A model generated the notes under the pieces. That model was given only the letters and a program-made list of their open reading frames with translations, did no database searches and was not told where the DNA came from. A DNA stretch of 56,674 nt, taken from Flavobacteriales bacterium (GTDB lineage: Bacteria; Bacteroidota; Bacteroidia; UBA10329). The translations under genes and the position numbers were made by a program. Shown here piece by piece: positions 1 through 56,674 of the stretch. The stretch is from positions 1 to 56,674 of the forward strand of contig JBDNJH010000176.1 of assembly GCA_041687875.1 (NCBI GenBank). The letters are read 5' to 3'. The number at the start of each line of letters is the position of its first letter. Position 1 is the first letter of the stretch.

Positions 1-245
1 AGTACAAACGCCAGTGCCGAGTCTTTCAACTCAAAAATAAAGCTCTTTAGGGCTAACCTTAGAGGGGTTACTGATACTACTTTCTTCCTTTTTCGCTTGG
101 CTAAACTTTTCGCCTAGTCCCCCTATTAATTAATGTGAGCCGAATATTTTGACTTCGTTTTATGGGCCAAGGCCAAACTGGCAAAGCGTTCCATGAATGA
201 AATGTACATGGAGAAATTGAAGGAGAACTATGTGCCGATCTCCGA

Positions 246-2858
246 TTAGGCCGTAAGGAAGGTTCTGGTGTTGAGAGCTGCGTTGAGTCCATCAGCATCC
301 ATACCACCAGCACTCGCATAAGTAGGCTGCCCACCACCGCCACCTTTGATATGTGCAGCGAGCGGACGAATCATCTCTCCAGCTTTCCAGCCTTTAGAAT
401 CAACCAAATCTTGACTGATGACCAAATGAAGTCCTGGTTTTCCATCGCTTAATACGCCAAGTAAAGCCACCAAACCTTTTTCCTTTTTCAGGTCGAAACA
501 GAGGTTTTTGATGGCTGAGGGATCTTCGAGGGAAATGCGTTCCGAGATGAGTTTGTAATCGCCTTTGTCTACAGCTTTAGCAAGTAATTCGTCTTTCAGT
601 CCAGAAGCAGCCTTGGCATTAAAACCTTCAATTTTCTGCTGAAGTTCTTTGATTTGTGCTTGAAGTTGCTGCACACTTTTCAGCGGGTCTTTTGTTTTGA
701 GCGCATTTTTCAACTCATTCACTTCGGTATAAGCCGAATTGAGTTCGTTGAATGCATTTATTCCCGTGACCGCTTCAATTCTTCGGATACCGGCAGCAAC
801 GGATCCTTCCGAAACAATCTTGAGCAGACCAATGTCGCCTGTGGCTTTGGTGTGCGTTCCGCCACAAAGCTCAACGGAGAAATCCTTTCCGAAGGTGATA
901 ACGCGAACGAGATCGCCATATTTCTCACCGAAAAGAGCCATGGCACCCATTTCTTTGGCTGCGTTTATCGGCACATTCCGTTGTTCATCCAGCGAAATAT
1001 TTGCACGTATCTGTGCATTCACTTTGGTTTCAATCTCAATCAGTTCTTCGTCAGAAACCTTGCTGAAATGCGAAAAGTCAAAGCGTAAATAATCGGGATT
1101 TACCAACGAACCTTTTTGCTCTACATGATTTCCCAACACATCGCGCAAAACGGCATGGAGTAGGTGAGTGGCCGAGTGATTTAACGCTGTAGATTGTCGC
1201 TTGTCGGAATTCACCACCGCTTTAAAAGTCGCTTTTGGGTCGCTAGGCAGTTTTCCGACCAAATGAATGATGAGGTCGTTCTCTTTTTTGGTGTCTAAAA
1301 TGTAGGTTTTTTCTCCATCGGACTCAATAAATCCAGTGTCGCCTACCTGTCCGCCACTCTCTGCATAAAACGGTGTTATATTAAACACAAGCTGATAGAA
1401 CTCCTCGCCTTTGGCAACAACCTTTCGATAGCGCGTGATAGAAACCTGCGTTTCCAACAAATCATAACCCACAAATTCCTCTCGGTCGTCTTTTCGGAGA
1501 ATTGTCCAATCCGAACTTTCTGTTACGGTTGCAGCGCGAGAACGCACTTTTTGCTCTTGCAACCCTTCATTGAAACCTTGAATATCTACATGCAAACCTT
1601 GTTCTCGTGCCATCAGTTCCGTTAGATCAATTGGAAAACCGAAGGTGTCATAAAGCTCAAATGCAAACTTGCCATCAATGGTCTTTCCATGAAGCGAATT
1701 CACATAATTGTTGAACCGGTCAATTCCCTTATCGAGGGTTCTCAAAAATGAAGATTCCTCTTCTTGAATTACACGTGTAATAAGTTCTTGCTGCTTTTTC
1801 AGTTCAGGGAAAGCATCGCCCATTTGATTTGCCAATGTTGGAACCAACTGATACATGAATCCTTCTTTGAAACCAAGGAAACTGTAGCCGTAACGAATTG
1901 CTCTTCTCAAAATTCGTTTTATCACATATCCCGCGCCCGAATTGCTCGGAATCTGACCATCCGCAATGGCAAACGACACAGCGCGAATGTGGTCAGCAAT
2001 AACGCGGATAGCTATATCGGTCTGACTATCTGATGAAGTGTATTTTGTGTCGCTCAGTTCCGAGATCTTTGCAATCATCGGGCTGAAAACATCCGTATCG
2101 TAGTTGGAAGTTTTGTGCTGCAGCGCCATGCACAGTCGCTCAAATCCCATTCCCGTGTCCACGTGCTTGGCAGGAAGATTTTCCAGCGAGCCGTTAGACT
2201 TTCTATTGAATTGAATGAAAACTAGATTCCAGATTTCCACAACTTGTGGATGGTCGTTATTCACCAAGTCGCGACCTGGCTTTGCTTTCCGCTCTGCATC
2301 TGAACGTAGATCCACATGAATTTCTGAGCACGGCCCGCACGGCCCTTGATCGCCCATTTCCCAGAAGTTGTCCTTCTTGTTTGCTCTCAGAATGCGTTCG
2401 GCAGGAAGATATTGCTTCCATAAATCTTCGGCTTCCGTATCAGCTTCCAATTTGTCGGATTCATCACCTTCAAAAACCGTTGCGTACAGAAGTTCAGGGT
2501 CGAGTTTATACACATCAACGAGCAGTTCCCATGCCCAATCAATGGCGTCTTTTTTGAAGTAATCACCAAAACTCCAATTGCCAAGCATCTCAAACATGGT
2601 GTGGTGGTACGTGTCCACACCAACTTCTTCCAAATCGTTGTGCTTACCCGAAACACGAAGACATTTCTGAGTGTCGGCTATCCGTACATCTTTCGCTTCG
2701 CGATTTCCAAGAAAAATATCCTTGAACTGATTCATGCCCGCATTGGTGAACATCAATGTTGGATCATCCTTCACCACCATGGGCGCGGAATCGACAATTC
2801 TGTGCTGTTTTTCCTTGAAAAAGTCGAGAAACGTTTGGCGGATTTCCTTGCTAGTCAT
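246..2858 (-). CDS. alaS: alanine--tRNA ligase
   Basis: 870-aa ORF. Class II aaRS core (HHTMFEMLGNWSFGDYFK), editing-domain HSATHLLH and CGGTH motifs, C-terminal DHHA1-like GGGGGQP. Confidence 0.97.
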   Translation of the reverse strand: MTSKEIRQTFLDFFKEKQHRIVDSAPMVVKDDPTLMFTNAGMNQFKDIFLGNREAKDVRIADTQKCLRVSGKHNDLEEVGVDTYHHTMFEMLGNWSFGDYFKKDAIDWAWELLVDVYKLDPELLYATVFEGDESDKLEADTEAEDLWKQYLPAERILRANKKDNFWEMGDQGPCGPCSEIHVDLRSDAERKAKPGRDLVNNDHPQVVEIWNLVFIQFNRKSNGSLENLPAKHVDTGMGFERLCMALQHKTSNYDTDVFSPMIAKISELSDTKYTSSDSQTDIAIRVIADHIRAVSFAIADGQIPSNSGAGYVIKRILRRAIRYGYSFLGFKEGFMYQLVPTLANQMGDAFPELKKQQELITRVIQEEESSFLRTLDKGIDRFNNYVNSLHGKTIDGKFAFELYDTFGFPIDLTELMAREQGLHVDIQGFNEGLQEQKVRSRAATVTESSDWTILRKDDREEFVGYDLLETQVSITRYRKVVAKGEEFYQLVFNITPFYAESGGQVGDTGFIESDGEKTYILDTKKENDLIIHLVGKLPSDPKATFKAVVNSDKRQSTALNHSATHLLHAVLRDVLGNHVEQKGSLVNPDYLRFDFSHFSKVSDEELIEIETKVNAQIRANISLDEQRNVPINAAKEMGAMALFGEKYGDLVRVITFGKDFSVELCGGTHTKATGDIGLLKIVSEGSVAAGIRRIEAVTGINAFNELNSAYTEVNELKNALKTKDPLKSVQQLQAQIKELQQKIEGFNAKAASGLKDELLAKAVDKGDYKLISERISLEDPSAIKNLCFDLKKEKGLVALLGVLSDGKPGLHLVISQDLVDSKGWKAGEMIRPLAAHIKGGGGGQPTYASAGGMDADGLNAALNTRTFLTA

Positions 2859-2983
2859 ACTTGTTTAATCTTTGAATCAGATGCTTTTGGCTATTTGGTT
2901 GCAAAATAGCCCGTTGAGCAATTTTACTAAATTCGCGGGGCATATTATTCAGAAAGGCGGCAAAATTAAGGAATAGACGAAGA

Positions 2984-3955
2984 ATGTCTAAGGTCAAATT
3001 CCAGTTTGATAAACGTACACTAACCTACAGAAAGGTTGAGATTGGTGCGAAGCAGATTCTCGTCAGAGTTTTCGGCTACTTGGCTGCATCCTCTGTTTTT
3101 GCAGTAATTGTAATTCTGTTGTTCTCTACCTTTTTTGACAGTCCAAAGGAAAAACAGTTGAGACGTGAGATTACGGCTTTAGAACTTCAGTATAAGGTTT
3201 TGGGAAATCGAATGGCACGGGTAGATCAAGTATTGGCCGAGTTGCAGGAGAAGGATGATGATATTTATCGTGTGATTTTTGAAGCGGAACCGATTCCAAG
3301 TTCGGTGCGTCAGGCCGGATTTGGAGGGGTAAACCGTTATCGTGATTTGGAACAATTGGACAATGCAGAGATTGTTGTAAGTACCACCAAGCGGTTGGAT
3401 GAGTTGACCAAGAAGTTGGTTGTTCAATCCAGAAGTTTTGATGAGGTAATTGCGCTGGCAAAAAACAAAGAAGCAATGTTGGCAAGTATCCCTGCCATTC
3501 AACCCATTTCTAACGATAAACTGACCAGAGTTGCTTCTGGTTTCAACTACCGGATCCATCCTATATATAAGGTTCGTCATTTCCATACTGGAATTGATTT
3601 TGCCGCTCCGCGTGGAACCGATATTTATGCCACAGGCGATGGAGTTGTGAAAGAAGTGAATTTAAAAAAAGGCGGTTATGGCTATCACATCATCATAGAT
3701 CACGGTTATGATTATGAAACGCTCTATGCCCACATGAGCCGTTTCAAGGTCAGAGTGGGAGAGAAGGTGAAGCGGGGCGATGTGATTGGTTATGTGGGCA
3801 GTTCGGGCACGAGTACGGCACCGCATCTTCATTACGAGGTGATTAAGAACGGGGAGAAAATTAATCCGATGAATTTCTTCTTCAACGACCTCACTCCAGA
3901 GGAATACGAAAAAGTGTTGGAGCTTTCGACCCAGTCAAACCAATCGTTCGATTAA
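2984..3955 (+). CDS. M23 family metallopeptidase with N-terminal TM segment and coiled coil
   Basis: 323 aa. LytM-type motifs HTGIDFAAPRGTDIYA and GTSTAPHLHYEV. Confidence 0.9.
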   Translation: MSKVKFQFDKRTLTYRKVEIGAKQILVRVFGYLAASSVFAVIVILLFSTFFDSPKEKQLRREITALELQYKVLGNRMARVDQVLAELQEKDDDIYRVIFEAEPIPSSVRQAGFGGVNRYRDLEQLDNAEIVVSTTKRLDELTKKLVVQSRSFDEVIALAKNKEAMLASIPAIQPISNDKLTRVASGFNYRIHPIYKVRHFHTGIDFAAPRGTDIYATGDGVVKEVNLKKGGYGYHIIIDHGYDYETLYAHMSRFKVRVGEKVKRGDVIGYVGSSGTSTAPHLHYEVIKNGEKINPMNFFFNDLTPEEYEKVLELSTQSNQSFD

Positions 3956-3959
3956 CGGT

Positions 3960-4295
3960 ATGGCCTACAAGGAAAAACCCATAACCAAGCTCTATTACTC
4001 AATCGGAGAGGTTGCGAAGATGTTTGATGTAAACAATTCGCTCATTCGTTTTTGGGAAAAGGAATTTGATATTCTCAAACCGAAGAAGAACGCCAAGGGC
4101 AATCGTCTTTTTACTCAAAAGGACGTTGATAATCTCAAAATCATCTTCCATTTAGTCAAAGAGCGTGGTTTTACGTTGGATGGTGCCAAAAAGAAGCTGC
4201 GTGAGAATAAATCTGATTCAACTCCGAATGAGGAAATTGTGGAACGCTTAAAGGAAATTCGTGGTTTTTTGGTTGATCTGAGGGATAATCTTTGA
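3960..4295 (+). CDS. MerR family transcriptional regulator
   Basis: 111 aa. N-terminal winged HTH YSIGEVAKMFDVNNSLIRFWEKEF typical of the MerR family. Starts 5 nt after the M23 gene. Confidence 0.85.
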   Translation: MAYKEKPITKLYYSIGEVAKMFDVNNSLIRFWEKEFDILKPKKNAKGNRLFTQKDVDNLKIIFHLVKERGFTLDGAKKKLRENKSDSTPNEEIVERLKEIRGFLVDLRDNL

Positions 4296-5849
4296 TTACA
4301 CCTGCGGCATCGTAGCCTTTTCCCGTACAACCACCCCGAACTCCCTTCCAGAAGCTTTGGCTTCAGCCCATGAGACAAAATCGAAATACTCGAAAGCGCT
4401 GCTTTCCAGTTGGTCGTCCTTCAGTTCGCGCATTTTTTCCAGGAACACTTCATATTGCTCATTTTCCGAGATTCTGTCAGGAGATTTTAGCAGTTTACCA
4501 ATAAGGTCTAAGAACGAGGTTTCGAACTTGAAATAACGGTTTCGCGTGCTCAAATACCGCTCGGTTGAGCGGAGCGCGTAGGGCAGCAGGTTCTTGTTGT
4601 TCAACTCTATATGGATGAGTAGGTTGAGCAACTGTCCGAAGCAATAGATGTCCAAACTCTTCGAAATATCTATGTCGTTGAGCAATCGATTGGTCCATTT
4701 CAGAGCATCGTTATACTTCTTGGCCCCAAAATAAATGATGGCAATATTGAAGTAGAAGAAAGCCTTCCGAACGCTGTTCAGTTGGTTTTCATACAGTATC
4801 AGTCCGGCCTCTATCTGCGGGATAATCTCCAGTCCTTTTTCAAACTCACCCGTGAGGAAATAAATGGTCAGTTCAATGCTGTTCGCGCTGGAGAAAAGCT
4901 TGATCTCCAAATCCTCATTGTTTTTGATTTCCATGGTCTCAGGCAATTCGCGCAACTTCTTTAAATAGAAGAAAACCGCCTTAAAATCCTTGACCTGACT
5001 GGCCACATAAACGATGTTGGTCAGAATGGAGAAGTAAATGTTTGGCTCCTCTTGAAACTTGTCAAGATTGGCCTCAATATGATCCACATTCGCTTTCAGG
5101 TACTTGAACGAATTGGCATAATCGCCCACCCCGAAATAATACGCACTGTATATATGATTGTACAAATATTCTGACTGATGAAAAATATGCTCCGCTTCGC
5201 GATTAAGCAAAGTATCATCAATAATTGATTTCAACTTGGTCAGACCCTCCTCCGTGCGCGCCTTCCCTTTCTTATTCAGGATATTGAACAGACGGCTTTT
5301 GATACCCCAGAAATCATTGTACACCTCTATCATTTTGGTGATGCGCGTATTCTCCAACATCATCGCTTCCAACTCATCGTCTCCAATGTTCTCGTAGTTT
5401 TCCTTTTCTATAAGGAGCTTTTCCCACATAAAAATTTCTAGTAGAGAAGTGTGCTTGTCATACTTATAGGCCAATTTTTTTGCACCGTTCAAAAGCTTTT
5501 GGCTTTGTTCGTAAAGCCCTCTTTTGTAAAGTATTTCTGTGCAGTGCAACGAGCGTTTCAATTGCGCATCAATGGAACTGTTGGAATGGAAAGAATCGAG
5601 CGACCGCAGAATGACATCATAAAGCCGCGTTTTGGCAATGGGAAGAGCCTTTGCCAAGGCCTGATTTTTCAGATTCTTCTTCATCAAAGCCTCATCATAT
5701 TCGTCCTGTTTATCCACGGCATCGAACAAAAGTTGGTGATTATTCTTGTCGCCCGCCTGTTTGGACGTATAAATCTTGAAGTACCGTTTCTCGGCCTTGC
5801 TCAGCGACTTGATTAGCTGAAATACTTTATCTGAAGAGGTGTTAGACAT
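4296..5849 (-). CDS. hypothetical all-helical (TPR-like) protein, paralog of the 51024..52574 ORF
   Basis: 517 aa with a clean long ORF. N-terminus (FQLIKSLSKAEKRYFKIY) and overall length match the 516-aa ORF (FELVQSLELNEKRYFKLQ). Function not recognised. Confidence 0.7.
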   Translation of the reverse strand: MSNTSSDKVFQLIKSLSKAEKRYFKIYTSKQAGDKNNHQLLFDAVDKQDEYDEALMKKNLKNQALAKALPIAKTRLYDVILRSLDSFHSNSSIDAQLKRSLHCTEILYKRGLYEQSQKLLNGAKKLAYKYDKHTSLLEIFMWEKLLIEKENYENIGDDELEAMMLENTRITKMIEVYNDFWGIKSRLFNILNKKGKARTEEGLTKLKSIIDDTLLNREAEHIFHQSEYLYNHIYSAYYFGVGDYANSFKYLKANVDHIEANLDKFQEEPNIYFSILTNIVYVASQVKDFKAVFFYLKKLRELPETMEIKNNEDLEIKLFSSANSIELTIYFLTGEFEKGLEIIPQIEAGLILYENQLNSVRKAFFYFNIAIIYFGAKKYNDALKWTNRLLNDIDISKSLDIYCFGQLLNLLIHIELNNKNLLPYALRSTERYLSTRNRYFKFETSFLDLIGKLLKSPDRISENEQYEVFLEKMRELKDDQLESSAFEYFDFVSWAEAKASGREFGVVVREKATMPQV

Positions 5850-6317
5850 GTAATTTAAAGTAACAGTTTTGTTTCCAATAGATGGCTTAGAGAAGTAATA
5901 AATAGATGATGCCCTTATTCATTCCGCTATTCGGTTGCATCGCCTTGCTCTGGCAGTTTGAACTCAGTACAAGATAAAAACGTGTTTTCATTTACGGGTT
6001 CATTTCGTTACTTTTAAGGTAACACATAAAAACCATCGGTTAGACATGTAATTAATCAAATGTTGATGGATGGTTTGGACGTTAGATGTGTAATAATTGC
6101 ATGATTTGTTGAAAACGCTTAGAAACGTAATTCATAATAGATGTTAAAAGTGAATTAACGTATTGATAATCAATAGAATATAGAAATGAAAAACGGGGTT
6201 GTAGTGGTTTTGATATGTATAGAATGGTCACTTACGTGGTTTGCCCGTCCCAAACACCTTGCTTAACTTTAGCCTACCGATTAGGAAAAACAGAAGTCGA
6301 ATCCTTTAAATAAGAAC

Positions 6318-6812
6318 ATGATGAAAAACATTTACAACAATTACAAGGGTCACAAAGCAGTAAAAGGTCTGCTACGTATTTCTGCCATTCTCATTCTGGC
6401 CATGGTGTGGATACTTATAGACAAGGGAAACATCTACGGTCAGAGCTTTTCAGAGAAGAGCCAACTTTCCAAACTTTCGTTGGAGCAATCAACGACTTCT
6501 CAAACTCCGCTATTTAAGGATGGCGATGGAAGTCGGGATGGAGATTTGCCATTAGAAGGCGATGAAGACAATGAGTTTGTGGTGAAACCTAATCCAGTGG
6601 AAGGCGAGCTCGTTTTTGATTTCGAGTTCACAGTAAAAACCTCCATTCCTTTTGAGATTTACGATCCACTAGGAAAACTGGTAGACACAGGCGGTTTTGA
6701 ACCAGGCATCAAATCACAGAAACTAGATTTTTCGAAATACCCAACTGGAATGTATATCGTTCGATTGAACATTGGCGGAAAGGTCGAGGTTAGGCGGGTT
6801 ATTAAGAAGTGA
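6318..6812 (+). CDS. small secreted protein with T9SS-type C-terminal sorting domain
   Basis: 164 aa. N-terminal hydrophobic segment. C-terminal ~80 aa (VKPNPVEGELVF...IYDPLGKLV...GMYIVRLNIGGKVEVRRVIKK) match the T9SS CTD pattern. Confidence 0.7.
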   Translation: MMKNIYNNYKGHKAVKGLLRISAILILAMVWILIDKGNIYGQSFSEKSQLSKLSLEQSTTSQTPLFKDGDGSRDGDLPLEGDEDNEFVVKPNPVEGELVFDFEFTVKTSIPFEIYDPLGKLVDTGGFEPGIKSQKLDFSKYPTGMYIVRLNIGGKVEVRRVIKK

Positions 6813-6944
6813 TAAGTTGATAAAGAGATAAAGTTGATGGAGCGGTGAGGGTTGCGTTCAATCGTAAATCGTAATTCGTAATTCATAATTGGTTCTTTGA
6901 CATACTGATAAGAAGAAGAAAAGACTGAAATTCAGCACTTTCTA

Positions 6945-7910
6945 TCAGAGATACTTGCCTGTTAGCAGATACTTGCCAACGTAATCGGCAACGCCTTCCT
7001 CCAATGTGTGGAATGGTGTGGTAAAACCGATTAATCTCAATTTGGTCATGTTGGCCTCTGTGAAATACTGGTATTTGTCTCTGATATCCGCTGGAGTGTC
7101 CACAAAACTGATGTTCTCGGGTTTGTCCATGGCTTTAAAAGTGGCCTTGGTCAAATCGAGAAAGGTTCGGGCCTGTCCCGTTCCTAGATTGTAGATGCCC
7201 GAATGTTTTCGGGTCTCCATCAGAAAGATGCAGGTATTGATAACGTCCTTCACGTAAATGAAATCTCTAAGTTGCTCGCCATCTTGGTAGTTCGGGTTGT
7301 GCGAACGAAAGAGTTTCATCTCACCAAATTGGGTGATTTGGTTGAACGCGTGAAGGATTACAGACGCCATTCTTCCTTTATGATATTCGTTTGGGCCATA
7401 CACGTTGAAGAATTTCAACCCCGACCAGAAAAATGGCTTGGTACGCTGGTCGGTGGCCCACTGATCGAATTCGTTTTTTGACTCTCCGTAAGGGTTTAAG
7501 GGTTTGAGGTTTTGTATCACGGAATGATTGTCCTCAAATCCAAGTTCTCCCAAACCGTAGGTCGCAGCCGATGACGCGTAAACTAAAGGAAGACCGAATT
7601 CAGCACACAGGTTCCATACTCGTTTCGAGTAATCGACATTGAGTTCTTGGAATATCTGATAGTTGAATTCGGTGGTGTCTGTTCTTGCACCTAAATGAAA
7701 GATGAACTGAATGAAACGGTGATTGTCTCCAATCCATCTGAAAAAGTCCTTTCGGTCAACTTTGGCCGTCAGTTCTTTCCCATCAAGGTTTTTGTTTTTG
7801 ATGGGATTGCTGAAATCGTCAACAGCCACTAGATCAACGTAGCCAGCGTTTTTCAGTCCCGCCAGCAGGCAACTTCCAATGAATCCAGCAGCTCCGGTTA
7901 CAACAATCAT
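6945..7910 (-). CDS. hldD: ADP-glyceromanno-heptose 6-epimerase-like NAD-dependent epimerase
   Basis: 321 aa. Rossmann motif VTGAAGFIGS, ASSAATYG, YGESK and FFNVYGPNEYHKGRMASV align with my memory of E. coli HldD/RfaD. Confidence 0.85.
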   Translation of the reverse strand: MIVVTGAAGFIGSCLLAGLKNAGYVDLVAVDDFSNPIKNKNLDGKELTAKVDRKDFFRWIGDNHRFIQFIFHLGARTDTTEFNYQIFQELNVDYSKRVWNLCAEFGLPLVYASSAATYGLGELGFEDNHSVIQNLKPLNPYGESKNEFDQWATDQRTKPFFWSGLKFFNVYGPNEYHKGRMASVILHAFNQITQFGEMKLFRSHNPNYQDGEQLRDFIYVKDVINTCIFLMETRKHSGIYNLGTGQARTFLDLTKATFKAMDKPENISFVDTPADIRDKYQYFTEANMTKLRLIGFTTPFHTLEEGVADYVGKYLLTGKYL

Positions 7911-8342
7911 TTAATTGAAAATGAAAAGAGTGTTGCCGTCAAAGTCGGTGTTGTATTGCTGAAGTCCAATAGCTGCCGGACCGTCAATGGGAGCACCGTC
8001 AATGATGAGGAATTTGGAATCGCAACATTCGGTGTCAACCGCGCTGATGTCGGTGTTATCCATTGTTACGCGGCAATTGTCATCAACAATAAAGGTGCAA
8101 TGACGGTCGTAGGCACGGAATTCTTCAGGAGAGAACCGATAAACAATGATTCCTTGCGAACCACCAGCAATGGTTACAAAGCCGCCAACAGCAAGCAAAG
8201 ACGAAAATTCTGGGTTGGAAACCGTAATCTGAAAGTTTACGGGTACGTAAGGAATACCACTTCTGTTGGTTCGGTCGCAGGCCGAAAACACCAAAAGGAC
8301 TAGCAGCATACTAAAACCCAAGAAAGTTCGTGTCGAATTCAT
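7911..8342 (-). CDS. hypothetical lipoprotein
   Basis: 143 aa. Signal peptide with lipobox-like LVFSAC. Abuts the hldD-like gene with zero spacer, so they are probably co-transcribed. Confidence 0.6.
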   Translation of the reverse strand: MNSTRTFLGFSMLLVLLVFSACDRTNRSGIPYVPVNFQITVSNPEFSSLLAVGGFVTIAGGSQGIIVYRFSPEEFRAYDRHCTFIVDDNCRVTMDNTDISAVDTECCDSKFLIIDGAPIDGPAAIGLQQYNTDFDGNTLFIFN

Positions 8343-8671
8343 ACGGCAAAGTTAGCGGTTACAGCCCATTTGGTTTTGGCTTTATTGCACGGCAATCGAA
8401 TCTTAAATAATAGACATGAAGTAGTCATAGATGCACGAATTTTTCACGGATAATCTGTTTTATTTCTGTAAAAACCCGTGCATCTGTAGTAGAAAATATG
8501 TTTTTCAATAGTTTTTGGAAATAACACCCAATTTATGCGATTTTTTTGTGAGTAATAAGTTCCGGATATGATATGAGGTATTACTTTGGGCTGCTTGAAA
8601 CGATTAAATCATGCGCCAATTGTGTCCGTTCTTGTACATTCGGAATCTCATTTGCAGAACATATTTGAGCC

Positions 8672-8944
8672 ATGAATTTTTTGAAGCAAGTCTTACTCAC
8701 CATCTTCTTATCAGTAATTGCAAGCGCAGGATTTGCGCAAAGTTCTGCCACCAAGGCACAAAAGGAGGCTGATAAAAAGCAGGACGCACTAAAGAAAGAG
8801 AGTGATGCTGCCCAAGAAAAAGCCATTAAAAGGCATTGGAAAGGACAGGATAAGGAAACAAGAAAACGAATGAAACAGACCCAGAAAAAGTCGAAGAGAA
8901 ATCAACGGACTAAGAAGTGGTCGGCAAAAAAGAAAAAAGAATAA
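8672..8944 (+). CDS. small secreted Lys/Gln-rich protein
   Basis: 90 aa. Signal peptide (ASAGFAQ) followed by highly basic low-complexity sequence. Coding status is moderately supported by tight coupling to the next ORF. Confidence 0.45.
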   Translation: MNFLKQVLLTIFLSVIASAGFAQSSATKAQKEADKKQDALKKESDAAQEKAIKRHWKGQDKETRKRMKQTQKKSKRNQRTKKWSAKKKKE

Positions 8945-8945
8945 A

Positions 8946-9410
8946 ATGGATGATTTCGGAAACATAGTTTACGTGTTGGCAGCCATAGCATGGTTTGCAT
9001 GGAACACTTATAAGAAGTCTCAGAATGGAGGCGAGAAGAAATCTAAGCCTCGCTCAGAGCAAAGGCGGAATGTTGAAACTCGTAAAGAGCAGCCATCTCG
9101 TTCTCTGGAAGACATTATTATGGAACAATTGGAGGGAAGGAAAGCTCCTAAGCCAGAGCCAATTCCAGTTGTGCGAGCCAAAAATAATCAGGACAAGTTT
9201 TTGAAAACTGATTTGACCCATTCCCATCTTTCTGAAAATTATAAAATGTCATCAGGAGAAATAACAAGACATCGAGTACAGCGCCAAGTACCGAAAGTTA
9301 AAATGGAGGTTATAGAGGAAGAAAACCTAATGGATAGTTTGATGCCCAATGGCTTTGATTTGAGACAGGCGGTGGTACTCAATGCTATACTCGAAAGACC
9401 TTATAATTGA
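8946..9410 (+). CDS. hypothetical membrane-anchored protein
   Basis: 154 aa. One N-terminal TM segment (IVYVLAAIAWFAW). Starts 2 nt after the previous stop. Confidence 0.5.
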   Translation: MDDFGNIVYVLAAIAWFAWNTYKKSQNGGEKKSKPRSEQRRNVETRKEQPSRSLEDIIMEQLEGRKAPKPEPIPVVRAKNNQDKFLKTDLTHSHLSENYKMSSGEITRHRVQRQVPKVKMEVIEEENLMDSLMPNGFDLRQAVVLNAILERPYN

Positions 9411-9519
9411 ACTCAAATTAACACCCGTTAACAATTGTTTAACAAATATTGACACACGGATTGATCTTTGCTACTTTAGCCGCGCTTTTTCAGGAAGCAT
9501 AATTGAAAAGTAAATTGGT

Positions 9520-10359
9520 ATGATAAAAAGACTTCTACTACTTAGTGTACTTATCGTAAATGCGATAGGCATTTCTCAGGCCCAGATTGGTACTGGTGGT
9601 GTTTACGGATCTATTGTCGATGATAAAGGCGAGCCCATTCCATTTGCCAACGTGGCCATTCTCGAAGCTGGTCAAGTGGTGACTGGTAGCACCACCGATT
9701 TTGACGGTAACTACAAAATCAAATCCATTAAACCAGGTAACGACTACACCATTAAAGCTTCTTCTGTTGGTTTTACTGCTCAAGAAAAAAGAGGTGTCGT
9801 TATTAAAGGAGGGTCAAACATTGAGGTAAAGTTCGAAATGTCGGCTGGTGTTAAACTGGATGAAGTGGAGATTGTGGCCTATGTAATTCCCTTAATTGAA
9901 AAGGATGGAGGCAATTCAGTAACTGTTTCTGGTAAGGATATAGAAAAGATGGCTGGTAGAGGTGCTGCCGTGGCCGTTACTACCGTGGCCGGTGTTCAGG
10001 ACAACGATGGTCAGATTGGTAGTATCCGTGGAACGCGTGAGGGGTCAACAAACACATTCATTGATGGGGTTAGAGTGCGAGGATCATCGAATATTCCACA
10101 AGCTGCAATTGAGCAGGTTACGGTCGAAACTGGTGGTATTTCTGCTCAGTACGGTGATGCAACTGGTGGCGTTATTTCTATTACAACCAAAGGAGCTTCT
10201 AGGGTAACGTATGGTGGAATTGAGGTTGTAAGTTCAGGTGGCATTAAGTATGGCGATCAGAACAAATACCTTTTTGACCCACAAGGGTATCACCTAATTG
10301 CAGGAAATATTTCTGGTCCACTCATCAGTATAAAGGACAGAACTGACCCTGAAGGCTAG
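9520..10359 (+). CDS. N-terminal part (signal peptide, CarboxypepD_reg-like domain, plug) of a large TonB-dependent-receptor-like outer-membrane protein
   Basis: 279 aa. Signal peptide, then YGSIVDDKGEPIPFANVAIL...TDFDGNYKI (carboxypeptidase-regulatory-like beta sandwich), then plug-like TVSGKDIEKM...GSIRGTREGSTNTFIDGVRV. Ends at TAG 10357-10359, which is in frame with the next ORF. Confidence 0.75.
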   Translation: MIKRLLLLSVLIVNAIGISQAQIGTGGVYGSIVDDKGEPIPFANVAILEAGQVVTGSTTDFDGNYKIKSIKPGNDYTIKASSVGFTAQEKRGVVIKGGSNIEVKFEMSAGVKLDEVEIVAYVIPLIEKDGGNSVTVSGKDIEKMAGRGAAVAVTTVAGVQDNDGQIGSIRGTREGSTNTFIDGVRVRGSSNIPQAAIEQVTVETGGISAQYGDATGGVISITTKGASRVTYGGIEVVSSGGIKYGDQNKYLFDPQGYHLIAGNISGPLISIKDRTDPEG

Positions 10360-10374
10360 GCAAAGAAGCCGATT

Positions 10375-13248
10375 ATGGGTTATTTCCTAGCTGGCGAGAT
10401 TAACTATACTCAGGATCCACGTCCTTCAGCCATTGGGTCTTACTATGTTAAGGAAGATGTGCTTCAAAGTTTACGAGACGAACCAATCGTTCAGTCTTCT
10501 ACTGGGGCTTCTATTCTACGTTCGGAGCTTATCCGAAAAGGCGATTTGGAATGGACAGAGCAGCGAAGAAATACACGAAGCAGAGGAGTTGTTGCATCAG
10601 GAAACCTAGATTTCTATCTCCCTGGCGATGTAACTCTGAAAGTTGGTGGTAACTTGGATTTTAATGATAACCGCATTTACGACTATAATGGGTCACTATT
10701 CAACTTTGATAATAACGGAGAGGTGGTAAATAAGACTTGGAGGGTTTATGGCCGTTTTACGCAGCGTTTTACCCCAAAGGCTCCTGCCGAAGGTGAAAGA
10801 ACAAAGAAATCAGCCATCGGTAGTGCTTACTACAGTATTCAGGCAGATTACTCCAGTACAACACAGAGAACTCAAGATGATGAGCACGAAGATGAACTAT
10901 TCCGATATGGCTATGTGGGTAAATTCACCACCTTCAAAGAAAAGACGTACGGCTTTGGTATTGATGAGGTAACAGGTCTTCCTGGTTTTATTCAAGGTCC
11001 AGACCGAGATACATTGATTGCATTTGAAGGATCCGATGTCAATTCGTCTCTATCAGCTTACACCGAACAATACTACGCTCAAAATCCTGATCCAGATGGA
11101 AAGTACCGTAATATGACACAAATCGATCAGGATAGAGGCGCCCTAAGAAACGGTGATCTTCCGCGAAGCGTATATGCTCTTTGGGACAATACAGGAAATC
11201 AGTATAACAGCTTTAGCAAATTAGATCAAACTCAATTCAGAGTTATGGCAACAGGTTCATTTGATATAGGAAATCATTCTATTTCTCTGGGTTTTGAATA
11301 TGAGCAACGAAGCGATGCGTTTGTAGGCTACTCGCCATATACCATTTGGACACTTACTCGGTTATATGCGAATAGTCACCTCGCGCAACAAGACACGGAT
11401 AATCCAATTATCCATTTTGATTCGAATGGCAACTATACGGATACCATTTCTTACAATCCACTTTACACTCCAGATAACGAGTATTCTCAACGAGGAGAAG
11501 GTCAGTATTATATAGACCACAACATTCGTGAGGCTCTTGGTCTTGATCCTACTGGAACCGATTGGATTGATATTGATTCGTATGACCCTGATTTTTATGA
11601 CATCAGTTGGTTCAGTGCAGATGAACTCCTAAATAACGGAAATAACTTGGTCAATTATTTTGGATTTGATCATACTGGACAGCGATTAAAAGGACGTCCA
11701 TCTTTCGATGATTTCTTTACAGAAAGAGATTCTTATGGCAACCTAACACGAAAGATTGGTGCGTTCCAACCAATCTACATGGCTGGATATATTCAGGATG
11801 AATTTACTTTCAAGGACCTTATCTTCCGTATTGGTGTTCGTGTTGACCGATATGATGCCAACCAAAAGGTATTGAAAGACCCTTACCTACTGTACGAGGC
11901 ATTTACCGCAGGAGAAGTAACCGTTCTAGATGGTGTAGCTCAAACACACCCAGGTAACATATCAAATTCTGCTGTTGTTTACGTAAATGATGTTTCAAGC
12001 CCAACCGCTATTGTCGGTTATCGTGAAGGGAGTGTTTGGTATGATGCGCAAGGGATTGAACTGTCAGACCCATCAATATTGCGAACTGGAAGCGGAATAG
12101 CACCGTATTTAATTAACCCAGATCAGGAAGTAATCTCTTCAGGAGCATTCAAGGATTATGTACCTCAGATTAACGTGATGCCCAGAATCTCATTCTCATT
12201 TCCTATTTCTGAGAATGCACTCTTTTATGCTAACTATGATGTTCTAACACAACGTCCGCTTGACGGGAATAGATTGGATTTGATTGATTATCTCTATTTG
12301 GAGAATAGAACAGATCGGGTAAATAATCCTAATCTGAAGCCAACAACTACGATTGAGTATGCTATCGGATTTAAGCAAACACTTGGCAAACGATCGGCCA
12401 TCGAATTAAATGGTTTCTACCGTGAGATGAGAAATCAAATAGCCACGGTGCGTGTTACTGAGGCATATCCAAGAACCTACACCACTTTCGGAAACCTGGA
12501 TTTCGGAACGGTAAAAGGACTTACTGTGTCCTACGACCTTCGTAGAACCAAAAATATTCAAATGCGATTGGCATATACACTTCAGTTCGCTGACGGTACA
12601 GGTTCAAGTGTAGAAACAAGCGTTGGCCTTGTAAACGCAGGGTTTCCTAACCTTAGAGTTATTCAGCCACTCGATTTTGATCAACGACATAACGTTGTTG
12701 TTTCTGCTGATTACCGATTTGGTGAAGGAAAGAACTACGATGGCCCCAAAACCGTTACTAAGGGAGGAAAAACCATCAATTGGTTACAAAACTTTGGTGT
12801 CAATGCCATTATCCGCGCAGGTTCTGGTAATCCTTACTCACGTCAATCCAACACAATTCCAATAGCCCTAGGTGGTAACACATCCTTCATTCAGGGTTCA
12901 GTTAACGGCTCAAATCTTCCATGGCAGTTTAGAATTGATATGAGAATTGACAAGGATGTTAATATCAAGTGGAACAAAGGCAAAGAAGGTAAGCCAGCAA
13001 AAAGATCCACCTTGAATATCTACGTGGATCTTCAAAACCTACTTAACACGGCCAACGTGCTAGGTGTGTATCGCAAAACAGGTAATCCAAGTGACGATGG
13101 TTATTTGGCAGATGCCGCAAGTCAAACCTCAATTCAATCTCAAACTGACGAACAATCATTCCGTGATCTGTATGCAGTAGCTATTAACAACCCATTTAAT
13201 TTTTCGCGCCCGAGAAGGGTTAGATTGGGTCTTATGTTAAACTTCTGA
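10375..13248 (+). CDS. barrel part of the same TonB-dependent-receptor-like outer-membrane protein
   Basis: 957 aa in the same reading frame as the 9520 ORF. No signal peptide of its own. Ends RVRLGLMLNF (terminal aromatic residue typical of OM beta-barrels). Confidence 0.75.
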   Translation: MGYFLAGEINYTQDPRPSAIGSYYVKEDVLQSLRDEPIVQSSTGASILRSELIRKGDLEWTEQRRNTRSRGVVASGNLDFYLPGDVTLKVGGNLDFNDNRIYDYNGSLFNFDNNGEVVNKTWRVYGRFTQRFTPKAPAEGERTKKSAIGSAYYSIQADYSSTTQRTQDDEHEDELFRYGYVGKFTTFKEKTYGFGIDEVTGLPGFIQGPDRDTLIAFEGSDVNSSLSAYTEQYYAQNPDPDGKYRNMTQIDQDRGALRNGDLPRSVYALWDNTGNQYNSFSKLDQTQFRVMATGSFDIGNHSISLGFEYEQRSDAFVGYSPYTIWTLTRLYANSHLAQQDTDNPIIHFDSNGNYTDTISYNPLYTPDNEYSQRGEGQYYIDHNIREALGLDPTGTDWIDIDSYDPDFYDISWFSADELLNNGNNLVNYFGFDHTGQRLKGRPSFDDFFTERDSYGNLTRKIGAFQPIYMAGYIQDEFTFKDLIFRIGVRVDRYDANQKVLKDPYLLYEAFTAGEVTVLDGVAQTHPGNISNSAVVYVNDVSSPTAIVGYREGSVWYDAQGIELSDPSILRTGSGIAPYLINPDQEVISSGAFKDYVPQINVMPRISFSFPISENALFYANYDVLTQRPLDGNRLDLIDYLYLENRTDRVNNPNLKPTTTIEYAIGFKQTLGKRSAIELNGFYREMRNQIATVRVTEAYPRTYTTFGNLDFGTVKGLTVSYDLRRTKNIQMRLAYTLQFADGTGSSVETSVGLVNAGFPNLRVIQPLDFDQRHNVVVSADYRFGEGKNYDGPKTVTKGGKTINWLQNFGVNAIIRAGSGNPYSRQSNTIPIALGGNTSFIQGSVNGSNLPWQFRIDMRIDKDVNIKWNKGKEGKPAKRSTLNIYVDLQNLLNTANVLGVYRKTGNPSDDGYLADAASQTSIQSQTDEQSFRDLYAVAINNPFNFSRPRRVRLGLMLNF

Positions 13249-13275
13249 TAGTTTGAAACGAAAAAATTAAAGGTC

Positions 13276-16200
13276 ATGTCAAAACAAGTTAAAGTATTAG
13301 TAATTGCAGCGATTATGATTAGCATCGCTAATCTATCATTCGCAGAAAAGACAAGAGGTCTTGGAGATTCTGGCAACAAAACATCAGGGCCTAAAGACCT
13401 TGCTGCAGATTGTGCTCCTCCGGCTGGGAATATTAATCTCGAACTCAATAATGTTCGCGCCAAAATTCAGACTGGAGGAGATATGTGGCAGGATCTTGCC
13501 ACAGGAAATCCATCTTATGAAGTGCCAAAGAATGGAGGCGTTCATTCCATATTCTCTGGTTCGCTTTGGATGGGAGGAGTGGATGTTAACAACCAATTGA
13601 AGGTGGCTGCCATGAAATTCCGTCAGGGAGGATATGACTTCTGGCCTGGCCCACTAAATACGACAACTGCGGAGATTGACCCACAGACCTGTGCCCAATA
13701 TGATAAGTTTTTCCGTATTACAAGAACCGAAGTGGATGAATTTGTGGCATGGTACCTCTGTTCTCAAGATCCAGATTGCGATGAAGGCATCGACTATGCA
13801 GGCTATTCAATCCCCGCTTCAATTCTAAACTGGCCAGCTCACGGAGATGTGGCCATGGGACAAGACTACAACTTGGCTCCGTATCATGATGCGGATGGTA
13901 GTGGAAACTACAATCCAGAAGATGGTGGTGATTATCCATATTACGACCTCAATCCATCAGAATTTAATTGTTTGATTGATAGAGAAGTTAAACTTTTCGG
14001 TGATGAAACACTTTGGTGGGTATTCAACGATAAGGGAAACATCCATACCGAGACAAATGCAAACCCTATTGGTATGGAGATTAGAGCTCAGGCTTTCGCA
14101 TTCTCTACCAATGATGAGATAAATGACATGACCTTCTATAACTATGAGCTTATCAATCGAGGTTCATTTACCCTGAACAATACGTACTTTGCACAGTGGG
14201 TTGATCCCGATCTTGGATTTCCTCAGGATGATTATGTTGGTTGTGATGTAAGACGTGGACTAGGATATTGCTACAATGGATTTGCGGTTGATGGAACTGG
14301 TGGGCCTCAGCAATATGGTGCCAATCCTCCAGCCGTAGGGGTTGACTTCTTTCAAGGGCCATACCAAGATAACGATGGAGTGGATAATCCGCTATACACC
14401 AATGGTGAAGTGGCACAGGCCATTAGCGAAGGCGGTATCGTTTATAAAGGTATCGGTGTTGGATACGGAGATGGTAAAGTAGATAACGAGCGTTTTGGTA
14501 TGAGAAGGTTCGTATATCACAATAACGCAGGTCAAGGAAACCAAGCAACTCAGGATCCGAATACCGGAGCGGATTACTACAATTACATGCGTGGTATTTG
14601 GTTGGATGGCGCTCCTATGTGCTACGGTGAGACAGGACATCCAAGTGGTGGTTGCGATCAAGGAACATTGGCAGGCTATATGTTCCCTGGCGATTCTGAC
14701 CCGTTTGGTTGGGGAACCGGAGGGTCAATCCAGCCTACCTGGACCGAACAAAGCGCAAACACTGTCCCTTTCGATAGAAGGTTTATGCAATCAGCTGGTC
14801 CGTTCACCTTGGAGCCAGGTGCGGTTAACGACATTACGGTAGGTGTCGTTTGGGCGCGTGCCACAAATTCATCTGACCCCTACGAATCGGTAGAAAAGCT
14901 TCGAGTGGTAGACGATAAGGCACAATCGCTGTTTGATAACTGCTTTGTTCTTATTGACGGGCCAGACGCACCCGAATTGAGCATTGTAGAATTGGATAGA
15001 GAATTGATTCTTACGCTGTTTAACCCATCTTCTTCAAACAATAAGAATGAAGATTATGCGCAAATCGACCCGTTCATTGCGTTAGACCCACCAAACATCA
15101 CAAACAATATTTTCAGGTTTGAAGGGTATCAGATATTCCAATTGAAGAACGAAAGTGTTTCTTCATCTGAGCTCAACAATCCAGACGTTGCACGTATGGT
15201 AGTTCAATGTGATATTAAGAACATCGACCCACTTACCAATCAGCCAATTGGTCAGCTTGTAAACTTTACTTTTTCAGAGGAGTTGAATGCGAGTATTCCA
15301 GTTGAAATGGTAGATGGTTCGAATGACGGCTTGAAGCATTCATTCAAAATCGTACAAGATCAGTTTGCAACCACCGACCGACAGTTGGTTAATCACAAGA
15401 AGTACTACTTCATGGCGGTGGCCTATTCTTACAATAACTTTAAAACATACGATCAGACCGATCCACTACAATTAGATGGTCAGAAAGCACCGTATTTGGC
15501 TGGACGTAAGAATGCTTTTGGAGGTGCAATTGCTTCAGTAGTTGCCATTCCGCACAAAACCGAGCCAGAGCAACGCGGAACCGTTCTTTATGCTGAGTAT
15601 GGAGACGGCCCGATGTTAACACGGGTCGAAGGTCAAGGAAACGGAGGCCGCAACCTTACACTTGTTCGGCAGAGCATCCGAGACATTCTTGCTAGCCCTG
15701 ATGGGCGTGCAAAAGAAATTACCTATGCTAACGGTGCAGGCCCAGTTGATATTAAGGTTATCGACCCTAAAAATCTTCCTAACGCTGATTTCGTGTTCAA
15801 AATGAACGATTCTATCACACTTGGAGACCTCAGCGATGCATATTGGACATTGGAATGTATCGGAGGCAATTGCCCCCCACTAGTGTCTCAGGTTTCTGAC
15901 TCATTGAAGGTTTGGTCTTCAAAACCGAATGGACTTTCTAACGGAAATGAGCAATTGATTCCGCAGTGGGGGCTTTCCGTTTTCTTAGAGCAGACAATAG
16001 ATCCGGAGTGTAACAACAACGAAGCGGTAATAGACGGTCGTATCAGCTTTTCAGGAACAAAATTTTGGTTGACTGGAATTCCTGATGTTGATGGTACATC
16101 TCCCCTTAACTGGATTCGCAGTGGTACTGTTGATGGAATTGATTACGGGTGCGATGATGAACAGATTTACGAAAAAATACTGAACGGTACATGGGCACCC

Positions 16201-17328
16201 TACAAGTTGGCAAGCCACGCTGATAGTGTGATGTCTCCAAGTTGGAGCAAGTTCAAAACACTAAACGATCTTGAGAATTTGGCAAGTGTGGATGTGGAGA
16301 TTACGGATGATAAATCAAAATGGACACGCTGTCCAGTATTTGAAACGGGTGACTCGTATAATAGTCAGGGAGTTCCGTATCTGCCTTCTATCGGAGGGGC
16401 AAAACGCTTCAACCTGCGGATGAGTCCATCTGTGGATAAGGAAGGAAAGCCAGACGGATCAGGCACAATGGGAATGGGATGGTTTCCAGGGTTTGCTATC
16501 AATGTTGAAACTGGCGAGCGATTGAACATGGCGTTTGGTGAGAATTCTTGGTTGCAGCAGAGCAATGGTGCAGACATGATATGGAATCCAACGGATGAGT
16601 TGTTCGGAAACTTCAATCAGGATCTTGGCTTCCCAGATCCAATTTTTGGAGGAGGTCATTACATCTACGTGTTTGGACATAATGGCGATAGCCCGAATGA
16701 CGATGTGCCAGCTTATGACGAAGGAGCTTTCATCTACAGCAAACTATCTGAAAACAATTTCGATCCGGGCGATCCGTCAAAAAGACGTGTGTTTAAGGAT
16801 GCTATGTGGGTCGGCATGCCTTTGCTTGCTCAAAATGGCAAATTGCTAGAGAATATTGTGAATTTCAGCTTGAGAGTAACCAAACCTTATAGGCAGAATT
16901 TTGCTCCGGGTTGGTCAGTTGCTCAACCTGAGAACGACAACCTTCCGATGTACACCTTCTCAACATCTGATTTTGCAACAGTAAGAACCGATTTGCCAAC
17001 TGCTGAGAGTGCTTTAGACATTATTCGTGCTGTTCCTAATCCTTACTATGCACATTCTGGATATGAGCAAACACAGCTTGATAATGTTGTAAAAATCATC
17101 AATCTACCAGTAGAATGTACGGTTAGTATCTACACGGTGAATGGAATTCTAGTGAGAAGGTTTAAAAAGGATTCACCAATCACATCATTGGATTGGGATC
17201 TTAATAACCACCAGAAGATTCCGGTAGCCAGTGGAGTGTACCTGATTCATATTGATGCTCCTGGCATTGGAGAAAAAGTGATAAAATGGTTTGGAACCAT
17301 CCGACAACTCGATTTGAACTCGTTTTAA
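13276..17328 (+). CDS. 1350-aa secreted protein with T9SS-type C-terminal domain
   Basis: Signal peptide (IANLSFA). The last ~100 aa (AVPNPYYAH...VSIYTVNGILV...SGVYLIHIDAPGIGEKVIKWFG) fit the T9SS type-A CTD pattern. No catalytic family recognised by eye. Confidence 0.8.
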   Translation: MSKQVKVLVIAAIMISIANLSFAEKTRGLGDSGNKTSGPKDLAADCAPPAGNINLELNNVRAKIQTGGDMWQDLATGNPSYEVPKNGGVHSIFSGSLWMGGVDVNNQLKVAAMKFRQGGYDFWPGPLNTTTAEIDPQTCAQYDKFFRITRTEVDEFVAWYLCSQDPDCDEGIDYAGYSIPASILNWPAHGDVAMGQDYNLAPYHDADGSGNYNPEDGGDYPYYDLNPSEFNCLIDREVKLFGDETLWWVFNDKGNIHTETNANPIGMEIRAQAFAFSTNDEINDMTFYNYELINRGSFTLNNTYFAQWVDPDLGFPQDDYVGCDVRRGLGYCYNGFAVDGTGGPQQYGANPPAVGVDFFQGPYQDNDGVDNPLYTNGEVAQAISEGGIVYKGIGVGYGDGKVDNERFGMRRFVYHNNAGQGNQATQDPNTGADYYNYMRGIWLDGAPMCYGETGHPSGGCDQGTLAGYMFPGDSDPFGWGTGGSIQPTWTEQSANTVPFDRRFMQSAGPFTLEPGAVNDITVGVVWARATNSSDPYESVEKLRVVDDKAQSLFDNCFVLIDGPDAPELSIVELDRELILTLFNPSSSNNKNEDYAQIDPFIALDPPNITNNIFRFEGYQIFQLKNESVSSSELNNPDVARMVVQCDIKNIDPLTNQPIGQLVNFTFSEELNASIPVEMVDGSNDGLKHSFKIVQDQFATTDRQLVNHKKYYFMAVAYSYNNFKTYDQTDPLQLDGQKAPYLAGRKNAFGGAIASVVAIPHKTEPEQRGTVLYAEYGDGPMLTRVEGQGNGGRNLTLVRQSIRDILASPDGRAKEITYANGAGPVDIKVIDPKNLPNADFVFKMNDSITLGDLSDAYWTLECIGGNCPPLVSQVSDSLKVWSSKPNGLSNGNEQLIPQWGLSVFLEQTIDPECNNNEAVIDGRISFSGTKFWLTGIPDVDGTSPLNWIRSGTVDGIDYGCDDEQIYEKILNGTWAPYKLASHADSVMSPSWSKFKTLNDLENLASVDVEITDDKSKWTRCPVFETGDSYNSQGVPYLPSIGGAKRFNLRMSPSVDKEGKPDGSGTMGMGWFPGFAINVETGERLNMAFGENSWLQQSNGADMIWNPTDELFGNFNQDLGFPDPIFGGGHYIYVFGHNGDSPNDDVPAYDEGAFIYSKLSENNFDPGDPSKRRVFKDAMWVGMPLLAQNGKLLENIVNFSLRVTKPYRQNFAPGWSVAQPENDNLPMYTFSTSDFATVRTDLPTAESALDIIRAVPNPYYAHSGYEQTQLDNVVKIINLPVECTVSIYTVNGILVRRFKKDSPITSLDWDLNNHQKIPVASGVYLIHIDAPGIGEKVIKWFGTIRQLDLNSF

Positions 17329-17366
17329 AAGGTTAGTCCGAATAGTTTCCATAGAAGAATAAGAAT

Positions 17367-18452
17367 ATGAGAAGAATAGTAAGAATAGGTTTCATTGCAC
17401 TCTGTAGCGGTGTGTTTGCATTCCCATCGTTTGCAGGCAATTCAGACCGTGCCGGACAGGCTGGGGCTACGGAATTGCTCATCAATCCTTGGGCAAGGAG
17501 CTCTGGTTTTGCCAGCGCAAACACGGCTTCGGCAAGAGGTTTGGAGGCTCAATTTCTCAATGTGGCAGGTATGGCCTTCACCACAAAAACAGAAATTCTG
17601 TTTTCAAACACGCAGTGGCTGGTCGGGTCTGGTGTAATGATTAATTCTTTTGGTCTTTCTCAGAAAATCGGTGAAGCGGGCGTTATTGGTGTTAGTGTAA
17701 TGAACATGAGTTTTGGCGACATTGACATCACCACTTCAGAATTGCCTGACGGTGGAAATGGAACCTTCTCTCCTAATTATCTCAACATTGGAATCTCCTA
17801 CGCTAAGAGCTTCTCAAACAGTATCAATGGAGGAATTACTGTTCGGTTTATCAATCAGAACATTTCTAACCTAAGTGCCTCTGGAGTTGCCTTTGATGCT
17901 GGTATTTCTTATACCACCACATTGGGAAACAGAGACAAAGAGAAAAATAAGGATAATGTTCAGTTTGGTATCTCGTTAAAAAACGTAGGTCCACCAATGA
18001 AGTATAGTGGAGATGGGCTTTCTGTACGAGGCACAGTTCCGGGAGGAGATAACAGCTTGACTTTGGAGTACCGTTCTGCGAAGTACGAAATGCCATCATC
18101 TCTCAACATTGGAGTTACGTATCATTGGAGAGACAACAAATTGGTGAATAGAGTTACCGCAGCTGGTAACTTTACATCAAACAGCTTCTCTAAAGATCAA
18201 TTTAACTTCGGACTCGAGTATTCTTTCAAGGACATGTTTATGCTAAGAGGTGGATACCAACTTCTATTCGGCAAGGGAGGAAACGACATTGCAACTTCTG
18301 CTTTGGTTGGCCCAACCGCTGGAGCAACTGTTGAGTTTGGTCTTGGTAAGAAGGGTGCCGACAAAAAGACAAAGTTGGGTATCGATTATTCTTATAGACT
18401 CACCAATCCATTTACAGGAGTTCATGCAGTAGGGCTTCGGTTAGCATTCTGA
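17367..18452 (+). CDS. PorV/PorQ-family-like outer-membrane beta-barrel
   Basis: 361 aa. Signal peptide (AFPSFAG). N-terminal AGQAGATELLINPWARSSGFASANTA resembles the conserved PorV/PorQ start. Ends GLRLAF. Confidence 0.6.
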   Translation: MRRIVRIGFIALCSGVFAFPSFAGNSDRAGQAGATELLINPWARSSGFASANTASARGLEAQFLNVAGMAFTTKTEILFSNTQWLVGSGVMINSFGLSQKIGEAGVIGVSVMNMSFGDIDITTSELPDGGNGTFSPNYLNIGISYAKSFSNSINGGITVRFINQNISNLSASGVAFDAGISYTTTLGNRDKEKNKDNVQFGISLKNVGPPMKYSGDGLSVRGTVPGGDNSLTLEYRSAKYEMPSSLNIGVTYHWRDNKLVNRVTAAGNFTSNSFSKDQFNFGLEYSFKDMFMLRGGYQLLFGKGGNDIATSALVGPTAGATVEFGLGKKGADKKTKLGIDYSYRLTNPFTGVHAVGLRLAF

Positions 18453-18476
18453 GCATATATTCTTAACTTTATTGAA

Positions 18477-18510
18477 AGAATCCCGATATAATTCGGGATT
18501 CTTTTGTTTT
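18477..18510 (+). terminator. intrinsic terminator after the three-gene OM module
   Basis: agaatcccg / cgggattct 9-bp stem followed by ttttgtttt. Confidence 0.7.
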
Positions 18511-18533
18511 ACACACCACTAACGTGAGCGACC

Positions 18534-19001
18534 ATGAGTACCTATTTAACGCAGGAAGGACTAGATAAGCTAAAGAAGGAGATTGATCATTTGAGAAGAG
18601 TGGAGCGTCCGTCCATTTCGCAACAGATTGCAGAAGCAAGAGATAAGGGAGACCTTTCTGAAAACGCGGAATACGATGCCGCCAAGGAAGCACAAGGCTT
18701 GTTAGAATTGAAAATTTCTAAGCTAGAGGCTACGTTGAGCGATGCCGTGGTGATAGATGAATCTAAGTTGGACACCGATAGAGTGCTTATTCTTAGCAAG
18801 GTGAAGCTTAAGAATCAGAATAACGGAATGGAAGTAGAATACACCATCGTTCCGGAAACAGAAGCAGACTTGAAGGCCAAAAAGATTTCGGTAGAATCGC
18901 CTATTGGCAAAGGACTTTTAGGAAAGAAGCTAGGTGAAATGGCTGAAATTCAAGTGCCTAACGGAACCGTGAAGTTTGAGGTTATTGCCATTGGCAGATA
19001 G
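18534..19001 (+). CDS. greA: transcription elongation factor GreA
   Basis: 155 aa. YLTQEGLDKLKKEIDHL...GDLSENAEYDAAKE matches the GreA coiled-coil signature. Confidence 0.95.
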   Translation: MSTYLTQEGLDKLKKEIDHLRRVERPSISQQIAEARDKGDLSENAEYDAAKEAQGLLELKISKLEATLSDAVVIDESKLDTDRVLILSKVKLKNQNNGMEVEYTIVPETEADLKAKKISVESPIGKGLLGKKLGEMAEIQVPNGTVKFEVIAIGR

Positions 19002-19002
19002 A

Positions 19003-19398
19003 ATGGCAAGCATTTTTACCAAAATTATCAATGGCGAAATTCCGTGCTACAAAGTAGCCGAATCGGAAACCTGCTTTGCATTCTTAGACATCAATCCACT
19101 TTCAAAAGGGCACACGCTTGTAGTTCCCAAAAAGGAAGTTAACTACATTTTCGATGTAGAAGATGAACTTTACTTGGACTTGATGCTATTCGCCAAAAAA
19201 GTAAGCAAGGCAATGGAAAAGGTGATTCCATGTGCACGAATTGGTGTTACCGTAATTGGACTGGAAGTGCCTCATGCACATGTTCATCTTATTCCCATAA
19301 ATGGAATTGGCGATATGAATTTTGCGAAGCCAAAATTGAGCTTTTCCAAAGACGAGTTGGCAGAAGTGGCACAGAAAATAGCAGCCGAAATTCGCTAA
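19003..19398 (+). CDS. HIT family protein
   Basis: ATG at 19003 gives MASIFTKIINGEIP.... Histidine triad HAHVHLIP present. The ORF-track start at 18976 overlaps greA and is less likely. Confidence 0.9.
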   Translation: MASIFTKIINGEIPCYKVAESETCFAFLDINPLSKGHTLVVPKKEVNYIFDVEDELYLDLMLFAKKVSKAMEKVIPCARIGVTVIGLEVPHAHVHLIPINGIGDMNFAKPKLSFSKDELAEVAQKIAAEIR

Positions 19399-19949
19399 CC
19401 TTTCCTGTCGGGATTTTCTTTAATGAAGGAAGCCCAACCCGAATAACTTTTGGAGCTTGATGATACGCCAGAACTATTGAAATGATGGCAAACAGCAGCG
19501 GCCAGTCCATCGGTTGCATCAAGCGGAAACCCTTCCATTTTTGTTTGCAGAAGCGTTTCCAACATGCCGCTTACTTGCTCCTTGCTGGCATTTCCATTTC
19601 CGGTAATTGACTGCTTTATCTTCTTAGGCGAATATTCCGAAATGGGAATGTTCTGAGACAATGCAGCTGCAATGGCAACGCCTTGAGCTCTACCTAGTTT
19701 GAGCATAGACTGCACATTCTTGCCAAAGAAAGGTGCTTCAATGGCCAATTCATCAGGATGATACTCGCGGATTATCTCAATCGTTCGGTCAAAGATCTTT
19801 TTCAGTCGGGTTGGATGATCTTTCATCTTATCCAACTTTATTACACCCATGGCCAGCATGGTCATTTGCTTTCCTTGGATATGGATTAACCCATAACCCA
19901 TGATTACCGTTCCAGGGTCGATTCCTAATATGACCTTATCCGTTTTCAT
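19395..19949 (-). CDS. ruvC: crossover junction endodeoxyribonuclease RuvC
   Basis: 184 aa. ILGIDPGTVIMGYG start and overall RuvC pattern. Confidence 0.93.
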   Translation of the reverse strand: MKTDKVILGIDPGTVIMGYGLIHIQGKQMTMLAMGVIKLDKMKDHPTRLKKIFDRTIEIIREYHPDELAIEAPFFGKNVQSMLKLGRAQGVAIAAALSQNIPISEYSPKKIKQSITGNGNASKEQVSGMLETLLQTKMEGFPLDATDGLAAAVCHHFNSSGVSSSSKSYSGWASFIKENPDRKG

Positions 19950-20695
19950 GCAGGACGGGACAATTCAGAAAGAATGATGGAAGTGGCGATTCCAGCGTTC
20001 AGCGATTCCACTTTCTGCTGCGTCTCATTGTTCGGAATAAATGCCAACGCATCACATTTTTCATTGACGCGAGCACTGATTCCGTGAGATTCGCTCCCTA
20101 TCACTAAAGCTATTCTTGAAAATTTCGGTAGTTTATAAATTGATTCGCCACTCATGGCAGTTCCCAAAATCGTAAAATCATGCGCCTTGCACTCATCCAT
20201 AATTACCGAAAGATTTTCATAACGAATGTTGACATGAAAAAGCGCACCCATCGTGCTCTGAACCACTTTTCGGTCATAACCATCAGCACAATCTTCTGAG
20301 CAGATAATCGTATCAACCCCAAACCATTTTGCGGTTCGGATAATGGTGCCCACGTTGCCAGGGTCGTTGATGCCATCTAGGATGAGAATCAACTTTGAAT
20401 TCCAATCTATTTCCTTGGTTTTAGGAATTTTGGCAACTGCCAAAATCCTATTCGGACTTCGTAATCCCGAAATACGCTCTAATTCGTTTTGCTTGATGAA
20501 GTGAACGAGCGAATCATCCGTATCATTCAGAAAATCTAGGGTTTCCGTGGTATAAATTGCGCCAACATCAAAACTAGAGTTGATTAACGCTTCCACCGTT
20601 TTTACACCTTCTACCACGAACAAACCCCTTTCCTTCCGGAACTTTTTCTGTTGCAAAGCCCGTATGTCTTTGATGTCTGAAGCGGAGATTGGCAA
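19946..20695 (-). CDS. TrmH/SpoU family RNA 2'-O-methyltransferase
   Basis: 249 aa. SpoU-type motifs LDGINDPGNVGTIIRTA, LVIGSESHGIS and SLNAGIATSI. Confidence 0.88.
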   Translation of the reverse strand: MPISASDIKDIRALQQKKFRKERGLFVVEGVKTVEALINSSFDVGAIYTTETLDFLNDTDDSLVHFIKQNELERISGLRSPNRILAVAKIPKTKEIDWNSKLILILDGINDPGNVGTIIRTAKWFGVDTIICSEDCADGYDRKVVQSTMGALFHVNIRYENLSVIMDECKAHDFTILGTAMSGESIYKLPKFSRIALVIGSESHGISARVNEKCDALAFIPNNETQQKVESLNAGIATSIILSELSRPA

Positions 20696-20732
20696 GGCTT
20701 GGTGCGGTTTGTGGTAAGTAAGAAAGCTGTTC

Positions 20733-20740
20733 TAACTTTG
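20733..20740 (+). promoter_or_regulatory. candidate Bacteroidota -7 promoter box (TAACTTTG)
   Basis: Matches TAnnTTTG about 27 nt upstream of the BamA/TamA-like start. Confidence 0.4.
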
Positions 20741-20766
20741 CCCAAAGGTCAGAAATTCAAAACAAT

Positions 20767-23169
20767 TTGACGATCAAACACCTTTCGTGGTATTTCTTGC
20801 TGGTCGTTTCTGTTGTTGCAGTGTCGTGTTCGCCTACACGAAAACTGGCAGAAGGTGAGCATCTGCTCGTTAAAAATGTGGTTCGCAACGATAGTAAAGT
20901 TGTTTCCAAAGGCGATATGGAGAGCTTCATTCGCCAAAAACCGAACAGGAAATTATTTGTTTTGGCATTTTTCAGATTCCATTTACAGGTGCATAATCTG
21001 GTAAATCAGGAAAAGCTTGAAAAACGTGTTGAGGTTCTTGAAGAGAAGAACGAAATACGCAACGCCAAGCGAAAGTTGAAAGGTAAAAAACCGAAGGATA
21101 GGCGTAGGTCTTTTTGGGAATGGTTGGCAGATGTTGGTGAAGAGCCGGTTATCTACGACCCGCTTATTACTCAAAAATCTGCCGAACAAATTGAAATTTA
21201 TTTACGGGGAAAAGGCCATTTTAATGCAGTTGTAACTGATTCGGTAGTATTTAACGACAAACGGAAGAAGGCGAAAGTCTATTACAATGTGAAAAGCGGA
21301 GTGCCGTATACCGTAAGGAATGTTAACTACGAGATTGCAGATTCGCGATTGGCACGATTGAGTAGGCCCACACGAGGCCGTGACCGTGTTCTCAAGGACG
21401 GAATGAGCTATGATGTAGAGAAATTTCAGGAGGAACGGGAACGAATTGACCGCAACCTCAAGAGCAATGGCTACTATGCCTTTTCGGATGATTACGTTCG
21501 TTTTAAGGTCGATTCTAATCTTGGCTCTCATCAGGTTGATTTAGAACTATCCATTGCTGACCCTGAAAGAAAGGATACGATAAGGGTAAAGGAAACCGGT
21601 CATCATACCTATAACATCAGATACATATACGTACAAACAGACTATAACGCCAAAGGCGGAAATGCAACGGATTCTGACACGCTCGTTTACAATGGAGTTC
21701 AATTCATCTATAAAGGAAAGTTCCGTCACCGGCCAGAAATGTTGCTTGATAAAATCTTCTTTAAAACCGGGGATCTGTATAGAGTTAAGCGTGGTGAGCT
21801 GACATATCAGTATCTCTCAAGTTTACGTGCATACAAATTCATCAATATCTCCTTTACCGAAAATGTTGAAGAAGATGGGCAGCATGTTTTAGATTGCTAT
21901 GTCAATCTAACACCAGGCATGAAGCAAGCGTATGCCATAGAGGTTCAAGGTACTAATACAGAAGGAAATCTTGGGGTTTCTGGCTCTTTGGTTTATAAAA
22001 ACAAGAATCTTTTTAGAGGAGCCGAAATTCTTCAATTCAGGTTTTCTGGCGGTCTTGAAACGCAGGTGGTAGCGAGCAATATTGAGACCAATAATATTGG
22101 TGGCATATTCAATACGGTCGAGCTTAATCCAGAAATTAGTTTGGTGTTTCCGAAGTTGCTTGTGCCCTTCAAGCCGCAGCGCGTGGTACGTTATGGCGAC
22201 CCCAAATCAACGGTTTCGGTCGGATACAATTATCAGCAACGACCCGATTACACTCGCTCTATTTTTACAGGGAAGTTCGGTTATCAGTGGATGCAAAATC
22301 AGAATGCAAGACATTATCTCAATCCCATCGAAATAAACTTTGTTAACATCTATAACGAGTCAGATTCGTTCATAACTCGGATAAACAACCTTGGTGATAA
22401 CCTATTGCGAAACACCTTTAGACCGCACATTACAACCACCACCAACTATACTTACATTTTTACCAATCAGCAACTGAATAAAAAAGGAAATTTTAGCTAT
22501 TTCAAAGCACGATTAGAAAGTTCGGGCAACATTCTGCGTGGCATTATGGCTGTTGCACAAGCTCCAAAGGACGCTGATAACAGCTACCGAATCTTGAATA
22601 TTCCTTTTTCGCAGTATCTCAAATATGAGATTGATTACCGTAAATATGTGCAGGTCAACAGCTTCAGCCAATTGGTCTTCCGCGTCAATCAAGGAATTGG
22701 ATTGCCCCTTCTCAATCTGGGCGTGCTTCCGTTTGAGAGTGCCTTTTTTGGTGGTGGAGCAAACGGAATTAGGGCATGGCCAGCGCGGTCGTTGGGGCCA
22801 GGTGCGCTCCCTAAGGCTCTGAATCTTCTCGATCAGTTTGGAGATATTAAGATTGAGTTTAACCTAGAGTATCGTTTTGACATCTATCGTTGGTTCAAAG
22901 GCGCTCTCTTTGCCGATGCTGGTAACGTCTGGCTCATCAGAAATGATACTGATCGACCTGGAGGGTTGTTCAAATTCAAGAATTTCTACAAGGAGTTTGC
23001 ATTAGGTGCTGGGGTGGGTATCCGTTTAGACTTTAGCTTCTTCATCATACGTTTTGACGTGGCAACTCCGTTCCACGACCCTGGCCGCCCCGAAAACGAC
23101 CGCTGGGCTATTCAATATTTTCAATGGAGAGATGTAAATCTCAATTTGGGAATCGGTTATCCGTTCTAG
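20767..23169 (+). CDS. BamA/TamA family outer-membrane protein (surface antigen D15-like)
   Basis: 800 aa with a TTG start. Signal peptide/lipobox-like VAVSCS. C-terminal Omp85 barrel (FFGGGANGIRAW...ADAGNVW...LGIGYPF). Confidence 0.85.
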   Translation: MTIKHLSWYFLLVVSVVAVSCSPTRKLAEGEHLLVKNVVRNDSKVVSKGDMESFIRQKPNRKLFVLAFFRFHLQVHNLVNQEKLEKRVEVLEEKNEIRNAKRKLKGKKPKDRRRSFWEWLADVGEEPVIYDPLITQKSAEQIEIYLRGKGHFNAVVTDSVVFNDKRKKAKVYYNVKSGVPYTVRNVNYEIADSRLARLSRPTRGRDRVLKDGMSYDVEKFQEERERIDRNLKSNGYYAFSDDYVRFKVDSNLGSHQVDLELSIADPERKDTIRVKETGHHTYNIRYIYVQTDYNAKGGNATDSDTLVYNGVQFIYKGKFRHRPEMLLDKIFFKTGDLYRVKRGELTYQYLSSLRAYKFINISFTENVEEDGQHVLDCYVNLTPGMKQAYAIEVQGTNTEGNLGVSGSLVYKNKNLFRGAEILQFRFSGGLETQVVASNIETNNIGGIFNTVELNPEISLVFPKLLVPFKPQRVVRYGDPKSTVSVGYNYQQRPDYTRSIFTGKFGYQWMQNQNARHYLNPIEINFVNIYNESDSFITRINNLGDNLLRNTFRPHITTTTNYTYIFTNQQLNKKGNFSYFKARLESSGNILRGIMAVAQAPKDADNSYRILNIPFSQYLKYEIDYRKYVQVNSFSQLVFRVNQGIGLPLLNLGVLPFESAFFGGGANGIRAWPARSLGPGALPKALNLLDQFGDIKIEFNLEYRFDIYRWFKGALFADAGNVWLIRNDTDRPGGLFKFKNFYKEFALGAGVGIRLDFSFFIIRFDVATPFHDPGRPENDRWAIQYFQWRDVNLNLGIGYPF

Positions 23170-23334
23170 ACATTCTTTAGCGGGCGTATTCAACTGCTGT
23201 GGCGAGCATCTTCGCTGGTGAACAGATGCCAAGAGCGTCCTCGCTTTTAGTTTGTCATTCACTTCCTAACTTACCGCCTGCTTTCATAAGCATCCTCTCC
23301 CATGAGCTCTCAAAATCTCGGTTCGAGAATTTCT

Positions 23335-23342
23335 TAGATTTG
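23335..23342 (+). promoter_or_regulatory. candidate -7 promoter box (TAGATTTG)
   Basis: TAnnTTTG 21 nt upstream of the fbaB ATG. Confidence 0.4.
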
Positions 23343-23362
23343 CACCCCAAAATTTATTTAGA

Positions 23363-24421
23363 ATGACCTACGATAAGATTGCAGAATTACTAGGAGATAA
23401 CGCAGATTCGCTGCTTAATCATAAAAGCACAACTATTCCAAAAGAGATGTTTACGCTTCCTGGCGGAGATTTTGTTGGCCGTGTTTTTTCTGACACCAAC
23501 AGAAGCAATCAGGTTCTTGGAAGTATGCAATCTATTTATGGTCACGGCAGATTAGGAGGAACAGGATATGTTTCCATCCTTCCTGTGGATCAGGGAATCG
23601 AGCATTCGGCAGGAGCAAGCTTTGCTCCGAATCCGATCTACTTTGATCCAGAGAATATTGTGAAGCTGGCGATTGAAGGTGGCTGCAACGCTGTTGCCTC
23701 AACCTTTGGTGTGCTTGCAGCATGTTCAAGAAAGTATGCGCATCAAATCCCGTTCATTGTAAAGATCAATCATAACGAGTTGATGACTTATCCGAACACC
23801 TATGATCAAATCATGTTTGGTGATGTCAAGAGTGCCTGGAACATGGGAGCTAAAGCCGTAGGTGCAACCATTTATTTCGGTTCAGAAGAAAGTGATCGTC
23901 AAATTCAAGAAGTTGCTGAGGCATTTGAGTACGCTCACGAACTTGGAATGGCAACCGTACTTTGGTGCTATTTGAGAAACAACGGATTTAAGAAGGACGG
24001 TGTAGATTACCATGCTGCCGCTGATCTTACGGGACAGGCAAATCACATCGGTGTTACTATTCAAGCAGACATTATAAAGCAGAAATTACCAACCAACAAT
24101 GGAGGTTTTAACGCCATTGGATTTGGTAAGACGCATCCAGATGTTTACAGCAAATTAAGTTCAGACAATCCGATTGATCTTTGCCGTTATCAAGCTGCCA
24201 ACTGCTATATGGGCAAAATTGGTCTGATCAACTCAGGAGGAGAATCAAAAGGTGCTAGTGATCTGGCTGAAGCGGTAGAAACGGCAGTGATTAATAAGAG
24301 AGCTGGTGGTCATGGATTAATTTCAGGCAGAAAAGCGTTCCAAAAACCAATGAATGTTGGTGTTGATTTGCTTAACGCTATCCAAGATGTTTACTTGGAG
24401 AAGAAAATCACCATTGCGTAG
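23363..24421 (+). CDS. fbaB: class I fructose-bisphosphate aldolase
   Basis: 352 aa. Collinear with my memory of E. coli FbaB ([18 protein letters not shown]). Confidence 0.9.
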
Positions 24422-24451
24422 TAAGGGTTCGATGCATCAAACCCTAACATA

Positions 24452-25303
24452 ATGAGCTGGTTTAAACGCATAAAGGGAGGAATTACCACTTCAACCAAAG
24501 AAAAGAAGGAAACTCCTGAAGGTCTTTGGATCAAGTGTTCCGGAAAGGATTGCGGTGTCGTAATTCCCACTGCCGAGAACGAGGAGAATCTGTGGGTCTG
24601 CAAGAGTTGCAACTATCATCAGAAAATCGGTTCAAGAGAATATTTTCATATTCTGTTTGATGAAGGTCATTTTGAAATCTTCAATGAACATTTGACCTCT
24701 GCTGATCCGCTCCATTTTACAGATAGTAAGCCTTACGTTAAACGACTGAAGGAAACCACAGAAAAGACCAAACTCAATGACGCCATCAGAACCGCCATCG
24801 GAAAGATGGAAGGTGAACGGATTGTCATCGCGTGCATGGATTTCAACTTTATTGGTGGTTCTATGGGGTCGGTTGTGGGAGAGAAGATTGCCCGTGCGGT
24901 AGATAAATGTTTGGAGGAAAAAGTTCCGTTGTTAATTATTTCCAAGTCGGGAGGAGCACGAATGATGGAGGCAGCTTTCAGCCTGATGCAGTTAGCAAAG
25001 ACCTCTGCAAAACTGGCGCAATTGTCAAATGCCAAGATCCCTTACATCTCATTACTTACCAATCCGACTACGGGTGGTGTGACTGCTTCTTTTGCCATGC
25101 TTGGCGATTTGAACATAGCTGAACCAGGTGCATTAATCGGTTTTGCCGGCCCACGCGTAATCAAAGAAACCATCGGAAAGGAACTTCCTGTGGGATTTCA
25201 AACCTCTGAGTTTGTGCTTGAGCACGGATTTCTTGATATGATTATTGAACGAAAGGAACTGAAAGCGAAGCTGTCGCAGGTGCTACAGTTGCTGCGGGAT
25301 TGA
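24452..25303 (+). CDS. accD: acetyl-CoA carboxylase carboxyltransferase beta subunit
   Basis: 283 aa. N-terminal Zn ribbon (CSGKDCG...CKSCNYH) and [17 protein letters not shown]. Confidence 0.95.
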
Positions 25304-25352
25304 TTGAAGTCTGTTATCACCGAATTGGTTGACTGCTACAGCGATGACGTTG

Positions 25353-25486
25353 GCTACGAAGCGCACCGCGTGAAGGACGGAAGCGGCATCCTTTTTTCCG
25401 CCTCAGGCGGACAAAAAAGATATAGCGGACGGCCTGACCCGATTGTGGGTGGGGTTTTGGGTAGGCGAGGGGCACGCCCAAAAACT
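25353..25486. repeat. interspersed non-coding repeat, copy A (related to 42459..42566)
   Basis: Hand alignment shares ...agcggcatcctttttt...caaaaaagataYagcgga...cYgaccc(c)gatt...acgcccaaaa... with copy B. The overlapping 62-aa ORF looks like a translation artefact. Confidence 0.6.
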
Positions 25487-25534
25487 CCTTGAAAAACTTG
25501 CTTTCGAGTGGATTGCATAACTAAAACCCTTTTC

Positions 25535-25542
25535 TATCTTTG
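25535..25542 (+). promoter_or_regulatory. candidate -7 promoter box (TATCTTTG)
   Basis: TAnnTTTG about 35 nt upstream of the rpsO ATG. Confidence 0.4.
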
Positions 25543-25576
25543 CGCCTCGAATTTTTGACGACTAATAAAGAAGCAG

Positions 25577-25846
25577 ATGTATTTAACATCAGAAGTAAAG
25601 AAAGAGATTTTTAAGCAGCACGGAGGTTCTGAGACGAACACAGGCAGCACAGAAGGACAAATTGCTTTGTTCTCTCACCGAATTAACCACCTTACAGGTC
25701 ACTTGAAAAAGAACCGAAAAGATTTTGGCACACAAAAAGCCCTTCTTGACCTTGTAGGTAAAAGAAGAAGTTTGTTGAGTTATCTGAAGGACCAGGATAT
25801 TGAAAAATATCGTGCTCTGATTAAGGAACTCGACCTCAGAAAGTAA
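25577..25846 (+). CDS. rpsO: 30S ribosomal protein S15
   Basis: 89 aa. GSTEGQIALFSHRINHLTGHLKKNRKD matches S15. Confidence 0.97.
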   Translation: MYLTSEVKKEIFKQHGGSETNTGSTEGQIALFSHRINHLTGHLKKNRKDFGTQKALLDLVGKRRSLLSYLKDQDIEKYRALIKELDLRK

Positions 25847-25868
25847 TCATATCGTTAAGGATAAGTTG

Positions 25869-25894
25869 AAAAGGCAATTGTTAGATTGCCTTTT
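25869..25894 (+). terminator. intrinsic terminator/attenuator between rpsO and pnp
   Basis: aaaggcaat / attgccttt stem followed by a T run. Confidence 0.6.
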
Positions 25895-25981
25895 CGCGTA
25901 TTTAGACGTTTGGTTTGCGCCAAGCACAGATGAAGAAAACAGATAGAAAAGAAAAATAAATAGACGTAAATAAAGAGGAAA

Positions 25982-28108
25982 ATGAAAGCACCAGAAGCAA
26001 TAAAAACAACAATTGATGTAGGTAATGGCGTACCCATTACGATTGAAACAGGCCGATTGGCCAAGCAGGCCGATGGCGCTGTTATTCTAAGAGCAGGAAA
26101 CTGCATGTTGATGGCAACCGTTGTGTCTAACGTAGGCGCCAAAGAAGGAACTGACTTCTTGCCGTTGTCGGTTGATTATCAAGAAAAATATTACGCTGCC
26201 GGAAAATTTCCAGGCGGATTCTTTAAAAGAGAAGCAAGACCATCTAACGCAGAGATCTTGGTTTGCCGATTGGTTGACCGTGCATTGCGCCCGATGTTCC
26301 CATCAGATTATCACTCAGAAGTTCAGGTTATCATTTACCTTATCTCTCATGATGAGAACGTGATGCCAGATGCTTTGGCTGGATTGGCTGCAAGTGCTGC
26401 CATCTGTATTTCAGATATTCCTTTCGGTGGCCCAATCTCAGAAGTGAGAGTGGCACTTATCGATGGCAAATTCGTTGTAAACCCATCCAAAGCTGCTTTG
26501 GCAACTGCTGATATGGACATGATGATTGCGGGTACAGCGGCCGACATCACCATGGTTGAAGGCGAGATGGAAGAGTGTTCAGAGGATCAAATGTTGGAGG
26601 CTATCCGTGTTGGACACGAAGCCATCAAAAAGCAAATTGCTGGTCAAGTTGCTTTGGCAGATCAAGTTGAGAAGTCGAAAGTGAAGCGTACGTATTCACA
26701 TGAGAAGAACGATGAGGCTTTCAAGCAAAAAGTATATGATTTTTGCTACCCATTGATCTATGATATGGCGAAATCAGGTTCTGCAAAGCAAGAGCGTTCT
26801 GATAAATTGAGCGAGATTAAAGATGCTTTTGTAGCTACACTTTCTGACCAAGAAAAAGAATTGCTTCCATTGTTGGGAGGATACTTCAAGTATGCTCAAA
26901 AGAAAGCTGTTCGTGCTTGTGTTCTTACAGAAAGAGTTCGATTGGACGGTAGAAAAACCGATGAGGTTAGAGGAATCTGGTCTGAGGTTGATTACATTCC
27001 TTCAGCTCACGGTTCAGCTGTTTTCACAAGAGGTGAAACGCAGTCGTTGACTACCGTTACACTTGGTGGAAAATTGGATGAGCAGCGCGTTGATAGCGTA
27101 ACTCACGAAGGATTCGACAATTTCTACTTGCACTACAACTTTCCTCCATTTTCAACTGGAGAGGCTAAATTCCTAAGAGGAGTTGGTCGTAGAGAAGTAG
27201 GGCACGGGAACTTGGCCGAAAGAGCTTTGAAAAAAGCGCTTCCAAAGGATAATGCTTACACAGTTCGTGTTGTTTCTGAGATTCTTGAATCAAACGGTTC
27301 TTCTTCAATGGCAACGGTTTGCGCAGGTTCACTTGCGTTGATGGATGCTGGTGTGAAAATCAAAGGAGGCGTTTCGGGCATTGCCATGGGACTTATTTAC
27401 GATGAAGGAAAATATGCCATCCTTTCAGATATTCTTGGAGACGAGGATTTCTTAGGAGACATGGACTTCAAAGTAGCAGGAACCAAAGATGGTATCACAG
27501 CTGTTCAAATGGACATGAAAGTGGATGGACTTCCATACGCTGTTCTTGCTGAAGCCTTGAACCAAGCAAAAGAAGGTCGTCTTCACATCCTGAACGAGAT
27601 GAACAAGACGCTTGATACTGCTAAGACTGACTTCAAACCACATGCGCCACGTATCGTTGCCATGATCATTCCTAAGGATATGATTGGAGCTGTTATCGGA
27701 CCTGGAGGAAAAATCATTCAAGAGATGCAAGCCGTAACTGGTGCTACCATCAACATCGAAGAAGTTGACGGAATGGGACGCATCCAAATCATGGGTACCA
27801 ACAAGGAATCTGTTGATGCGGCTGTTGCACGGATCAAAGCAATTACTGCTGTTCCTGAAATTGGTGAAGTTTACAAAGGACGTGTGAAGAACATCATGCC
27901 GTTCGGAGCCTTCGTTGAGATCATGCCAGGAAAAGATGGCCTACTTCACATCTCCGAAATTGAGCACAGAAGATTGGATAACGTTGAAGATGCTTTGAAA
28001 GAAGGAGACATCATCGAAGTAAAGCTCATTGCAGTTGATGAGAAAACTGGAAAACTGAAACTTTCACGCAAAGTTTTACTTCCAAAACCAGAAAAAGCAG
28101 AATCGTAA
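25982..28108 (+). CDS. pnp: polyribonucleotide nucleotidyltransferase (PNPase)
   Basis: 708 aa. Two RNase PH domains, a KH domain and a C-terminal S1 domain ([20 protein letters not shown]). Confidence 0.97.
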
Positions 28109-28132
28109 TTACGTTCTGAGTTAATATTAAAT

Positions 28133-28163
28133 CCCCGTTCCGATATTCGGAACGGGGATTTTT
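28133..28163 (+). terminator. intrinsic terminator after pnp
   Basis: ccccgttccg / cggaacgggg 10-bp stem followed by atttttg. Confidence 0.8.
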
Positions 28164-28224
28164 GTTTCAATCCCAGAGGAACACCATCAATGAGAAGCTA
28201 GAACTCGGCTGACAAATTTTAGGA

Positions 28225-28557
28225 TTATTCAATCAGGAATATCTTGCAACAGAAGTTTGAGTTCAGCATCCGAAAGACTGTCTTTATCTGCTTTGTCGTA
28301 AATAGAAAGTAGATAAACGGTATCGTGAGTAACCACGAAATTGGTATCACTCTAGCGCCACCCGATTTGCCTTTTCCTTTAGAGGCAATTGCCATTCTAA
28401 TCTTGAAACAACTATTTCCAAGCGCAAATCCTTGCTGTGGGTCTTCTTTTAGGTTTGCCACCAATGTGGTGAACTCCAATTTGATAGAAGGATATTTTTT
28501 GGCGAGCTTTTTCAAGCTCTTCTCAAATTTGGGGATAGTTTTTACACTATAGCTCAT
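28225..28557 (-). pseudogene. RelE/HigB-like type II toxin carrying a 1-nt frameshift
   Basis: The N-terminal 71 aa end in the family-typical KGKSGGARVI. The expected C-terminus TNFVVTHDTVYLLSIYDKADKDSLSDAELKLLLQDIPD* is encoded in a different frame from about 28345 down to a TGA at 28229-28231. Confidence 0.7.
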
Positions 28558-28756
28558 TAATCAAGTCCTCGGCATCACGTGCTTTCAGTTTACCCGCCCG
28601 TACCAACTTCAATTCTTCCACGGCTTCTCTAATGTCTTGCATTAGTTCGGCTTTGGCATCTGAAAGTGGTGTTGCCTCCCTCACAAATGAAAAATTCTTG
28701 AGAACCTCCATAAAGAAGGTGGCCTTACTGTCTTTTATGTCGAGAAGTATTTTCAT
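28547..28756 (-). CDS. antitoxin partner of the RelE/HigB-like toxin
   Basis: 69 aa. Overlaps the toxin start by 11 nt in the usual antitoxin-first arrangement. Confidence 0.65.
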   Translation of the reverse strand: MKILLDIKDSKATFFMEVLKNFSFVREATPLSDAKAELMQDIREAVEELKLVRAGKLKARDAEDLINEL

Positions 28757-28878
28757 TGCTTTCTGAATTTAAAGTTACTAAAATCAGAATATGCTTGATT
28801 GAATGGAAAAAGGGAGAAATCCGCGCCACCTCTCGGTTTAAATGCTGTTTCTTTGCCACCCAAAACCAAGAGAATCAC

Positions 28879-29526
28879 ATGCCAATCATCGCCCCATCCC
28901 TTTTAGCTGCAGATTTCACCAAACTAGGTGAGGAGATTGAAATGATAAATAGGAGCGAGGCCGACTGGCTTCATGTCGATGTGATGGATGGCGTTTTCGT
29001 TCCGAACATCTCGTTCGGAGAACCAGTGATGAAGCCGTTGAAGAAAATCTGTAAGAAGCCCTTCGATGTGCATTTGATGGTGGTTGACCCGGATCGCTAC
29101 TTGCAGTACTTTAAAGACTGCGGAGCAGATATTCTAACCGTGCATTACGAAGCCTGCCCGCACCTTCATAGAACTATTGGAGCCATCAAAGAATTGGGAA
29201 TGAAAGCGGCTGTTTCGCTCAATCCACATACGCCCGTTTCTTTATTGGAAGATGTTCTTGCCGATTTAGATATGGTTCTCATCATGTCCGTAAATCCTGG
29301 TTTTGGCGGACAGAAGTTCATTGAGAACACCTATGAGAAAGTTCGTAAGCTTAGAGCAATGGCTAATAAACTCAACCCGAATCTCATCATTGAAGTAGAT
29401 GGTGGCGTGAACTTGGAAAATGCTCCAAAGCTTGTTGCCGCTGGCGCAAACGCACTTGTTGCTGGCAACGCAGTATTCAAAGCTGAAAATCCAGAAGCGG
29501 TTATTGCTGGGTTGAAGAAGGCCTAA
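28879..29526 (+). CDS. rpe: ribulose-phosphate 3-epimerase
   Basis: ATG at 28879 gives MPIIAPSLLAADF.... HVDVMDG, VHLMV and MSVNPGFGGQKF motifs. The longer track ORF from 28756 is an upstream extension. Confidence 0.93.
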   Translation: MPIIAPSLLAADFTKLGEEIEMINRSEADWLHVDVMDGVFVPNISFGEPVMKPLKKICKKPFDVHLMVVDPDRYLQYFKDCGADILTVHYEACPHLHRTIGAIKELGMKAAVSLNPHTPVSLLEDVLADLDMVLIMSVNPGFGGQKFIENTYEKVRKLRAMANKLNPNLIIEVDGGVNLENAPKLVAAGANALVAGNAVFKAENPEAVIAGLKKA

Positions 29527-30728
29527 CCTTTCCCATCAACGTAATCCTGTAAGTAACTGAAATACTCCGTCAGCTTGCCATCTCGCGCAATAGAAGCACG
29601 TTCCAGTATCTTATCTGGGTCGTTCCCTAAGAACAGCGGAATAATCTTATCAATCAAATCCTGTCCAAAGCCTGAAGAAGCATCCTTAGGCACTTCGCAC
29701 GGAAGATTGTCCACTGCCATAATGGTGATGCTGTTTTCCGCATAAGCCCCCGCTTCCTCACCAGTAGTTCGGTCATAGCCGTAAATCGGATCCGTAATCG
29801 TAGATGGACGAAGCGTAGTCGGAACAGAACCCTTGATGTCGCAAGTAATGTCCGCAATCACCTTCAACTTAAAATCATCAGACCTCACATCTTTCTCCGT
29901 GAAGAAATGAGCCGACTTGTTGTCCCAAAAGTGTGCTGAAATAAAGATGTCAGCCACCTTGGTAAACTTGGTAAATGTGTTCTCCCATACGGTGCTGTCC
30001 TTCACGAATTCAGCAAAATTTGCTGGAGGCTTACCATCCTTTTCGTGATAATCGAGAATATCTGCATTGCAGTAAACGGGCACATCAAATTCCTCATTCA
30101 AGAACTCATGAATGGAAACCTGTCTGATGCCTGCAGTCTCCATCGTTTCCTTCACACCGTTTGCCACTTTGCCACCGCCCGATACAATAATCTTGATGTT
30201 AGGAATAGTAATCTTGCGTAACTCATTCCCCATTTCGGTCTTGTCTTCGCAGAGATAAGCAGGCTTCATGTCAAAGCTTTTGTAGCGTTTTCCGTGAGCA
30301 ATGAGAGCATTATACGCACCTACAATTCCAGCAAATCGGCCAAAACCCAGCACACGGAATCCGTTGGCGTAGGTGAGGGTTTCGTAATCAATTAGTCGGA
30401 TTTTTTTCTTCAGAACCTCGCGAAGCAAATCCCGATTGTAAGGTTGTTTTTTGATGGTGTGCGAGAAGAAAAGCATGGTTTTGCCTTCTGCAAGCATTTC
30501 GTACTTCACTTCTTTTACTCCGAAAATGACATCGCAATCGTTCACGCTATCCGCCAACTCAATTCCAGCTTTGGCATAATCCTCATCCGAAAAACAACGG
30601 ATAGGACTTCGCTGCACCCGAATCTCTAATTCTGGATATGTTTCCTTTAAATGAGCACAATGCGCTGGAGTTAAGCCAACTCGCTTGTCTGGTGGCGTTT
30701 TGCCTTCTTTTATGATGCCGATTTTCAT
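29523..30728 (-). CDS. AlaDH/PNT-family oxidoreductase resembling lysine-ketoglutarate reductase (saccharopine dehydrogenase, L-lysine-forming)
   Basis: 401 aa. FFSHTIKKQPYNRDLLREVLKKKIRLIDYE resembles the LKR domain of eukaryotic AASS as I remember it. Confidence 0.7.
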   Translation of the reverse strand: MKIGIIKEGKTPPDKRVGLTPAHCAHLKETYPELEIRVQRSPIRCFSDEDYAKAGIELADSVNDCDVIFGVKEVKYEMLAEGKTMLFFSHTIKKQPYNRDLLREVLKKKIRLIDYETLTYANGFRVLGFGRFAGIVGAYNALIAHGKRYKSFDMKPAYLCEDKTEMGNELRKITIPNIKIIVSGGGKVANGVKETMETAGIRQVSIHEFLNEEFDVPVYCNADILDYHEKDGKPPANFAEFVKDSTVWENTFTKFTKVADIFISAHFWDNKSAHFFTEKDVRSDDFKLKVIADITCDIKGSVPTTLRPSTITDPIYGYDRTTGEEAGAYAENSITIMAVDNLPCEVPKDASSGFGQDLIDKIIPLFLGNDPDKILERASIARDGKLTEYFSYLQDYVDGKG

Positions 30729-30863
30729 CTTACGAAAGTAGTAACCTTATAAATGAGGATTTATGTTCAGATTGTCGTTTTCTTTCTAAAATGAATTCGT
30801 ATGTTGGTAAACTGTTATTTTAGCAGCGTGCTTTTATCTTATTCCCTTTAAACCGTTTTACTT

Positions 30864-31691
30864 ATGAAAAAGGCCTTCCTGCTAGAGTTAATCCTTGGTT
30901 GTGTTATCGGAATCACGCTTAGTTCGTGCCAAATAAACGCCAATGCCGACTTTGATTTGGAGTTAGACCCAGTGGTTCGGGGTAAGGTCAACCTTATCAA
31001 TAAATCAAGCAACGCCAAGAACTTTCAATGGAATTTAGCGCTGAGCGAAACGGAGAACGGTAATTACGGTTCGTCTTCCGAGTACGGCAATTACGGTTAT
31101 TTCGATGGGGAAGTCTCCCATGTTTATATTCAGGAGAATACGTGGATAGAGGTAACGCTAGAAGCAACGGGTCTCAATTCAGCATCACAGACCAAGAAAT
31201 TGCATGTAAACAATATTCCAACTCAGGTTGCTATTGGCGATATTGTCATTACCAAGGTGAAACTGACCGATGAACTTGGATACGAATGGGATGATACCGA
31301 TGGAACTCCCAACAGTGGTTCGTATGATGTAGTAGCGGAGTACCCAGATTTGCTCGTCAACAATTCGAATTTATACACCACCTACCCTGCTAATAATGTA
31401 TTGTGGAATGTGAATATTGAAACAGGGTTACCCGTAACGCTTACAACCGAACACGAAACCTTCGATAATTTAAATGGTTTTTCAAGTGCCAACTACTATT
31501 TAGAGCTGGTAGACTTTGATGGACAACCAAGCTCTATTTTCTTGGAGCCAGGCAAACGCATTGGTGTGCTGAACATTGATTTATATCGGCTCACACACAA
31601 GCAGAATGGTGGCCGCGATGACAACTACCCTGAGATATACAAGATTGTAGAAGTAGGTTTCGAAGCCGACCTATACATGAATTGGGATTAG
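30864..31691 (+). CDS. hypothetical lipoprotein
   Basis: 275 aa. Signal peptide with lipobox ITLSSC. Confidence 0.6.
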   Translation: MKKAFLLELILGCVIGITLSSCQINANADFDLELDPVVRGKVNLINKSSNAKNFQWNLALSETENGNYGSSSEYGNYGYFDGEVSHVYIQENTWIEVTLEATGLNSASQTKKLHVNNIPTQVAIGDIVITKVKLTDELGYEWDDTDGTPNSGSYDVVAEYPDLLVNNSNLYTTYPANNVLWNVNIETGLPVTLTTEHETFDNLNGFSSANYYLELVDFDGQPSSIFLEPGKRIGVLNIDLYRLTHKQNGGRDDNYPEIYKIVEVGFEADLYMNWD

Positions 31692-31692
31692 T

Positions 31693-32730
31693 TTAGATAA
31701 CCATCCCAATCATTACCCGCATTTCTGCCCTATTCGGGTCTTTGAGAATTTCATTCTGAATGATGGTTGAAACGATAGTTTCTGCATTATCAGGATAATT
31801 AACCCGTATCTGGTTTTCCTCTTCCAACCAAGTGCGAACTTGGTAGTGGCATTTTTTCTTCAGCGATTTAATGGTCGGTATTCCCATCTGATACAGAGCA
31901 AGCGCATTGCATTGCTGCTCAAACTGCGCCTTCATTGGCACCACGCAAAGCTTTTTTCCAAGGAAAAGTGCTTCCGTGGTGGCACCAAAACCCGCTGCAC
32001 ACAACACGCCAGCACACGAAGCCAAGCTTTTCAAGTATTGCTCATTATTAATCGGGCGAAGCCACACATTCTCATCAATAAAACCTTCGTTTCCATGTTT
32101 GCTAAAAACCTGCCAGTTCGTTTCTGGGAAACACTTCAATGCTTTTACAATCCGAATATCACTGTGCGCAGGAAGGTAAACGAGGTAATGGTCCTGATTG
32201 GAGGTTTTGAGTTGGCGCACTTCCTTGCGCACAATTGGCGTGAAGATGCTCGGATTGTAGCGCTGAAAGTGAAAACCATACGCATCCGAAACGGGCGCGT
32301 AATTCTGAAGAATAAATTTGCCCAGCATGTCACCACTTTCCACCACAGGTGCACCTTCGCTAAGTATCGAAGCCTGATTACTCAACCCGATACAACGCTT
32401 TTGCGCCAAGATGCACGCCCATGCAGAAACAGGTTCAAAATCAGAGATTATAAGGTCGTAAGGCGAAACATCCAACGAATTAACCTCGCGCACAAACCTG
32501 CGCGTGCGGTTGTTCTTATAGGTCTTGGTAAAACTGATGCCGCCCTTTTCGCCAAAGATGAAACTCAGGCCATGAAAGCGATAACGCACCTCAAACGGCA
32601 ACTGCAATTCACACTGATTGCCACTCAAAAGCACATCCACCTTTCCGCGTTTCTGTAAGTGCGGAATAATCTCCATCGAACGGCTCAGATGGCCGTTGCC
32701 CGTTCCCTGAATAGCGTAGAGTATTCTCAT
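31693..32730 (-). CDS. glycosyltransferase (GT-B, MJ1255-like family)
   Basis: 345 aa. N-terminal ILYAIQGTGNGHLSRS and C-terminal AGFGATTEALFLGKKLCVVPM. Confidence 0.7.
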   Translation of the reverse strand: MRILYAIQGTGNGHLSRSMEIIPHLQKRGKVDVLLSGNQCELQLPFEVRYRFHGLSFIFGEKGGISFTKTYKNNRTRRFVREVNSLDVSPYDLIISDFEPVSAWACILAQKRCIGLSNQASILSEGAPVVESGDMLGKFILQNYAPVSDAYGFHFQRYNPSIFTPIVRKEVRQLKTSNQDHYLVYLPAHSDIRIVKALKCFPETNWQVFSKHGNEGFIDENVWLRPINNEQYLKSLASCAGVLCAAGFGATTEALFLGKKLCVVPMKAQFEQQCNALALYQMGIPTIKSLKKKCHYQVRTWLEEENQIRVNYPDNAETIVSTIIQNEILKDPNRAEMRVMIGMVI

Positions 32731-33581
32731 GCACGTCTGAAGCTGAATTCCTCAATTAACCCAAAAAGAATTTCCTGACTGCTCTGTTCCACCGCCAAAT
32801 CTGGCTCAAGCAGGAAGTCTATCAAGAATACATCTTCCTCATAACGGTAAAGGCTCCATTCGCCATCGTTATATTCTAGTGATGTCAGGTTCTCAATCCA
32901 ATCACCACTGTTCATGTACGTAATCTGACCGTCATCGCCCTTTATGGTCTTGATAATCGGTTTGTGGATGTGACCACAAATCACATTGTCATATCCGTTC
33001 GAAATGCCGATTAGCGCCACAGTCGTTTCAAAATCGTTCACATGCTTCACCGCAGCCTTCACGCTATCTTTAATTCGTTTTGAGAATGAAATCTTCTCCT
33101 TGCCAATACGCTCCAACCAGCGGTTCACAAATCGATTGAAGAGAATAAGCAGGTCGTAACCCTGCCCGCCTAACTTGGCTATCCATTTCGAGTAGCGCAT
33201 GGTCACATCAAACACATCGCCATGGAATATCCACGACTTCTGCCCATCCAGTTCCAGCACCACCTTATTGTCAATATGGAGGTTTCCAATCGTCTGACCG
33301 CAAAATTTGCGCACAAACTCATCATGATTGCCAGGAATGTAATACACCTGCACACCCTTCGAAAGCATGTTCGTAATCTCCTTGATTACACGGATGTGCT
33401 CCTTCGGGAAATAGCTTTTACTGAACTGCCAGATGTCAATAATGTCGCCATTCAAGATCAGTTTTTCAGGACGAATGCTCTTCAGGTAACGCACTAGTTC
33501 CTCGGCATGGCAGCCGTAGGTTCCAAGGTGCGTATCGCTGATAATGACGGTTTCCACCGCACGTCTCGTCTCAAATTTCAT
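32727..33581 (-). CDS. LpxH-like UDP-2,3-diacylglucosamine diphosphatase (calcineurin-like phosphoesterase)
   Basis: 284 aa. Metallophosphoesterase motifs ISDTHLG, NGDIID, GNHD and GHIH. Overlaps the glycosyltransferase start by 4 nt. Confidence 0.75.
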   Translation of the reverse strand: MKFETRRAVETVIISDTHLGTYGCHAEELVRYLKSIRPEKLILNGDIIDIWQFSKSYFPKEHIRVIKEITNMLSKGVQVYYIPGNHDEFVRKFCGQTIGNLHIDNKVVLELDGQKSWIFHGDVFDVTMRYSKWIAKLGGQGYDLLILFNRFVNRWLERIGKEKISFSKRIKDSVKAAVKHVNDFETTVALIGISNGYDNVICGHIHKPIIKTIKGDDGQITYMNSGDWIENLTSLEYNDGEWSLYRYEEDVFLIDFLLEPDLAVEQSSQEILFGLIEEFSFRRA

Positions 33582-33651
33582 GGCTTTGGTTTATGGGTTT
33601 TGGCATATCGTATTTCTTCGCAAAGCGGAATGCAGCACGAATGGCCGCAAA

Positions 33652-33675
33652 TAAAAAAAGACGCAAAAGCGTCTT
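33652..33675 (-). terminator. intrinsic terminator on the minus strand about 290 nt downstream of the nearest minus-strand stop
   Basis: On the minus strand, aagacgc tttt gcgtctt is followed by ttttttt. Confidence 0.65.
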
Positions 33676-33964
33676 AAATCGGAGGTGAAACATGCTAGAA
33701 GTTTGGAACACCGTTTGGGAGAAATATTGAGGGTTCTTTTCCTTGCTCCTAATCTGGGAACTTCCGTGCAAATGCGGTGGAATAACTGCTCTCGCCTTTC
33801 GGACCATCAAGTCCTTGGTGTTGGTTTGTGCAAAGGAACAGCAACCATCCGCACCACTCATTAAGCACAGATTACCCTTCAGTTAAATGTCAGGTGCAGC
33901 CAAGCTTACGAAACCATGTCAATGCGAGAAATTTCTTTCCGAAAATTTCGTGGCAATCGTCCTT

Positions 33965-34435
33965 TCAATAAACAATCAGCACATTCTGTCGGTCGCCACT
34001 CACGTTCTTATGAATCTTTTTGGCCAAGGCTTCGGCCTTTTCCTTGTTCACAGTGCCTTGCTCTTCAATAACGCCATCCTTGTACAAAGCCTCATAGATC
34101 CGTTTGGCTGGCAAATCCGTTTCAAACGTGATATTCTCATCCATAAACGTTGCCACAGCATACCATTTTTTGGTGGTCTTCGGGTAGCTGGTCCGCTTCG
34201 GATCATTCATGTTATTGTAGGCAGGGTTGGGCACATCAAACGAATGCCATTCTACCTTGATGAGATTTTTGTCTTCCAGATTCGAGATGATCTCGTTGCC
34301 ATAGTCCTTGTTCGTTTTCAGGTATTCGATTCCATCCACAGTAATCAGACCCTTCTTCACCTTTATCTTCTGAGCATGCACCGCAGTTGTAGCAACAAGG
34401 AACAATAGGAAAATGGAAAGCAAGTTCTTTATCAT
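33965..34435 (-). CDS. hypothetical secreted protein
   Basis: 156 aa. Signal peptide (FLVATTAVHAQ). Confidence 0.6.
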   Translation of the reverse strand: MIKNLLSIFLLFLVATTAVHAQKIKVKKGLITVDGIEYLKTNKDYGNEIISNLEDKNLIKVEWHSFDVPNPAYNNMNDPKRTSYPKTTKKWYAVATFMDENITFETDLPAKRIYEALYKDGVIEEQGTVNKEKAEALAKKIHKNVSGDRQNVLIVY

Positions 34436-34656
34436 CTTAGTAAGAGTTGGTTAAAGCATAAATCTACGCATTGATGTAACCGAAGCACGGTTGGTGTGAA
34501 AAATTCCTTGCAAGCACTCACCGTGCTCCCAAGTCTTCTGCATAACGACTGATGTGATTCATAGCACAACCAGTTTGCAACTAATCTCAACACAAGCAGC
34601 AAACCTTCAGGGCTGACAGGGTTTATTCAACTAACTCCCTTAAAATTCCCGAAACT

Positions 34657-34761
34657 GCCATAACTCCCGTGACGACTGGCATAACTCGCATGACGTTTGG
34701 CATAACTCGTATGGTAATTGCCATAACTCCCGTGGAAACTGCCATAACTCGCACGGTAACT
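34657..34761. repeat. five tandem 21-bp repeats (GSCATAACTCSYRYGR...)
   Basis: Units start at 34657, 34678, 34699, 34720 and 34741, each with an invariant CATAACTC core in exact 21-bp register. Lies in the divergent intergenic region upstream of fabG. Confidence 0.85.
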
Positions 34762-34811
34762 TCACCCTAGAATCCAAAATGCTGAACTACCCCTTGGCAT
34801 CTTCGCTTTCC

Positions 34812-34819
34812 TATCTTTG
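34812..34819 (+). promoter_or_regulatory. candidate -7 promoter box (TATCTTTG)
   Basis: TAnnTTTG 18 nt upstream of the fabG ATG. Confidence 0.4.
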
Positions 34820-34836
34820 GCCAAAATGCAATACGT

Positions 34837-35583
34837 ATGAAATTGTTGGAAGGCAAAGTAGCCTTGGTTACGGGTGGTACGCGCGGCATTGGCAAGGGCA
34901 TTTGTAGTCAGTTTGCCAAAGAAGGCGCCACTGTGGTGTTCACCTATCTCTCATCAGAAGAAAAAGCCAAAGCCTTGGAGGCTGAATTGGCAGCCTTTGG
35001 TGGTGCAGTGCTGGCAGTAAAGTCAAATGCATCCGATTTCGGGCAGACAGAAGCGTTGGTCAACCAAGTGATAGCGCAATTTGGGCAGTTAGATATAGTG
35101 GTGAACAACGCAGGCATCACTCGCGATAACTTGCTCATGCGCATGAAGGAAGAAGATTGGGACGCGGTGATGGACACCAATTTGAAATCGGTTTTCAACG
35201 TGACCAAAGCCGTTCAGCGTCCCATGCTGAAACAGCGTAGTGGAAGCATCATCAACATTAGTTCTATTGTGGGTGTTCAGGGTAACGCAGGACAATCGAA
35301 TTATGCGGCCAGCAAGGCAGGCATCATCGGTTTTACCAAGAGCATTGCCAAGGAGTTGGGTTCGCGCAACATCCGTTGCAACGCCATTACACCTGGGTTT
35401 ATAGAAACAGAAATGACAGAAGCGTTAGACGAGAAAGTGGTGGAAGAATGGCGTAAGAGCATTCCACTAAAGCGCGGTGGCACGCCAGAAGATGTGGCCA
35501 ATGCCGCAGTATTCCTCGCCAGCGATATGTCGAGTTACGTAACTGGGCAGGTAGTTTCTGTCTGTGGAGGGATGTTGACGTGA
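34837..35583 (+). CDS. fabG: 3-oxoacyl-[acyl-carrier-protein] reductase
   Basis: 248 aa. SDR motifs TGGTRGIG, NNAG and YAASKAG with overall FabG collinearity. Confidence 0.93.
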   Translation: MKLLEGKVALVTGGTRGIGKGICSQFAKEGATVVFTYLSSEEKAKALEAELAAFGGAVLAVKSNASDFGQTEALVNQVIAQFGQLDIVVNNAGITRDNLLMRMKEEDWDAVMDTNLKSVFNVTKAVQRPMLKQRSGSIINISSIVGVQGNAGQSNYAASKAGIIGFTKSIAKELGSRNIRCNAITPGFIETEMTEALDEKVVEEWRKSIPLKRGGTPEDVANAAVFLASDMSSYVTGQVVSVCGGMLT

Positions 35584-35602
35584 GAGAGTTGAAATTTGAA
35601 TA

Positions 35603-35745
35603 TGACCACCCCGTCCCTTCGGGACACCCCTCCTTTTTAGGAGGGGAGATGGCACTTCGATTCAGCTTACTTCCAGATTTTAATCAAGGCATCAACTCCT
35701 CCCCTGAAAAGGGGAGGTGGCCCGATTTTTTCGGGACGGAGGGGT
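35603..35745. repeat. hairpin-rich palindromic (MITE-like) intergenic element
   Basis: Left arm gaccaccccgtcccttcgggacacccctcctttttaggaggggag. Right arm ctcccctgaaaaggggaggtggcccgattttttcgggacggaggggtc. The arms are imperfect reverse complements and each holds two short GC hairpins. Confidence 0.6.
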
Positions 35746-35818
35746 CAGATCAACAAAGGTGGAGTGTCCGCCAGAGTTGGCAGAGGGGAGCAATGTCTAA
35801 CAAATTTTCAATTCAAGT

Positions 35819-37903
35819 TTGAGCATAATCTTCCAATATTCAACATGGTTTTTGCTGCTGGCCCTTGTGGTCGGGGTAGCCTACGCCCTCGGAATGTATT
35901 TCCGCGAAAAGCGTACAGCCACAATGCCCATTTGGATGCTGCGTGGCTTGGCGGCAGTCCGCGGTATCACCATTTTTATTCTCGTTGTACTGCTGATTGG
36001 TCCGTTGATCAAATCAGTCACCAAGCGCACCGAAAAACCAATTGTAGTTATAGCACAAGACAATTCTTCGAGTATTCCGCTGAACAGCGATAGCGCCTTT
36101 TACCGTACCGAATACTTAGAAGGACTGGCGGCATTGCGCGCTTCTCTTTCGGACGAATACGAAGTGCGGAGCTACGTGTTTGGCAATGCAGTGAACGAAA
36201 CCGAAACACCAGATTTCTCTGATGGCAGAACCGATATGTCAGAACTTTTTGAAGAGTTGGATAATGTCTATGCCAATCGTAATGTGGGCGCGGTAATCCT
36301 TGCTTCGGATGGATTGTACAACCGAGGCCGCGACCCTATTTACAGCCCGCTGCATCTCAATACGCCCATCTATTCCATCGCCTTGGGCGATACAAGTATC
36401 AAGCGAGATGTGATTTTGAAAAAGGTTGACCACAACCGATATGCCTACTTGGGAAATGAATTTCCGGTGGATATAACCATAGAGGCTGAGAAGTTCCAAG
36501 GAAAGGACGTAACCGTTCAGCTTTCGGGCGATAACGGCATACTGTGGGAGCAGCGCGTGAGCATCAACAGCAACTCATTCCGCAAGGTAGTATCAGCCAA
36601 ACTAAAAGCCCAAGTGCCTGGATTGAATCGAATTCGTGCCAGTGTAAGCGTACTAAGCGGAGAACTTTCGCGAAGCAATAACACGCAGGATTTCTTTGTA
36701 GAAGTGCTAGACGGACGGCAGAAGGTGCTCATTCTTGCGGCCAATCCGCACCCAGATATTGCAGCCATCAAACGAAGCATCAGCGGCAACGATAACTACG
36801 AAGTGGATGCGTTTGTATTGGGCGAAAAGGAGTTCAATACCGAGCAGTACGACCTTATTATTCTGCATCAATTACCACAAACAGGAGGGAAGGGAAGACC
36901 CGACATGGATAAAATCCGTGCTTCAACCGTTCCTGTGTTCTGTATTGTGGGTGGCAAGACCGACCTACGCTGGTTCAACGATATGAACTTCGGATTGCAG
37001 ATAAACGCAGCAAGACAAAGCAAGAACGAAGTGCTTCCTGTTTTTGCCAAAGGTTTTTCGCTTTTCACCTTAGACGAGAATGTGCGAAGAATGCTGCAAC
37101 GCTATCCGCCACTCAACGCACCTTTTGGGGAATACGCAGCAAGCGGTTCGGCTCAAACGCTCTTCAATCAACGCATCGGAAACGTGGAAACACAGAATCC
37201 GCTTCTGCTTTTCAATGATGTATCTGGAAGAAAGACAGCTGTGTTGGTTGGCGATGGTATTTGGCGATGGCGAATAAGAGACTTTGAGGAGAATGGTTCT
37301 CACGAGATATTTGATGGAATGCTCTCAAAAGTGGTGCAATTCCTTGCGCTCAAAACCGACAAGAGTCTGTTCCGAGTAAATACAAAAAACCGTTATTCAG
37401 AAGATGAGGTGGTTGTATTCAACGCAGAACTCTACAACGAAACCTACGAGCCCATCAACGAGCCAGAAGTCGATTTGACCATAACCGATGAGCAAGGGAA
37501 GGTGTACGAGTACAAATTCAACCGAACAGACAACGCCTATCGATTGAATGCTGGAAGCTTCAAAGAAGGAAACTACCGTTACAAGGCGCAGGTAAGCAAT
37601 GGCGGAAAGGTGCTCGAAAGTTCAGGCCAGTTCATGGTAGCCGCTCTCAAACTAGAAACCACCCGCACCACTGCCGACCACGCTTTGATGTATAAGATTG
37701 CCAACGGTTCAGGCGGTTCGCTTTTCTTCCCACGCGAGTTAGACAAGCTGGCAGAGGCCATTAAAGCACGAGACGACATCCGCAACGTGGTGTACGAACA
37801 AACGTTGTTCAAAGAAGCCATTCATTTGAAGTGGATATTCTTTCTCATCCTTGCCTTGCTCAGTCTTGAGTGGTTTGTGAGGAAAAGAAATGGGGCTTAC
37901 TAA
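35819..37903 (+). CDS. membrane protein with N-terminal double-TM (BatA-N-like) region and C-terminal TM anchor
   Basis: 694 aa with a TTG start. TM segments at the N-terminus (WFLLLALVVGVAYALG, ITIFILVVLLIG) and C-terminus (IFFLILALLSLEWF). The central part is not recognised confidently. Confidence 0.65.
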   Translation: MSIIFQYSTWFLLLALVVGVAYALGMYFREKRTATMPIWMLRGLAAVRGITIFILVVLLIGPLIKSVTKRTEKPIVVIAQDNSSSIPLNSDSAFYRTEYLEGLAALRASLSDEYEVRSYVFGNAVNETETPDFSDGRTDMSELFEELDNVYANRNVGAVILASDGLYNRGRDPIYSPLHLNTPIYSIALGDTSIKRDVILKKVDHNRYAYLGNEFPVDITIEAEKFQGKDVTVQLSGDNGILWEQRVSINSNSFRKVVSAKLKAQVPGLNRIRASVSVLSGELSRSNNTQDFFVEVLDGRQKVLILAANPHPDIAAIKRSISGNDNYEVDAFVLGEKEFNTEQYDLIILHQLPQTGGKGRPDMDKIRASTVPVFCIVGGKTDLRWFNDMNFGLQINAARQSKNEVLPVFAKGFSLFTLDENVRRMLQRYPPLNAPFGEYAASGSAQTLFNQRIGNVETQNPLLLFNDVSGRKTAVLVGDGIWRWRIRDFEENGSHEIFDGMLSKVVQFLALKTDKSLFRVNTKNRYSEDEVVVFNAELYNETYEPINEPEVDLTITDEQGKVYEYKFNRTDNAYRLNAGSFKEGNYRYKAQVSNGGKVLESSGQFMVAALKLETTRTTADHALMYKIANGSGGSLFFPRELDKLAEAIKARDDIRNVVYEQTLFKEAIHLKWIFFLILALLSLEWFVRKRNGAY

Positions 37904-37956
37904 TTAGCGAATTGGATAATTAGCGAATATGCTAATGGAAATCCGTGTTAATCAGT

Positions 37957-38289
37957 TCAATCTGTTTTCTGTCTCACCTCAATAGGTCCAAATTTCAGTG
38001 GTTGCTCCAATACGTTTAGAACCTGTGAGGAAAGATGATGTAATGTCAGATAAGAGTTGTCTTCGGCATTAAACACAATGACGCAGATTGGATACTTCTC
38101 AAAGTTCTGCTGAAACTGCAGGTTCTTGTCAAAAGTAAGGAGTACTTCAAAATTCTTACTCAACATCAGTTCCAGGAGTTCTCCATTCTTCTTGCTGTTC
38201 CACCCCATGTCACGAACCGTGTATACCTCATGGGCCGAAAGGTCGGTTTTGAGCTTTTTCGGAAGATTCTCGTCAAGCAACAGCTTCAT
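37957..38289 (-). CDS. DUF5615-type PIN-like toxin candidate
   Basis: 110 aa. MKLLLDENLPKKL...TFDKNL pattern typical of DUF5615 partners of DUF433 proteins. Confidence 0.7.
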   Translation of the reverse strand: MKLLLDENLPKKLKTDLSAHEVYTVRDMGWNSKKNGELLELMLSKNFEVLLTFDKNLQFQQNFEKYPICVIVFNAEDNSYLTLHHLSSQVLNVLEQPLKFGPIEVRQKTD

Positions 38290-38515
38290 AGAACTTGCCT
38301 ATCTGGTCTGAACCAATGAGTTTATTGGCAATTTCCAACACGCCATTTACCTGTTTGCGCGTAACGCTGGGGAAATCATCCAAGAAATCATCAATACTGA
38401 TTCCCTTCTCCAAATGCCAAAAAAGACTCTGAACAGGAACGCGGGTGCCGCTAAAGACCGGCTGGCCACCTTGAATTTCCTTATCGATGGTAATATGGTC
38501 GCTTAATAGGCTCAT
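38273..38515 (-). CDS. DUF433-type antitoxin candidate
   Basis: ATG at 38515 gives MSLLSDHITIDKEIQGGQPVFSGTRVPVQSLF.... The longer track ORF to 38587 runs into a relic of the M23 gene. Overlaps the downstream toxin by 17 nt. Confidence 0.7.
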   Translation of the reverse strand: MSLLSDHITIDKEIQGGQPVFSGTRVPVQSLFWHLEKGISIDDFLDDFPSVTRKQVNGVLEIANKLIGSDQIGKFYEAVA

Positions 38516-38520
38516 TACCT

Positions 38521-38528
38521 CAAAGATA
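38521..38528 (-). promoter_or_regulatory. candidate -7 box (TATCTTTG on the minus strand) in the conserved spacer upstream of the DUF433 gene
   Basis: Same box and same spacer as at 40643..40650. Confidence 0.4.
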
Positions 38529-38550
38529 AGCTTTAGGTTCTCGAAATAAG

Positions 38551-38621
38551 TTACTGAACGGTTATATTCAATTCCCTCACATTTCATACCGCATCTGTAG
38601 CTGAAATACGGAAAGTGTTCT
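38551..38621 (-). repeat. relic R1 of the 3' end of the M23 peptidase gene (true copy at 40673..40766)
   Basis: The minus strand reads TFRISATDAV*NVRELNITVQ*, against FRISATDAVGNVRELNITVQ* in the intact gene. By hand, most positions match over about 70 nt. Confidence 0.75.
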
Positions 38622-38730
38622 ACGAAAAACCAACATTAAAGAAGCTATTCATTTGAATTGGATCTTCTTTCTCATCTTTGCCTTGCTCAGTCTTGAGTGG
38701 TTTGTGAGGAAAAGAAATGGGGCTTATTGA
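38615..38730 (+). repeat. relic of the 3' end of the 694-aa gene (true copy at 37787..37903)
   Basis: The last 93 nt (38638..38730 against 37811..37903) differ at 6 positions by hand alignment. A 1-nt indel lies upstream. A stop codon is retained (TGA instead of TAA). Confidence 0.85.
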
Positions 38731-38734
38731 TTTG

Positions 38735-39412
38735 ATGATGGACGGATTATCCAAGATTCGAATTTTAGCAATTGTGTTTCTGTTCTCGGTTTATGCAACC
38801 GCGCAAGAAACCAAACTGACCGATTCTAAAACCTTTAAGTTCCAGAACGGAGACTTGCTTTTTCAAGACTTGGATTGTGGAGGTTTATGCACAGCTATTG
38901 AAACCGTAACAGAAGGGGTTGACGGAAAGTCGTTTTCGCACTTAGGTCTGGTTCATATTTATAATGATTCCGTAGTCGTTATTGAAGCCATCGGAGAGGG
39001 CGTTCAAGTAACACCTATTCAGGTATTTGTTAATCGCAACTTAGATGCAGCAGGAAACCCTAAAGTAATTGTGACTCGATTGGTTGATGACAATTTATCT
39101 CTGAAAAAGAAGGCACTGGATTTTGCGGTAGCTCAACTTGGAATGCCGTACGATGATGCTTTTCTCTACAATAACGGAAGCTACTATTGCAGCGAGCTGA
39201 TTTACGATGCATTCAAATTCGCCAATGACGACCGGCCGTTTTTTGAGCTCCGTCCAATGACTTTCAAAGATCCTGCAACCAACGAGATGTTTCCAGTTTG
39301 GGTGGAATATTACGAGAACTTAAAAATGCCTATTCCCGAAGGAGAGTTGGGCTGTAACCCCGGTGGGATTTCTAGAAGTGAGAAGCTACACGTGGTGGCT
39401 TCGTTCTATTGA
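38735..39412 (+). CDS. YiiX/YaeF-like permuted papain-fold (NlpC/P60 superfamily) hydrolase, secreted
   Basis: ATG at 38735 gives a signal peptide (ILAIVFLFSVYATAQ). SHLGLV and YYCSELIYDAF motifs fit the family. The track start at 38717 lies inside the relic repeat. Confidence 0.7.
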   Translation: MMDGLSKIRILAIVFLFSVYATAQETKLTDSKTFKFQNGDLLFQDLDCGGLCTAIETVTEGVDGKSFSHLGLVHIYNDSVVVIEAIGEGVQVTPIQVFVNRNLDAAGNPKVIVTRLVDDNLSLKKKALDFAVAQLGMPYDDAFLYNNGSYYCSELIYDAFKFANDDRPFFELRPMTFKDPATNEMFPVWVEYYENLKMPIPEGELGCNPGGISRSEKLHVVASFY

Positions 39413-39483
39413 ACCATCACAACCAATTTCTGCACATTCTCAACTTTGTGTTTTGTCTGTATCTTCGTTCAAAGCTTAGAATA

Positions 39484-39723
39484 ATGAAAACGCGAGAAGA
39501 GTTTCACAAATTGATTGATACGATTGAAGACGATGAAGTGCTACAGGCGTACTATCAACTTATCAGCGGACTCAACGCAGGAAAGAACGGGCAAGTGTGG
39601 AATTCGCTGTCTGAAGAAGAGCAAGAAGAGGTTTTAGCCTCTTATGAAGAAAGCTTGGATAAGCATAACCTGATAGATCACAGCTTGGTAGCAGAAGAGC
39701 ACGCTAAATGGTTGAAAAAGTAA
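39484..39723 (+). CDS. antitoxin partner of the ParE/RelE-family toxin
   Basis: 79 aa from the ATG at 39484 (MKTREEFHKLIDTIEDD...). Its stop overlaps the toxin start (ATGGTTGAAAAAGTAA). Confidence 0.6.
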   Translation: MKTREEFHKLIDTIEDDEVLQAYYQLISGLNAGKNGQVWNSLSEEEQEEVLASYEESLDKHNLIDHSLVAEEHAKWLKK

Positions 39724-40004
39724 TCTGGACACCACGGGCTACCGCAAAGTTAAGAGCGATTATTCGGTATCTAGAATTGAATTGGAACGAGAAGGTAACT
39801 CGTGAGTTTGCCCAGAAAACATTCGCGTCAATTCAGTTGATTTCAGATCAGCCAACAATGGGCGAATTAGTTGATGAGAAGAAACAAATTCGTGGTTTTC
39901 GAATTACCAAACACAATCGGCTTTTCTATACTGTTGCAGACAAAGAGCTGATTGTCCTCAACATGTTTGATAATAGACAAAGTCCCAAAAACAAACGATA
40001 CTGA
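39708..40004 (+). CDS. ParE/RelE family type II toxin
   Basis: 98 aa. MVEKVIWTPRATAKLRAIIRYL...LIVLNMFDNRQSP fits the ParE-like pattern. Confidence 0.7.
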   Translation: MVEKVIWTPRATAKLRAIIRYLELNWNEKVTREFAQKTFASIQLISDQPTMGELVDEKKQIRGFRITKHNRLFYTVADKELIVLNMFDNRQSPKNKRY

Positions 40005-40007
40005 GAT

Positions 40008-40101
40008 TTATTGAACCGTTATGTTCAACTCCCTCACGTTACCCACAGCATCGGTAGCTGAAATACGAAACGTGTTTTGTCCGCTGATGAAATGCTTGCT
40101 C
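40008..40101 (-). repeat. relic R2 of the 3' end of the M23 peptidase gene
   Basis: A 52-nt core (ctcacgttacccacagcatcggtagctgaaatacgaaacgtgttttgtcc) is identical to 40697..40748. The minus strand reads SKHFISGQNTFRISATDAVGNVRELNITVQ*. Confidence 0.85.
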
Positions 40102-40408
40102 AAAACATCTTTCTCAGTCGAGAAGGGTCTTGGCGACAATCGAAAATATCTGCCACTCTTATCTGTTCCAATTCTTCATTGACCGTATAAAGGATTTTGA
40201 AGTCGCCCTCAACTACATACCTATATTCGAGTTTTCGATTCTCCAGCAACGGTTCTCGTTGCCCAGAATAAGGCGTGTTCTGTAAATGAATAGTTGAGAT
40301 GAGGAGTTTACGCGCTAACTCAAATGCTGCGGTTTCTGAGAAGTGCTCTGTGTAAAAATCAACAATGTCCGATAAACGATGTTCAGCAGATCGTGACCAG
40401 ATTACTTC
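40100..40408 (-). pseudogene. ParE/RelE-family toxin ORF with no canonical start codon
   Basis: Hand translation gives EVIWSRSAEHRLSDIVDFYTEHF...FKILYTVNEELEQIRVADIFDCRQDPSRLRKMF*. The frame is open from 40435. No ATG, GTG or TTG occurs before codon ~58 of the frame that opens at 40435. It is missing from the ORF track for that reason. Confidence 0.55.
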
Positions 40409-40638
40409 AAAATTCGTCTGTACTTCGCAAGAAGATCAGTTGCGGAAACGAACTCACCAGCTTCAAATTCTTTTTCAGAACAATCAAGTCGCTTGTGAAG
40501 TTCCTCTAATGTAATCGGTTTAAACTCAATATTCATTCTCACATTTCGCAACAAGTCCTCCACTTTTTGAAGCAGACTTTCATCTTCCAGTTGGAGGACT
40601 GATTGGGCTAAGTGAATTTTGCGTTGATCAAGTGTCAT
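40402..40638 (-). CDS. antitoxin candidate upstream of the start-less ParE-like ORF
   Basis: 78 aa. Its stop overlaps the toxin-like frame exactly as in the 39484/39708 pair. Confidence 0.55.
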   Translation of the reverse strand: MTLDQRKIHLAQSVLQLEDESLLQKVEDLLRNVRMNIEFKPITLEELHKRLDCSEKEFEAGEFVSATDLLAKYRRILK

Positions 40639-40642
40639 GTAT

Positions 40643-40650
40643 CAAAGATA
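40643..40650 (-). promoter_or_regulatory. candidate -7 box (TATCTTTG on the minus strand) in the conserved spacer
   Basis: Lies in the 34-nt spacer between the M23 stop and the antitoxin ATG. The same sequence occurs at 38521..38528. Confidence 0.4.
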
Positions 40651-40672
40651 AGTTTTTGGTTCTCGAAATAAG

Positions 40673-42382
40673 TTACTGAACGGTAATATTCAGTTCTCTC
40701 ACGTTACCCACAGCATCGGTAGCTGAAATACGAAACGTGTTTTGTCCAGTAATGAAACGCTCGTCTTTGGTGTAATAAAGCAAGCTGTTCTTCGGGTCTT
40801 GTTGCAGAAGTACCCATTTCCCGTTGAGGGTTGCGGTCACGGTCTTTACACCCGCAAGGTTGTCGGATAGCGTGAATTCCAGACGTGCAAGACCAGCAGT
40901 GGAGGTTTGATCTTTGAAATTCTTCGGTGTGACACGAGGAGCGATACTGTCCAGCATCACGGCATAGTCGCCAAAGCTGCGGCTCTTGGTGGTCATCCAA
41001 TTCCATTTAGCAGAACCACCTTCGCTAATCGGATTTCCATTCTTATTGAAGGAAACCATCAAAGCTTTCGAGGTTTTGGTTTCCGAGAGTTTGTTCATCT
41101 CGATGGAAACCGTCATGTAACTGTCTAAAGGAGTATCGAGAATCTTGCCAATGGAATGAACGGGTGACACACAGCCTTTGCAAGCTGGTTTGAGGTCGTA
41201 TTTGAATTTGAGCGTATCGTAGAGACAGCCGTTGGGAATGTTGAGACGAAGTGAATTGTTGGTGAATGCGTTTTCCTGAAGTGGGTAGAAGAGGTCGGTG
41301 ATGTCTTCTTTAGGTGCTAAAACCGAGGCCGAATGTTCGTGTCCGAGGATAGAGAAATTCAAGGTTGATTTGTTTCCTGCGTAATCCAATACCTCGATGG
41401 AGATTTCGTAGGTCTTTCCTTTTTCAATCTGTACGGTTCCTTGGTCTTTGACTGTTGGATACATGCTTAACTTGTTTCCGGGAGCTATGTAAGAGCGATA
41501 AACCTTCAAGTTGTCAATCTTGTTCTTCTGATAGTCGGTGTGGCAATTGACCATGCGTTTCTGGTCGAAGGAAACTTTATCCAATCTCTGCTCGTGGATG
41601 ATGACTCCATTCACCTTAACCTTCATACCATAAATACCACAAGGGTTGGTGGCATTGCTGAAACGGTCTAGTGCCGCAATTCCAAAACTGAGAATGCCCG
41701 AAGCTTTGATGGGAGCAGCTGCGGTGAGGGTGTAATTACCAGTTGTACCTTGAATAGCAAAACCTTTATCGTGGATGAGTCCTTCTACATGGCCGCTTAT
41801 AGCATGGTTGTAAACGAAGAGTTTTTGAAGTTCGGGTCGCTTATCATCCTTCACTTTGAAACCGTAGTTGAGCGGATTTTCGGGATGTTGCCCGATGGTT
41901 TCGCGAATCTCGAAGTGGAGGTGCGGTCCGCCCGAACCACCTGAATTGCCGCTTTTGGCTATCAGTTGTCCTTTCTTGATAGGAAATTTGGAGGAAGTGA
42001 AAGCCAAGTCAACTTCGAAAGATTCTTTGGCGTATTGCTGTTCTTTTACATACGCAGCAATTTCTGGTGCAAATTCGCGCAGATGACCGTAAACCGTGGT
42101 CTTTCCGTTTGGATGTTCGAGGTAAACGGCCTTGCCGAAACCGCCACCAGCCACGGTGAGTCGTGACACGAAACCGTCAGCCACAGCATAAATTGGTTTG
42201 CCTTCCACGCCTCCAGTTTTGATATCCAATCCCGAATGGAAATGATTGGTGCGCACCTCACCGAAGTTGCCCGAAAGGATGAGTTCGCCATCCATAGGGT
42301 TTCGGTATTCGGTTTCTTGCGCGAGCGAGGGAAAAATGGATGAAAGAAAAAGGAAAAAAGTGATGCTTCGCATGAAGTTCAA
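40673..42382 (-). CDS. M23 family metallopeptidase, large secreted form
   Basis: 569 aa. Signal peptide. HFHSGLDIKTGGVEGKPIYA and GGSGGPHLHFEI motifs. Confidence 0.9.
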   Translation of the reverse strand: MNFMRSITFFLFLSSIFPSLAQETEYRNPMDGELILSGNFGEVRTNHFHSGLDIKTGGVEGKPIYAVADGFVSRLTVAGGGFGKAVYLEHPNGKTTVYGHLREFAPEIAAYVKEQQYAKESFEVDLAFTSSKFPIKKGQLIAKSGNSGGSGGPHLHFEIRETIGQHPENPLNYGFKVKDDKRPELQKLFVYNHAISGHVEGLIHDKGFAIQGTTGNYTLTAAAPIKASGILSFGIAALDRFSNATNPCGIYGMKVKVNGVIIHEQRLDKVSFDQKRMVNCHTDYQKNKIDNLKVYRSYIAPGNKLSMYPTVKDQGTVQIEKGKTYEISIEVLDYAGNKSTLNFSILGHEHSASVLAPKEDITDLFYPLQENAFTNNSLRLNIPNGCLYDTLKFKYDLKPACKGCVSPVHSIGKILDTPLDSYMTVSIEMNKLSETKTSKALMVSFNKNGNPISEGGSAKWNWMTTKSRSFGDYAVMLDSIAPRVTPKNFKDQTSTAGLARLEFTLSDNLAGVKTVTATLNGKWVLLQQDPKNSLLYYTKDERFITGQNTFRISATDAVGNVRELNITVQ

Positions 42383-42458
42383 ATTTCAGCTATCGTGCTA
42401 AGTTGCGGAAGATGGATGATGAGAAGATATGAGTAGTTGGATGTGAGTAGTGAGGTTT

Positions 42459-42566
42459 GCTCGGAGTGCCGCGTTAGGGATTGGAGCGGCATCCTTTTTT
42501 GTTTTTCACAAAAAAGATACAGCGGAAAACCCGACCCCGATTTTTCATCGGGGAAACGCCCAAAAT
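42459..42566. repeat. interspersed non-coding repeat, copy B (related to 25353..25486)
   Basis: See copy A. Also contains the hairpin ccccgat ttttc atcgggg. Confidence 0.6.
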
Positions 42567-42630
42567 ATTCTGTTGTTTGAGTTTACGATTCTGACATCTA
42601 TAAACGGTATGTTTGTACATTCAATCTTGG

Positions 42631-42921
42631 ATGGAAAACTTGAACACATACATCAGTTCGCTGGCCGGTAGGGTTGAAAAACTGGCGGGGTCTCACGCAC
42701 AATTGCATGACGAAAACTTGAAATTGAAGTCGAAAAACGATGAATTGGAGCAAGTTGTAACTGAGCAAAAAAATGTGCTGAGCAAGCTGGAGGAACAGAA
42801 TAAAGTTGTTAAAATTGCAAAGGCGGTCACGGAAGATGATGACGACCGTAAGGAGCAGAGGAAGAGGTTGAATGAATTGGTGCGGGAGGTTGACAAGTGT
42901 ATAGCACTTCTTAATAATTAA
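42631..42921 (+). CDS. coiled-coil protein (ZapB-like), upstream partner of zapA
   Basis: The ATG at 42631 (MENLNTYISSLAGRVEKL...) is preferred over the TTG at 42613. Heptad-rich sequence. Confidence 0.6.
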   Translation: MENLNTYISSLAGRVEKLAGSHAQLHDENLKLKSKNDELEQVVTEQKNVLSKLEEQNKVVKIAKAVTEDDDDRKEQRKRLNELVREVDKCIALLNN

Positions 42922-42935
42922 GGACATTCTTTTGA

Positions 42936-43223
42936 ATGGGAACTCAAGCGATAACAGTAAGAATAGCAGGGAAGAGTTACCCGATGACGGTGGAAACACC
43001 ACAGGAAGAAGAAACCATAAGAAAGGCTGAGCGGCAGATACGGGAGAGGTTGAAGATGTACGAGGATAAGTATGCCGTTACAGATATTAGGGATTTATTG
43101 AGCATGTGCGTGTTGCAATTTGCTACCGAGGCGATGGAAGGTGAGGAGAAGGCAGGTGGTGCAGAGCAGGATGTGCTGAAAAGACTTAAGGCGATTGAGC
43201 TTGCGCTCGATGCCAACACTTGA
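42936..43223 (+). CDS. zapA: cell division protein ZapA
   Basis: 95 aa. ITVRIAGKSYPMTVETPQEEETIRKAERQI... fits the ZapA pattern. Confidence 0.8.
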   Translation: MGTQAITVRIAGKSYPMTVETPQEEETIRKAERQIRERLKMYEDKYAVTDIRDLLSMCVLQFATEAMEGEEKAGGAEQDVLKRLKAIELALDANT

Positions 43224-43284
43224 TTTTAAGTAGTTCGTTCTTTACATAAGTAATACGTAGCGCTGCGAAGCGTTACAACGATTT

Positions 43285-43489
43285 CCCGCATAGATCGATG
43301 TTTGTTAAACTCAACGTTTAAAAAATTGGGATTAAGCTCATGGGTGTTAAAGAAAGGCCTCAACCACATTTAGGTGTGGTTTCGTTCCAGTTTACTGAAG
43401 CGGACAGTGGACCTCTGATGCGCTCGGCAGTCCCAATCATGTCATAATTGGAGTTTAATTAGACCAAGGATTTGTGCGGGTTTTTTTTT
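43285..43489 (+). ncRNA. ssrS: candidate 6S-like structured RNA
   Basis: Three collinear helices: 43285-96/43469-80 (12 bp), 43305-12/43451-58 (8 bp) and 43325-33/43429-37 (9 bp). They are separated by near-symmetric internal loops. There is an internal 7-bp hairpin (43362-81) and a U9 tail. No ORF is present. Confidence 0.45.
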
Positions 43490-43509
43490 AACCAAAATGA
43501 AGTAAGAAG

Positions 43510-45072
43510 ATGACAATGATAATTGGAGTGGTAGCAGCCTTGCTCGGGATAATTCTGGGAGGCGTGGGAATGATGGTCTACAATAAAAAGGTGGTGAGCG
43601 CGCAAGCGGAAGCCATCTTGGAAGAGGCCAAGGAGAAAGCTGAGGTGGTTCGTGAAAAGCGGATTTTGCAGGCGAAGGAAAAGTTCCATGAGCTGAAAGA
43701 TGCGCATGAGAAGGAAGTCAATCTGCGCAATCAGAAAATTGTGGAGGGCGAAAATCGCATCAAGCAGAAAGAAGGTTCTCTAAACCAAAAGTTTGAGGAT
43801 GTGAAGCGCGATCGGGAGAACGCGAGACGCGAAATGGAAGATGCCAAAAAGAAGCAGGAAAAGCTTGATGGGCAGTTGGAAATCTTCAATAAGAAGATTG
43901 AAGAGGTAGAGCGCGACCGCCAAAAGCAAGTTGAGCTATTGGAGAAAGTGGCCGGAATGAAAGCCGAGGAAGCCAAGGCGCAATTGGTTGAAGCTTTGAC
44001 CGCTGAAGCAAAAACAGCTGCCATGGCTGCCATTAACGAAACGGTTGAAGAAGCCAAACTTCAAGCTGATAAGGAGGCGAAAAAGATTGTTATTCAGACC
44101 ATTCAGCGTGTAGCTACTGAGCACACGATTGAGAACGCTGTATCGATTTTCCGTATTGAAAGTGATGAGGTGAAAGGCCGCATCATTGGTCGTGAGGGAA
44201 GAAACATCCGTGCGCTGGAAGCGGCCACTGGAATAGAGATCATTGTAGATGATACACCTGAGGCAATCATTCTTTCAGGATTTGATCCGGTAAAGCGTGA
44301 ACTGGCCCGTTTGGCTTTGCATCAATTGGTTACGGATGGTCGTATACATCCAGCTCGAATTGAAGAGGTGGTTGCCAAAACTTCTAAGCGGTTGGAAGAG
44401 GAGATTGTAGAGATTGGAAAACGAACTGCAATTGACCTTGGTATTCATGGTCTTCATCCCGAATTGATTAGAATGGTGGGACGTATGAAGTATCGTTCTT
44501 CTTATGGACAGAATTTGCTGCAGCACAGCCGTGAGGTGGCAAATATGTGTGCCATCATGGCGGCCGAACTTGGACTGGACCCGAAGAAAGCGAAACGTGC
44601 AGGTCTGCTTCACGATATTGGAAAGGTGCCGGACGAGGAGCCAGAATTGCCACACGCAATCTTGGGAATGAAGTTGGCTGAGAAGTATGGCGAGAAGCCA
44701 GACATTTGCAATGCCATTGGTGCTCACCATGATGAGATTGAGATGACAACGATGATCTCTCCAATCATTCAAGTGTGTGATGCTATTTCTGGTGCAAGAC
44801 CTGGGGCAAGACGTGAGATCGTTGAAAGCTACATCAAGCGTATCAACGAACTTGAAGCGGTTGCTTTGGCTTATCCTGGTGTAACCAAAACATACGCCAT
44901 CCAAGCAGGTCGAGAGTTGCGAGTTATCGTGGAAAGCGATCAAGTAACGGATGCACAATCAGATCAATTGGCGCTTGATATCTCGATGAAGATTCAGGAT
45001 GAGATGACTTATCCGGGACAGGTTCGTGTAACTGTTATTCGTGAGAAACGAGCTGTGGCTTACGCGAAGTAA
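43510..45072 (+). CDS. rny: ribonuclease Y
   Basis: 520 aa. N-terminal TM segment, long coiled coil, KH domain ([15 protein letters not shown]) and HD domain (LLHDIGK). Confidence 0.96.
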
Positions 45073-45112
45073 TCGATTTGATAATTAGCCGACATGCTAA
45101 TGAGACAATGAA

Positions 45113-45138
45113 GGGTTTGCGAAAGCAAATCCTTTTTT
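45113..45138 (+). terminator. intrinsic terminator after rny
   Basis: gggtttgc gaaa gcaaatcc stem-loop followed by tttttt. Confidence 0.7.
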
Positions 45139-45140
45139 GT

Positions 45141-46070
45141 TTACAGGAATTTCAACAACTTGGAATCCGTTTTCCGGATCTCGAAATAGGGCGTTTGCTT
45201 GGCCCCGAAGGAACGGAAGAAACGTTCAACAGGTTCAATCATGCTTCCTTCAAAGTTGAAAGCATTGGAGACACTTGAAGAGAAAAGGATTGCCGTCCAC
45301 ATGAGTAGACTCATGGCACCTGTGTTCTTGTTTTTCGGGTCAACTGCTCCTGCCAAATAGTAGGCCGATTCATCGTCCCAAACGAGTAGGAGAGAGGCGA
45401 TGGGATTTCCTTTAGCATCACTCGCTAACCAGGCCTTACAGGCATCTTTGGCCTTCAGTTTCTTGTAAATGTTGGAGAAGTAAGCTTCAGAATAATTGAT
45501 TTCTTGTCTCTTGACTGCAAAATCCTTCAACTTCAAGTTGTGTAGAATCTTTACATTTTCGCATTCAGTGATTGTGAGCACTTTCTGTGCCTTCGTAATT
45601 TCCCGTCTGATGTTGCCTTGAAGATTTTGGTACAGAACATCTGCATCCGACAGGTCATCAATAATGTAGGTGTATCGGGTTGATTGTTCAAAACCGTTCC
45701 AATAGAATGGCAGCCAATTGGTAATCTCAGGATGAAAATACTGAGTGAACTTGTCAGTTTTAGGAAGCTGAGCAATGAGTTGCTCCATCATCTTTTTCTC
45801 GAACGAAAGTCGCGTGGCTTCTTTTTGTCCTTCGGGATAATGAATCCACGGACCCATGTAAGGAGTAAGTGGCGGAACGGTAATGATCTCGAACTGGAGT
45901 TTTCGTTTTTTGAAGTATGGCAAAAATGCCTGAACTTCAGAATCCGTTCCTACAATCGCAACATCCCATTGTTCGGGCTTGGCCACAATTTGCATCCAAT
46001 CATATTGCAGGAACAACGGAATTTCAGGATGCGAATCACACCATGCCTTCAAAATTTCCTTGTTGTTCAT
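45141..46070 (-). CDS. GNAT/FemAB-like acyltransferase-fold protein
   Basis: The ATG at 46070 (MNNKEILKAW...) is preferred. The track ORF extends to a TTG at 46106. Assignment rests on general resemblance only. Confidence 0.55.
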   Translation of the reverse strand: MNNKEILKAWCDSHPEIPLFLQYDWMQIVAKPEQWDVAIVGTDSEVQAFLPYFKKRKLQFEIITVPPLTPYMGPWIHYPEGQKEATRLSFEKKMMEQLIAQLPKTDKFTQYFHPEITNWLPFYWNGFEQSTRYTYIIDDLSDADVLYQNLQGNIRREITKAQKVLTITECENVKILHNLKLKDFAVKRQEINYSEAYFSNIYKKLKAKDACKAWLASDAKGNPIASLLLVWDDESAYYLAGAVDPKNKNTGAMSLLMWTAILFSSSVSNAFNFEGSMIEPVERFFRSFGAKQTPYFEIRKTDSKLLKFL

Positions 46071-46118
46071 ATTGATTGTTCCGTGTTCAATACGGATGGT
46101 TGGCAAAGATATTGTTGC

Positions 46119-46976
46119 TCAGAGAACACTCAGCAATTGATTGACCTCTTCCATCTTTCGGTATTTACCCAATTTCTTATAGCACTGCTTTAAGTCCGTC
46201 AGTAGACGTGCTATTATTTGTTCGTTGGAAATCGGTTTCAGATCCTCGGTATTCAATTCGATTCCCATTTTATCGATATACCGCTCAAGTTCGCTTTTCC
46301 CAAAAACAGCTCCCTTGCTGAATGGATTAATGTAGAACAGCAATTCACTAGAAGTGTGATTGTAAACGTCCTTGTATCCGAGAATAAAATGGTCAGGAAG
46401 GTCGATGCCAACGATGGGAAGATCCAGTCGGTCTGCAATGGCCATGTACAGAATGGCCATGGTGGTCGGACTTCCTTTGTGGTTGGCTAAAACATTTGAG
46501 ATGAACCAACTTTGATCAGATGAGAGATATTTTAAATGAGGCCCGAAATGGTGTACATCATATAGAATATGATTCAACACACGAACTTTCTCCAATGAAG
46601 TCAAATTGTCGTTTAATTCTAGCCAGACATCCTTTCTCAATAATTCTAGTTTCGATAACATCAAATCAACGGGCTGATCCGGATATTGAAACATAGAAGC
46701 TTTGACGGCACCCTCAAAAACATCTATGGCTCCTCCTAATTTCCATTCAGCGAGAGCTTGCTTGCCTATCTCGAATTCGATTTGATGAATTATCTCCTCG
46801 ATACGTGATTGAATCGCATTTTGAGCATTAATCTCCCATTCGGTCTCCAAGTGCGGAATTACATTTTTTCCGAACGAGATAAGTTTGTCGCTTACATTTT
46901 TATAAATGGTGTCGTCAGGATCATCCAATAACTGAATGAGCGCTCTAACCTCCCGATCTGCCAATGAGAAATGCAT
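46119..46976 (-). CDS. transglutaminase-like/SirB1-N-like protein
   Basis: 285 aa. Clean ORF. Family call is tentative. Confidence 0.5.
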   Translation of the reverse strand: MHFSLADREVRALIQLLDDPDDTIYKNVSDKLISFGKNVIPHLETEWEINAQNAIQSRIEEIIHQIEFEIGKQALAEWKLGGAIDVFEGAVKASMFQYPDQPVDLMLSKLELLRKDVWLELNDNLTSLEKVRVLNHILYDVHHFGPHLKYLSSDQSWFISNVLANHKGSPTTMAILYMAIADRLDLPIVGIDLPDHFILGYKDVYNHTSSELLFYINPFSKGAVFGKSELERYIDKMGIELNTEDLKPISNEQIIARLLTDLKQCYKKLGKYRKMEEVNQLLSVL

Positions 46977-47093
46977 CTAGTGCAAATTACGGTAGAGGTG
47001 AGGCAGCATAAATGGTTGGAGATCACAGTTTTCATCAGTCAGTTGTTAATTATCTGAATCCGAATTATTTTCACACTTAGAAATTCAAAATTG

Positions 47094-49151
47094 ATGAAGG
47101 CTTGGAACGCGTTTCCGATGGTGCGCCTCGTTCTGCCATTCATGGCGGGAATTGTCCTGTTTTCGTTTCTGTTGGAGGAGGTTGAATTTGGTACGGAGCT
47201 GATTTTATTAGGGCTATTATTCGCAGGTATCCTTATCGCATCATTGGCAATTGCCCATGGCAAGGGGAGGCGGCCTCATTTGTTTGGGCTGTGTCTCATG
47301 CCGCTACTTTTTTTACTGGGAGGGCTCCTTACTATTTCAGGTTCTAACTACGTTTTTCCTGAACATTTGAATGAAGAAAAGTTAGGAAATACTGCTCAAG
47401 TCTTCTCGGCAAGGGTGTCAGAACAACCTCAAGTAAAGGAAAAGTCTGTTAAGGTTGTTGCCAATCTGGTAGACAAAACCGAAACCATGAATGGAACGGC
47501 ACTACTTTACTTTCAGGTTGATTCAGCTTCGCTCTATCCGAAGTACGGAGAAGAACTCTTGATTAAAACCCAATTACAACCAGTCTTAGAGGTAGGAAAT
47601 CCGAATGAGTTCAATTATCCGAGGTATCTGCGTTTCCACGACATTCTTTTTAGAGGATATGTGAAGTCAGATGATTGGAAGCGTTTATCACGTGGAAGTC
47701 CTGGAGTTACTGGCTGGTTTGCGGATTTTCGGTCAAAACTTATTGGGAAGTTCAAGGAAGCTGGACTGGAAGGAGATGAACTTTCGGTGGCATCAGCACT
47801 TATTTTGGGACATAGAACAGAACTGGATAAGGACCTGATGGCCGCGTATGCAGGTGCGGGGGCTACCCATGTATTGGCTGTTTCAGGGTTACATGTTGGT
47901 ATCGTTTACCTAATTCTGAATAATCTTCTCCGTTTTCTTGACAGATATAAGTTTGGGAAGATTCTTAAGACGGTGCTCTTAATTGCCTTGCTTATGGGCT
48001 ACGCTATATTAACTGGTCTATCGGCTTCGGTATCCCGAGCAGCCGTCATGTTTGTCTTTGTTGCTTTTGGAAAAGCAATGGATAGAGATTCGAACATTTT
48101 TAATACCCTGGCAGCATCAGCATTTTTCCTTCTTCTTTATGATCCCATGATGATAATGCAGGTTGGATTTCAGCTTTCTTATTTGGCGGTTATCGGAATT
48201 GTGGTCATCCATCCAATCTTGTTCAACTTAAAAACAGTTGAAAATAGGTTGGCCGATTGGATATGGTCAATTTCCTGCGTATCAATAGCAGCCCAGATTG
48301 TGACGTTTCCGTTGGGATTGCTCTATTTTCATCAGTTCCCAAACTTGTTTCTCTTGTCAAATCTTGTTGTGATTCCTGCGGCAACCCTAATTCTTTACCT
48401 CGGATTTGGTCTGCTTGTATTCGGTCTTTGGACGCCTTTACTTCCGGTCTTTGGTTTTTTGCTGAAGTGGGTCATTCTGATTCTGAATCAAGTTGTTGTT
48501 TGGATTGAGCAGATTCCATATTCTGTCCTGTCTGGAATTGATATTTCAACTGTTGAAGCCCTAATGATCTATTTTATAATCTTAGGGATTCTCGTATTTA
48601 TAATTCAACAACAACGAATTGGGTTTTATCTGAGCCTAGGTGTTGCATTCATCTTTATGATCTTTCAAACGGTTGAGGTTTACGAACAGAAGAATCAAGA
48701 ATTCATCACCGTCTACAACGTGAAGGGACAAACTGCTGTAGCACTGGTGAATGGAACAGAGGTAACTTTCATTTCAAGGAAAGAGCTTTATGAAAATGAG
48801 CAAGCCATGCTGTTTCATATCCGCCACCATTGGTGGAACAAAGGAATAGAAGACGAAAAATTTATTGAGTTGAATGACTCTTTAATGAACCGTAGGCTGG
48901 CTTGGGGCGGTAAGTCGCTTGCCATCCTAAATCTAAAAGATAGTTCAGGTCTAAAGATGTTACAGGAAGAAAATATCACTCACTTTATTGTTGATGCTTC
49001 AGATTGGAAGAACTGTCAAACTTTGTCTGAACTCAACGGAGAACTTATTATTTCCAATCGATTCGGGTTTAAAACTGCGGATAGAATCAGACATCTGAAT
49101 CCTGAGAAAGCACGGTTCGTTTCAGAAATTGGTGCGCTTACTATTGATTGA
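47094..49151 (+). CDS. comEC: ComEC/Rec2 family competence channel protein
   Basis: About 685 aa and polytopic. GATHVLAVSGLHVGIV competence-domain motif. Confidence 0.85.
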   Translation: MKAWNAFPMVRLVLPFMAGIVLFSFLLEEVEFGTELILLGLLFAGILIASLAIAHGKGRRPHLFGLCLMPLLFLLGGLLTISGSNYVFPEHLNEEKLGNTAQVFSARVSEQPQVKEKSVKVVANLVDKTETMNGTALLYFQVDSASLYPKYGEELLIKTQLQPVLEVGNPNEFNYPRYLRFHDILFRGYVKSDDWKRLSRGSPGVTGWFADFRSKLIGKFKEAGLEGDELSVASALILGHRTELDKDLMAAYAGAGATHVLAVSGLHVGIVYLILNNLLRFLDRYKFGKILKTVLLIALLMGYAILTGLSASVSRAAVMFVFVAFGKAMDRDSNIFNTLAASAFFLLLYDPMMIMQVGFQLSYLAVIGIVVIHPILFNLKTVENRLADWIWSISCVSIAAQIVTFPLGLLYFHQFPNLFLLSNLVVIPAATLILYLGFGLLVFGLWTPLLPVFGFLLKWVILILNQVVVWIEQIPYSVLSGIDISTVEALMIYFIILGILVFIIQQQRIGFYLSLGVAFIFMIFQTVEVYEQKNQEFITVYNVKGQTAVALVNGTEVTFISRKELYENEQAMLFHIRHHWWNKGIEDEKFIELNDSLMNRRLAWGGKSLAILNLKDSSGLKMLQEENITHFIVDASDWKNCQTLSELNGELIISNRFGFKTADRIRHLNPEKARFVSEIGALTID

Positions 49152-49404
49152 TAATAGGGTGAAGAAGAAAATCTGATTCCACATCAGCGTATCAGCACTG
49201 GATTATCGGATAAATAAGCGGATTGTTTTCCTGTCCGGAAGTAAACATATAATCTATGGTTTCGCCACTTGTTTCGCTGTGATGGCTGCTGTTTTGAGTT
49301 CTTATCGAAGGGCGGGCGACTTAGGATGTGTTTTTATTGAAATGCCAAGTGATTCTGAAACAAGCAACCTTACCCTGATTGAATCTGGTAAACAATTGGT
49401 ATAT

Positions 49405-49438
49405 CAAAAAAGAAAAAGCCGATTCAACTGAATCGGCT
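49405..49438 (-). terminator. intrinsic terminator after the tail-fibre-domain gene
   Basis: agccgattc / gaatcggct stem. On the minus strand it is followed by tttttctttttt. Confidence 0.7.
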
Positions 49439-49467
49439 CATCTTAAATTTTTATGAAACCTGAATGT

Positions 49468-50838
49468 TTATTTCTCAGCAGTTTTAATGTACTCCGAAAT
49501 TGCTTCAACACTTGCCTTTAACACACCAAGCTCCTTGCTTTGAGAATTGATAATGTCTTGTTGTTCTTTGATTGCTTCTAAAAGCAATGGAACCATGTGG
49601 CTGTATTGAACGGATTTGTAGCCATTCTCATCTGTGCTAACCAATTCAGGAACGAATTTCTCAATCTGTTGGGCTATTACACCATATTCCATTCTGTCAG
49701 TAAATGATCTTTCAGGGAATTCTTCTGTTCTCCAGTTGTAGGTTACTCCTTCCAAACTCAAAACAGTTGACAATGCATTTGAAATACCAGCGATGTTCTT
49801 CTTGAATCGAGCATCTGATGTTTCCTGAATTCCCTGAGAATTGAACTTGCCATCGATGGTTAAATTACCATCATGAGCCAAAAACAATCGTTCTTCAAGG
49901 CTACCACCTGATAGGAGCGAAATGTGAAAACGACCTTGAGTATTTGCACTTGGGTTGGTAACACCAAGACGGCCAAGCGTAGCGGCTGGAGCAAAGGAGT
50001 TTGCAAAGTCAATAAAACCAACTTCCCTCGTGTTTCCTGCGCTTGGAGCACTTCCTCTGTTTCCAATTAATCTCATTCCTACGCCATTGGACGCAGCAGT
50101 ATTTTCAATTGTATAAGCCGTATTAGTGTTGTCTGAGTTAGGATTGCTTCCAGAAGTAGTAATAGACACTTGCATCTGTTTTACAGGAAAAACTTTGATG
50201 TTTTCCATATTTGCAGTAGCGTCAAACGCAATTCTTGGAGAGGTCGAGCCTCTTCCGATCCAACCACCATCAACGGTCGTTAAAATGTTTCCTTGTCCAG
50301 CAGCTGGAGTAAGAGCAGCATCACCAACTCTAATACCTTGCCCAACGGCCAATGTTGATGCGACAGATGCCGTGGTTCCAACAGTCAAAGTCGTTCCTAT
50401 TCTTCCTGTTGCGCTAATATCGAAGCTTCCTGGAGTTTGTGTACCAGGGGTAATACTTGTGTTGATTATAAAACCTCCTGTAACGTCATCTTCACTAGCA
50501 AGATATTTCCAAGTAGTACCGTTCCAAAAAGTGTATCGTCCAGTCCCTGTAGATAATGGTGCATCAGTAGTATAAACTATCATGCCCAAATCTCCTGAAG
50601 CGGTAGGACCAACACCCAATGCCCCACCCCTTTGCGCTGTTGTCATTCGAGGTAGCAAGACACCTTTATATCTGTTGCTTGCAGATGGTACATTCACATT
50701 GATGTCTAGAAGCGAGTTCGGATCTGGAGTTGCACCGTTGTCACTTATCCCTACAGATTGTCCAAGCGCATCGTTAAGCGTCAATGAGGTGACAGAAGTT
50801 AAGATCAGGCCAAGTAGGATTTTGTTTATGTGTTTCAT
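49468..50838 (-). CDS. secreted protein with C-terminal phage tail-fibre/endosialidase intramolecular-chaperone (Peptidase_S74-like) domain
   Basis: 456 aa. Signal peptide. Gly/Thr/Ser-rich beta-rich body. C-terminus SDARFKKNI...LEGVTYNWR...YGVIAQQIEKFVPELV...VQYSHMVPLLLEAIKEQQ plus a terminal coiled coil. Confidence 0.8.
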   Translation of the reverse strand: MKHINKILLGLILTSVTSLTLNDALGQSVGISDNGATPDPNSLLDINVNVPSASNRYKGVLLPRMTTAQRGGALGVGPTASGDLGMIVYTTDAPLSTGTGRYTFWNGTTWKYLASEDDVTGGFIINTSITPGTQTPGSFDISATGRIGTTLTVGTTASVASTLAVGQGIRVGDAALTPAAGQGNILTTVDGGWIGRGSTSPRIAFDATANMENIKVFPVKQMQVSITTSGSNPNSDNTNTAYTIENTAASNGVGMRLIGNRGSAPSAGNTREVGFIDFANSFAPAATLGRLGVTNPSANTQGRFHISLLSGGSLEERLFLAHDGNLTIDGKFNSQGIQETSDARFKKNIAGISNALSTVLSLEGVTYNWRTEEFPERSFTDRMEYGVIAQQIEKFVPELVSTDENGYKSVQYSHMVPLLLEAIKEQQDIINSQSKELGVLKASVEAISEYIKTAEK

Positions 50839-51023
50839 AGTCGGTATTTATGATTTCATCTTTATTCAATCAAACAGACCGTTGTTCTGTCATTGATGGA
50901 AACAAATTTACTATTTCATTCAACAGTTTTTGTCTAAAGTGAAACAACTTGAAACGATTTTTTAACTTTCAGACCTGCAATTTGTCGATAATTTAGTTTT
51001 ACTCAACGTAAATAACTCATTCT

Positions 51024-52574
51024 ATGTCTAAGGGCGATCGCTTGTTTGAATTGGTTCAATCTCTGGAGTTGAACGAAAAGAGATACTTTAAATTACAGGC
51101 ATCCCTTCAAAAGAAGGATAGTAATCTAGCTCGTTTATTCGATTACTATTCCGATTCAAAAGGATTTGACGAGGATGAAGTAAGAATTCGGTTTGAGGGA
51201 GAGAAATTTCTCGAGCAGTTGGCGGTTACTCAGAATCATTTGTACGAATCGATTTTGAAGGCTATGCGGCTTTATCACTTAAAACGTACGGTCGAATTTA
51301 GACTTTACGGAATGATTCAAGATGTACAGTTTCTGTATGAAAAGGGCTTGGTTGAGCAATCGTTCGGACTCTTAAAAAAGGTTCGTAAGATGGCTGAGAA
51401 AAACGATAGTTTTCAGGTGATTCTGTTGGTTTTGGAATGGGAATCTCGTTTTTTGTCGGAAGAGTTCTACATTGAGAAGGACGAATCTGACATTGATACC
51501 ATATCAGAAGAATATTACGAGATACTTGGTTCACTACAAAATGAGCGAGAGTATGGTGATTTGCAATCCAAAATTTTCAACAACTATTATAAGATAGGAA
51601 TTGAGAGAAGGAATGAAGATTACAAGACCAATGATCAGATTGTAAATCAATTTGCACTTAAAAATCCGGACAGGGCCTTAACTTTTCGTTCTAAATGTTG
51701 CTTCCTTAATATTCACGCTCAGTACAATAAAATCAATGGAAATTGGGAAGAAGCGTACCGATACAGACAAGATTTACTCAATTTAGTTGAGCAGAAATTT
51801 GGAACAGCATATAGTAGAAGCATCGTACATAGCTATTTTGTGGCTCTCAATAACTTAATTCCCATATGTGTTAAACTGCGTAAATGGGATGAAGTGGAAG
51901 AGTTGATTGATAAACTCGAGGCAATTGAAGGAAAATCGTTGAAGAGCCATTTTTCGGATGAGATAGGAACGAGAGTATTTCTTCAAGCATCTATAGCAAA
52001 GTTGGCTCTTTATACGCGCTTAGGAAATCGCGCAAAAGGGCTTGAGTTGGTTGGCAGAATTAGGGATTTGCAAGAGAAAATTGATGGATACCATCGGAAA
52101 TATGTTGTGCTGCATCTTTATTTCAATGTGTCTTATTTTCTATTCAGCATTGGAGAATACTCTAGATCGCTAAGGTGGTTAAACATGATACTGAATGGTA
52201 CGGCCATCAATTCGGTCGAGGATCTTCATGCATCAACCAGACTTATGACTATGATTCTGCAATTCGAACTGGGACGAAGCGAAATGCTGGAGTATCTCGC
52301 TAGATCAACATATAGATACCTTAATAAATTGGAAGGACTTTATGCTTTTGAGGAAATCATGCTTACGTTCATGAAGAAGTTTTCGAAGAATGATTTATTG
52401 AGACGGGATAAGGACATTTTTATCAAGCTTAAAGCTGATCTAATGGCGGTGAGCTATGAGCCAGGAGAGCGGAATGCTCTTTCTACCCTCGATCTTATAT
52501 CATGGGTAGAGTCTAAAATTTCAGACCAACCTTTGCACGAATTGCTGAAAGCGAAAAACTATGCAAAAGACTAA
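51024..52574 (+). CDS. hypothetical all-helical (TPR-like) protein, paralog of the 4296..5849 ORF
   Basis: 516 aa. Overlaps the hutH start by 14 nt. Confidence 0.7.
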   Translation: MSKGDRLFELVQSLELNEKRYFKLQASLQKKDSNLARLFDYYSDSKGFDEDEVRIRFEGEKFLEQLAVTQNHLYESILKAMRLYHLKRTVEFRLYGMIQDVQFLYEKGLVEQSFGLLKKVRKMAEKNDSFQVILLVLEWESRFLSEEFYIEKDESDIDTISEEYYEILGSLQNEREYGDLQSKIFNNYYKIGIERRNEDYKTNDQIVNQFALKNPDRALTFRSKCCFLNIHAQYNKINGNWEEAYRYRQDLLNLVEQKFGTAYSRSIVHSYFVALNNLIPICVKLRKWDEVEELIDKLEAIEGKSLKSHFSDEIGTRVFLQASIAKLALYTRLGNRAKGLELVGRIRDLQEKIDGYHRKYVVLHLYFNVSYFLFSIGEYSRSLRWLNMILNGTAINSVEDLHASTRLMTMILQFELGRSEMLEYLARSTYRYLNKLEGLYAFEEIMLTFMKKFSKNDLLRRDKDIFIKLKADLMAVSYEPGERNALSTLDLISWVESKISDQPLHELLKAKNYAKD

Positions 52575-54039
52575 GTTTACTATAGAAAGCCTTTCAGAAT
52601 TGCTGGGCAGTGCCAAGCTGGAGATTCCTAATTCGGCCCTTACTGATATTGAGCGTTCTTACGAATATTTGAACGAACGCGTAGCTCGAACGGGCGAAAC
52701 CATCTACGGAGTAAATACTGGTTTCGGTTCGCTAAGTGATATACGGATTGATGACGATGGACTTGAAGCGCTCCAATCCAACCTGATTCTCTCTCATGCC
52801 TGTGGTACTGGAAAGCGCGTTCCGAATAATATTGTGCGCGCCATGCTCTGCCTAAAGGTGTGGAATATGCTTTACGGTAATAGTGGTGTTCATAAAGAAA
52901 CGGTGCTTCGTTTGGTCGACCATTTTAATTTTGATATCCTTCCTATTATATACACGCAAGGTTCACTTGGTGCCAGTGGCGATTTGGCTCCTCTTGCGCA
53001 TTTGTGTCTTCCGTTGATTGGCCAAGGCGATGTGATAATGAACGGGAAGCAAGTGTTGGCAAAAGATGCCTTAGCCGAATTAGGGTGGAAACCTCTTCAA
53101 CTGCGGATGAAAGAGGGATTAGCGCTTCTTAATGGTACCCAATTCATGTCGGCCTATGGTGCGTATTGTGTTTTCCATGCTGAACGACTAGGATTATTGG
53201 CCGATTTGATTGGGGCCATTGCTTTGGATGCTTACGGTGGTTTGACCGCGCCATTCGATCCTTCTGTTCATGAAGTGAGACCACATCCTGGTCAAATCAC
53301 TTCTGCAAAAAGACTGCGGGCATTTTTGAATGATAGTCCACTTGCAACCAAACCAAAAGAGCACATACAGGATCCATATTCTTTTCGCTGTATGCCTCAA
53401 GTGCATGGGGCAAGTTTGGATGCCATCGAGCATGTGAAACAAGTGGTTGAACGCGAATTGAATTCAGTTTCGGATAATCCGTTGATCTTTCCTGATGAGG
53501 ACAAGATTATTTCAGCAGGCAACTTCCATGGACAGCCGTTGGCCATAGCTTATGATTATTTGGCCATTGCATTGGCGGAATTGGCCAACATTTCTGAGCG
53601 AAGAACCTTTCAACTCATCATGGGAAAGAATGGCTTGCCAGTTTATCTAGTAAAAAAGCCAGGGCTGCATTCCGGTTTTATGATTCCTCAGTATACATCT
53701 GCTGGAATTGTAAGTCAGAACAAGCAATTGTGCACTCCCGCTTCTGTTGATAGCATCGTGAGTTCTAACGGGCAAGAAGACCATGTGAGTATGGGGGCAA
53801 ACGCGGCTACCAAACTATATGAAGTGGTTGAAAATGTATATCAGGTATTGGCAATCGAACTCTTCACTGCGGCTCAGGCTTTAGATTTCAGACGGCCAGA
53901 AAAAAGTTCGCCCGTTATTGAGAAATTCATGGAACAGTACCGTAAACTCGTTCCATTCTTACACGAGGACGAGCAAATGCATCCGCATATGGTTGGAACG
54001 AAGGACTTCTTGATGAAAGTGGATTTGCCTAAAACCTAA
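52561..54039 (+). CDS. hutH: histidine ammonia-lyase (aromatic amino acid lyase family)
   Basis: 492 aa. MIO-forming GSLGASGDLAPLAHL and overall HAL collinearity. Confidence 0.9.
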   Translation: MQKTKFTIESLSELLGSAKLEIPNSALTDIERSYEYLNERVARTGETIYGVNTGFGSLSDIRIDDDGLEALQSNLILSHACGTGKRVPNNIVRAMLCLKVWNMLYGNSGVHKETVLRLVDHFNFDILPIIYTQGSLGASGDLAPLAHLCLPLIGQGDVIMNGKQVLAKDALAELGWKPLQLRMKEGLALLNGTQFMSAYGAYCVFHAERLGLLADLIGAIALDAYGGLTAPFDPSVHEVRPHPGQITSAKRLRAFLNDSPLATKPKEHIQDPYSFRCMPQVHGASLDAIEHVKQVVERELNSVSDNPLIFPDEDKIISAGNFHGQPLAIAYDYLAIALAELANISERRTFQLIMGKNGLPVYLVKKPGLHSGFMIPQYTSAGIVSQNKQLCTPASVDSIVSSNGQEDHVSMGANAATKLYEVVENVYQVLAIELFTAAQALDFRRPEKSSPVIEKFMEQYRKLVPFLHEDEQMHPHMVGTKDFLMKVDLPKT

Positions 54040-54714
54040 TCAGAGCTTATCTGGGTCGTTGCCCATCAACACATACTGAACAAGGTTGGATCCCATTTGA
54101 AGGGCTTTGGTTCTCGATTCATTACTGTCGCCATGAACCGCTGGGCTTTCCCAGCCATCCCCGAGGTCACATTCGAAAGAATAGAATAATACTAATCGCC
54201 CATTATGAATGATTCCCAAACCTTCAGGACGTTTCTCCTCGTGCTCATGAATTTTTGGGAGTCCCTTTTTGAAATCAAATTTTTGGTGATAGATAGGATG
54301 CGAAAATGGTAGCTCAATTAGTTCATACTCAGGGAACACCTTCTTTATTTCAGTTCTGACAAATTGATCCATCCCATAATTATCGTCAATATGGAGAAAG
54401 CCACCTGAAAGCAAATACGTTCTCAAGTTCTGAGACTCTTGATCGGAAAAAATCACGTTTCCGTGACCAGTCATGTGTATGAAGGGATATTTGAATAACT
54501 CTTTCGAACCGATTTCAACTACTTCTTGTTCAGGATCTATTTCAGCATTCAATTCCTTATTGCAAAATTCAATCAAATTAGGAACGGATGTGGTAAGATT
54601 CGCATACCAATCGCCACCTCCATTATACTTCAGAACGGCAAGTTTGAAGTTCTGCGCATTCAGAGCAAAAGTGTTTAGTAGTACTAGTACTGACCAGAGA
54701 AGTATGCTTTTCAT
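54040..54714 (-). CDS. DUF4159-like secreted protein
   Basis: The ATG at 54714 gives a signal peptide (MKSILLWSVLVLLNTFALNAQ). LKYNGGGDWY...FIHMTGHG pattern. Confidence 0.65.
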   Translation of the reverse strand: MKSILLWSVLVLLNTFALNAQNFKLAVLKYNGGGDWYANLTTSVPNLIEFCNKELNAEIDPEQEVVEIGSKELFKYPFIHMTGHGNVIFSDQESQNLRTYLLSGGFLHIDDNYGMDQFVRTEIKKVFPEYELIELPFSHPIYHQKFDFKKGLPKIHEHEEKRPEGLGIIHNGRLVLFYSFECDLGDGWESPAVHGDSNESRTKALQMGSNLVQYVLMGNDPDKL

Positions 54715-54876
54715 TGTTTCAAATAATTCATCACCGAAAGTTAATACGGTAATTAAGTTCTTGTTTATCAATCACTTACGATAAAATGATTTTCTCAAGG
54801 TACAAATAGGGTACAAAACACTCTAGAAACAAGGGGTTAGTTGCTCCGCTTGGTGTTTAATTCAAGTCAAATTTGA

Positions 54877-55557
54877 TTACCAATCCGAGTTCTCCTCAAT
54901 TAATGGTTTTCTAACGTGATTTGAATATGAATTTACCATCGATTGAAGTTCAGCTTTTAAAGTTGACATAAGTTCTAAATATCTAGCTTCATTTACTCCC
55001 GTAGTTATAAGCCCTTTACTATCAGGGTATGTATCTGCTACTGGCATACGAGGCCATTCATACGACCCAGTTCTAGCGGCATCACAGTAAACATTATCGA
55101 CAATAATGCGGCATTTATTATCCTTTATCATAAACGTAACGCTGTATGCATACGTCCATCTATGGTTATTCATTTGATAAAAAACGTCTTGAATACTTAA
55201 ACCTTTTACTAAAATCACGCCTGATTCAGCATCATCACTCTGAATAACATTTTGTGCAGATTTCCAAGTCTGTCCAATGAATAGTTTTGTCTTGGAGTAC
55301 AGTTCGCTTTTAGAATTATCCAATGAATCAATTATAACATCCCATTTAAAACCAGTTGCATAATCGCGAATAACAGTCCTAACCAAATCTTTAGGAACTT
55401 TTGAGGTTCGCCCGTCTGGCTTTTCAAGTGTGTAATAATCTCCTTCTAAAGTGGATTTAACTACTTCTATGGTATCACCTGAATTGAGAACAACTTGGTA
55501 TTGTGCAAACAGGGAAAAAGGTAGAATAAAGAGGGTTAGTGCAAGTAGTTTTTTCAT
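54877..55557 (-). CDS. hypothetical secreted protein (DUF4468-like)
   Basis: 226 aa. Signal peptide (ILPFSLFAQ). Confidence 0.6.
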   Translation of the reverse strand: MKKLLALTLFILPFSLFAQYQVVLNSGDTIEVVKSTLEGDYYTLEKPDGRTSKVPKDLVRTVIRDYATGFKWDVIIDSLDNSKSELYSKTKLFIGQTWKSAQNVIQSDDAESGVILVKGLSIQDVFYQMNNHRWTYAYSVTFMIKDNKCRIIVDNVYCDAARTGSYEWPRMPVADTYPDSKGLITTGVNEARYLELMSTLKAELQSMVNSYSNHVRKPLIEENSDW

Positions 55558-55681
55558 GTTCAGGAATATTGGCGAAGGTTTTGGGGTTATTTCAATCTCA
55601 CTATTGAGGGGTTAAATATAGCCTTGAAAAAATACAAGTTCAAAAGGTTCATCTAATATTCTGAATTTCGTGCATTGATAC

Positions 55682-55921
55682 TTAGATAACGTCTATGTCC
55701 AAAGGGTCGTTGAAACCGATAAATGGCGAACGGTCGGCTTGGTGGCCGTACTTATCCCAGTGAATAATTAGGCCGTCAATCATTTCATCTTTGGTTAGGT
55801 TATCCAAGTAGAAACATTTGAGACTTAGGCGAATAATCTCATTCACCTGTTCAGGTGTGAGGTCGTTAGCCCTTAGGAAATCAATAAGTTCGTCAAACGT
55901 GTTAATCTGGCTTTGTTCCAT
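55682..55921 (-). CDS. small hypothetical protein
   Basis: 79 aa. Overlaps the upstream 93-aa ORF by 20 nt, which suggests an operon. Confidence 0.45.
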   Translation of the reverse strand: MEQSQINTFDELIDFLRANDLTPEQVNEIIRLSLKCFYLDNLTKDEMIDGLIIHWDKYGHQADRSPFIGFNDPLDIDVI

Positions 55922-56183
55922 TGCCTAAACTAATTATGATAGGGTTAAAGTTTTGATCGTCCTCAGCCTCTTGGGTTGGCGGCTTGGGTGTTATCAATTT
56001 CGCTACCTCCAGTATGAACCGCAAACGGGTCTCAGGGTCTGTGGCCTTTAGGTCGAGGTGAAGCTGTCCGTCTGTGTATTCATCAAAGATTTGCTGCAGC
56101 CTATCGCGCATTTCCTGGGTGCATTTGTTGGGCGTTCCCGATGAACGTCCGCCTGTCTTATGTCGGTGTTTCATTCTATTCAT
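55902..56183 (-). CDS. small hypothetical protein, phage/mobile-element flavour
   Basis: 93 aa. Basic N-terminus HKTGGRSSGTPNKCTQEMRDRL resembles small phage-encoded proteins of Bacteroidota. Memory-based, not verified. Confidence 0.45.
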   Translation of the reverse strand: MNRMKHRHKTGGRSSGTPNKCTQEMRDRLQQIFDEYTDGQLHLDLKATDPETRLRFILEVAKLITPKPPTQEAEDDQNFNPIIISLGNGTKPD

Positions 56184-56321
56184 GTCTAAAGTAGATGTGC
56201 GGTTAATAGTGCGGCCAATTGCTCCACGGTCGGGGCATTGGCATACGCTCGCGAACAGACAACAACGAACCTTTGCCGCGCACGCAAAAGGATACCCAAG
56301 AACTTTTGGTTTGCTCTCATT

Positions 56322-56663
56322 TCAAAACGGGTTTAATTCCCACGGCTCAGGCTGCTCCAGTTGCGCCCAATCAATAAGCAGTGGCATTATGTTTGCTTGG
56401 GGTGTGATGGTGTCCCTGTGGCTGTTTTGCGCCTGTTTTTCACCTGTTTGGGGCTGTTTTGGTGCGACCTCCGCGGCTGGCAATTCGGGCTCAAATGATG
56501 GTCGGGCTGCTATTAATGCGCTGGTTCTGTCGGTTTTGTCGGTGAGGGGTGACGGTGCGGAAATTCGCGGCTGGGTATCCACGTCCTTCCATGTGCCGAA
56601 AAGGTTGGCTCGTGACTTATAGCTGTGCGTAATGCAGTTGCTTGTAATCTCACTTAGCGGCAT
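56322..56663 (-). CDS. hypothetical Pro/Ala-rich protein in a GC-rich segment
   Basis: 113 aa. A 182-aa ORF on the opposite strand competes with it, so the strand choice is uncertain. Confidence 0.3.
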   Translation of the reverse strand: MPLSEITSNCITHSYKSRANLFGTWKDVDTQPRISAPSPLTDKTDRTSALIAARPSFEPELPAAEVAPKQPQTGEKQAQNSHRDTITPQANIMPLLIDWAQLEQPEPWELNPF

Positions 56664-56674
56664 CAGATGTGCAT

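Follow-up and report, generated by a model that had tools for sequence, protein, structure and literature searches.

Minimal mobile elements (Saunders & Snyder 2002, cited in PMC3787668) and toxin-antitoxin islets (PMC13617665) lie between conserved core genes, and the locus described here, in which three small gene modules sit side by side between two convergent conserved genes of an uncultured lake Flavobacterium, resembles them as they are outlined in those sources: the same two flanking genes enclose different whole-gene cassettes in close relatives, no mobility genes are present inside, homologous recombination in the flanking sequence spreads the cassettes, and toxins decay through point mutation and frameshift. 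It differs from those outlines in that the alleles between its flanking genes, a 694-aa gene and an M23 peptidase gene (hence the 694/M23 slot), have accumulated rather than been exchanged, and in that the additions left partial duplicates of the flanking genes' 3' ends that are now internal recombination anchors. A second likeness is to Campbell-type insertion-duplication and homology-facilitated illegitimate recombination, as described for Streptococcus pneumoniae, Acinetobacter baylyi and Pseudomonas stutzeri (PMC3240628 and work cited there), where one homologous crossover is combined with one illegitimate joint at short microhomology, a duplication of the homologous segment on the 100-nt scale flanks the insert, and recombination between the repeats reverses the insertion. 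Those were laboratory events with engineered substrates, whereas the 694/M23 events are natural, recurrent, evolutionarily retained and polymorphic in the wild; in addition, the classical homology-facilitated process gives an insertion with a deletion, the usual outcome being loss and not duplication of recipient DNA (PMC3240628), whereas the 694/M23 locus has duplication. Finally, as in genomic islands and tycheposons (10.1101/2020.12.28.424599), modules line up in a row with partial duplicates of the target gene's end between them, newer arrivals adjoining the intact gene and older ones displaced inward, but the 694/M23 stack has neither an integrase nor a fixed crossover position, uses two target genes from opposite sides, includes a module that bears the opposite flanking gene's end, and is built of units of merely 0.67–0.83 kb.

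Anatomy of the 694/M23 slot

The left flank of the slot is the plus-strand 694-aa core gene (35819–37903), an open reading frame with no Pfam or NCBIfam match and 82–95% amino acid conservation in relatives, and the right flank is the minus-strand gene for a 569-aa M23 peptidase (40673–42382; Pfam Peptidase_M23, E 2.6e-19), convergent with the former and also conserved in relatives. The sequence just past the 694 stop codon (37904–37956) aligns with the spacer downstream of the same gene in related contigs L001, L002 and L129, and in L001 and L002 that spacer takes in the YiiX start codon. The slot is a hotspot flanked by core genes with no mobility gene inside: neither integrase, transposase nor excisionase was found among the 39 large open reading frames of the window (the whole 56.7-kb stretch of DNA that was analysed) or, in related contigs, among the genes called there, as the preliminary description had said of integrases and transposases in the window, and no tRNA or Rfam match was found.

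From left to right, the first module, TA1, lies on the minus strand and comprises a 110-aa DUF5615/PIN-like toxin (37957–38289; Pfam E 3.9e-8, 1515 homologues), which is split in haplotype L119 because of a 1-nt deletion, and an 80-aa DUF433 antitoxin (38273–38515; Pfam E 1.2e-17) that overlaps the toxin start. It is followed on the plus strand by a YiiX-like permuted papain-fold enzyme (Peptidase_C92; 38717–39412; Pfam E 2.4e-23, with an NCBIfam match) and by TA2 (39484–40004), a 79-aa antitoxin-like gene (39484–39723) with a ParE toxin (39708–40004; ParE_toxin E 1.2e-12). TA3, again on the minus strand, has a ParE-like toxin (40100–40417), recognised from its open frame and translation and 82% identical to homologue P0121, whose start is ACG in the window haplotype and ATG (position 40416) in L078, L119, L120, L121, L123 and L127, and for which gene calling in L119–L123 gives a 105-aa ParE_toxin gene; its antitoxin (40402–40638) is 78 aa long in the window and 74 aa in haplotypes with the toxin ATG.

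When the whole 56.7-kb window was compared with itself by BLASTN, the end of the 694-aa gene recurred once and that of the M23 gene twice (E 1e-13 to 1e-35), with no further internal repeats at E<1e-6; the three extra gene-end copies first noticed in the sequence are all present and significant, no more than a few bases from where they had been placed. The working 694 end (37775–37905, the last ~117–131 nt of the gene) aligns with 38603–38732 over 131 nt at 85.5% identity, one indel included (E 1e-35). The relic proper (38615–38730, plus strand) is frame-shifted by a 1-nt deletion, and alignment gave the same picture as the original count, with 6 mismatches in the last 93 nt, an indel and a retained stop codon, TGA where the working copy has TAA; within it a 49-nt block (38678–38726) is identical to 37851–37899. 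The working M23 end (the last 69–94 nt of the gene) has its copies in R1 and R2, both on the minus strand. R2 (40008–40099), the last ~29 codons and stop, matches it at 87.6% over 89 nt (40673–40761 against 40008–40096, E 1e-24) with 8 synonymous and 3 non-synonymous codon changes; its identical core (40698–40747 = 40033–40082) measures 50 nt rather than the 52 nt first given, and this identity is found only in the TA1-bearing haplotype. R1 (38551–38621) holds the last 22 codons and stop, and codon comparison with the working end gave 9 synonymous changes and one nonsense change (GGT>TGA), the internal stop already reported. R1 had been taken to end at the M23 stop codon, but BLASTN shows homology running 31 nt further (29/31), so that 40642–40741 matches 38520–38619 at 87% over 100 nt (E 6e-28); R1 and R2 match each other at 82.6% over 69 nt (E 9e-13). 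Overall the gene-end copies are 12–17% diverged and extend 40–80 nt past the identical block with coding-type divergence, and because the differences are almost only synonymous, the relics are formerly functional gene ends of other lineages.

The 31-nt stretch itself is present on the minus strand as copy 1 (38520–38550), in which TATCTTTG precedes the TA1 antitoxin ATG by 4 nt, and as copy 2 (40642–40672), between the M23 stop and the TA3 antitoxin ATG, whose core AAAAACTTATCTTT(G/A)A recurs in L130 and L131. The two are identical at 29 of 31 positions, where 0 chance matches are expected, and at 31/31 in L119; in TA1 and TA3 alike the stretch immediately precedes the antitoxin ATG, and both modules begin 3–4 nt after it.

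R1 and the 694 relic meet in an illegitimate joint, M23(−69)/694(−117), at 38611–38622, where AACGTG is common to both parents (37783–37788 on the 694 side and 40733–40738 on the M23 side); GTG(T) had been noted there previously, and the 6-nt motif fits the 3–10 bp of microhomology reported for such joints (PMC3240628). This joint was also found in L070, L071, L119, L120 and L121. R2, as stated in the earlier account, abuts the TA3 toxin stop codon: relic and toxin frame adjoin at 40099/40100, the TA3 side of the joint being 1–3 nt from that stop codon and not in a 694 end, and L130 has this junction too. Joint positions vary by event (694 −117 versus −32, M23 −69 versus about −94), and the unit periods are 827 bp for TA1 and 665 bp for the TA3 unit that left R2. 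The tightness of the R2/TA3 joint and of the TA1 and TA3 starts may point to some more specific mechanism.

Alternative occupants in relatives and within the population

About 20 related contigs keep the 694-aa and M23 genes convergent with varied content between them: empty slots (36–87 nt), YiiX only, YiiX with TA3, YiiX with other genes, lipoprotein genes or a 243-aa gene. The composite arrangement is thus not common to all relatives. YiiX lies between the two core genes in L001, L002, L003, L009, L033, L079, L081 and L082, a solitary TA2 antitoxin homologue is found in the slot of L081, and YiiX alone is the slot's most frequent occupant among relatives; it is the slot's ancestral resident and not cargo. 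In L131 and L132 the order is YiiX–TA3–M23, with TA3 directly beside M23 and no relic, and in L129 and L130 a TA1 homologue occupies the slot. The latter two contigs form a second stacked lineage, with a different set of three modules (694, DUF6883/DUF4926, 694 relic at −32, TA1', M23 relic/TA3') and the R2/TA3 junction in common with the window.

These varied slots, together with the synonymous relics, bear out the proposal that alternative occupants were joined head to tail. A TA1 homologue and TA3 do occupy relatives' slots; the proposal is qualified in that YiiX is ancestral and in that the TA3 segment lacks a 694-end copy. It had been asked whether relatives carry single cargo sets; YiiX alone and YiiX with TA3 but no relic were seen, but neither TA1 alone (694–TA1–M23) nor YiiX–TA2 alone was found among the related contigs.

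Within one population the TA1 unit is present or absent. Outside the unit, TA1-less alleles (L078, L125, L127, L128, L133 and L135) share 99% identity with the window, and their 694 end matches the working copy 5' of the 49-nt block and the relic 3' of it. Judged from their sequences, these alleles are exactly as expected after a single crossover within that stretch of identity, and SNP clusters that are mosaic across haplotypes indicate that homologous recombination at the locus is continuing. The stack goes back to two or more events of different age: the R2/TA3 junction is old and common to a ~84% identical lineage, and the R1/694-relic joint is young and still polymorphic.

Origin of the stack

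We think it probable that the slot is a hotspot that has gained alternative alleles through an illegitimate joint paired with a homologous crossover, their modules then being shuffled by way of the relics. The lineage would have started from 694–YiiX(–TA2)–M23, and on two or more occasions it would have acquired a short segment of an alternative slot allele rather than trading its own for it, each time by one illegitimate joint and one homologous crossover within a gene end, through either single-crossover insertion of a re-circularised fragment or homology-facilitated illegitimate recombination ending in duplication; we infer the precise order of the strand events. Re-circularised fragments that enter by single crossovers are reported to leave 109–950 bp duplications of the homologous segment (PMC3240628). 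Each addition would bring a new working gene end and displace the old one inward as a relic. In the earlier event, TA3 and a new M23 end would have been added, leaving R2; in the later one, a piece comprising 694 end, spacer, TA1, 31 nt and M23 end fragment would have been added, joining R1 to the old 694 end at AACGTG. The TA1 unit is a piece of an allele of the 694/M23 slot, because its inner end (R1 + 31 nt) is the other core gene's end, and its outer end is the 694-downstream spacer as in L001, L002 and L129. As portable homology, the relics would allow homologous recombination to insert, remove and exchange single modules between strains, and the short gene-end repeats may gene-convert one another. 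DNA may have entered by transformation (a ComEC gene is present), and toxin-antitoxin addiction may have selected additive over substitutive recombinants.

A doubtful though not negligible alternative is tandem duplication from 694(−117) to M23(−69) at AACGTG, followed by allelic replacement of the cargo of one copy so that only the gene-end repeats were left. It accounts exactly for the topology of the R1/694-relic joint, in which unit end is joined to unit start at a 6-nt direct microhomology, and the frequent allelic exchange it calls for is evident in the mosaic SNP tracts; but it needs two steps, its intermediate, a perfect tandem repeat of at least 827 bp, would be unstable, no contig has the same cargo twice, and it leaves unexplained the R2/TA3 joint, whose TA3 side stops at the toxin stop codon and not at a 694 end. 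Whether a circle entered by single crossover, one-sided homologous recombination was coupled to an illegitimate event, or a tandem duplication underwent allelic replacement, the final sequence is the same, and the product of this alternative is indistinguishable from that of the additive model we prefer.

Serial site-specific insertion, also raised in the preliminary description beside the homology-assisted illegitimate route, fits poorly, whereas the latter (or its single-crossover variant) fits; we regard site-specific insertion as less likely again than tandem duplication. TA1 and TA3 would be minimal integrative cassettes, moved by a tyrosine or serine recombinase that acts in trans from another place in the genome into the 694 and M23 3' ends and carrying a replacement gene end in the attachment site, like genomic islands and tycheposons beside partial tRNA copies. 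The direct gene-3'-end repeats flanking the units, with their 49–50-nt identical blocks, do mimic attL/attR, the cassette boundaries are tight and those of TA1 presence or absence precise, and tycheposons are known as tandem elements with partial target copies between them (10.1101/2020.12.28.424599). Against this stand the missing integrase, excisionase or transposase in the window and in the flanking genes of related contigs, joints that fall at differing positions, repeats that run past the identical block with coding-type divergence, the TA1 unit's inner end, which is the other core gene's 3' end and not an element-specific arm, and L131, where TA3 lies beside M23 with no duplicated target. 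That an assembler chained coexisting slot variants through their common gene-end sequences is extremely improbable, even though some short contigs break at or near the repeats (L076 at 40106, L077 at 37899, L071 at 38661) and TA1-bearing and TA1-less alleles derive from the same sample series. Five or more independent metagenome assemblies contain the composite order at 99–100% identity, complete in ERZ27247425 (36 kb) and JGI 3300007722 (43.6 kb), with the R1/694-relic joint also in ERZ27247429, JGI 3300007523 and JGI 3300032462 (six independent assemblies agree on this joint), and it is therefore no assembly chimera. The M23(−69)/694(−117) joint is absent from every simple allele and so could not be created by walking a variant bubble, and the repeat copies differ by 12–17%. 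The ENA contig prefix k141_ presumably denotes a 141-nt assembly word, and if so the identical blocks, just 49–50 nt long, fall below it.

Read as successive additions, the stack documents natural recombination with unusual legibility and with no mobile-element enzyme, each join having left a copy of a neighbouring gene's end.

Anatomy of the slot and its internal repeats

The 694-aa gene (plus strand) reads to a stop codon at 37903 and is followed by TA1, whose adjoining minus-strand toxin (37957–38289; DUF5615, PIN-like) and antitoxin (38273–38515; DUF433) genes form a putative type II toxin-antitoxin module, by R1 (38551–38621, minus), a relic copy of the M23 peptidase gene end, and by the 694 relic (38615–38730, plus), an extra copy of the 694 gene end. 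Next come a YiiX-like Peptidase_C92 gene (38717–39412, plus) and TA2, an antitoxin-like gene (39484–39723, plus) beside a ParE gene (39708–40004, plus) whose ParE_toxin match makes TA2 a putative type II module as well. R2, the other M23-end relic (40008–40099, minus), then precedes TA3, which comprises an open toxin frame (40100–40417, minus) and an antitoxin gene (40402–40638, minus), and the M23 gene enters from the right with its stop codon at 40673 (minus). This order is the one given in the preliminary description, and Pfam backs its gene names. The TA3 proteins of the window have no match in Pfam or NCBIfam; the TA3 toxin that appears intact in other haplotypes is annotated as ParE_toxin.

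Comparison of the whole 56.7-kb window with itself by BLASTN gave four repeat pairs, and no further ones at E<1e-6: the 694 end and its relic (85.5% over 131 nt, E 1e-35), the M23 end plus 31 nt and R1 (87% over 100 nt, E 6e-28), the M23 end and R2 (87.6% over 89 nt, E 1e-24), and R1 and R2 (82.6% over 69 nt, E 9e-13). The gene-end repeats picked out by eye are thus significant at E 9e-13 to 1e-35; R2 and the M23 end are identical over 50 nt, not the 52 nt first counted, and R1 is present but its extent had been misjudged, since it continues beyond the M23 stop codon by a further 31 nt. The 694 end and its relic have a 49-nt identical block in common. The repeat periods are 827 bp for the 694 end and 665 bp for the M23 end, so both are direct repeats flanking inserts.

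Codon-by-codon comparison of the M23 end with R1 shows 9 synonymous changes and 1 nonsense change (GGT to TGA) among 23 codons, and with R2 8 synonymous and 3 non-synonymous changes among 30 codons, two of the latter lying at the inner edge. Between the 694 end and its relic there are 3 synonymous, 1 stop-to-stop and 2 non-synonymous changes among 31 codons, and the 25 nt of the relic beside the joint are frame-shifted and more scrambled. Such divergence (12–17%, nearly all of it synonymous) argues for purifying selection in separate genomes and not for decay of a local duplicate, and this substitution pattern marks the relics as gene ends that once worked in other lineages. The original ends of the old backbone, now displaced, are R2 and the 694 relic.

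The 31-nt stretch past the M23 stop codon recurs at R1 with 29/31 positions identical (0 expected by chance), and these are its only two sites in the window. At both it precedes an antitoxin ATG, that of TA3 or TA1, by 3–4 nt, and it contains TATCTTTG, which ends 4–5 nt before that ATG; in two related contigs the core AAAAACTTATCTTT(G/A)A likewise lies upstream, ahead of the TA1 homologue in L130 and of the TA3 homologue in L131. The Bacteroidota -7 promoter consensus is TAnnTTTG, which TATCTTTG matches, and a promoter here would give a nearly leaderless transcript. Both antitoxin genes, though unrelated, thus begin equally far from one slot-borne sequence, which we read as a putative promoter belonging to the slot. 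A scan for sigma-70 promoters and terminators gave nothing above shuffled sequence, its consensus being one that does not cover Bacteroidota promoters.

The composite arrangement is real. Assembly chimerism, a concern of the preliminary description, is countered by independent assemblies that reproduce it: the whole composite is present at 99.3–99.5% identity in ERZ27247425 (a 36-kb contig) and JGI 3300007722 (a 43.6-kb contig), the R1/694-relic joint is spanned also by ERZ27247429, JGI 3300007523 and JGI 3300032462, and the R2/TA3 joint is spanned by parts of several more assemblies. The M23(-69)/694(-117) joint (positions counted from the 3' ends of the two genes) is absent from every simple allele, so an assembler threading a variant bubble could not have made it. 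The identical blocks of 49–50 nt are shorter than the 141 nt that we assume, from the k141_ contig names, to be the assembly word length. Some short contigs end at the repeats (L076 at 40106, L077 at 37899), as is expected where repeats and co-existing alleles occur.

The slot in relatives and a second stacked lineage

Searching species-representative genomes with the 694-aa protein as query turned up 12 close relatives (Flavobacteriales MAGs, 79–95% aa identity), and a metagenome scan found 8 additional contigs. The 694 and M23 genes are convergent neighbours wherever a contig reaches far enough (L001–L009, L033, L038, L079–L083 and L129–L131). The slot between them is empty (36–87 nt) in L005, L006, L008 and L083 and holds only YiiX in L002, L003, L009, L033 and L079; YiiX is accompanied by a DUF4926-like ORF in L001, by a solitary TA2-antitoxin-like gene and CxC lipoproteins in L081, and by a 190-aa gene in L082. 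Other occupants are a 243-aa gene (L004), a 114-aa lipoprotein (L007) and a 217-aa lipoprotein (L038, L080). Because such varied contents lie between the same convergent flanks, the slot is a hotspot; relatives do differ in what it holds, a question the preliminary description had raised, and the composite is not universal among related slots. YiiX is the slot's commonest resident and probably its ancestral one. The middle segment (694 relic, YiiX, TA2, R2), first described as another alternative occupant, is the old backbone.

Core-flanked hotspots known as minimal mobile elements or TA islets have been described (PMC3787668, PMC13617665). The present locus has their defining features: relatives keep the two conserved flanking genes and their orientation, gene content between these flanks differs in close relatives, and no mobility gene turned up in or beside the variable region in Pfam scans of the slot genes and 39 large window ORFs or in the Pfam annotations of related contigs.

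Among 19 related loci compared with themselves by BLASTN, gene-end relics were found only in L129. This contig shares a 608-nt overlap, 100% identical, with L130, so the two represent one genotype, whose 694 protein is 93% identical to that of the window. In it the 694 gene is followed by a DUF6883/DUF4926 pair, a short 694-end relic (32 nt and a spacer) and a TA1 homologue (86% and 90% aa identity to the window's TA1 proteins); beyond these come a variant of the 31-nt stretch, then an M23-end relic and, joined to it, a TA3 toxin (96% aa identity). This stack differs in composition from that of the window. The M23-relic/TA3 joint of L130 is the same joint as R2/TA3 of the window at ~84% nucleotide identity, which makes the joint old. 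On the far side of this M23 relic lies TA1 in L129/L130 and TA2 in the window, and the relic must therefore have anchored homologous exchange of the neighbouring module.

In L131 and L132 the order is YiiX, 50 nt, TA3, 34 nt, M23, with no M23-end relic present; their TA3 toxin and antitoxin are 82% and 70% identical in amino acid sequence to those of the window, and the toxin starts with a proper ATG. Sample 3300023237, the source of L131, is named in a study of Ace Lake, Antarctica; for the other sample numbers the literature gave only a bare listing in an unrelated paper. Searches for TA3 homologues returned 3 toxin clusters and 2 antitoxin clusters and no more, so TA3 is a rare module. A single-cargo allele of the form 694-TA1-M23 was not found: the closest TA1 homologue, P0001 (86% aa identity), lies in the same slot and is itself stacked, the other DUF5615 matches being at most 71% identical and genomic context having been taken in for P0001 only.

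Several other features were seen in passing. A more distant relative, L084, has a 77-nt tandem direct repeat (2751–2887, 93.5% identical) just downstream of its 694 homologue, with no sequence relation to the gene-end relics. In the window, 31692–34782 (3.1 kb) is a second variable island with a family 1 glycosyltransferase, a metallophosphoesterase and a 173-aa ORF; it has no flanking gene-end relics, is replaced by about 710 nt with a 214-aa ORF in L070/L071 (98.5–99.4% identical elsewhere), and has the window's version in L072. At 10375–17328 (plus) two ORFs of 957 and 1350 aa without Pfam match are bracketed by an N-terminal fragment resembling a TonB receptor and by a PorV-like gene, and given this position may be type IX secretion cargo.

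Segregating haplotypes and toxin erosion

A unit of exactly 827 bp containing TA1 is missing from six contigs (L078, L125, L127, L128, L133 and L135) that are otherwise ~99% identical to the window, the longest TA1-less contigs being 17.4 and 14.8 kb. In all six the 694 end is of the working-copy type at the four sites that distinguish working copy from relic, and past the 49-nt identical block it switches to the relic type (TAT TGA TTTGATG...). Such a hybrid end is the product expected of one homologous crossover within the block, and it fits two histories equally well: the TA1 unit popped out, or the site is one that a Campbell-type pop-in has not yet occupied. Among the contigs on record there is no small circular one with TA1. 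Contig L077 stops at the last base of the identical block, and the same sample yielded the TA1-less L125, which suggests that both alleles co-exist there.

Flanking SNPs are shuffled with respect to TA1: L127 equals the window from about 37600 to 39650 save for the TA1 unit, and the TA1-bearing L072 has the left-flank SNPs of the TA1-less L078, so TA1 presence and absence occur on several flank backgrounds. Dense SNP clusters in YiiX (39016–39052, 9 SNPs in 37 nt) and at 39352–39501, including the YiiX-TA2 spacer, are mosaic among haplotypes and suggest that short tracts are often exchanged by homologous recombination. In L119 (JGI 3300007722) there are 16 differences in 330 nt across TA1 (38203–38535), about 5% compared with ~0.5% elsewhere, and the divergence runs up to and into the 31-nt stretch, there 31/31 identical to the M23-side copy; by appearance this is either a TA1 allele brought in from elsewhere or a conversion tract. 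The 50-nt identity between R2 and the M23 end is restricted to the TA1-bearing haplotype; the TA1-less M23 3' end carries 9 SNPs in 58 nt (40703–40760), several of them in states that match outgroups, which points to gene conversion or allelic import as the source of the identity in the window, where it is probably a gene-conversion tract from R2.

Toxins are eroded in several haplotypes. The TA3 toxin frame is open, but in the window haplotype it starts with ACG: position 40416 (minus strand) is polymorphic G/A, giving ACG in the window, L070, L074–L076, L125 and L126 and ATG in L078, L119–L121, L123 and L127, and the same base sets the length of the overlapping TA3 antitoxin at 78 or 74 aa. 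The TA1-less haplotype (L078, L125, L127, L133–L138) has a 1-nt insertion after 40222 that frameshifts the TA3 toxin (called product 65 aa), a second, independent inactivation. In L119 a 1-nt deletion at 38203 splits the TA1 toxin product into 69 + 40 aa. Erosion of chromosomal TA loci has been described (PMC13617665) and matches the toxin decay seen here. In the TA1-less L133 the TA2 antitoxin is called at 42 aa (5670–5798) beside an intact ParE gene, which may be a truncation or a gene-calling difference.

Joints and the route of module addition

The parents of the R1/694-relic joint read ...ACGAAACGTGTTTTG (M23) and ...CGCAACGTGGTGTACG (694); across the joint the sequence is ...ACGGAAAGTGTTCTACG, with the 6-nt microhomology AACGTG in both parents. 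At the R2/TA3 joint M23-derived sequence reaches to within 1–3 nt of the toxin stop codon, and the shared sequence is at most 2–4 nt. The joints have no motif in common. As the preliminary description had it, no integrase or transposase is visible: Pfam scans of the slot genes and 39 large window ORFs gave no integrase, transposase or excisionase, Pfam annotations of the called neighbour genes of related contigs gave none either, and the window has no tRNA genes and no Rfam match at E up to 1. ComEC was confirmed at 47091–49151 (Competence and DUF4131 domains), and its bearing on DNA uptake is permissive only. A 456-aa ORF (49468–50838, minus) lying 300 nt downstream of it has a Peptidase_S74 domain, the chaperone of endosialidase that is typical of phage tail fibres.

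Serial insertion of a site-specific element into a gene 3' end would give stacking like that of the tycheposons, in which integrative elements accrete in tandem (10.1101/2020.12.28.424599), but the locus lacks that class's integrase, both in the window and among the neighbour genes of related contigs, and its fixed crossover position: 694 relics start at -117 in the window and -32 in L129, and M23 relics at -69 (R1) and about -94 (R2 and L130). An integron-like cassette reading was set aside, there being no IntI-type integrase and no conserved imperfect palindrome among the inverted repeats at module ends. Homology-facilitated illegitimate recombination accounts for a microhomology joint beside a homologous anchor, as AACGTG is at R1/694-relic, joints of this kind usually having 3–10 bp of microhomology (PMC3240628). 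Its normal outcome is insertion with deletion (PMC3240628), whereas here the recipient has gained second copies of its own sequence (117 nt of 694, ~94 nt of M23). In that same study most recombinants were single crossovers of re-circularised molecules that duplicated 109–950 bp of the homologous segment, a signature that the direct duplications at the locus fit. As a recombination product the locus has the features of Campbell-type single-crossover insertion-duplication, namely an insert between direct repeats of the homologous segment and, in the six TA1-less contigs, the hybrid end expected when recombination between the repeats restores a simple allele.

Hotspots of this kind normally swap alleles by double crossovers within the flanking genes; here, at least twice, a short piece of an alternative slot allele would have been added and not swapped, each time by one illegitimate joint and one homologous crossover inside a gene end. 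In the first event TA3 and a new M23 end would have come in, leaving R2 behind; in the second, a piece reading 694 end, spacer, TA1, 31 nt, M23 end would have come in, leaving R1 joined to the old 694 end. That the TA1 unit bears the end of the opposite core gene is the strongest sign that it derives from an allele of the same slot and has no arms of its own. The relics would since then have served as portable homology, with the TA1 unit moving in and out through the 49-nt block. The repeats, alleles and joints described above stand as observed, while we infer how the strand events followed one another and by which route DNA entered.

Why pieces were added is a separate matter. Relics are found only in the two TA1/TA3-bearing lineages and in 0/17 related slots without TA1/TA3 (a small, correlative sample), all stacked modules are two-gene toxin-antitoxin-type pairs, and several haplotypes now carry eroded toxins. 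If the resident toxin was active, replacement recombinants should die and additive ones be enriched. It is conceivable, though we consider it rather unlikely, that TA addiction makes a replacement hotspot accrete modules in this way: recombinants that lose an active resident module would die, the rare additive ones (illegitimate joint plus crossover inside a gene end) would survive, and modules would pile up, the relics then becoming recombinase-free, portable att-like anchors through which 0.7–0.8-kb modules could be inserted, popped out and swapped between strains.

The locus reveals no new molecular machine and is best filed as natural, recurrent and still-segregating additive allele stacking with gene-end relics in an uncultured Flavobacteriales population of freshwater or Antarctic-lake type. 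Core-gene hotspots are the source of much bacterial gene-content variation, and the single recombination events behind it are seldom readable; here they can be read, in that gene-end relics, a microhomology joint and alleles with and without the module record integrase-free addition of alternative-allele DNA in an uncultured lake Flavobacterium population. Gene ends left over from such additions can later serve as internal recombination anchors, and the locus is a place to test whether TA addiction biases a hotspot toward accumulation over replacement.

Follow-up and report, generated by a model that had tools for sequence, protein, structure and literature searches.

Two unrelated toxin-antitoxin cassettes of an uncultured Flavobacteriales bacterium start behind nearly the same short spacer, and the locus raises the question of how one promoter-like sequence came to precede different cargos. 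The window, i.e., the whole stretch of DNA analyzed, is the 56,674-nt contig JBDNJH010000176.1 (labeled C200) of a metagenome-assembled genome (MAG; GCA_041687875.1) of 2.9 Mb in 308 contigs. In a preliminary description of this DNA, a conserved gene end followed by a promoter and by cargo starting at a fixed point was likened to a cassette-exchange site. The explanation that we regard as likely has three parts: a minimal leaderless promoter, alleles of a variable intergenic gap stacked by recombination, and replacement of the cargo behind the spacer.

Organization of the locus

The locus lies between two convergent core genes, the M23 peptidase gene (assigned by Pfam; 40673–42382, minus strand) and the gene of a conserved hypothetical protein of 694 aa (35819–37903, plus strand). 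Behind M23 on the minus strand follow spacer copy 2 (40639–40672), a 78-aa antitoxin (40402–40638), a ParE-family toxin frame, ParE(-) (40100–40435), and the gene relic R2 (40008–40096). The other strand carries a second, convergent antitoxin/ParE pair (79 and 98 aa; 39484–40004), of which the toxin, ParE(+), is met before its antitoxin, and a Peptidase_C92 (YiiX-like) gene (assigned by Pfam; 38735–39412). The relic 694B (38617–38730, plus strand) is joined to the relic R1 (38551–38619, minus strand). Beyond R1, again on the minus strand, are spacer copy 1 (38516–38550), a DUF433 antitoxin gene of 80 aa (38273–38515) and a DUF5615/PIN-like (PIN_10) toxin gene of 110 aa (37957–38289), and on the other strand the live 694-aa gene.

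The two cargos were described earlier as members of different families, and Pfam agrees: one comprises DUF433 (E-value 1.2e-17) with DUF5615/PIN-like, the other a ParE-family frame (ParE_toxin, E-value 2.3e-7) beside an antitoxin without Pfam family. As adjacent small genes with family matches (DUF433, DUF5615/PIN_10, ParE_toxin), they are predicted to be type II toxin-antitoxin pairs. The 78-aa antitoxin has only one cluster of homologues besides its own; its only homologue is the 74-aa antitoxin of L058, an assembly from outside this genome, with 74% identity.

The ParE(-) toxin is probably inactive, judging by its reading frame. Inactivation took place independently in two strains. The frame starts with ACG in the window and in L051, an assembly from another sample, while in the metagenome contig L050 the ATG is retained and the toxin frame carries a 1-nt indel. 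A single T-to-C change shared by the window and L051 converted the ATG of ParE(-) to ACG and the TGA stop of the antitoxin to CGA, by which the antitoxin was extended by four codons. The ParE homologue of L058 starts with ATG and is intact.

The public gene call for DUF433 is 104 aa long (38273–38587, minus strand), with a start ATG inside R1 and a reading frame across the spacer. It is an over-extension, an artefact of the relic, because most listed homologues have 80 aa and start as at 38515. An exact look-up of the 80-aa protein gave no record, since gene callers use the 104-aa form. Gene callers thus carry the first gene of a cassette too far upstream, across spacers of this type.

Extent of the repeated spacer

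The pattern TCAAAGATAAGYTTTWGGTTCTCGAAATAAG matches the plus strand at 38520–38550 and 40642–40672, and it was found in none of 100 shuffles of the window. The copies differ at two positions, which bears out the earlier count of 2 mismatches in 31 nt. Exactly two copies of this 31-nt spacer are present in the whole genome (308 contigs, up to six substitutions permitted). The spacer is the end portion of a 100-nt repeat (38520–38619 vs. 40642–40741, 87% identical) that also takes in the last 69 nt, i.e., the last 23 codons, of the M23 peptidase gene. Rfam gave no credible match within 37700–40900.

Copy 2 makes up all of the 34 nt that separate the stop of M23 from the ATG at which the 78-aa antitoxin starts. 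On the coding strand it reads TAA-CTTATTTCGAGAACCAAAAACT-TATCTTTG-ATAC-ATG, with the -7 box TATCTTTG at 40643–40650. Copy 1 (35 nt) extends from R1 to the ATG of DUF433, has the same box at 38521–38528 and ends in AGGTA. On the minus strand, 4 nt in copy 2 and 5 nt in copy 1 thus separate the end of the box from the ATG, the distances that had been reported for it.

The spacers differ at 2 of 31 positions and R1 differs at 11 of 69, so that the spacer is not significantly better conserved (Fisher p = 0.33) and no selection is claimed for it. Gene conversion between the copies, which occurs at the locus, could equally explain their similarity.

The spacer as a probable leaderless promoter

In Bacteroidota promoters, the -7 box occupies -12 to -5 and is separated from the start of transcription by 4 or 5 nt; AT-rich tracts are found near -18 and -28 (PMC6847099; PMC9723704). 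The -33 element is weak or absent in promoters of F. johnsoniae (PMC6847099). Both spacer copies have the sigma-ABfr box TAnnTTTG (TAHHTTTG) in the form TATCTTTG, and their box-to-ATG distances of 4 and 5 nt match the published distance from box to start. Further elements are an A-run near -18, a T-rich stretch near -30 and the M23 stop codon at -37 to -35; in place of a -33 TTTG there is only TTTC, at about -30 to -27.

With these elements, the 34–35-nt gap would suffice as a minimal promoter for the housekeeping sigma factor of Bacteroidota, copy 2 being a candidate minimal sigma-A promoter. Transcription is predicted to start at the A of the ATG behind copy 2, and at the same A or one base upstream behind copy 1, which would give a leaderless toxin-antitoxin mRNA. 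A sigma-70/terminator scan, otherwise uninformative for this phylum, found no terminator in either spacer, and no co-directional gene is located upstream of copy 1; the DUF433 cassette therefore needs a promoter of its own.

The genome was used for calibration by counting TAHHTTTG followed by ATG at spacings of 0–15 nt, with an ORF cutoff of at least 60 aa and a reversed box as the control. The combination was counted 64 times for a spacing of 4 nt and 32 times for one of 5 nt, compared to 11–27 times at any other spacing in this range, and the ATGs at 4 and 5 nt open an ORF of at least 60 aa in 81–94% of cases (10–50% for the reversed box). Lowering the cutoff to 50 aa yields 84 candidate leaderless genes (~3% of genes), those behind both spacers included. 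Window members of this class are, for example, the starts at 40638, 38515, and 8342. Among the candidates shorter than 150 aa, 12 of 28 either lead a toxin-antitoxin pair or encode a recognized antitoxin: HicB, two DUF433/DUF5615 pairs, four antitoxin/ParE pairs, three MNT/HepT pairs, one Unstab_antitox, and one decayed pair. The arrangement is also found outside the genome. DUF433 homologues of other Bacteroidota have a perfect box ending 3–5 nt before the ATG in 33 of 76 cases and a 5-of-6 match in 56 of 76, against 0–6 at control offsets, and L058 has a homologous 34-nt spacer with TATCTTTA-N4-ATG. By these counts, toxin-antitoxin operons of this genome and DUF433 genes throughout the phylum normally have a box abutting the ATG, and the design is not special to the spacer.

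It is improbable that the spacer lacks promoter function, with the cassettes expressed by read-through from M23 or persisting as silent relics and the box a chance match. The missing terminator between M23 and the antitoxin and the inactivated state of the ParE(-) toxin would be in line with this, but read-through finds no co-directional gene upstream of copy 1, and the box-to-ATG spacing class is strongly non-random in the genome and conserved in the DUF433 homologues and L058. The spacer is probably a promoter, and its predicted leaderless character is well supported by sequence. The earlier proposal of a Bacteroidota promoter with a near-leaderless antitoxin mRNA thus gains support from the box, its spacing, the genome-wide enrichment and the DUF433 homologues. 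For this phylum, Box-N4/5-ATG can usefully guide the placement of start codons and the search for leaderless genes.

The M23/694 gap in related genomes

The M23 and 694-aa genes are convergent neighbors in every genome of the genus that carries both on one contig. The gap between them is empty in G019, G006, and G002. Peptidase_C92, a frequent resident, occupies it in G021, G016, G020, G011, and L140, and the antitoxin/ParE pair that the window has as ParE(+) occupies it in G007 and G015. In L141 this pair lies between 694 and C92 (pair and C92, in another order), and in L058 the pair with the 74-aa antitoxin is accompanied by C92. G008 (L032) combines C92 with two small ORFs, a candidate toxin-antitoxin pair that is DUF4926/DUF6883-like by eye. 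Other cargos are a 247-aa protein co-directional with M23 in G010 (L037), lipoproteins in G001 and G012, and an unknown 172-aa protein in L142. With cargo this variable between lineages, the gap qualifies as a genuine hotspot.

Downstream of the live 694 stop (37904–37940), the window has TTAGCGAATTGGATAATTAGCGAATATGCTAAT, containing the palindrome ATTAGC-N6-GCTAAT. Motifs like it take up the empty gap in G002 and G019. The palindrome may be a shared terminator or a binding site native to the cargo-free allele.

The spacer has a much narrower distribution. It is absent from 23 of 23 other genomes of the family, and exact-pattern scans for its core gave no match among the 185,579 genomes of a species-genome collection and a single match, L050, among metagenome contigs. 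In metagenomes and other assemblies (L050, L051–L054, L058), what comes after the spacer, or after a homologue 76% identical to it, is in every case the same antitoxin/ParE pair, and the only different cargo is DUF433/DUF5615 behind R1 in the genome itself. In the preliminary description, which proposed that the cargo is exchangeable, it was stated beforehand that a spacer always followed by the same gene pair would speak against this. The search of relatives which it suggested was carried out and recovered, outside this genome, only antitoxin/ParE; for this reason the general exchange-site idea fails.

Neither do other features of the locus point to a conserved exchange site. Contig C200 has no tyrosine recombinase gene (Phage_integrase, PF00589), matches in the genome being confined to C227, C250, and C206, and the repeat folds no better than its shuffles (z -0.66 to -0.87), with no inverted repeat in the block. 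The cassette-exchange reading holds only loosely, in that the M23/694 gap is a variable recombination hotspot.

Stacked alleles and their relics

By comparison with its relatives, the window species carries three alleles of the gap joined in tandem: M23end-spacer-antitoxin/ParE, M23end(R2)-ParE/antitoxin-C92-694end, and M23end(R1)-spacer-DUF433/DUF5615-694end. Each join leaves a 69–131-nt copy of a flanking gene end, and the spacer would occur twice because different versions of the variable gap were stacked by ordinary recombination.

The relics of M23 can be compared to the live 3' end of the gene (40673–40761, minus strand). R1 comprises the last 23 codons of an M23 allele, is 84% identical to the live end and has one in-frame stop. 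R2 comprises the last 29 codons of another allele, is 87.6% identical and lacks the spacer; it lies directly against the stop of the convergent ParE(+), an arrangement identical to that of the live M23 end in G007 and G015. From the live end, R1 differs by nine synonymous and one non-synonymous codons and R2 by eight and two, which indicates that both diverged as working gene ends in other lineages before their arrival. The 694-aa gene has its last ~95–131 nt duplicated (37811–37905, copy A, at the live 3' end, vs. 38638–38732; 93.7% identical). The second copy belongs to 694B, which comprises the last 37 codons and the stop and stands back-to-back with R1, their truncated inner ends being joined and overlapping by at most 3 nt. 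No relics or internal repeats were seen in the 10 other gap alleles checked, and the alleles of L140, L141, L142, G008, and G010 are clean in this respect.

Strain variants allow one of the joins to be followed. L050, which is 99% identical, has the order M23-spacer-antitoxin/ParE-R2-ParE(+)/antitoxin-C92-694 and is without the 827-nt DUF5615-DUF433-spacer1-R1 unit, and both 694-end copies of the window align to its single copy. Since that copy consists of the core of copy A and the downstream sequence of copy B and fits either direction, insertion of the DUF433 unit and its deletion in L050 are indistinguishable. The 36-kb contig L051, an independent assembly, contains the full stack with 31 SNPs in 8237 nt. 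Between the window and L050, 9 of the 54 differences cluster in 58 nt at the M23 3' end (40703–40760), where the window is identical to R2, suggesting a gene-conversion tract from the relic into the live gene.

The duplication is best read as a recombination scar. Stacking of alleles emerges from the comparison of strains and relatives, and the signature in the sequence is that of insertion with long target duplication. The stack could have formed through a combination of one-sided homologous and illegitimate recombination. Alternatively, a small circle could have entered by a single crossover, with 827 nt through the 694 end or, equivalently, with 2122 nt through the block of M23 end plus spacer. 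The R1/694B join would accordingly be an end junction or the circle junction; the final structure appears to fit both routes equally, and no element-encoded recombinase would be involved.

Other origins of the duplication have less in their favor. A local tandem duplication of the M23 end and spacer in this lineage, followed by decay in place and independent arrival of cassettes, would agree with the location of all copies within 2.2 kb and with the visible gene conversion between them. However, the 8–9 synonymous vs. 1–2 non-synonymous codons fit selection in separate lineages rather than neutral decay, the contact between R2 and ParE(+) repeats that of the live M23 end in two other genomes, and the back-to-back R1/694B junction needs an end-joining or circle-junction event, so we consider this origin unlikely. 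More doubtful still is a dedicated, integron-like exchange site, in which the M23 end and spacer act as an att-like sequence where a trans-acting site-specific recombinase swaps promoterless or leaderless cassettes at a fixed point. The homology of the two copies does stop 3–4 nt before the ATG, with unrelated cargos beyond, the stop codon of the ParE(-) cassette lies within ~2 nt of the boundary with R2, and on contig C157 a ~100-nt repeat recurs in front of each of five unrelated toxin-antitoxin pairs. Against it are the distribution of the spacer and the constancy of its cargo elsewhere, the lack of an integrase on the contig and of an inverted repeat (folding z -0.7 to -0.9), the divergence of the repeats by 13–17%, mostly at synonymous sites and with no exclusive identical core, and the relic of the opposite flank (694B), which an exchange site leaves unexplained. 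An assembly chimera that concatenates strain variants of the locus might be suspected in a 308-contig MAG, and such variants exist (L050), but R1/694B is a novel non-homologous join, which graph mis-joins at shared k-mers would not make, and L051 from another sample is collinear across the whole stack. We give a chimera practically no credence and, because L051 carries the full stack, regard it as excluded.

Recombinational stacking of gap alleles is the origin that we retain. Each cassette would be a self-contained unit of ~600–800 nt with a 35-nt promoter, no leader and two genes. Such units would be shifted between hotspot alleles by host recombination, and the gene-end scars would record their donors.

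Proposed replacement of cargo behind the spacer

The stacking of alleles leaves the two cargos to be explained. The spacer would be native to the antitoxin/ParE cassette behind M23, as in L058, and in an unsampled lineage this cargo would have been replaced by DUF433/DUF5615. Since the spacer travels with antitoxin/ParE in two species, the DUF433 pair most likely replaced antitoxin/ParE once. Either description of the stacking requires a parental allele M23-spacer-DUF433-DUF5615-694, and this donor did not turn up in the collections searched, where the best DUF433 homologue reaches no more than 75% identity and has an unrelated context.

The part of copy 1 upstream of the box is like copy 2 and L058 and unlike the DUF433 homologues, and the part downstream of TTTGA is like those homologues, in which TTTGAG is common. 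This switch places the junction within the 11-nt CTTATCTTTGA. It is a plausible short-homology crossover point because each of the two cassette families has CTTATCTTTGA for a -7 box of its own. Most toxin-antitoxin cassettes of these bacteria start with nearly the same 11–13 nt, (C)TTATCTTTGAT...ATG. A bolder proposal, for which we see a slim chance, is that the -7 box abutting a leaderless ATG is itself the exchange point, short-homology recombination inside the box swapping cassettes while keeping a working promoter. If true, every such promoter would be a recombinase-free docking site, and the same logic could underlie the five-cassette array on C157.

Similar cassettes elsewhere in the genome

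Other addiction or defense cassettes of the genome bear the same scar, being flanked by 47–144-nt direct repeats of a neighboring gene end or intergenic element. For example, an MNT/HepT pair (C103:5272–6168) lies between 59-nt repeats of 100% identity, the first 59 nt of ispF being duplicated around the pair, and an antitoxin/ParE pair (C128:18404–19026) lies between 47-nt repeats, also 100% identical. A MazF pair (C58:7954–8754; 61 nt) has a layout like that of the window, i.e., gene end, MazEF, relic and a convergent ParE pair. Longer repeats flank three small ORFs (C260:17087–18516; 144 nt), a DUF4926/DUF6883 pair (C99:12451–13649; 121 nt) and an AAA ATPase pair (C190:794–2801; 91 nt).

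On C157 (300–4400; L143), five unrelated co-directional toxin-antitoxin pairs are found upstream of guaA: DUF4160/DUF2442, DUF433/DUF5615, two antitoxin/ParE and antitoxin/MazF. Each follows a ~100-nt repeat made of the hairpin CAGCCGYCAAC-N8-GTTGRCGGCTG, a T-run and a -7 box. C157 is a stronger case than the window of one promoter-bearing spacer before unrelated cassettes. An integron-like reading of its repeat was rejected, the hairpin core being a REP-like palindrome present at ~15 sites, with no Rfam match and no integrase on the contig. This perfect palindrome, GTCGTCAACTTTTNAAAAGTTGACGAC, is scattered in intergenic DNA (e.g., C70:1112, C80:3937, C99:12526 and 13604, C111:10427, C140:24697, C270:3250, and C280:2028). 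Candidate ORFs of REP-associated (Y1/IS200-type) transposases were recognized by eye at C199:527–1012 and, frameshifted, at C253:2546–3051, each between direct repeats.

Comparison with known systems

The predicted promoter resembles sigma-ABfr promoters and their leaderless mRNAs in the sequence of the box, the 4–5 nt from box to predicted start and the AT-rich tracts near -18 and -28. Leaderless mRNAs make up ~4–13% of transcripts in the Bacteroidota species studied (PMC6847099, PMC7366714, PMC9723704), with ~4–5% in B. thetaiotaomicron and F. psychrophilum. In contrast to the leaderless class of these species, the small members are here dominated by toxin-antitoxin operons, and the starts are predicted ones. 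Preferential expression of toxin-antitoxin operons as leaderless mRNAs is described for Mycobacterium tuberculosis (PMC3898074; PMC8485053). That bacterium belongs to another phylum and uses another promoter type, whereas the transcripts considered here are deduced from sequence.

Integron attC/cassette arrays likewise hold unrelated small cassettes, often toxin-antitoxin, behind a repeated boundary sequence. At this locus, however, there is no integrase and no attC-like folded inverted repeat, a folding that was rejected by the shuffles, the cassettes have a promoter of their own, and the repeats are relics of gene ends. Closer are the minimal mobile elements of Neisseria (Saunders and Snyder, 2002; cited in PMC1797815), which, in the outline given by the citing paper, have two conserved flanks, alternative small cassettes at a syntenic site and no mobility genes. 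The genomes of the genus and the metagenome contigs have the same conserved flanks with alternative syntenic cassettes. Exchange is presumed in Neisseria to proceed by homologous recombination in the flanks (PMC1797815), and a like exchange, by transformation and such recombination, may apply here, where the clean alleles have no relics. In addition to what is outlined for those elements, the window lineage shows outcomes that are untidy and stacked and that include relics.

Restriction-modification units provided the original description of insertion with long target duplication (Nobusato et al., 2000; Furuta, Abe and Kobayashi, 2010, PMC2853133). This kind of insertion shares with the locus a small selfish unit without mobility gene and long direct repeats (>30 bp), each of which aligns to the one copy in an empty-site strain; the repeats often overlap the 3' end of a gene. 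Here, the 95–131-nt pair of 694 ends flanks an 827-nt unit and the 89-nt pair of M23 ends flanks a 665-nt unit. L050 provides the empty site of the DUF433 unit, and for antitoxin/ParE(-) there is a species-level analogue only, the M23 gene abutting ParE(+) in G007 and G015. Pfam searches of all genes revealed no mobility gene in or beside the inserts, and no Phage_integrase on C200. The locus differs in its cargo, which is toxin-antitoxin pairs and not restriction-modification genes, and in its host, an uncultured Flavobacteriales-type Bacteroidota. Several events are stacked, leaving relics of both flanking genes and a promoter carried along.

The locus overturns no current ideas. It illustrates the spread of small addiction modules in uncultured Bacteroidota without the machinery of mobile elements, and in its sequence features it matches known kinds, combining insertion with long target duplication and a hotspot like those of minimal mobile elements.
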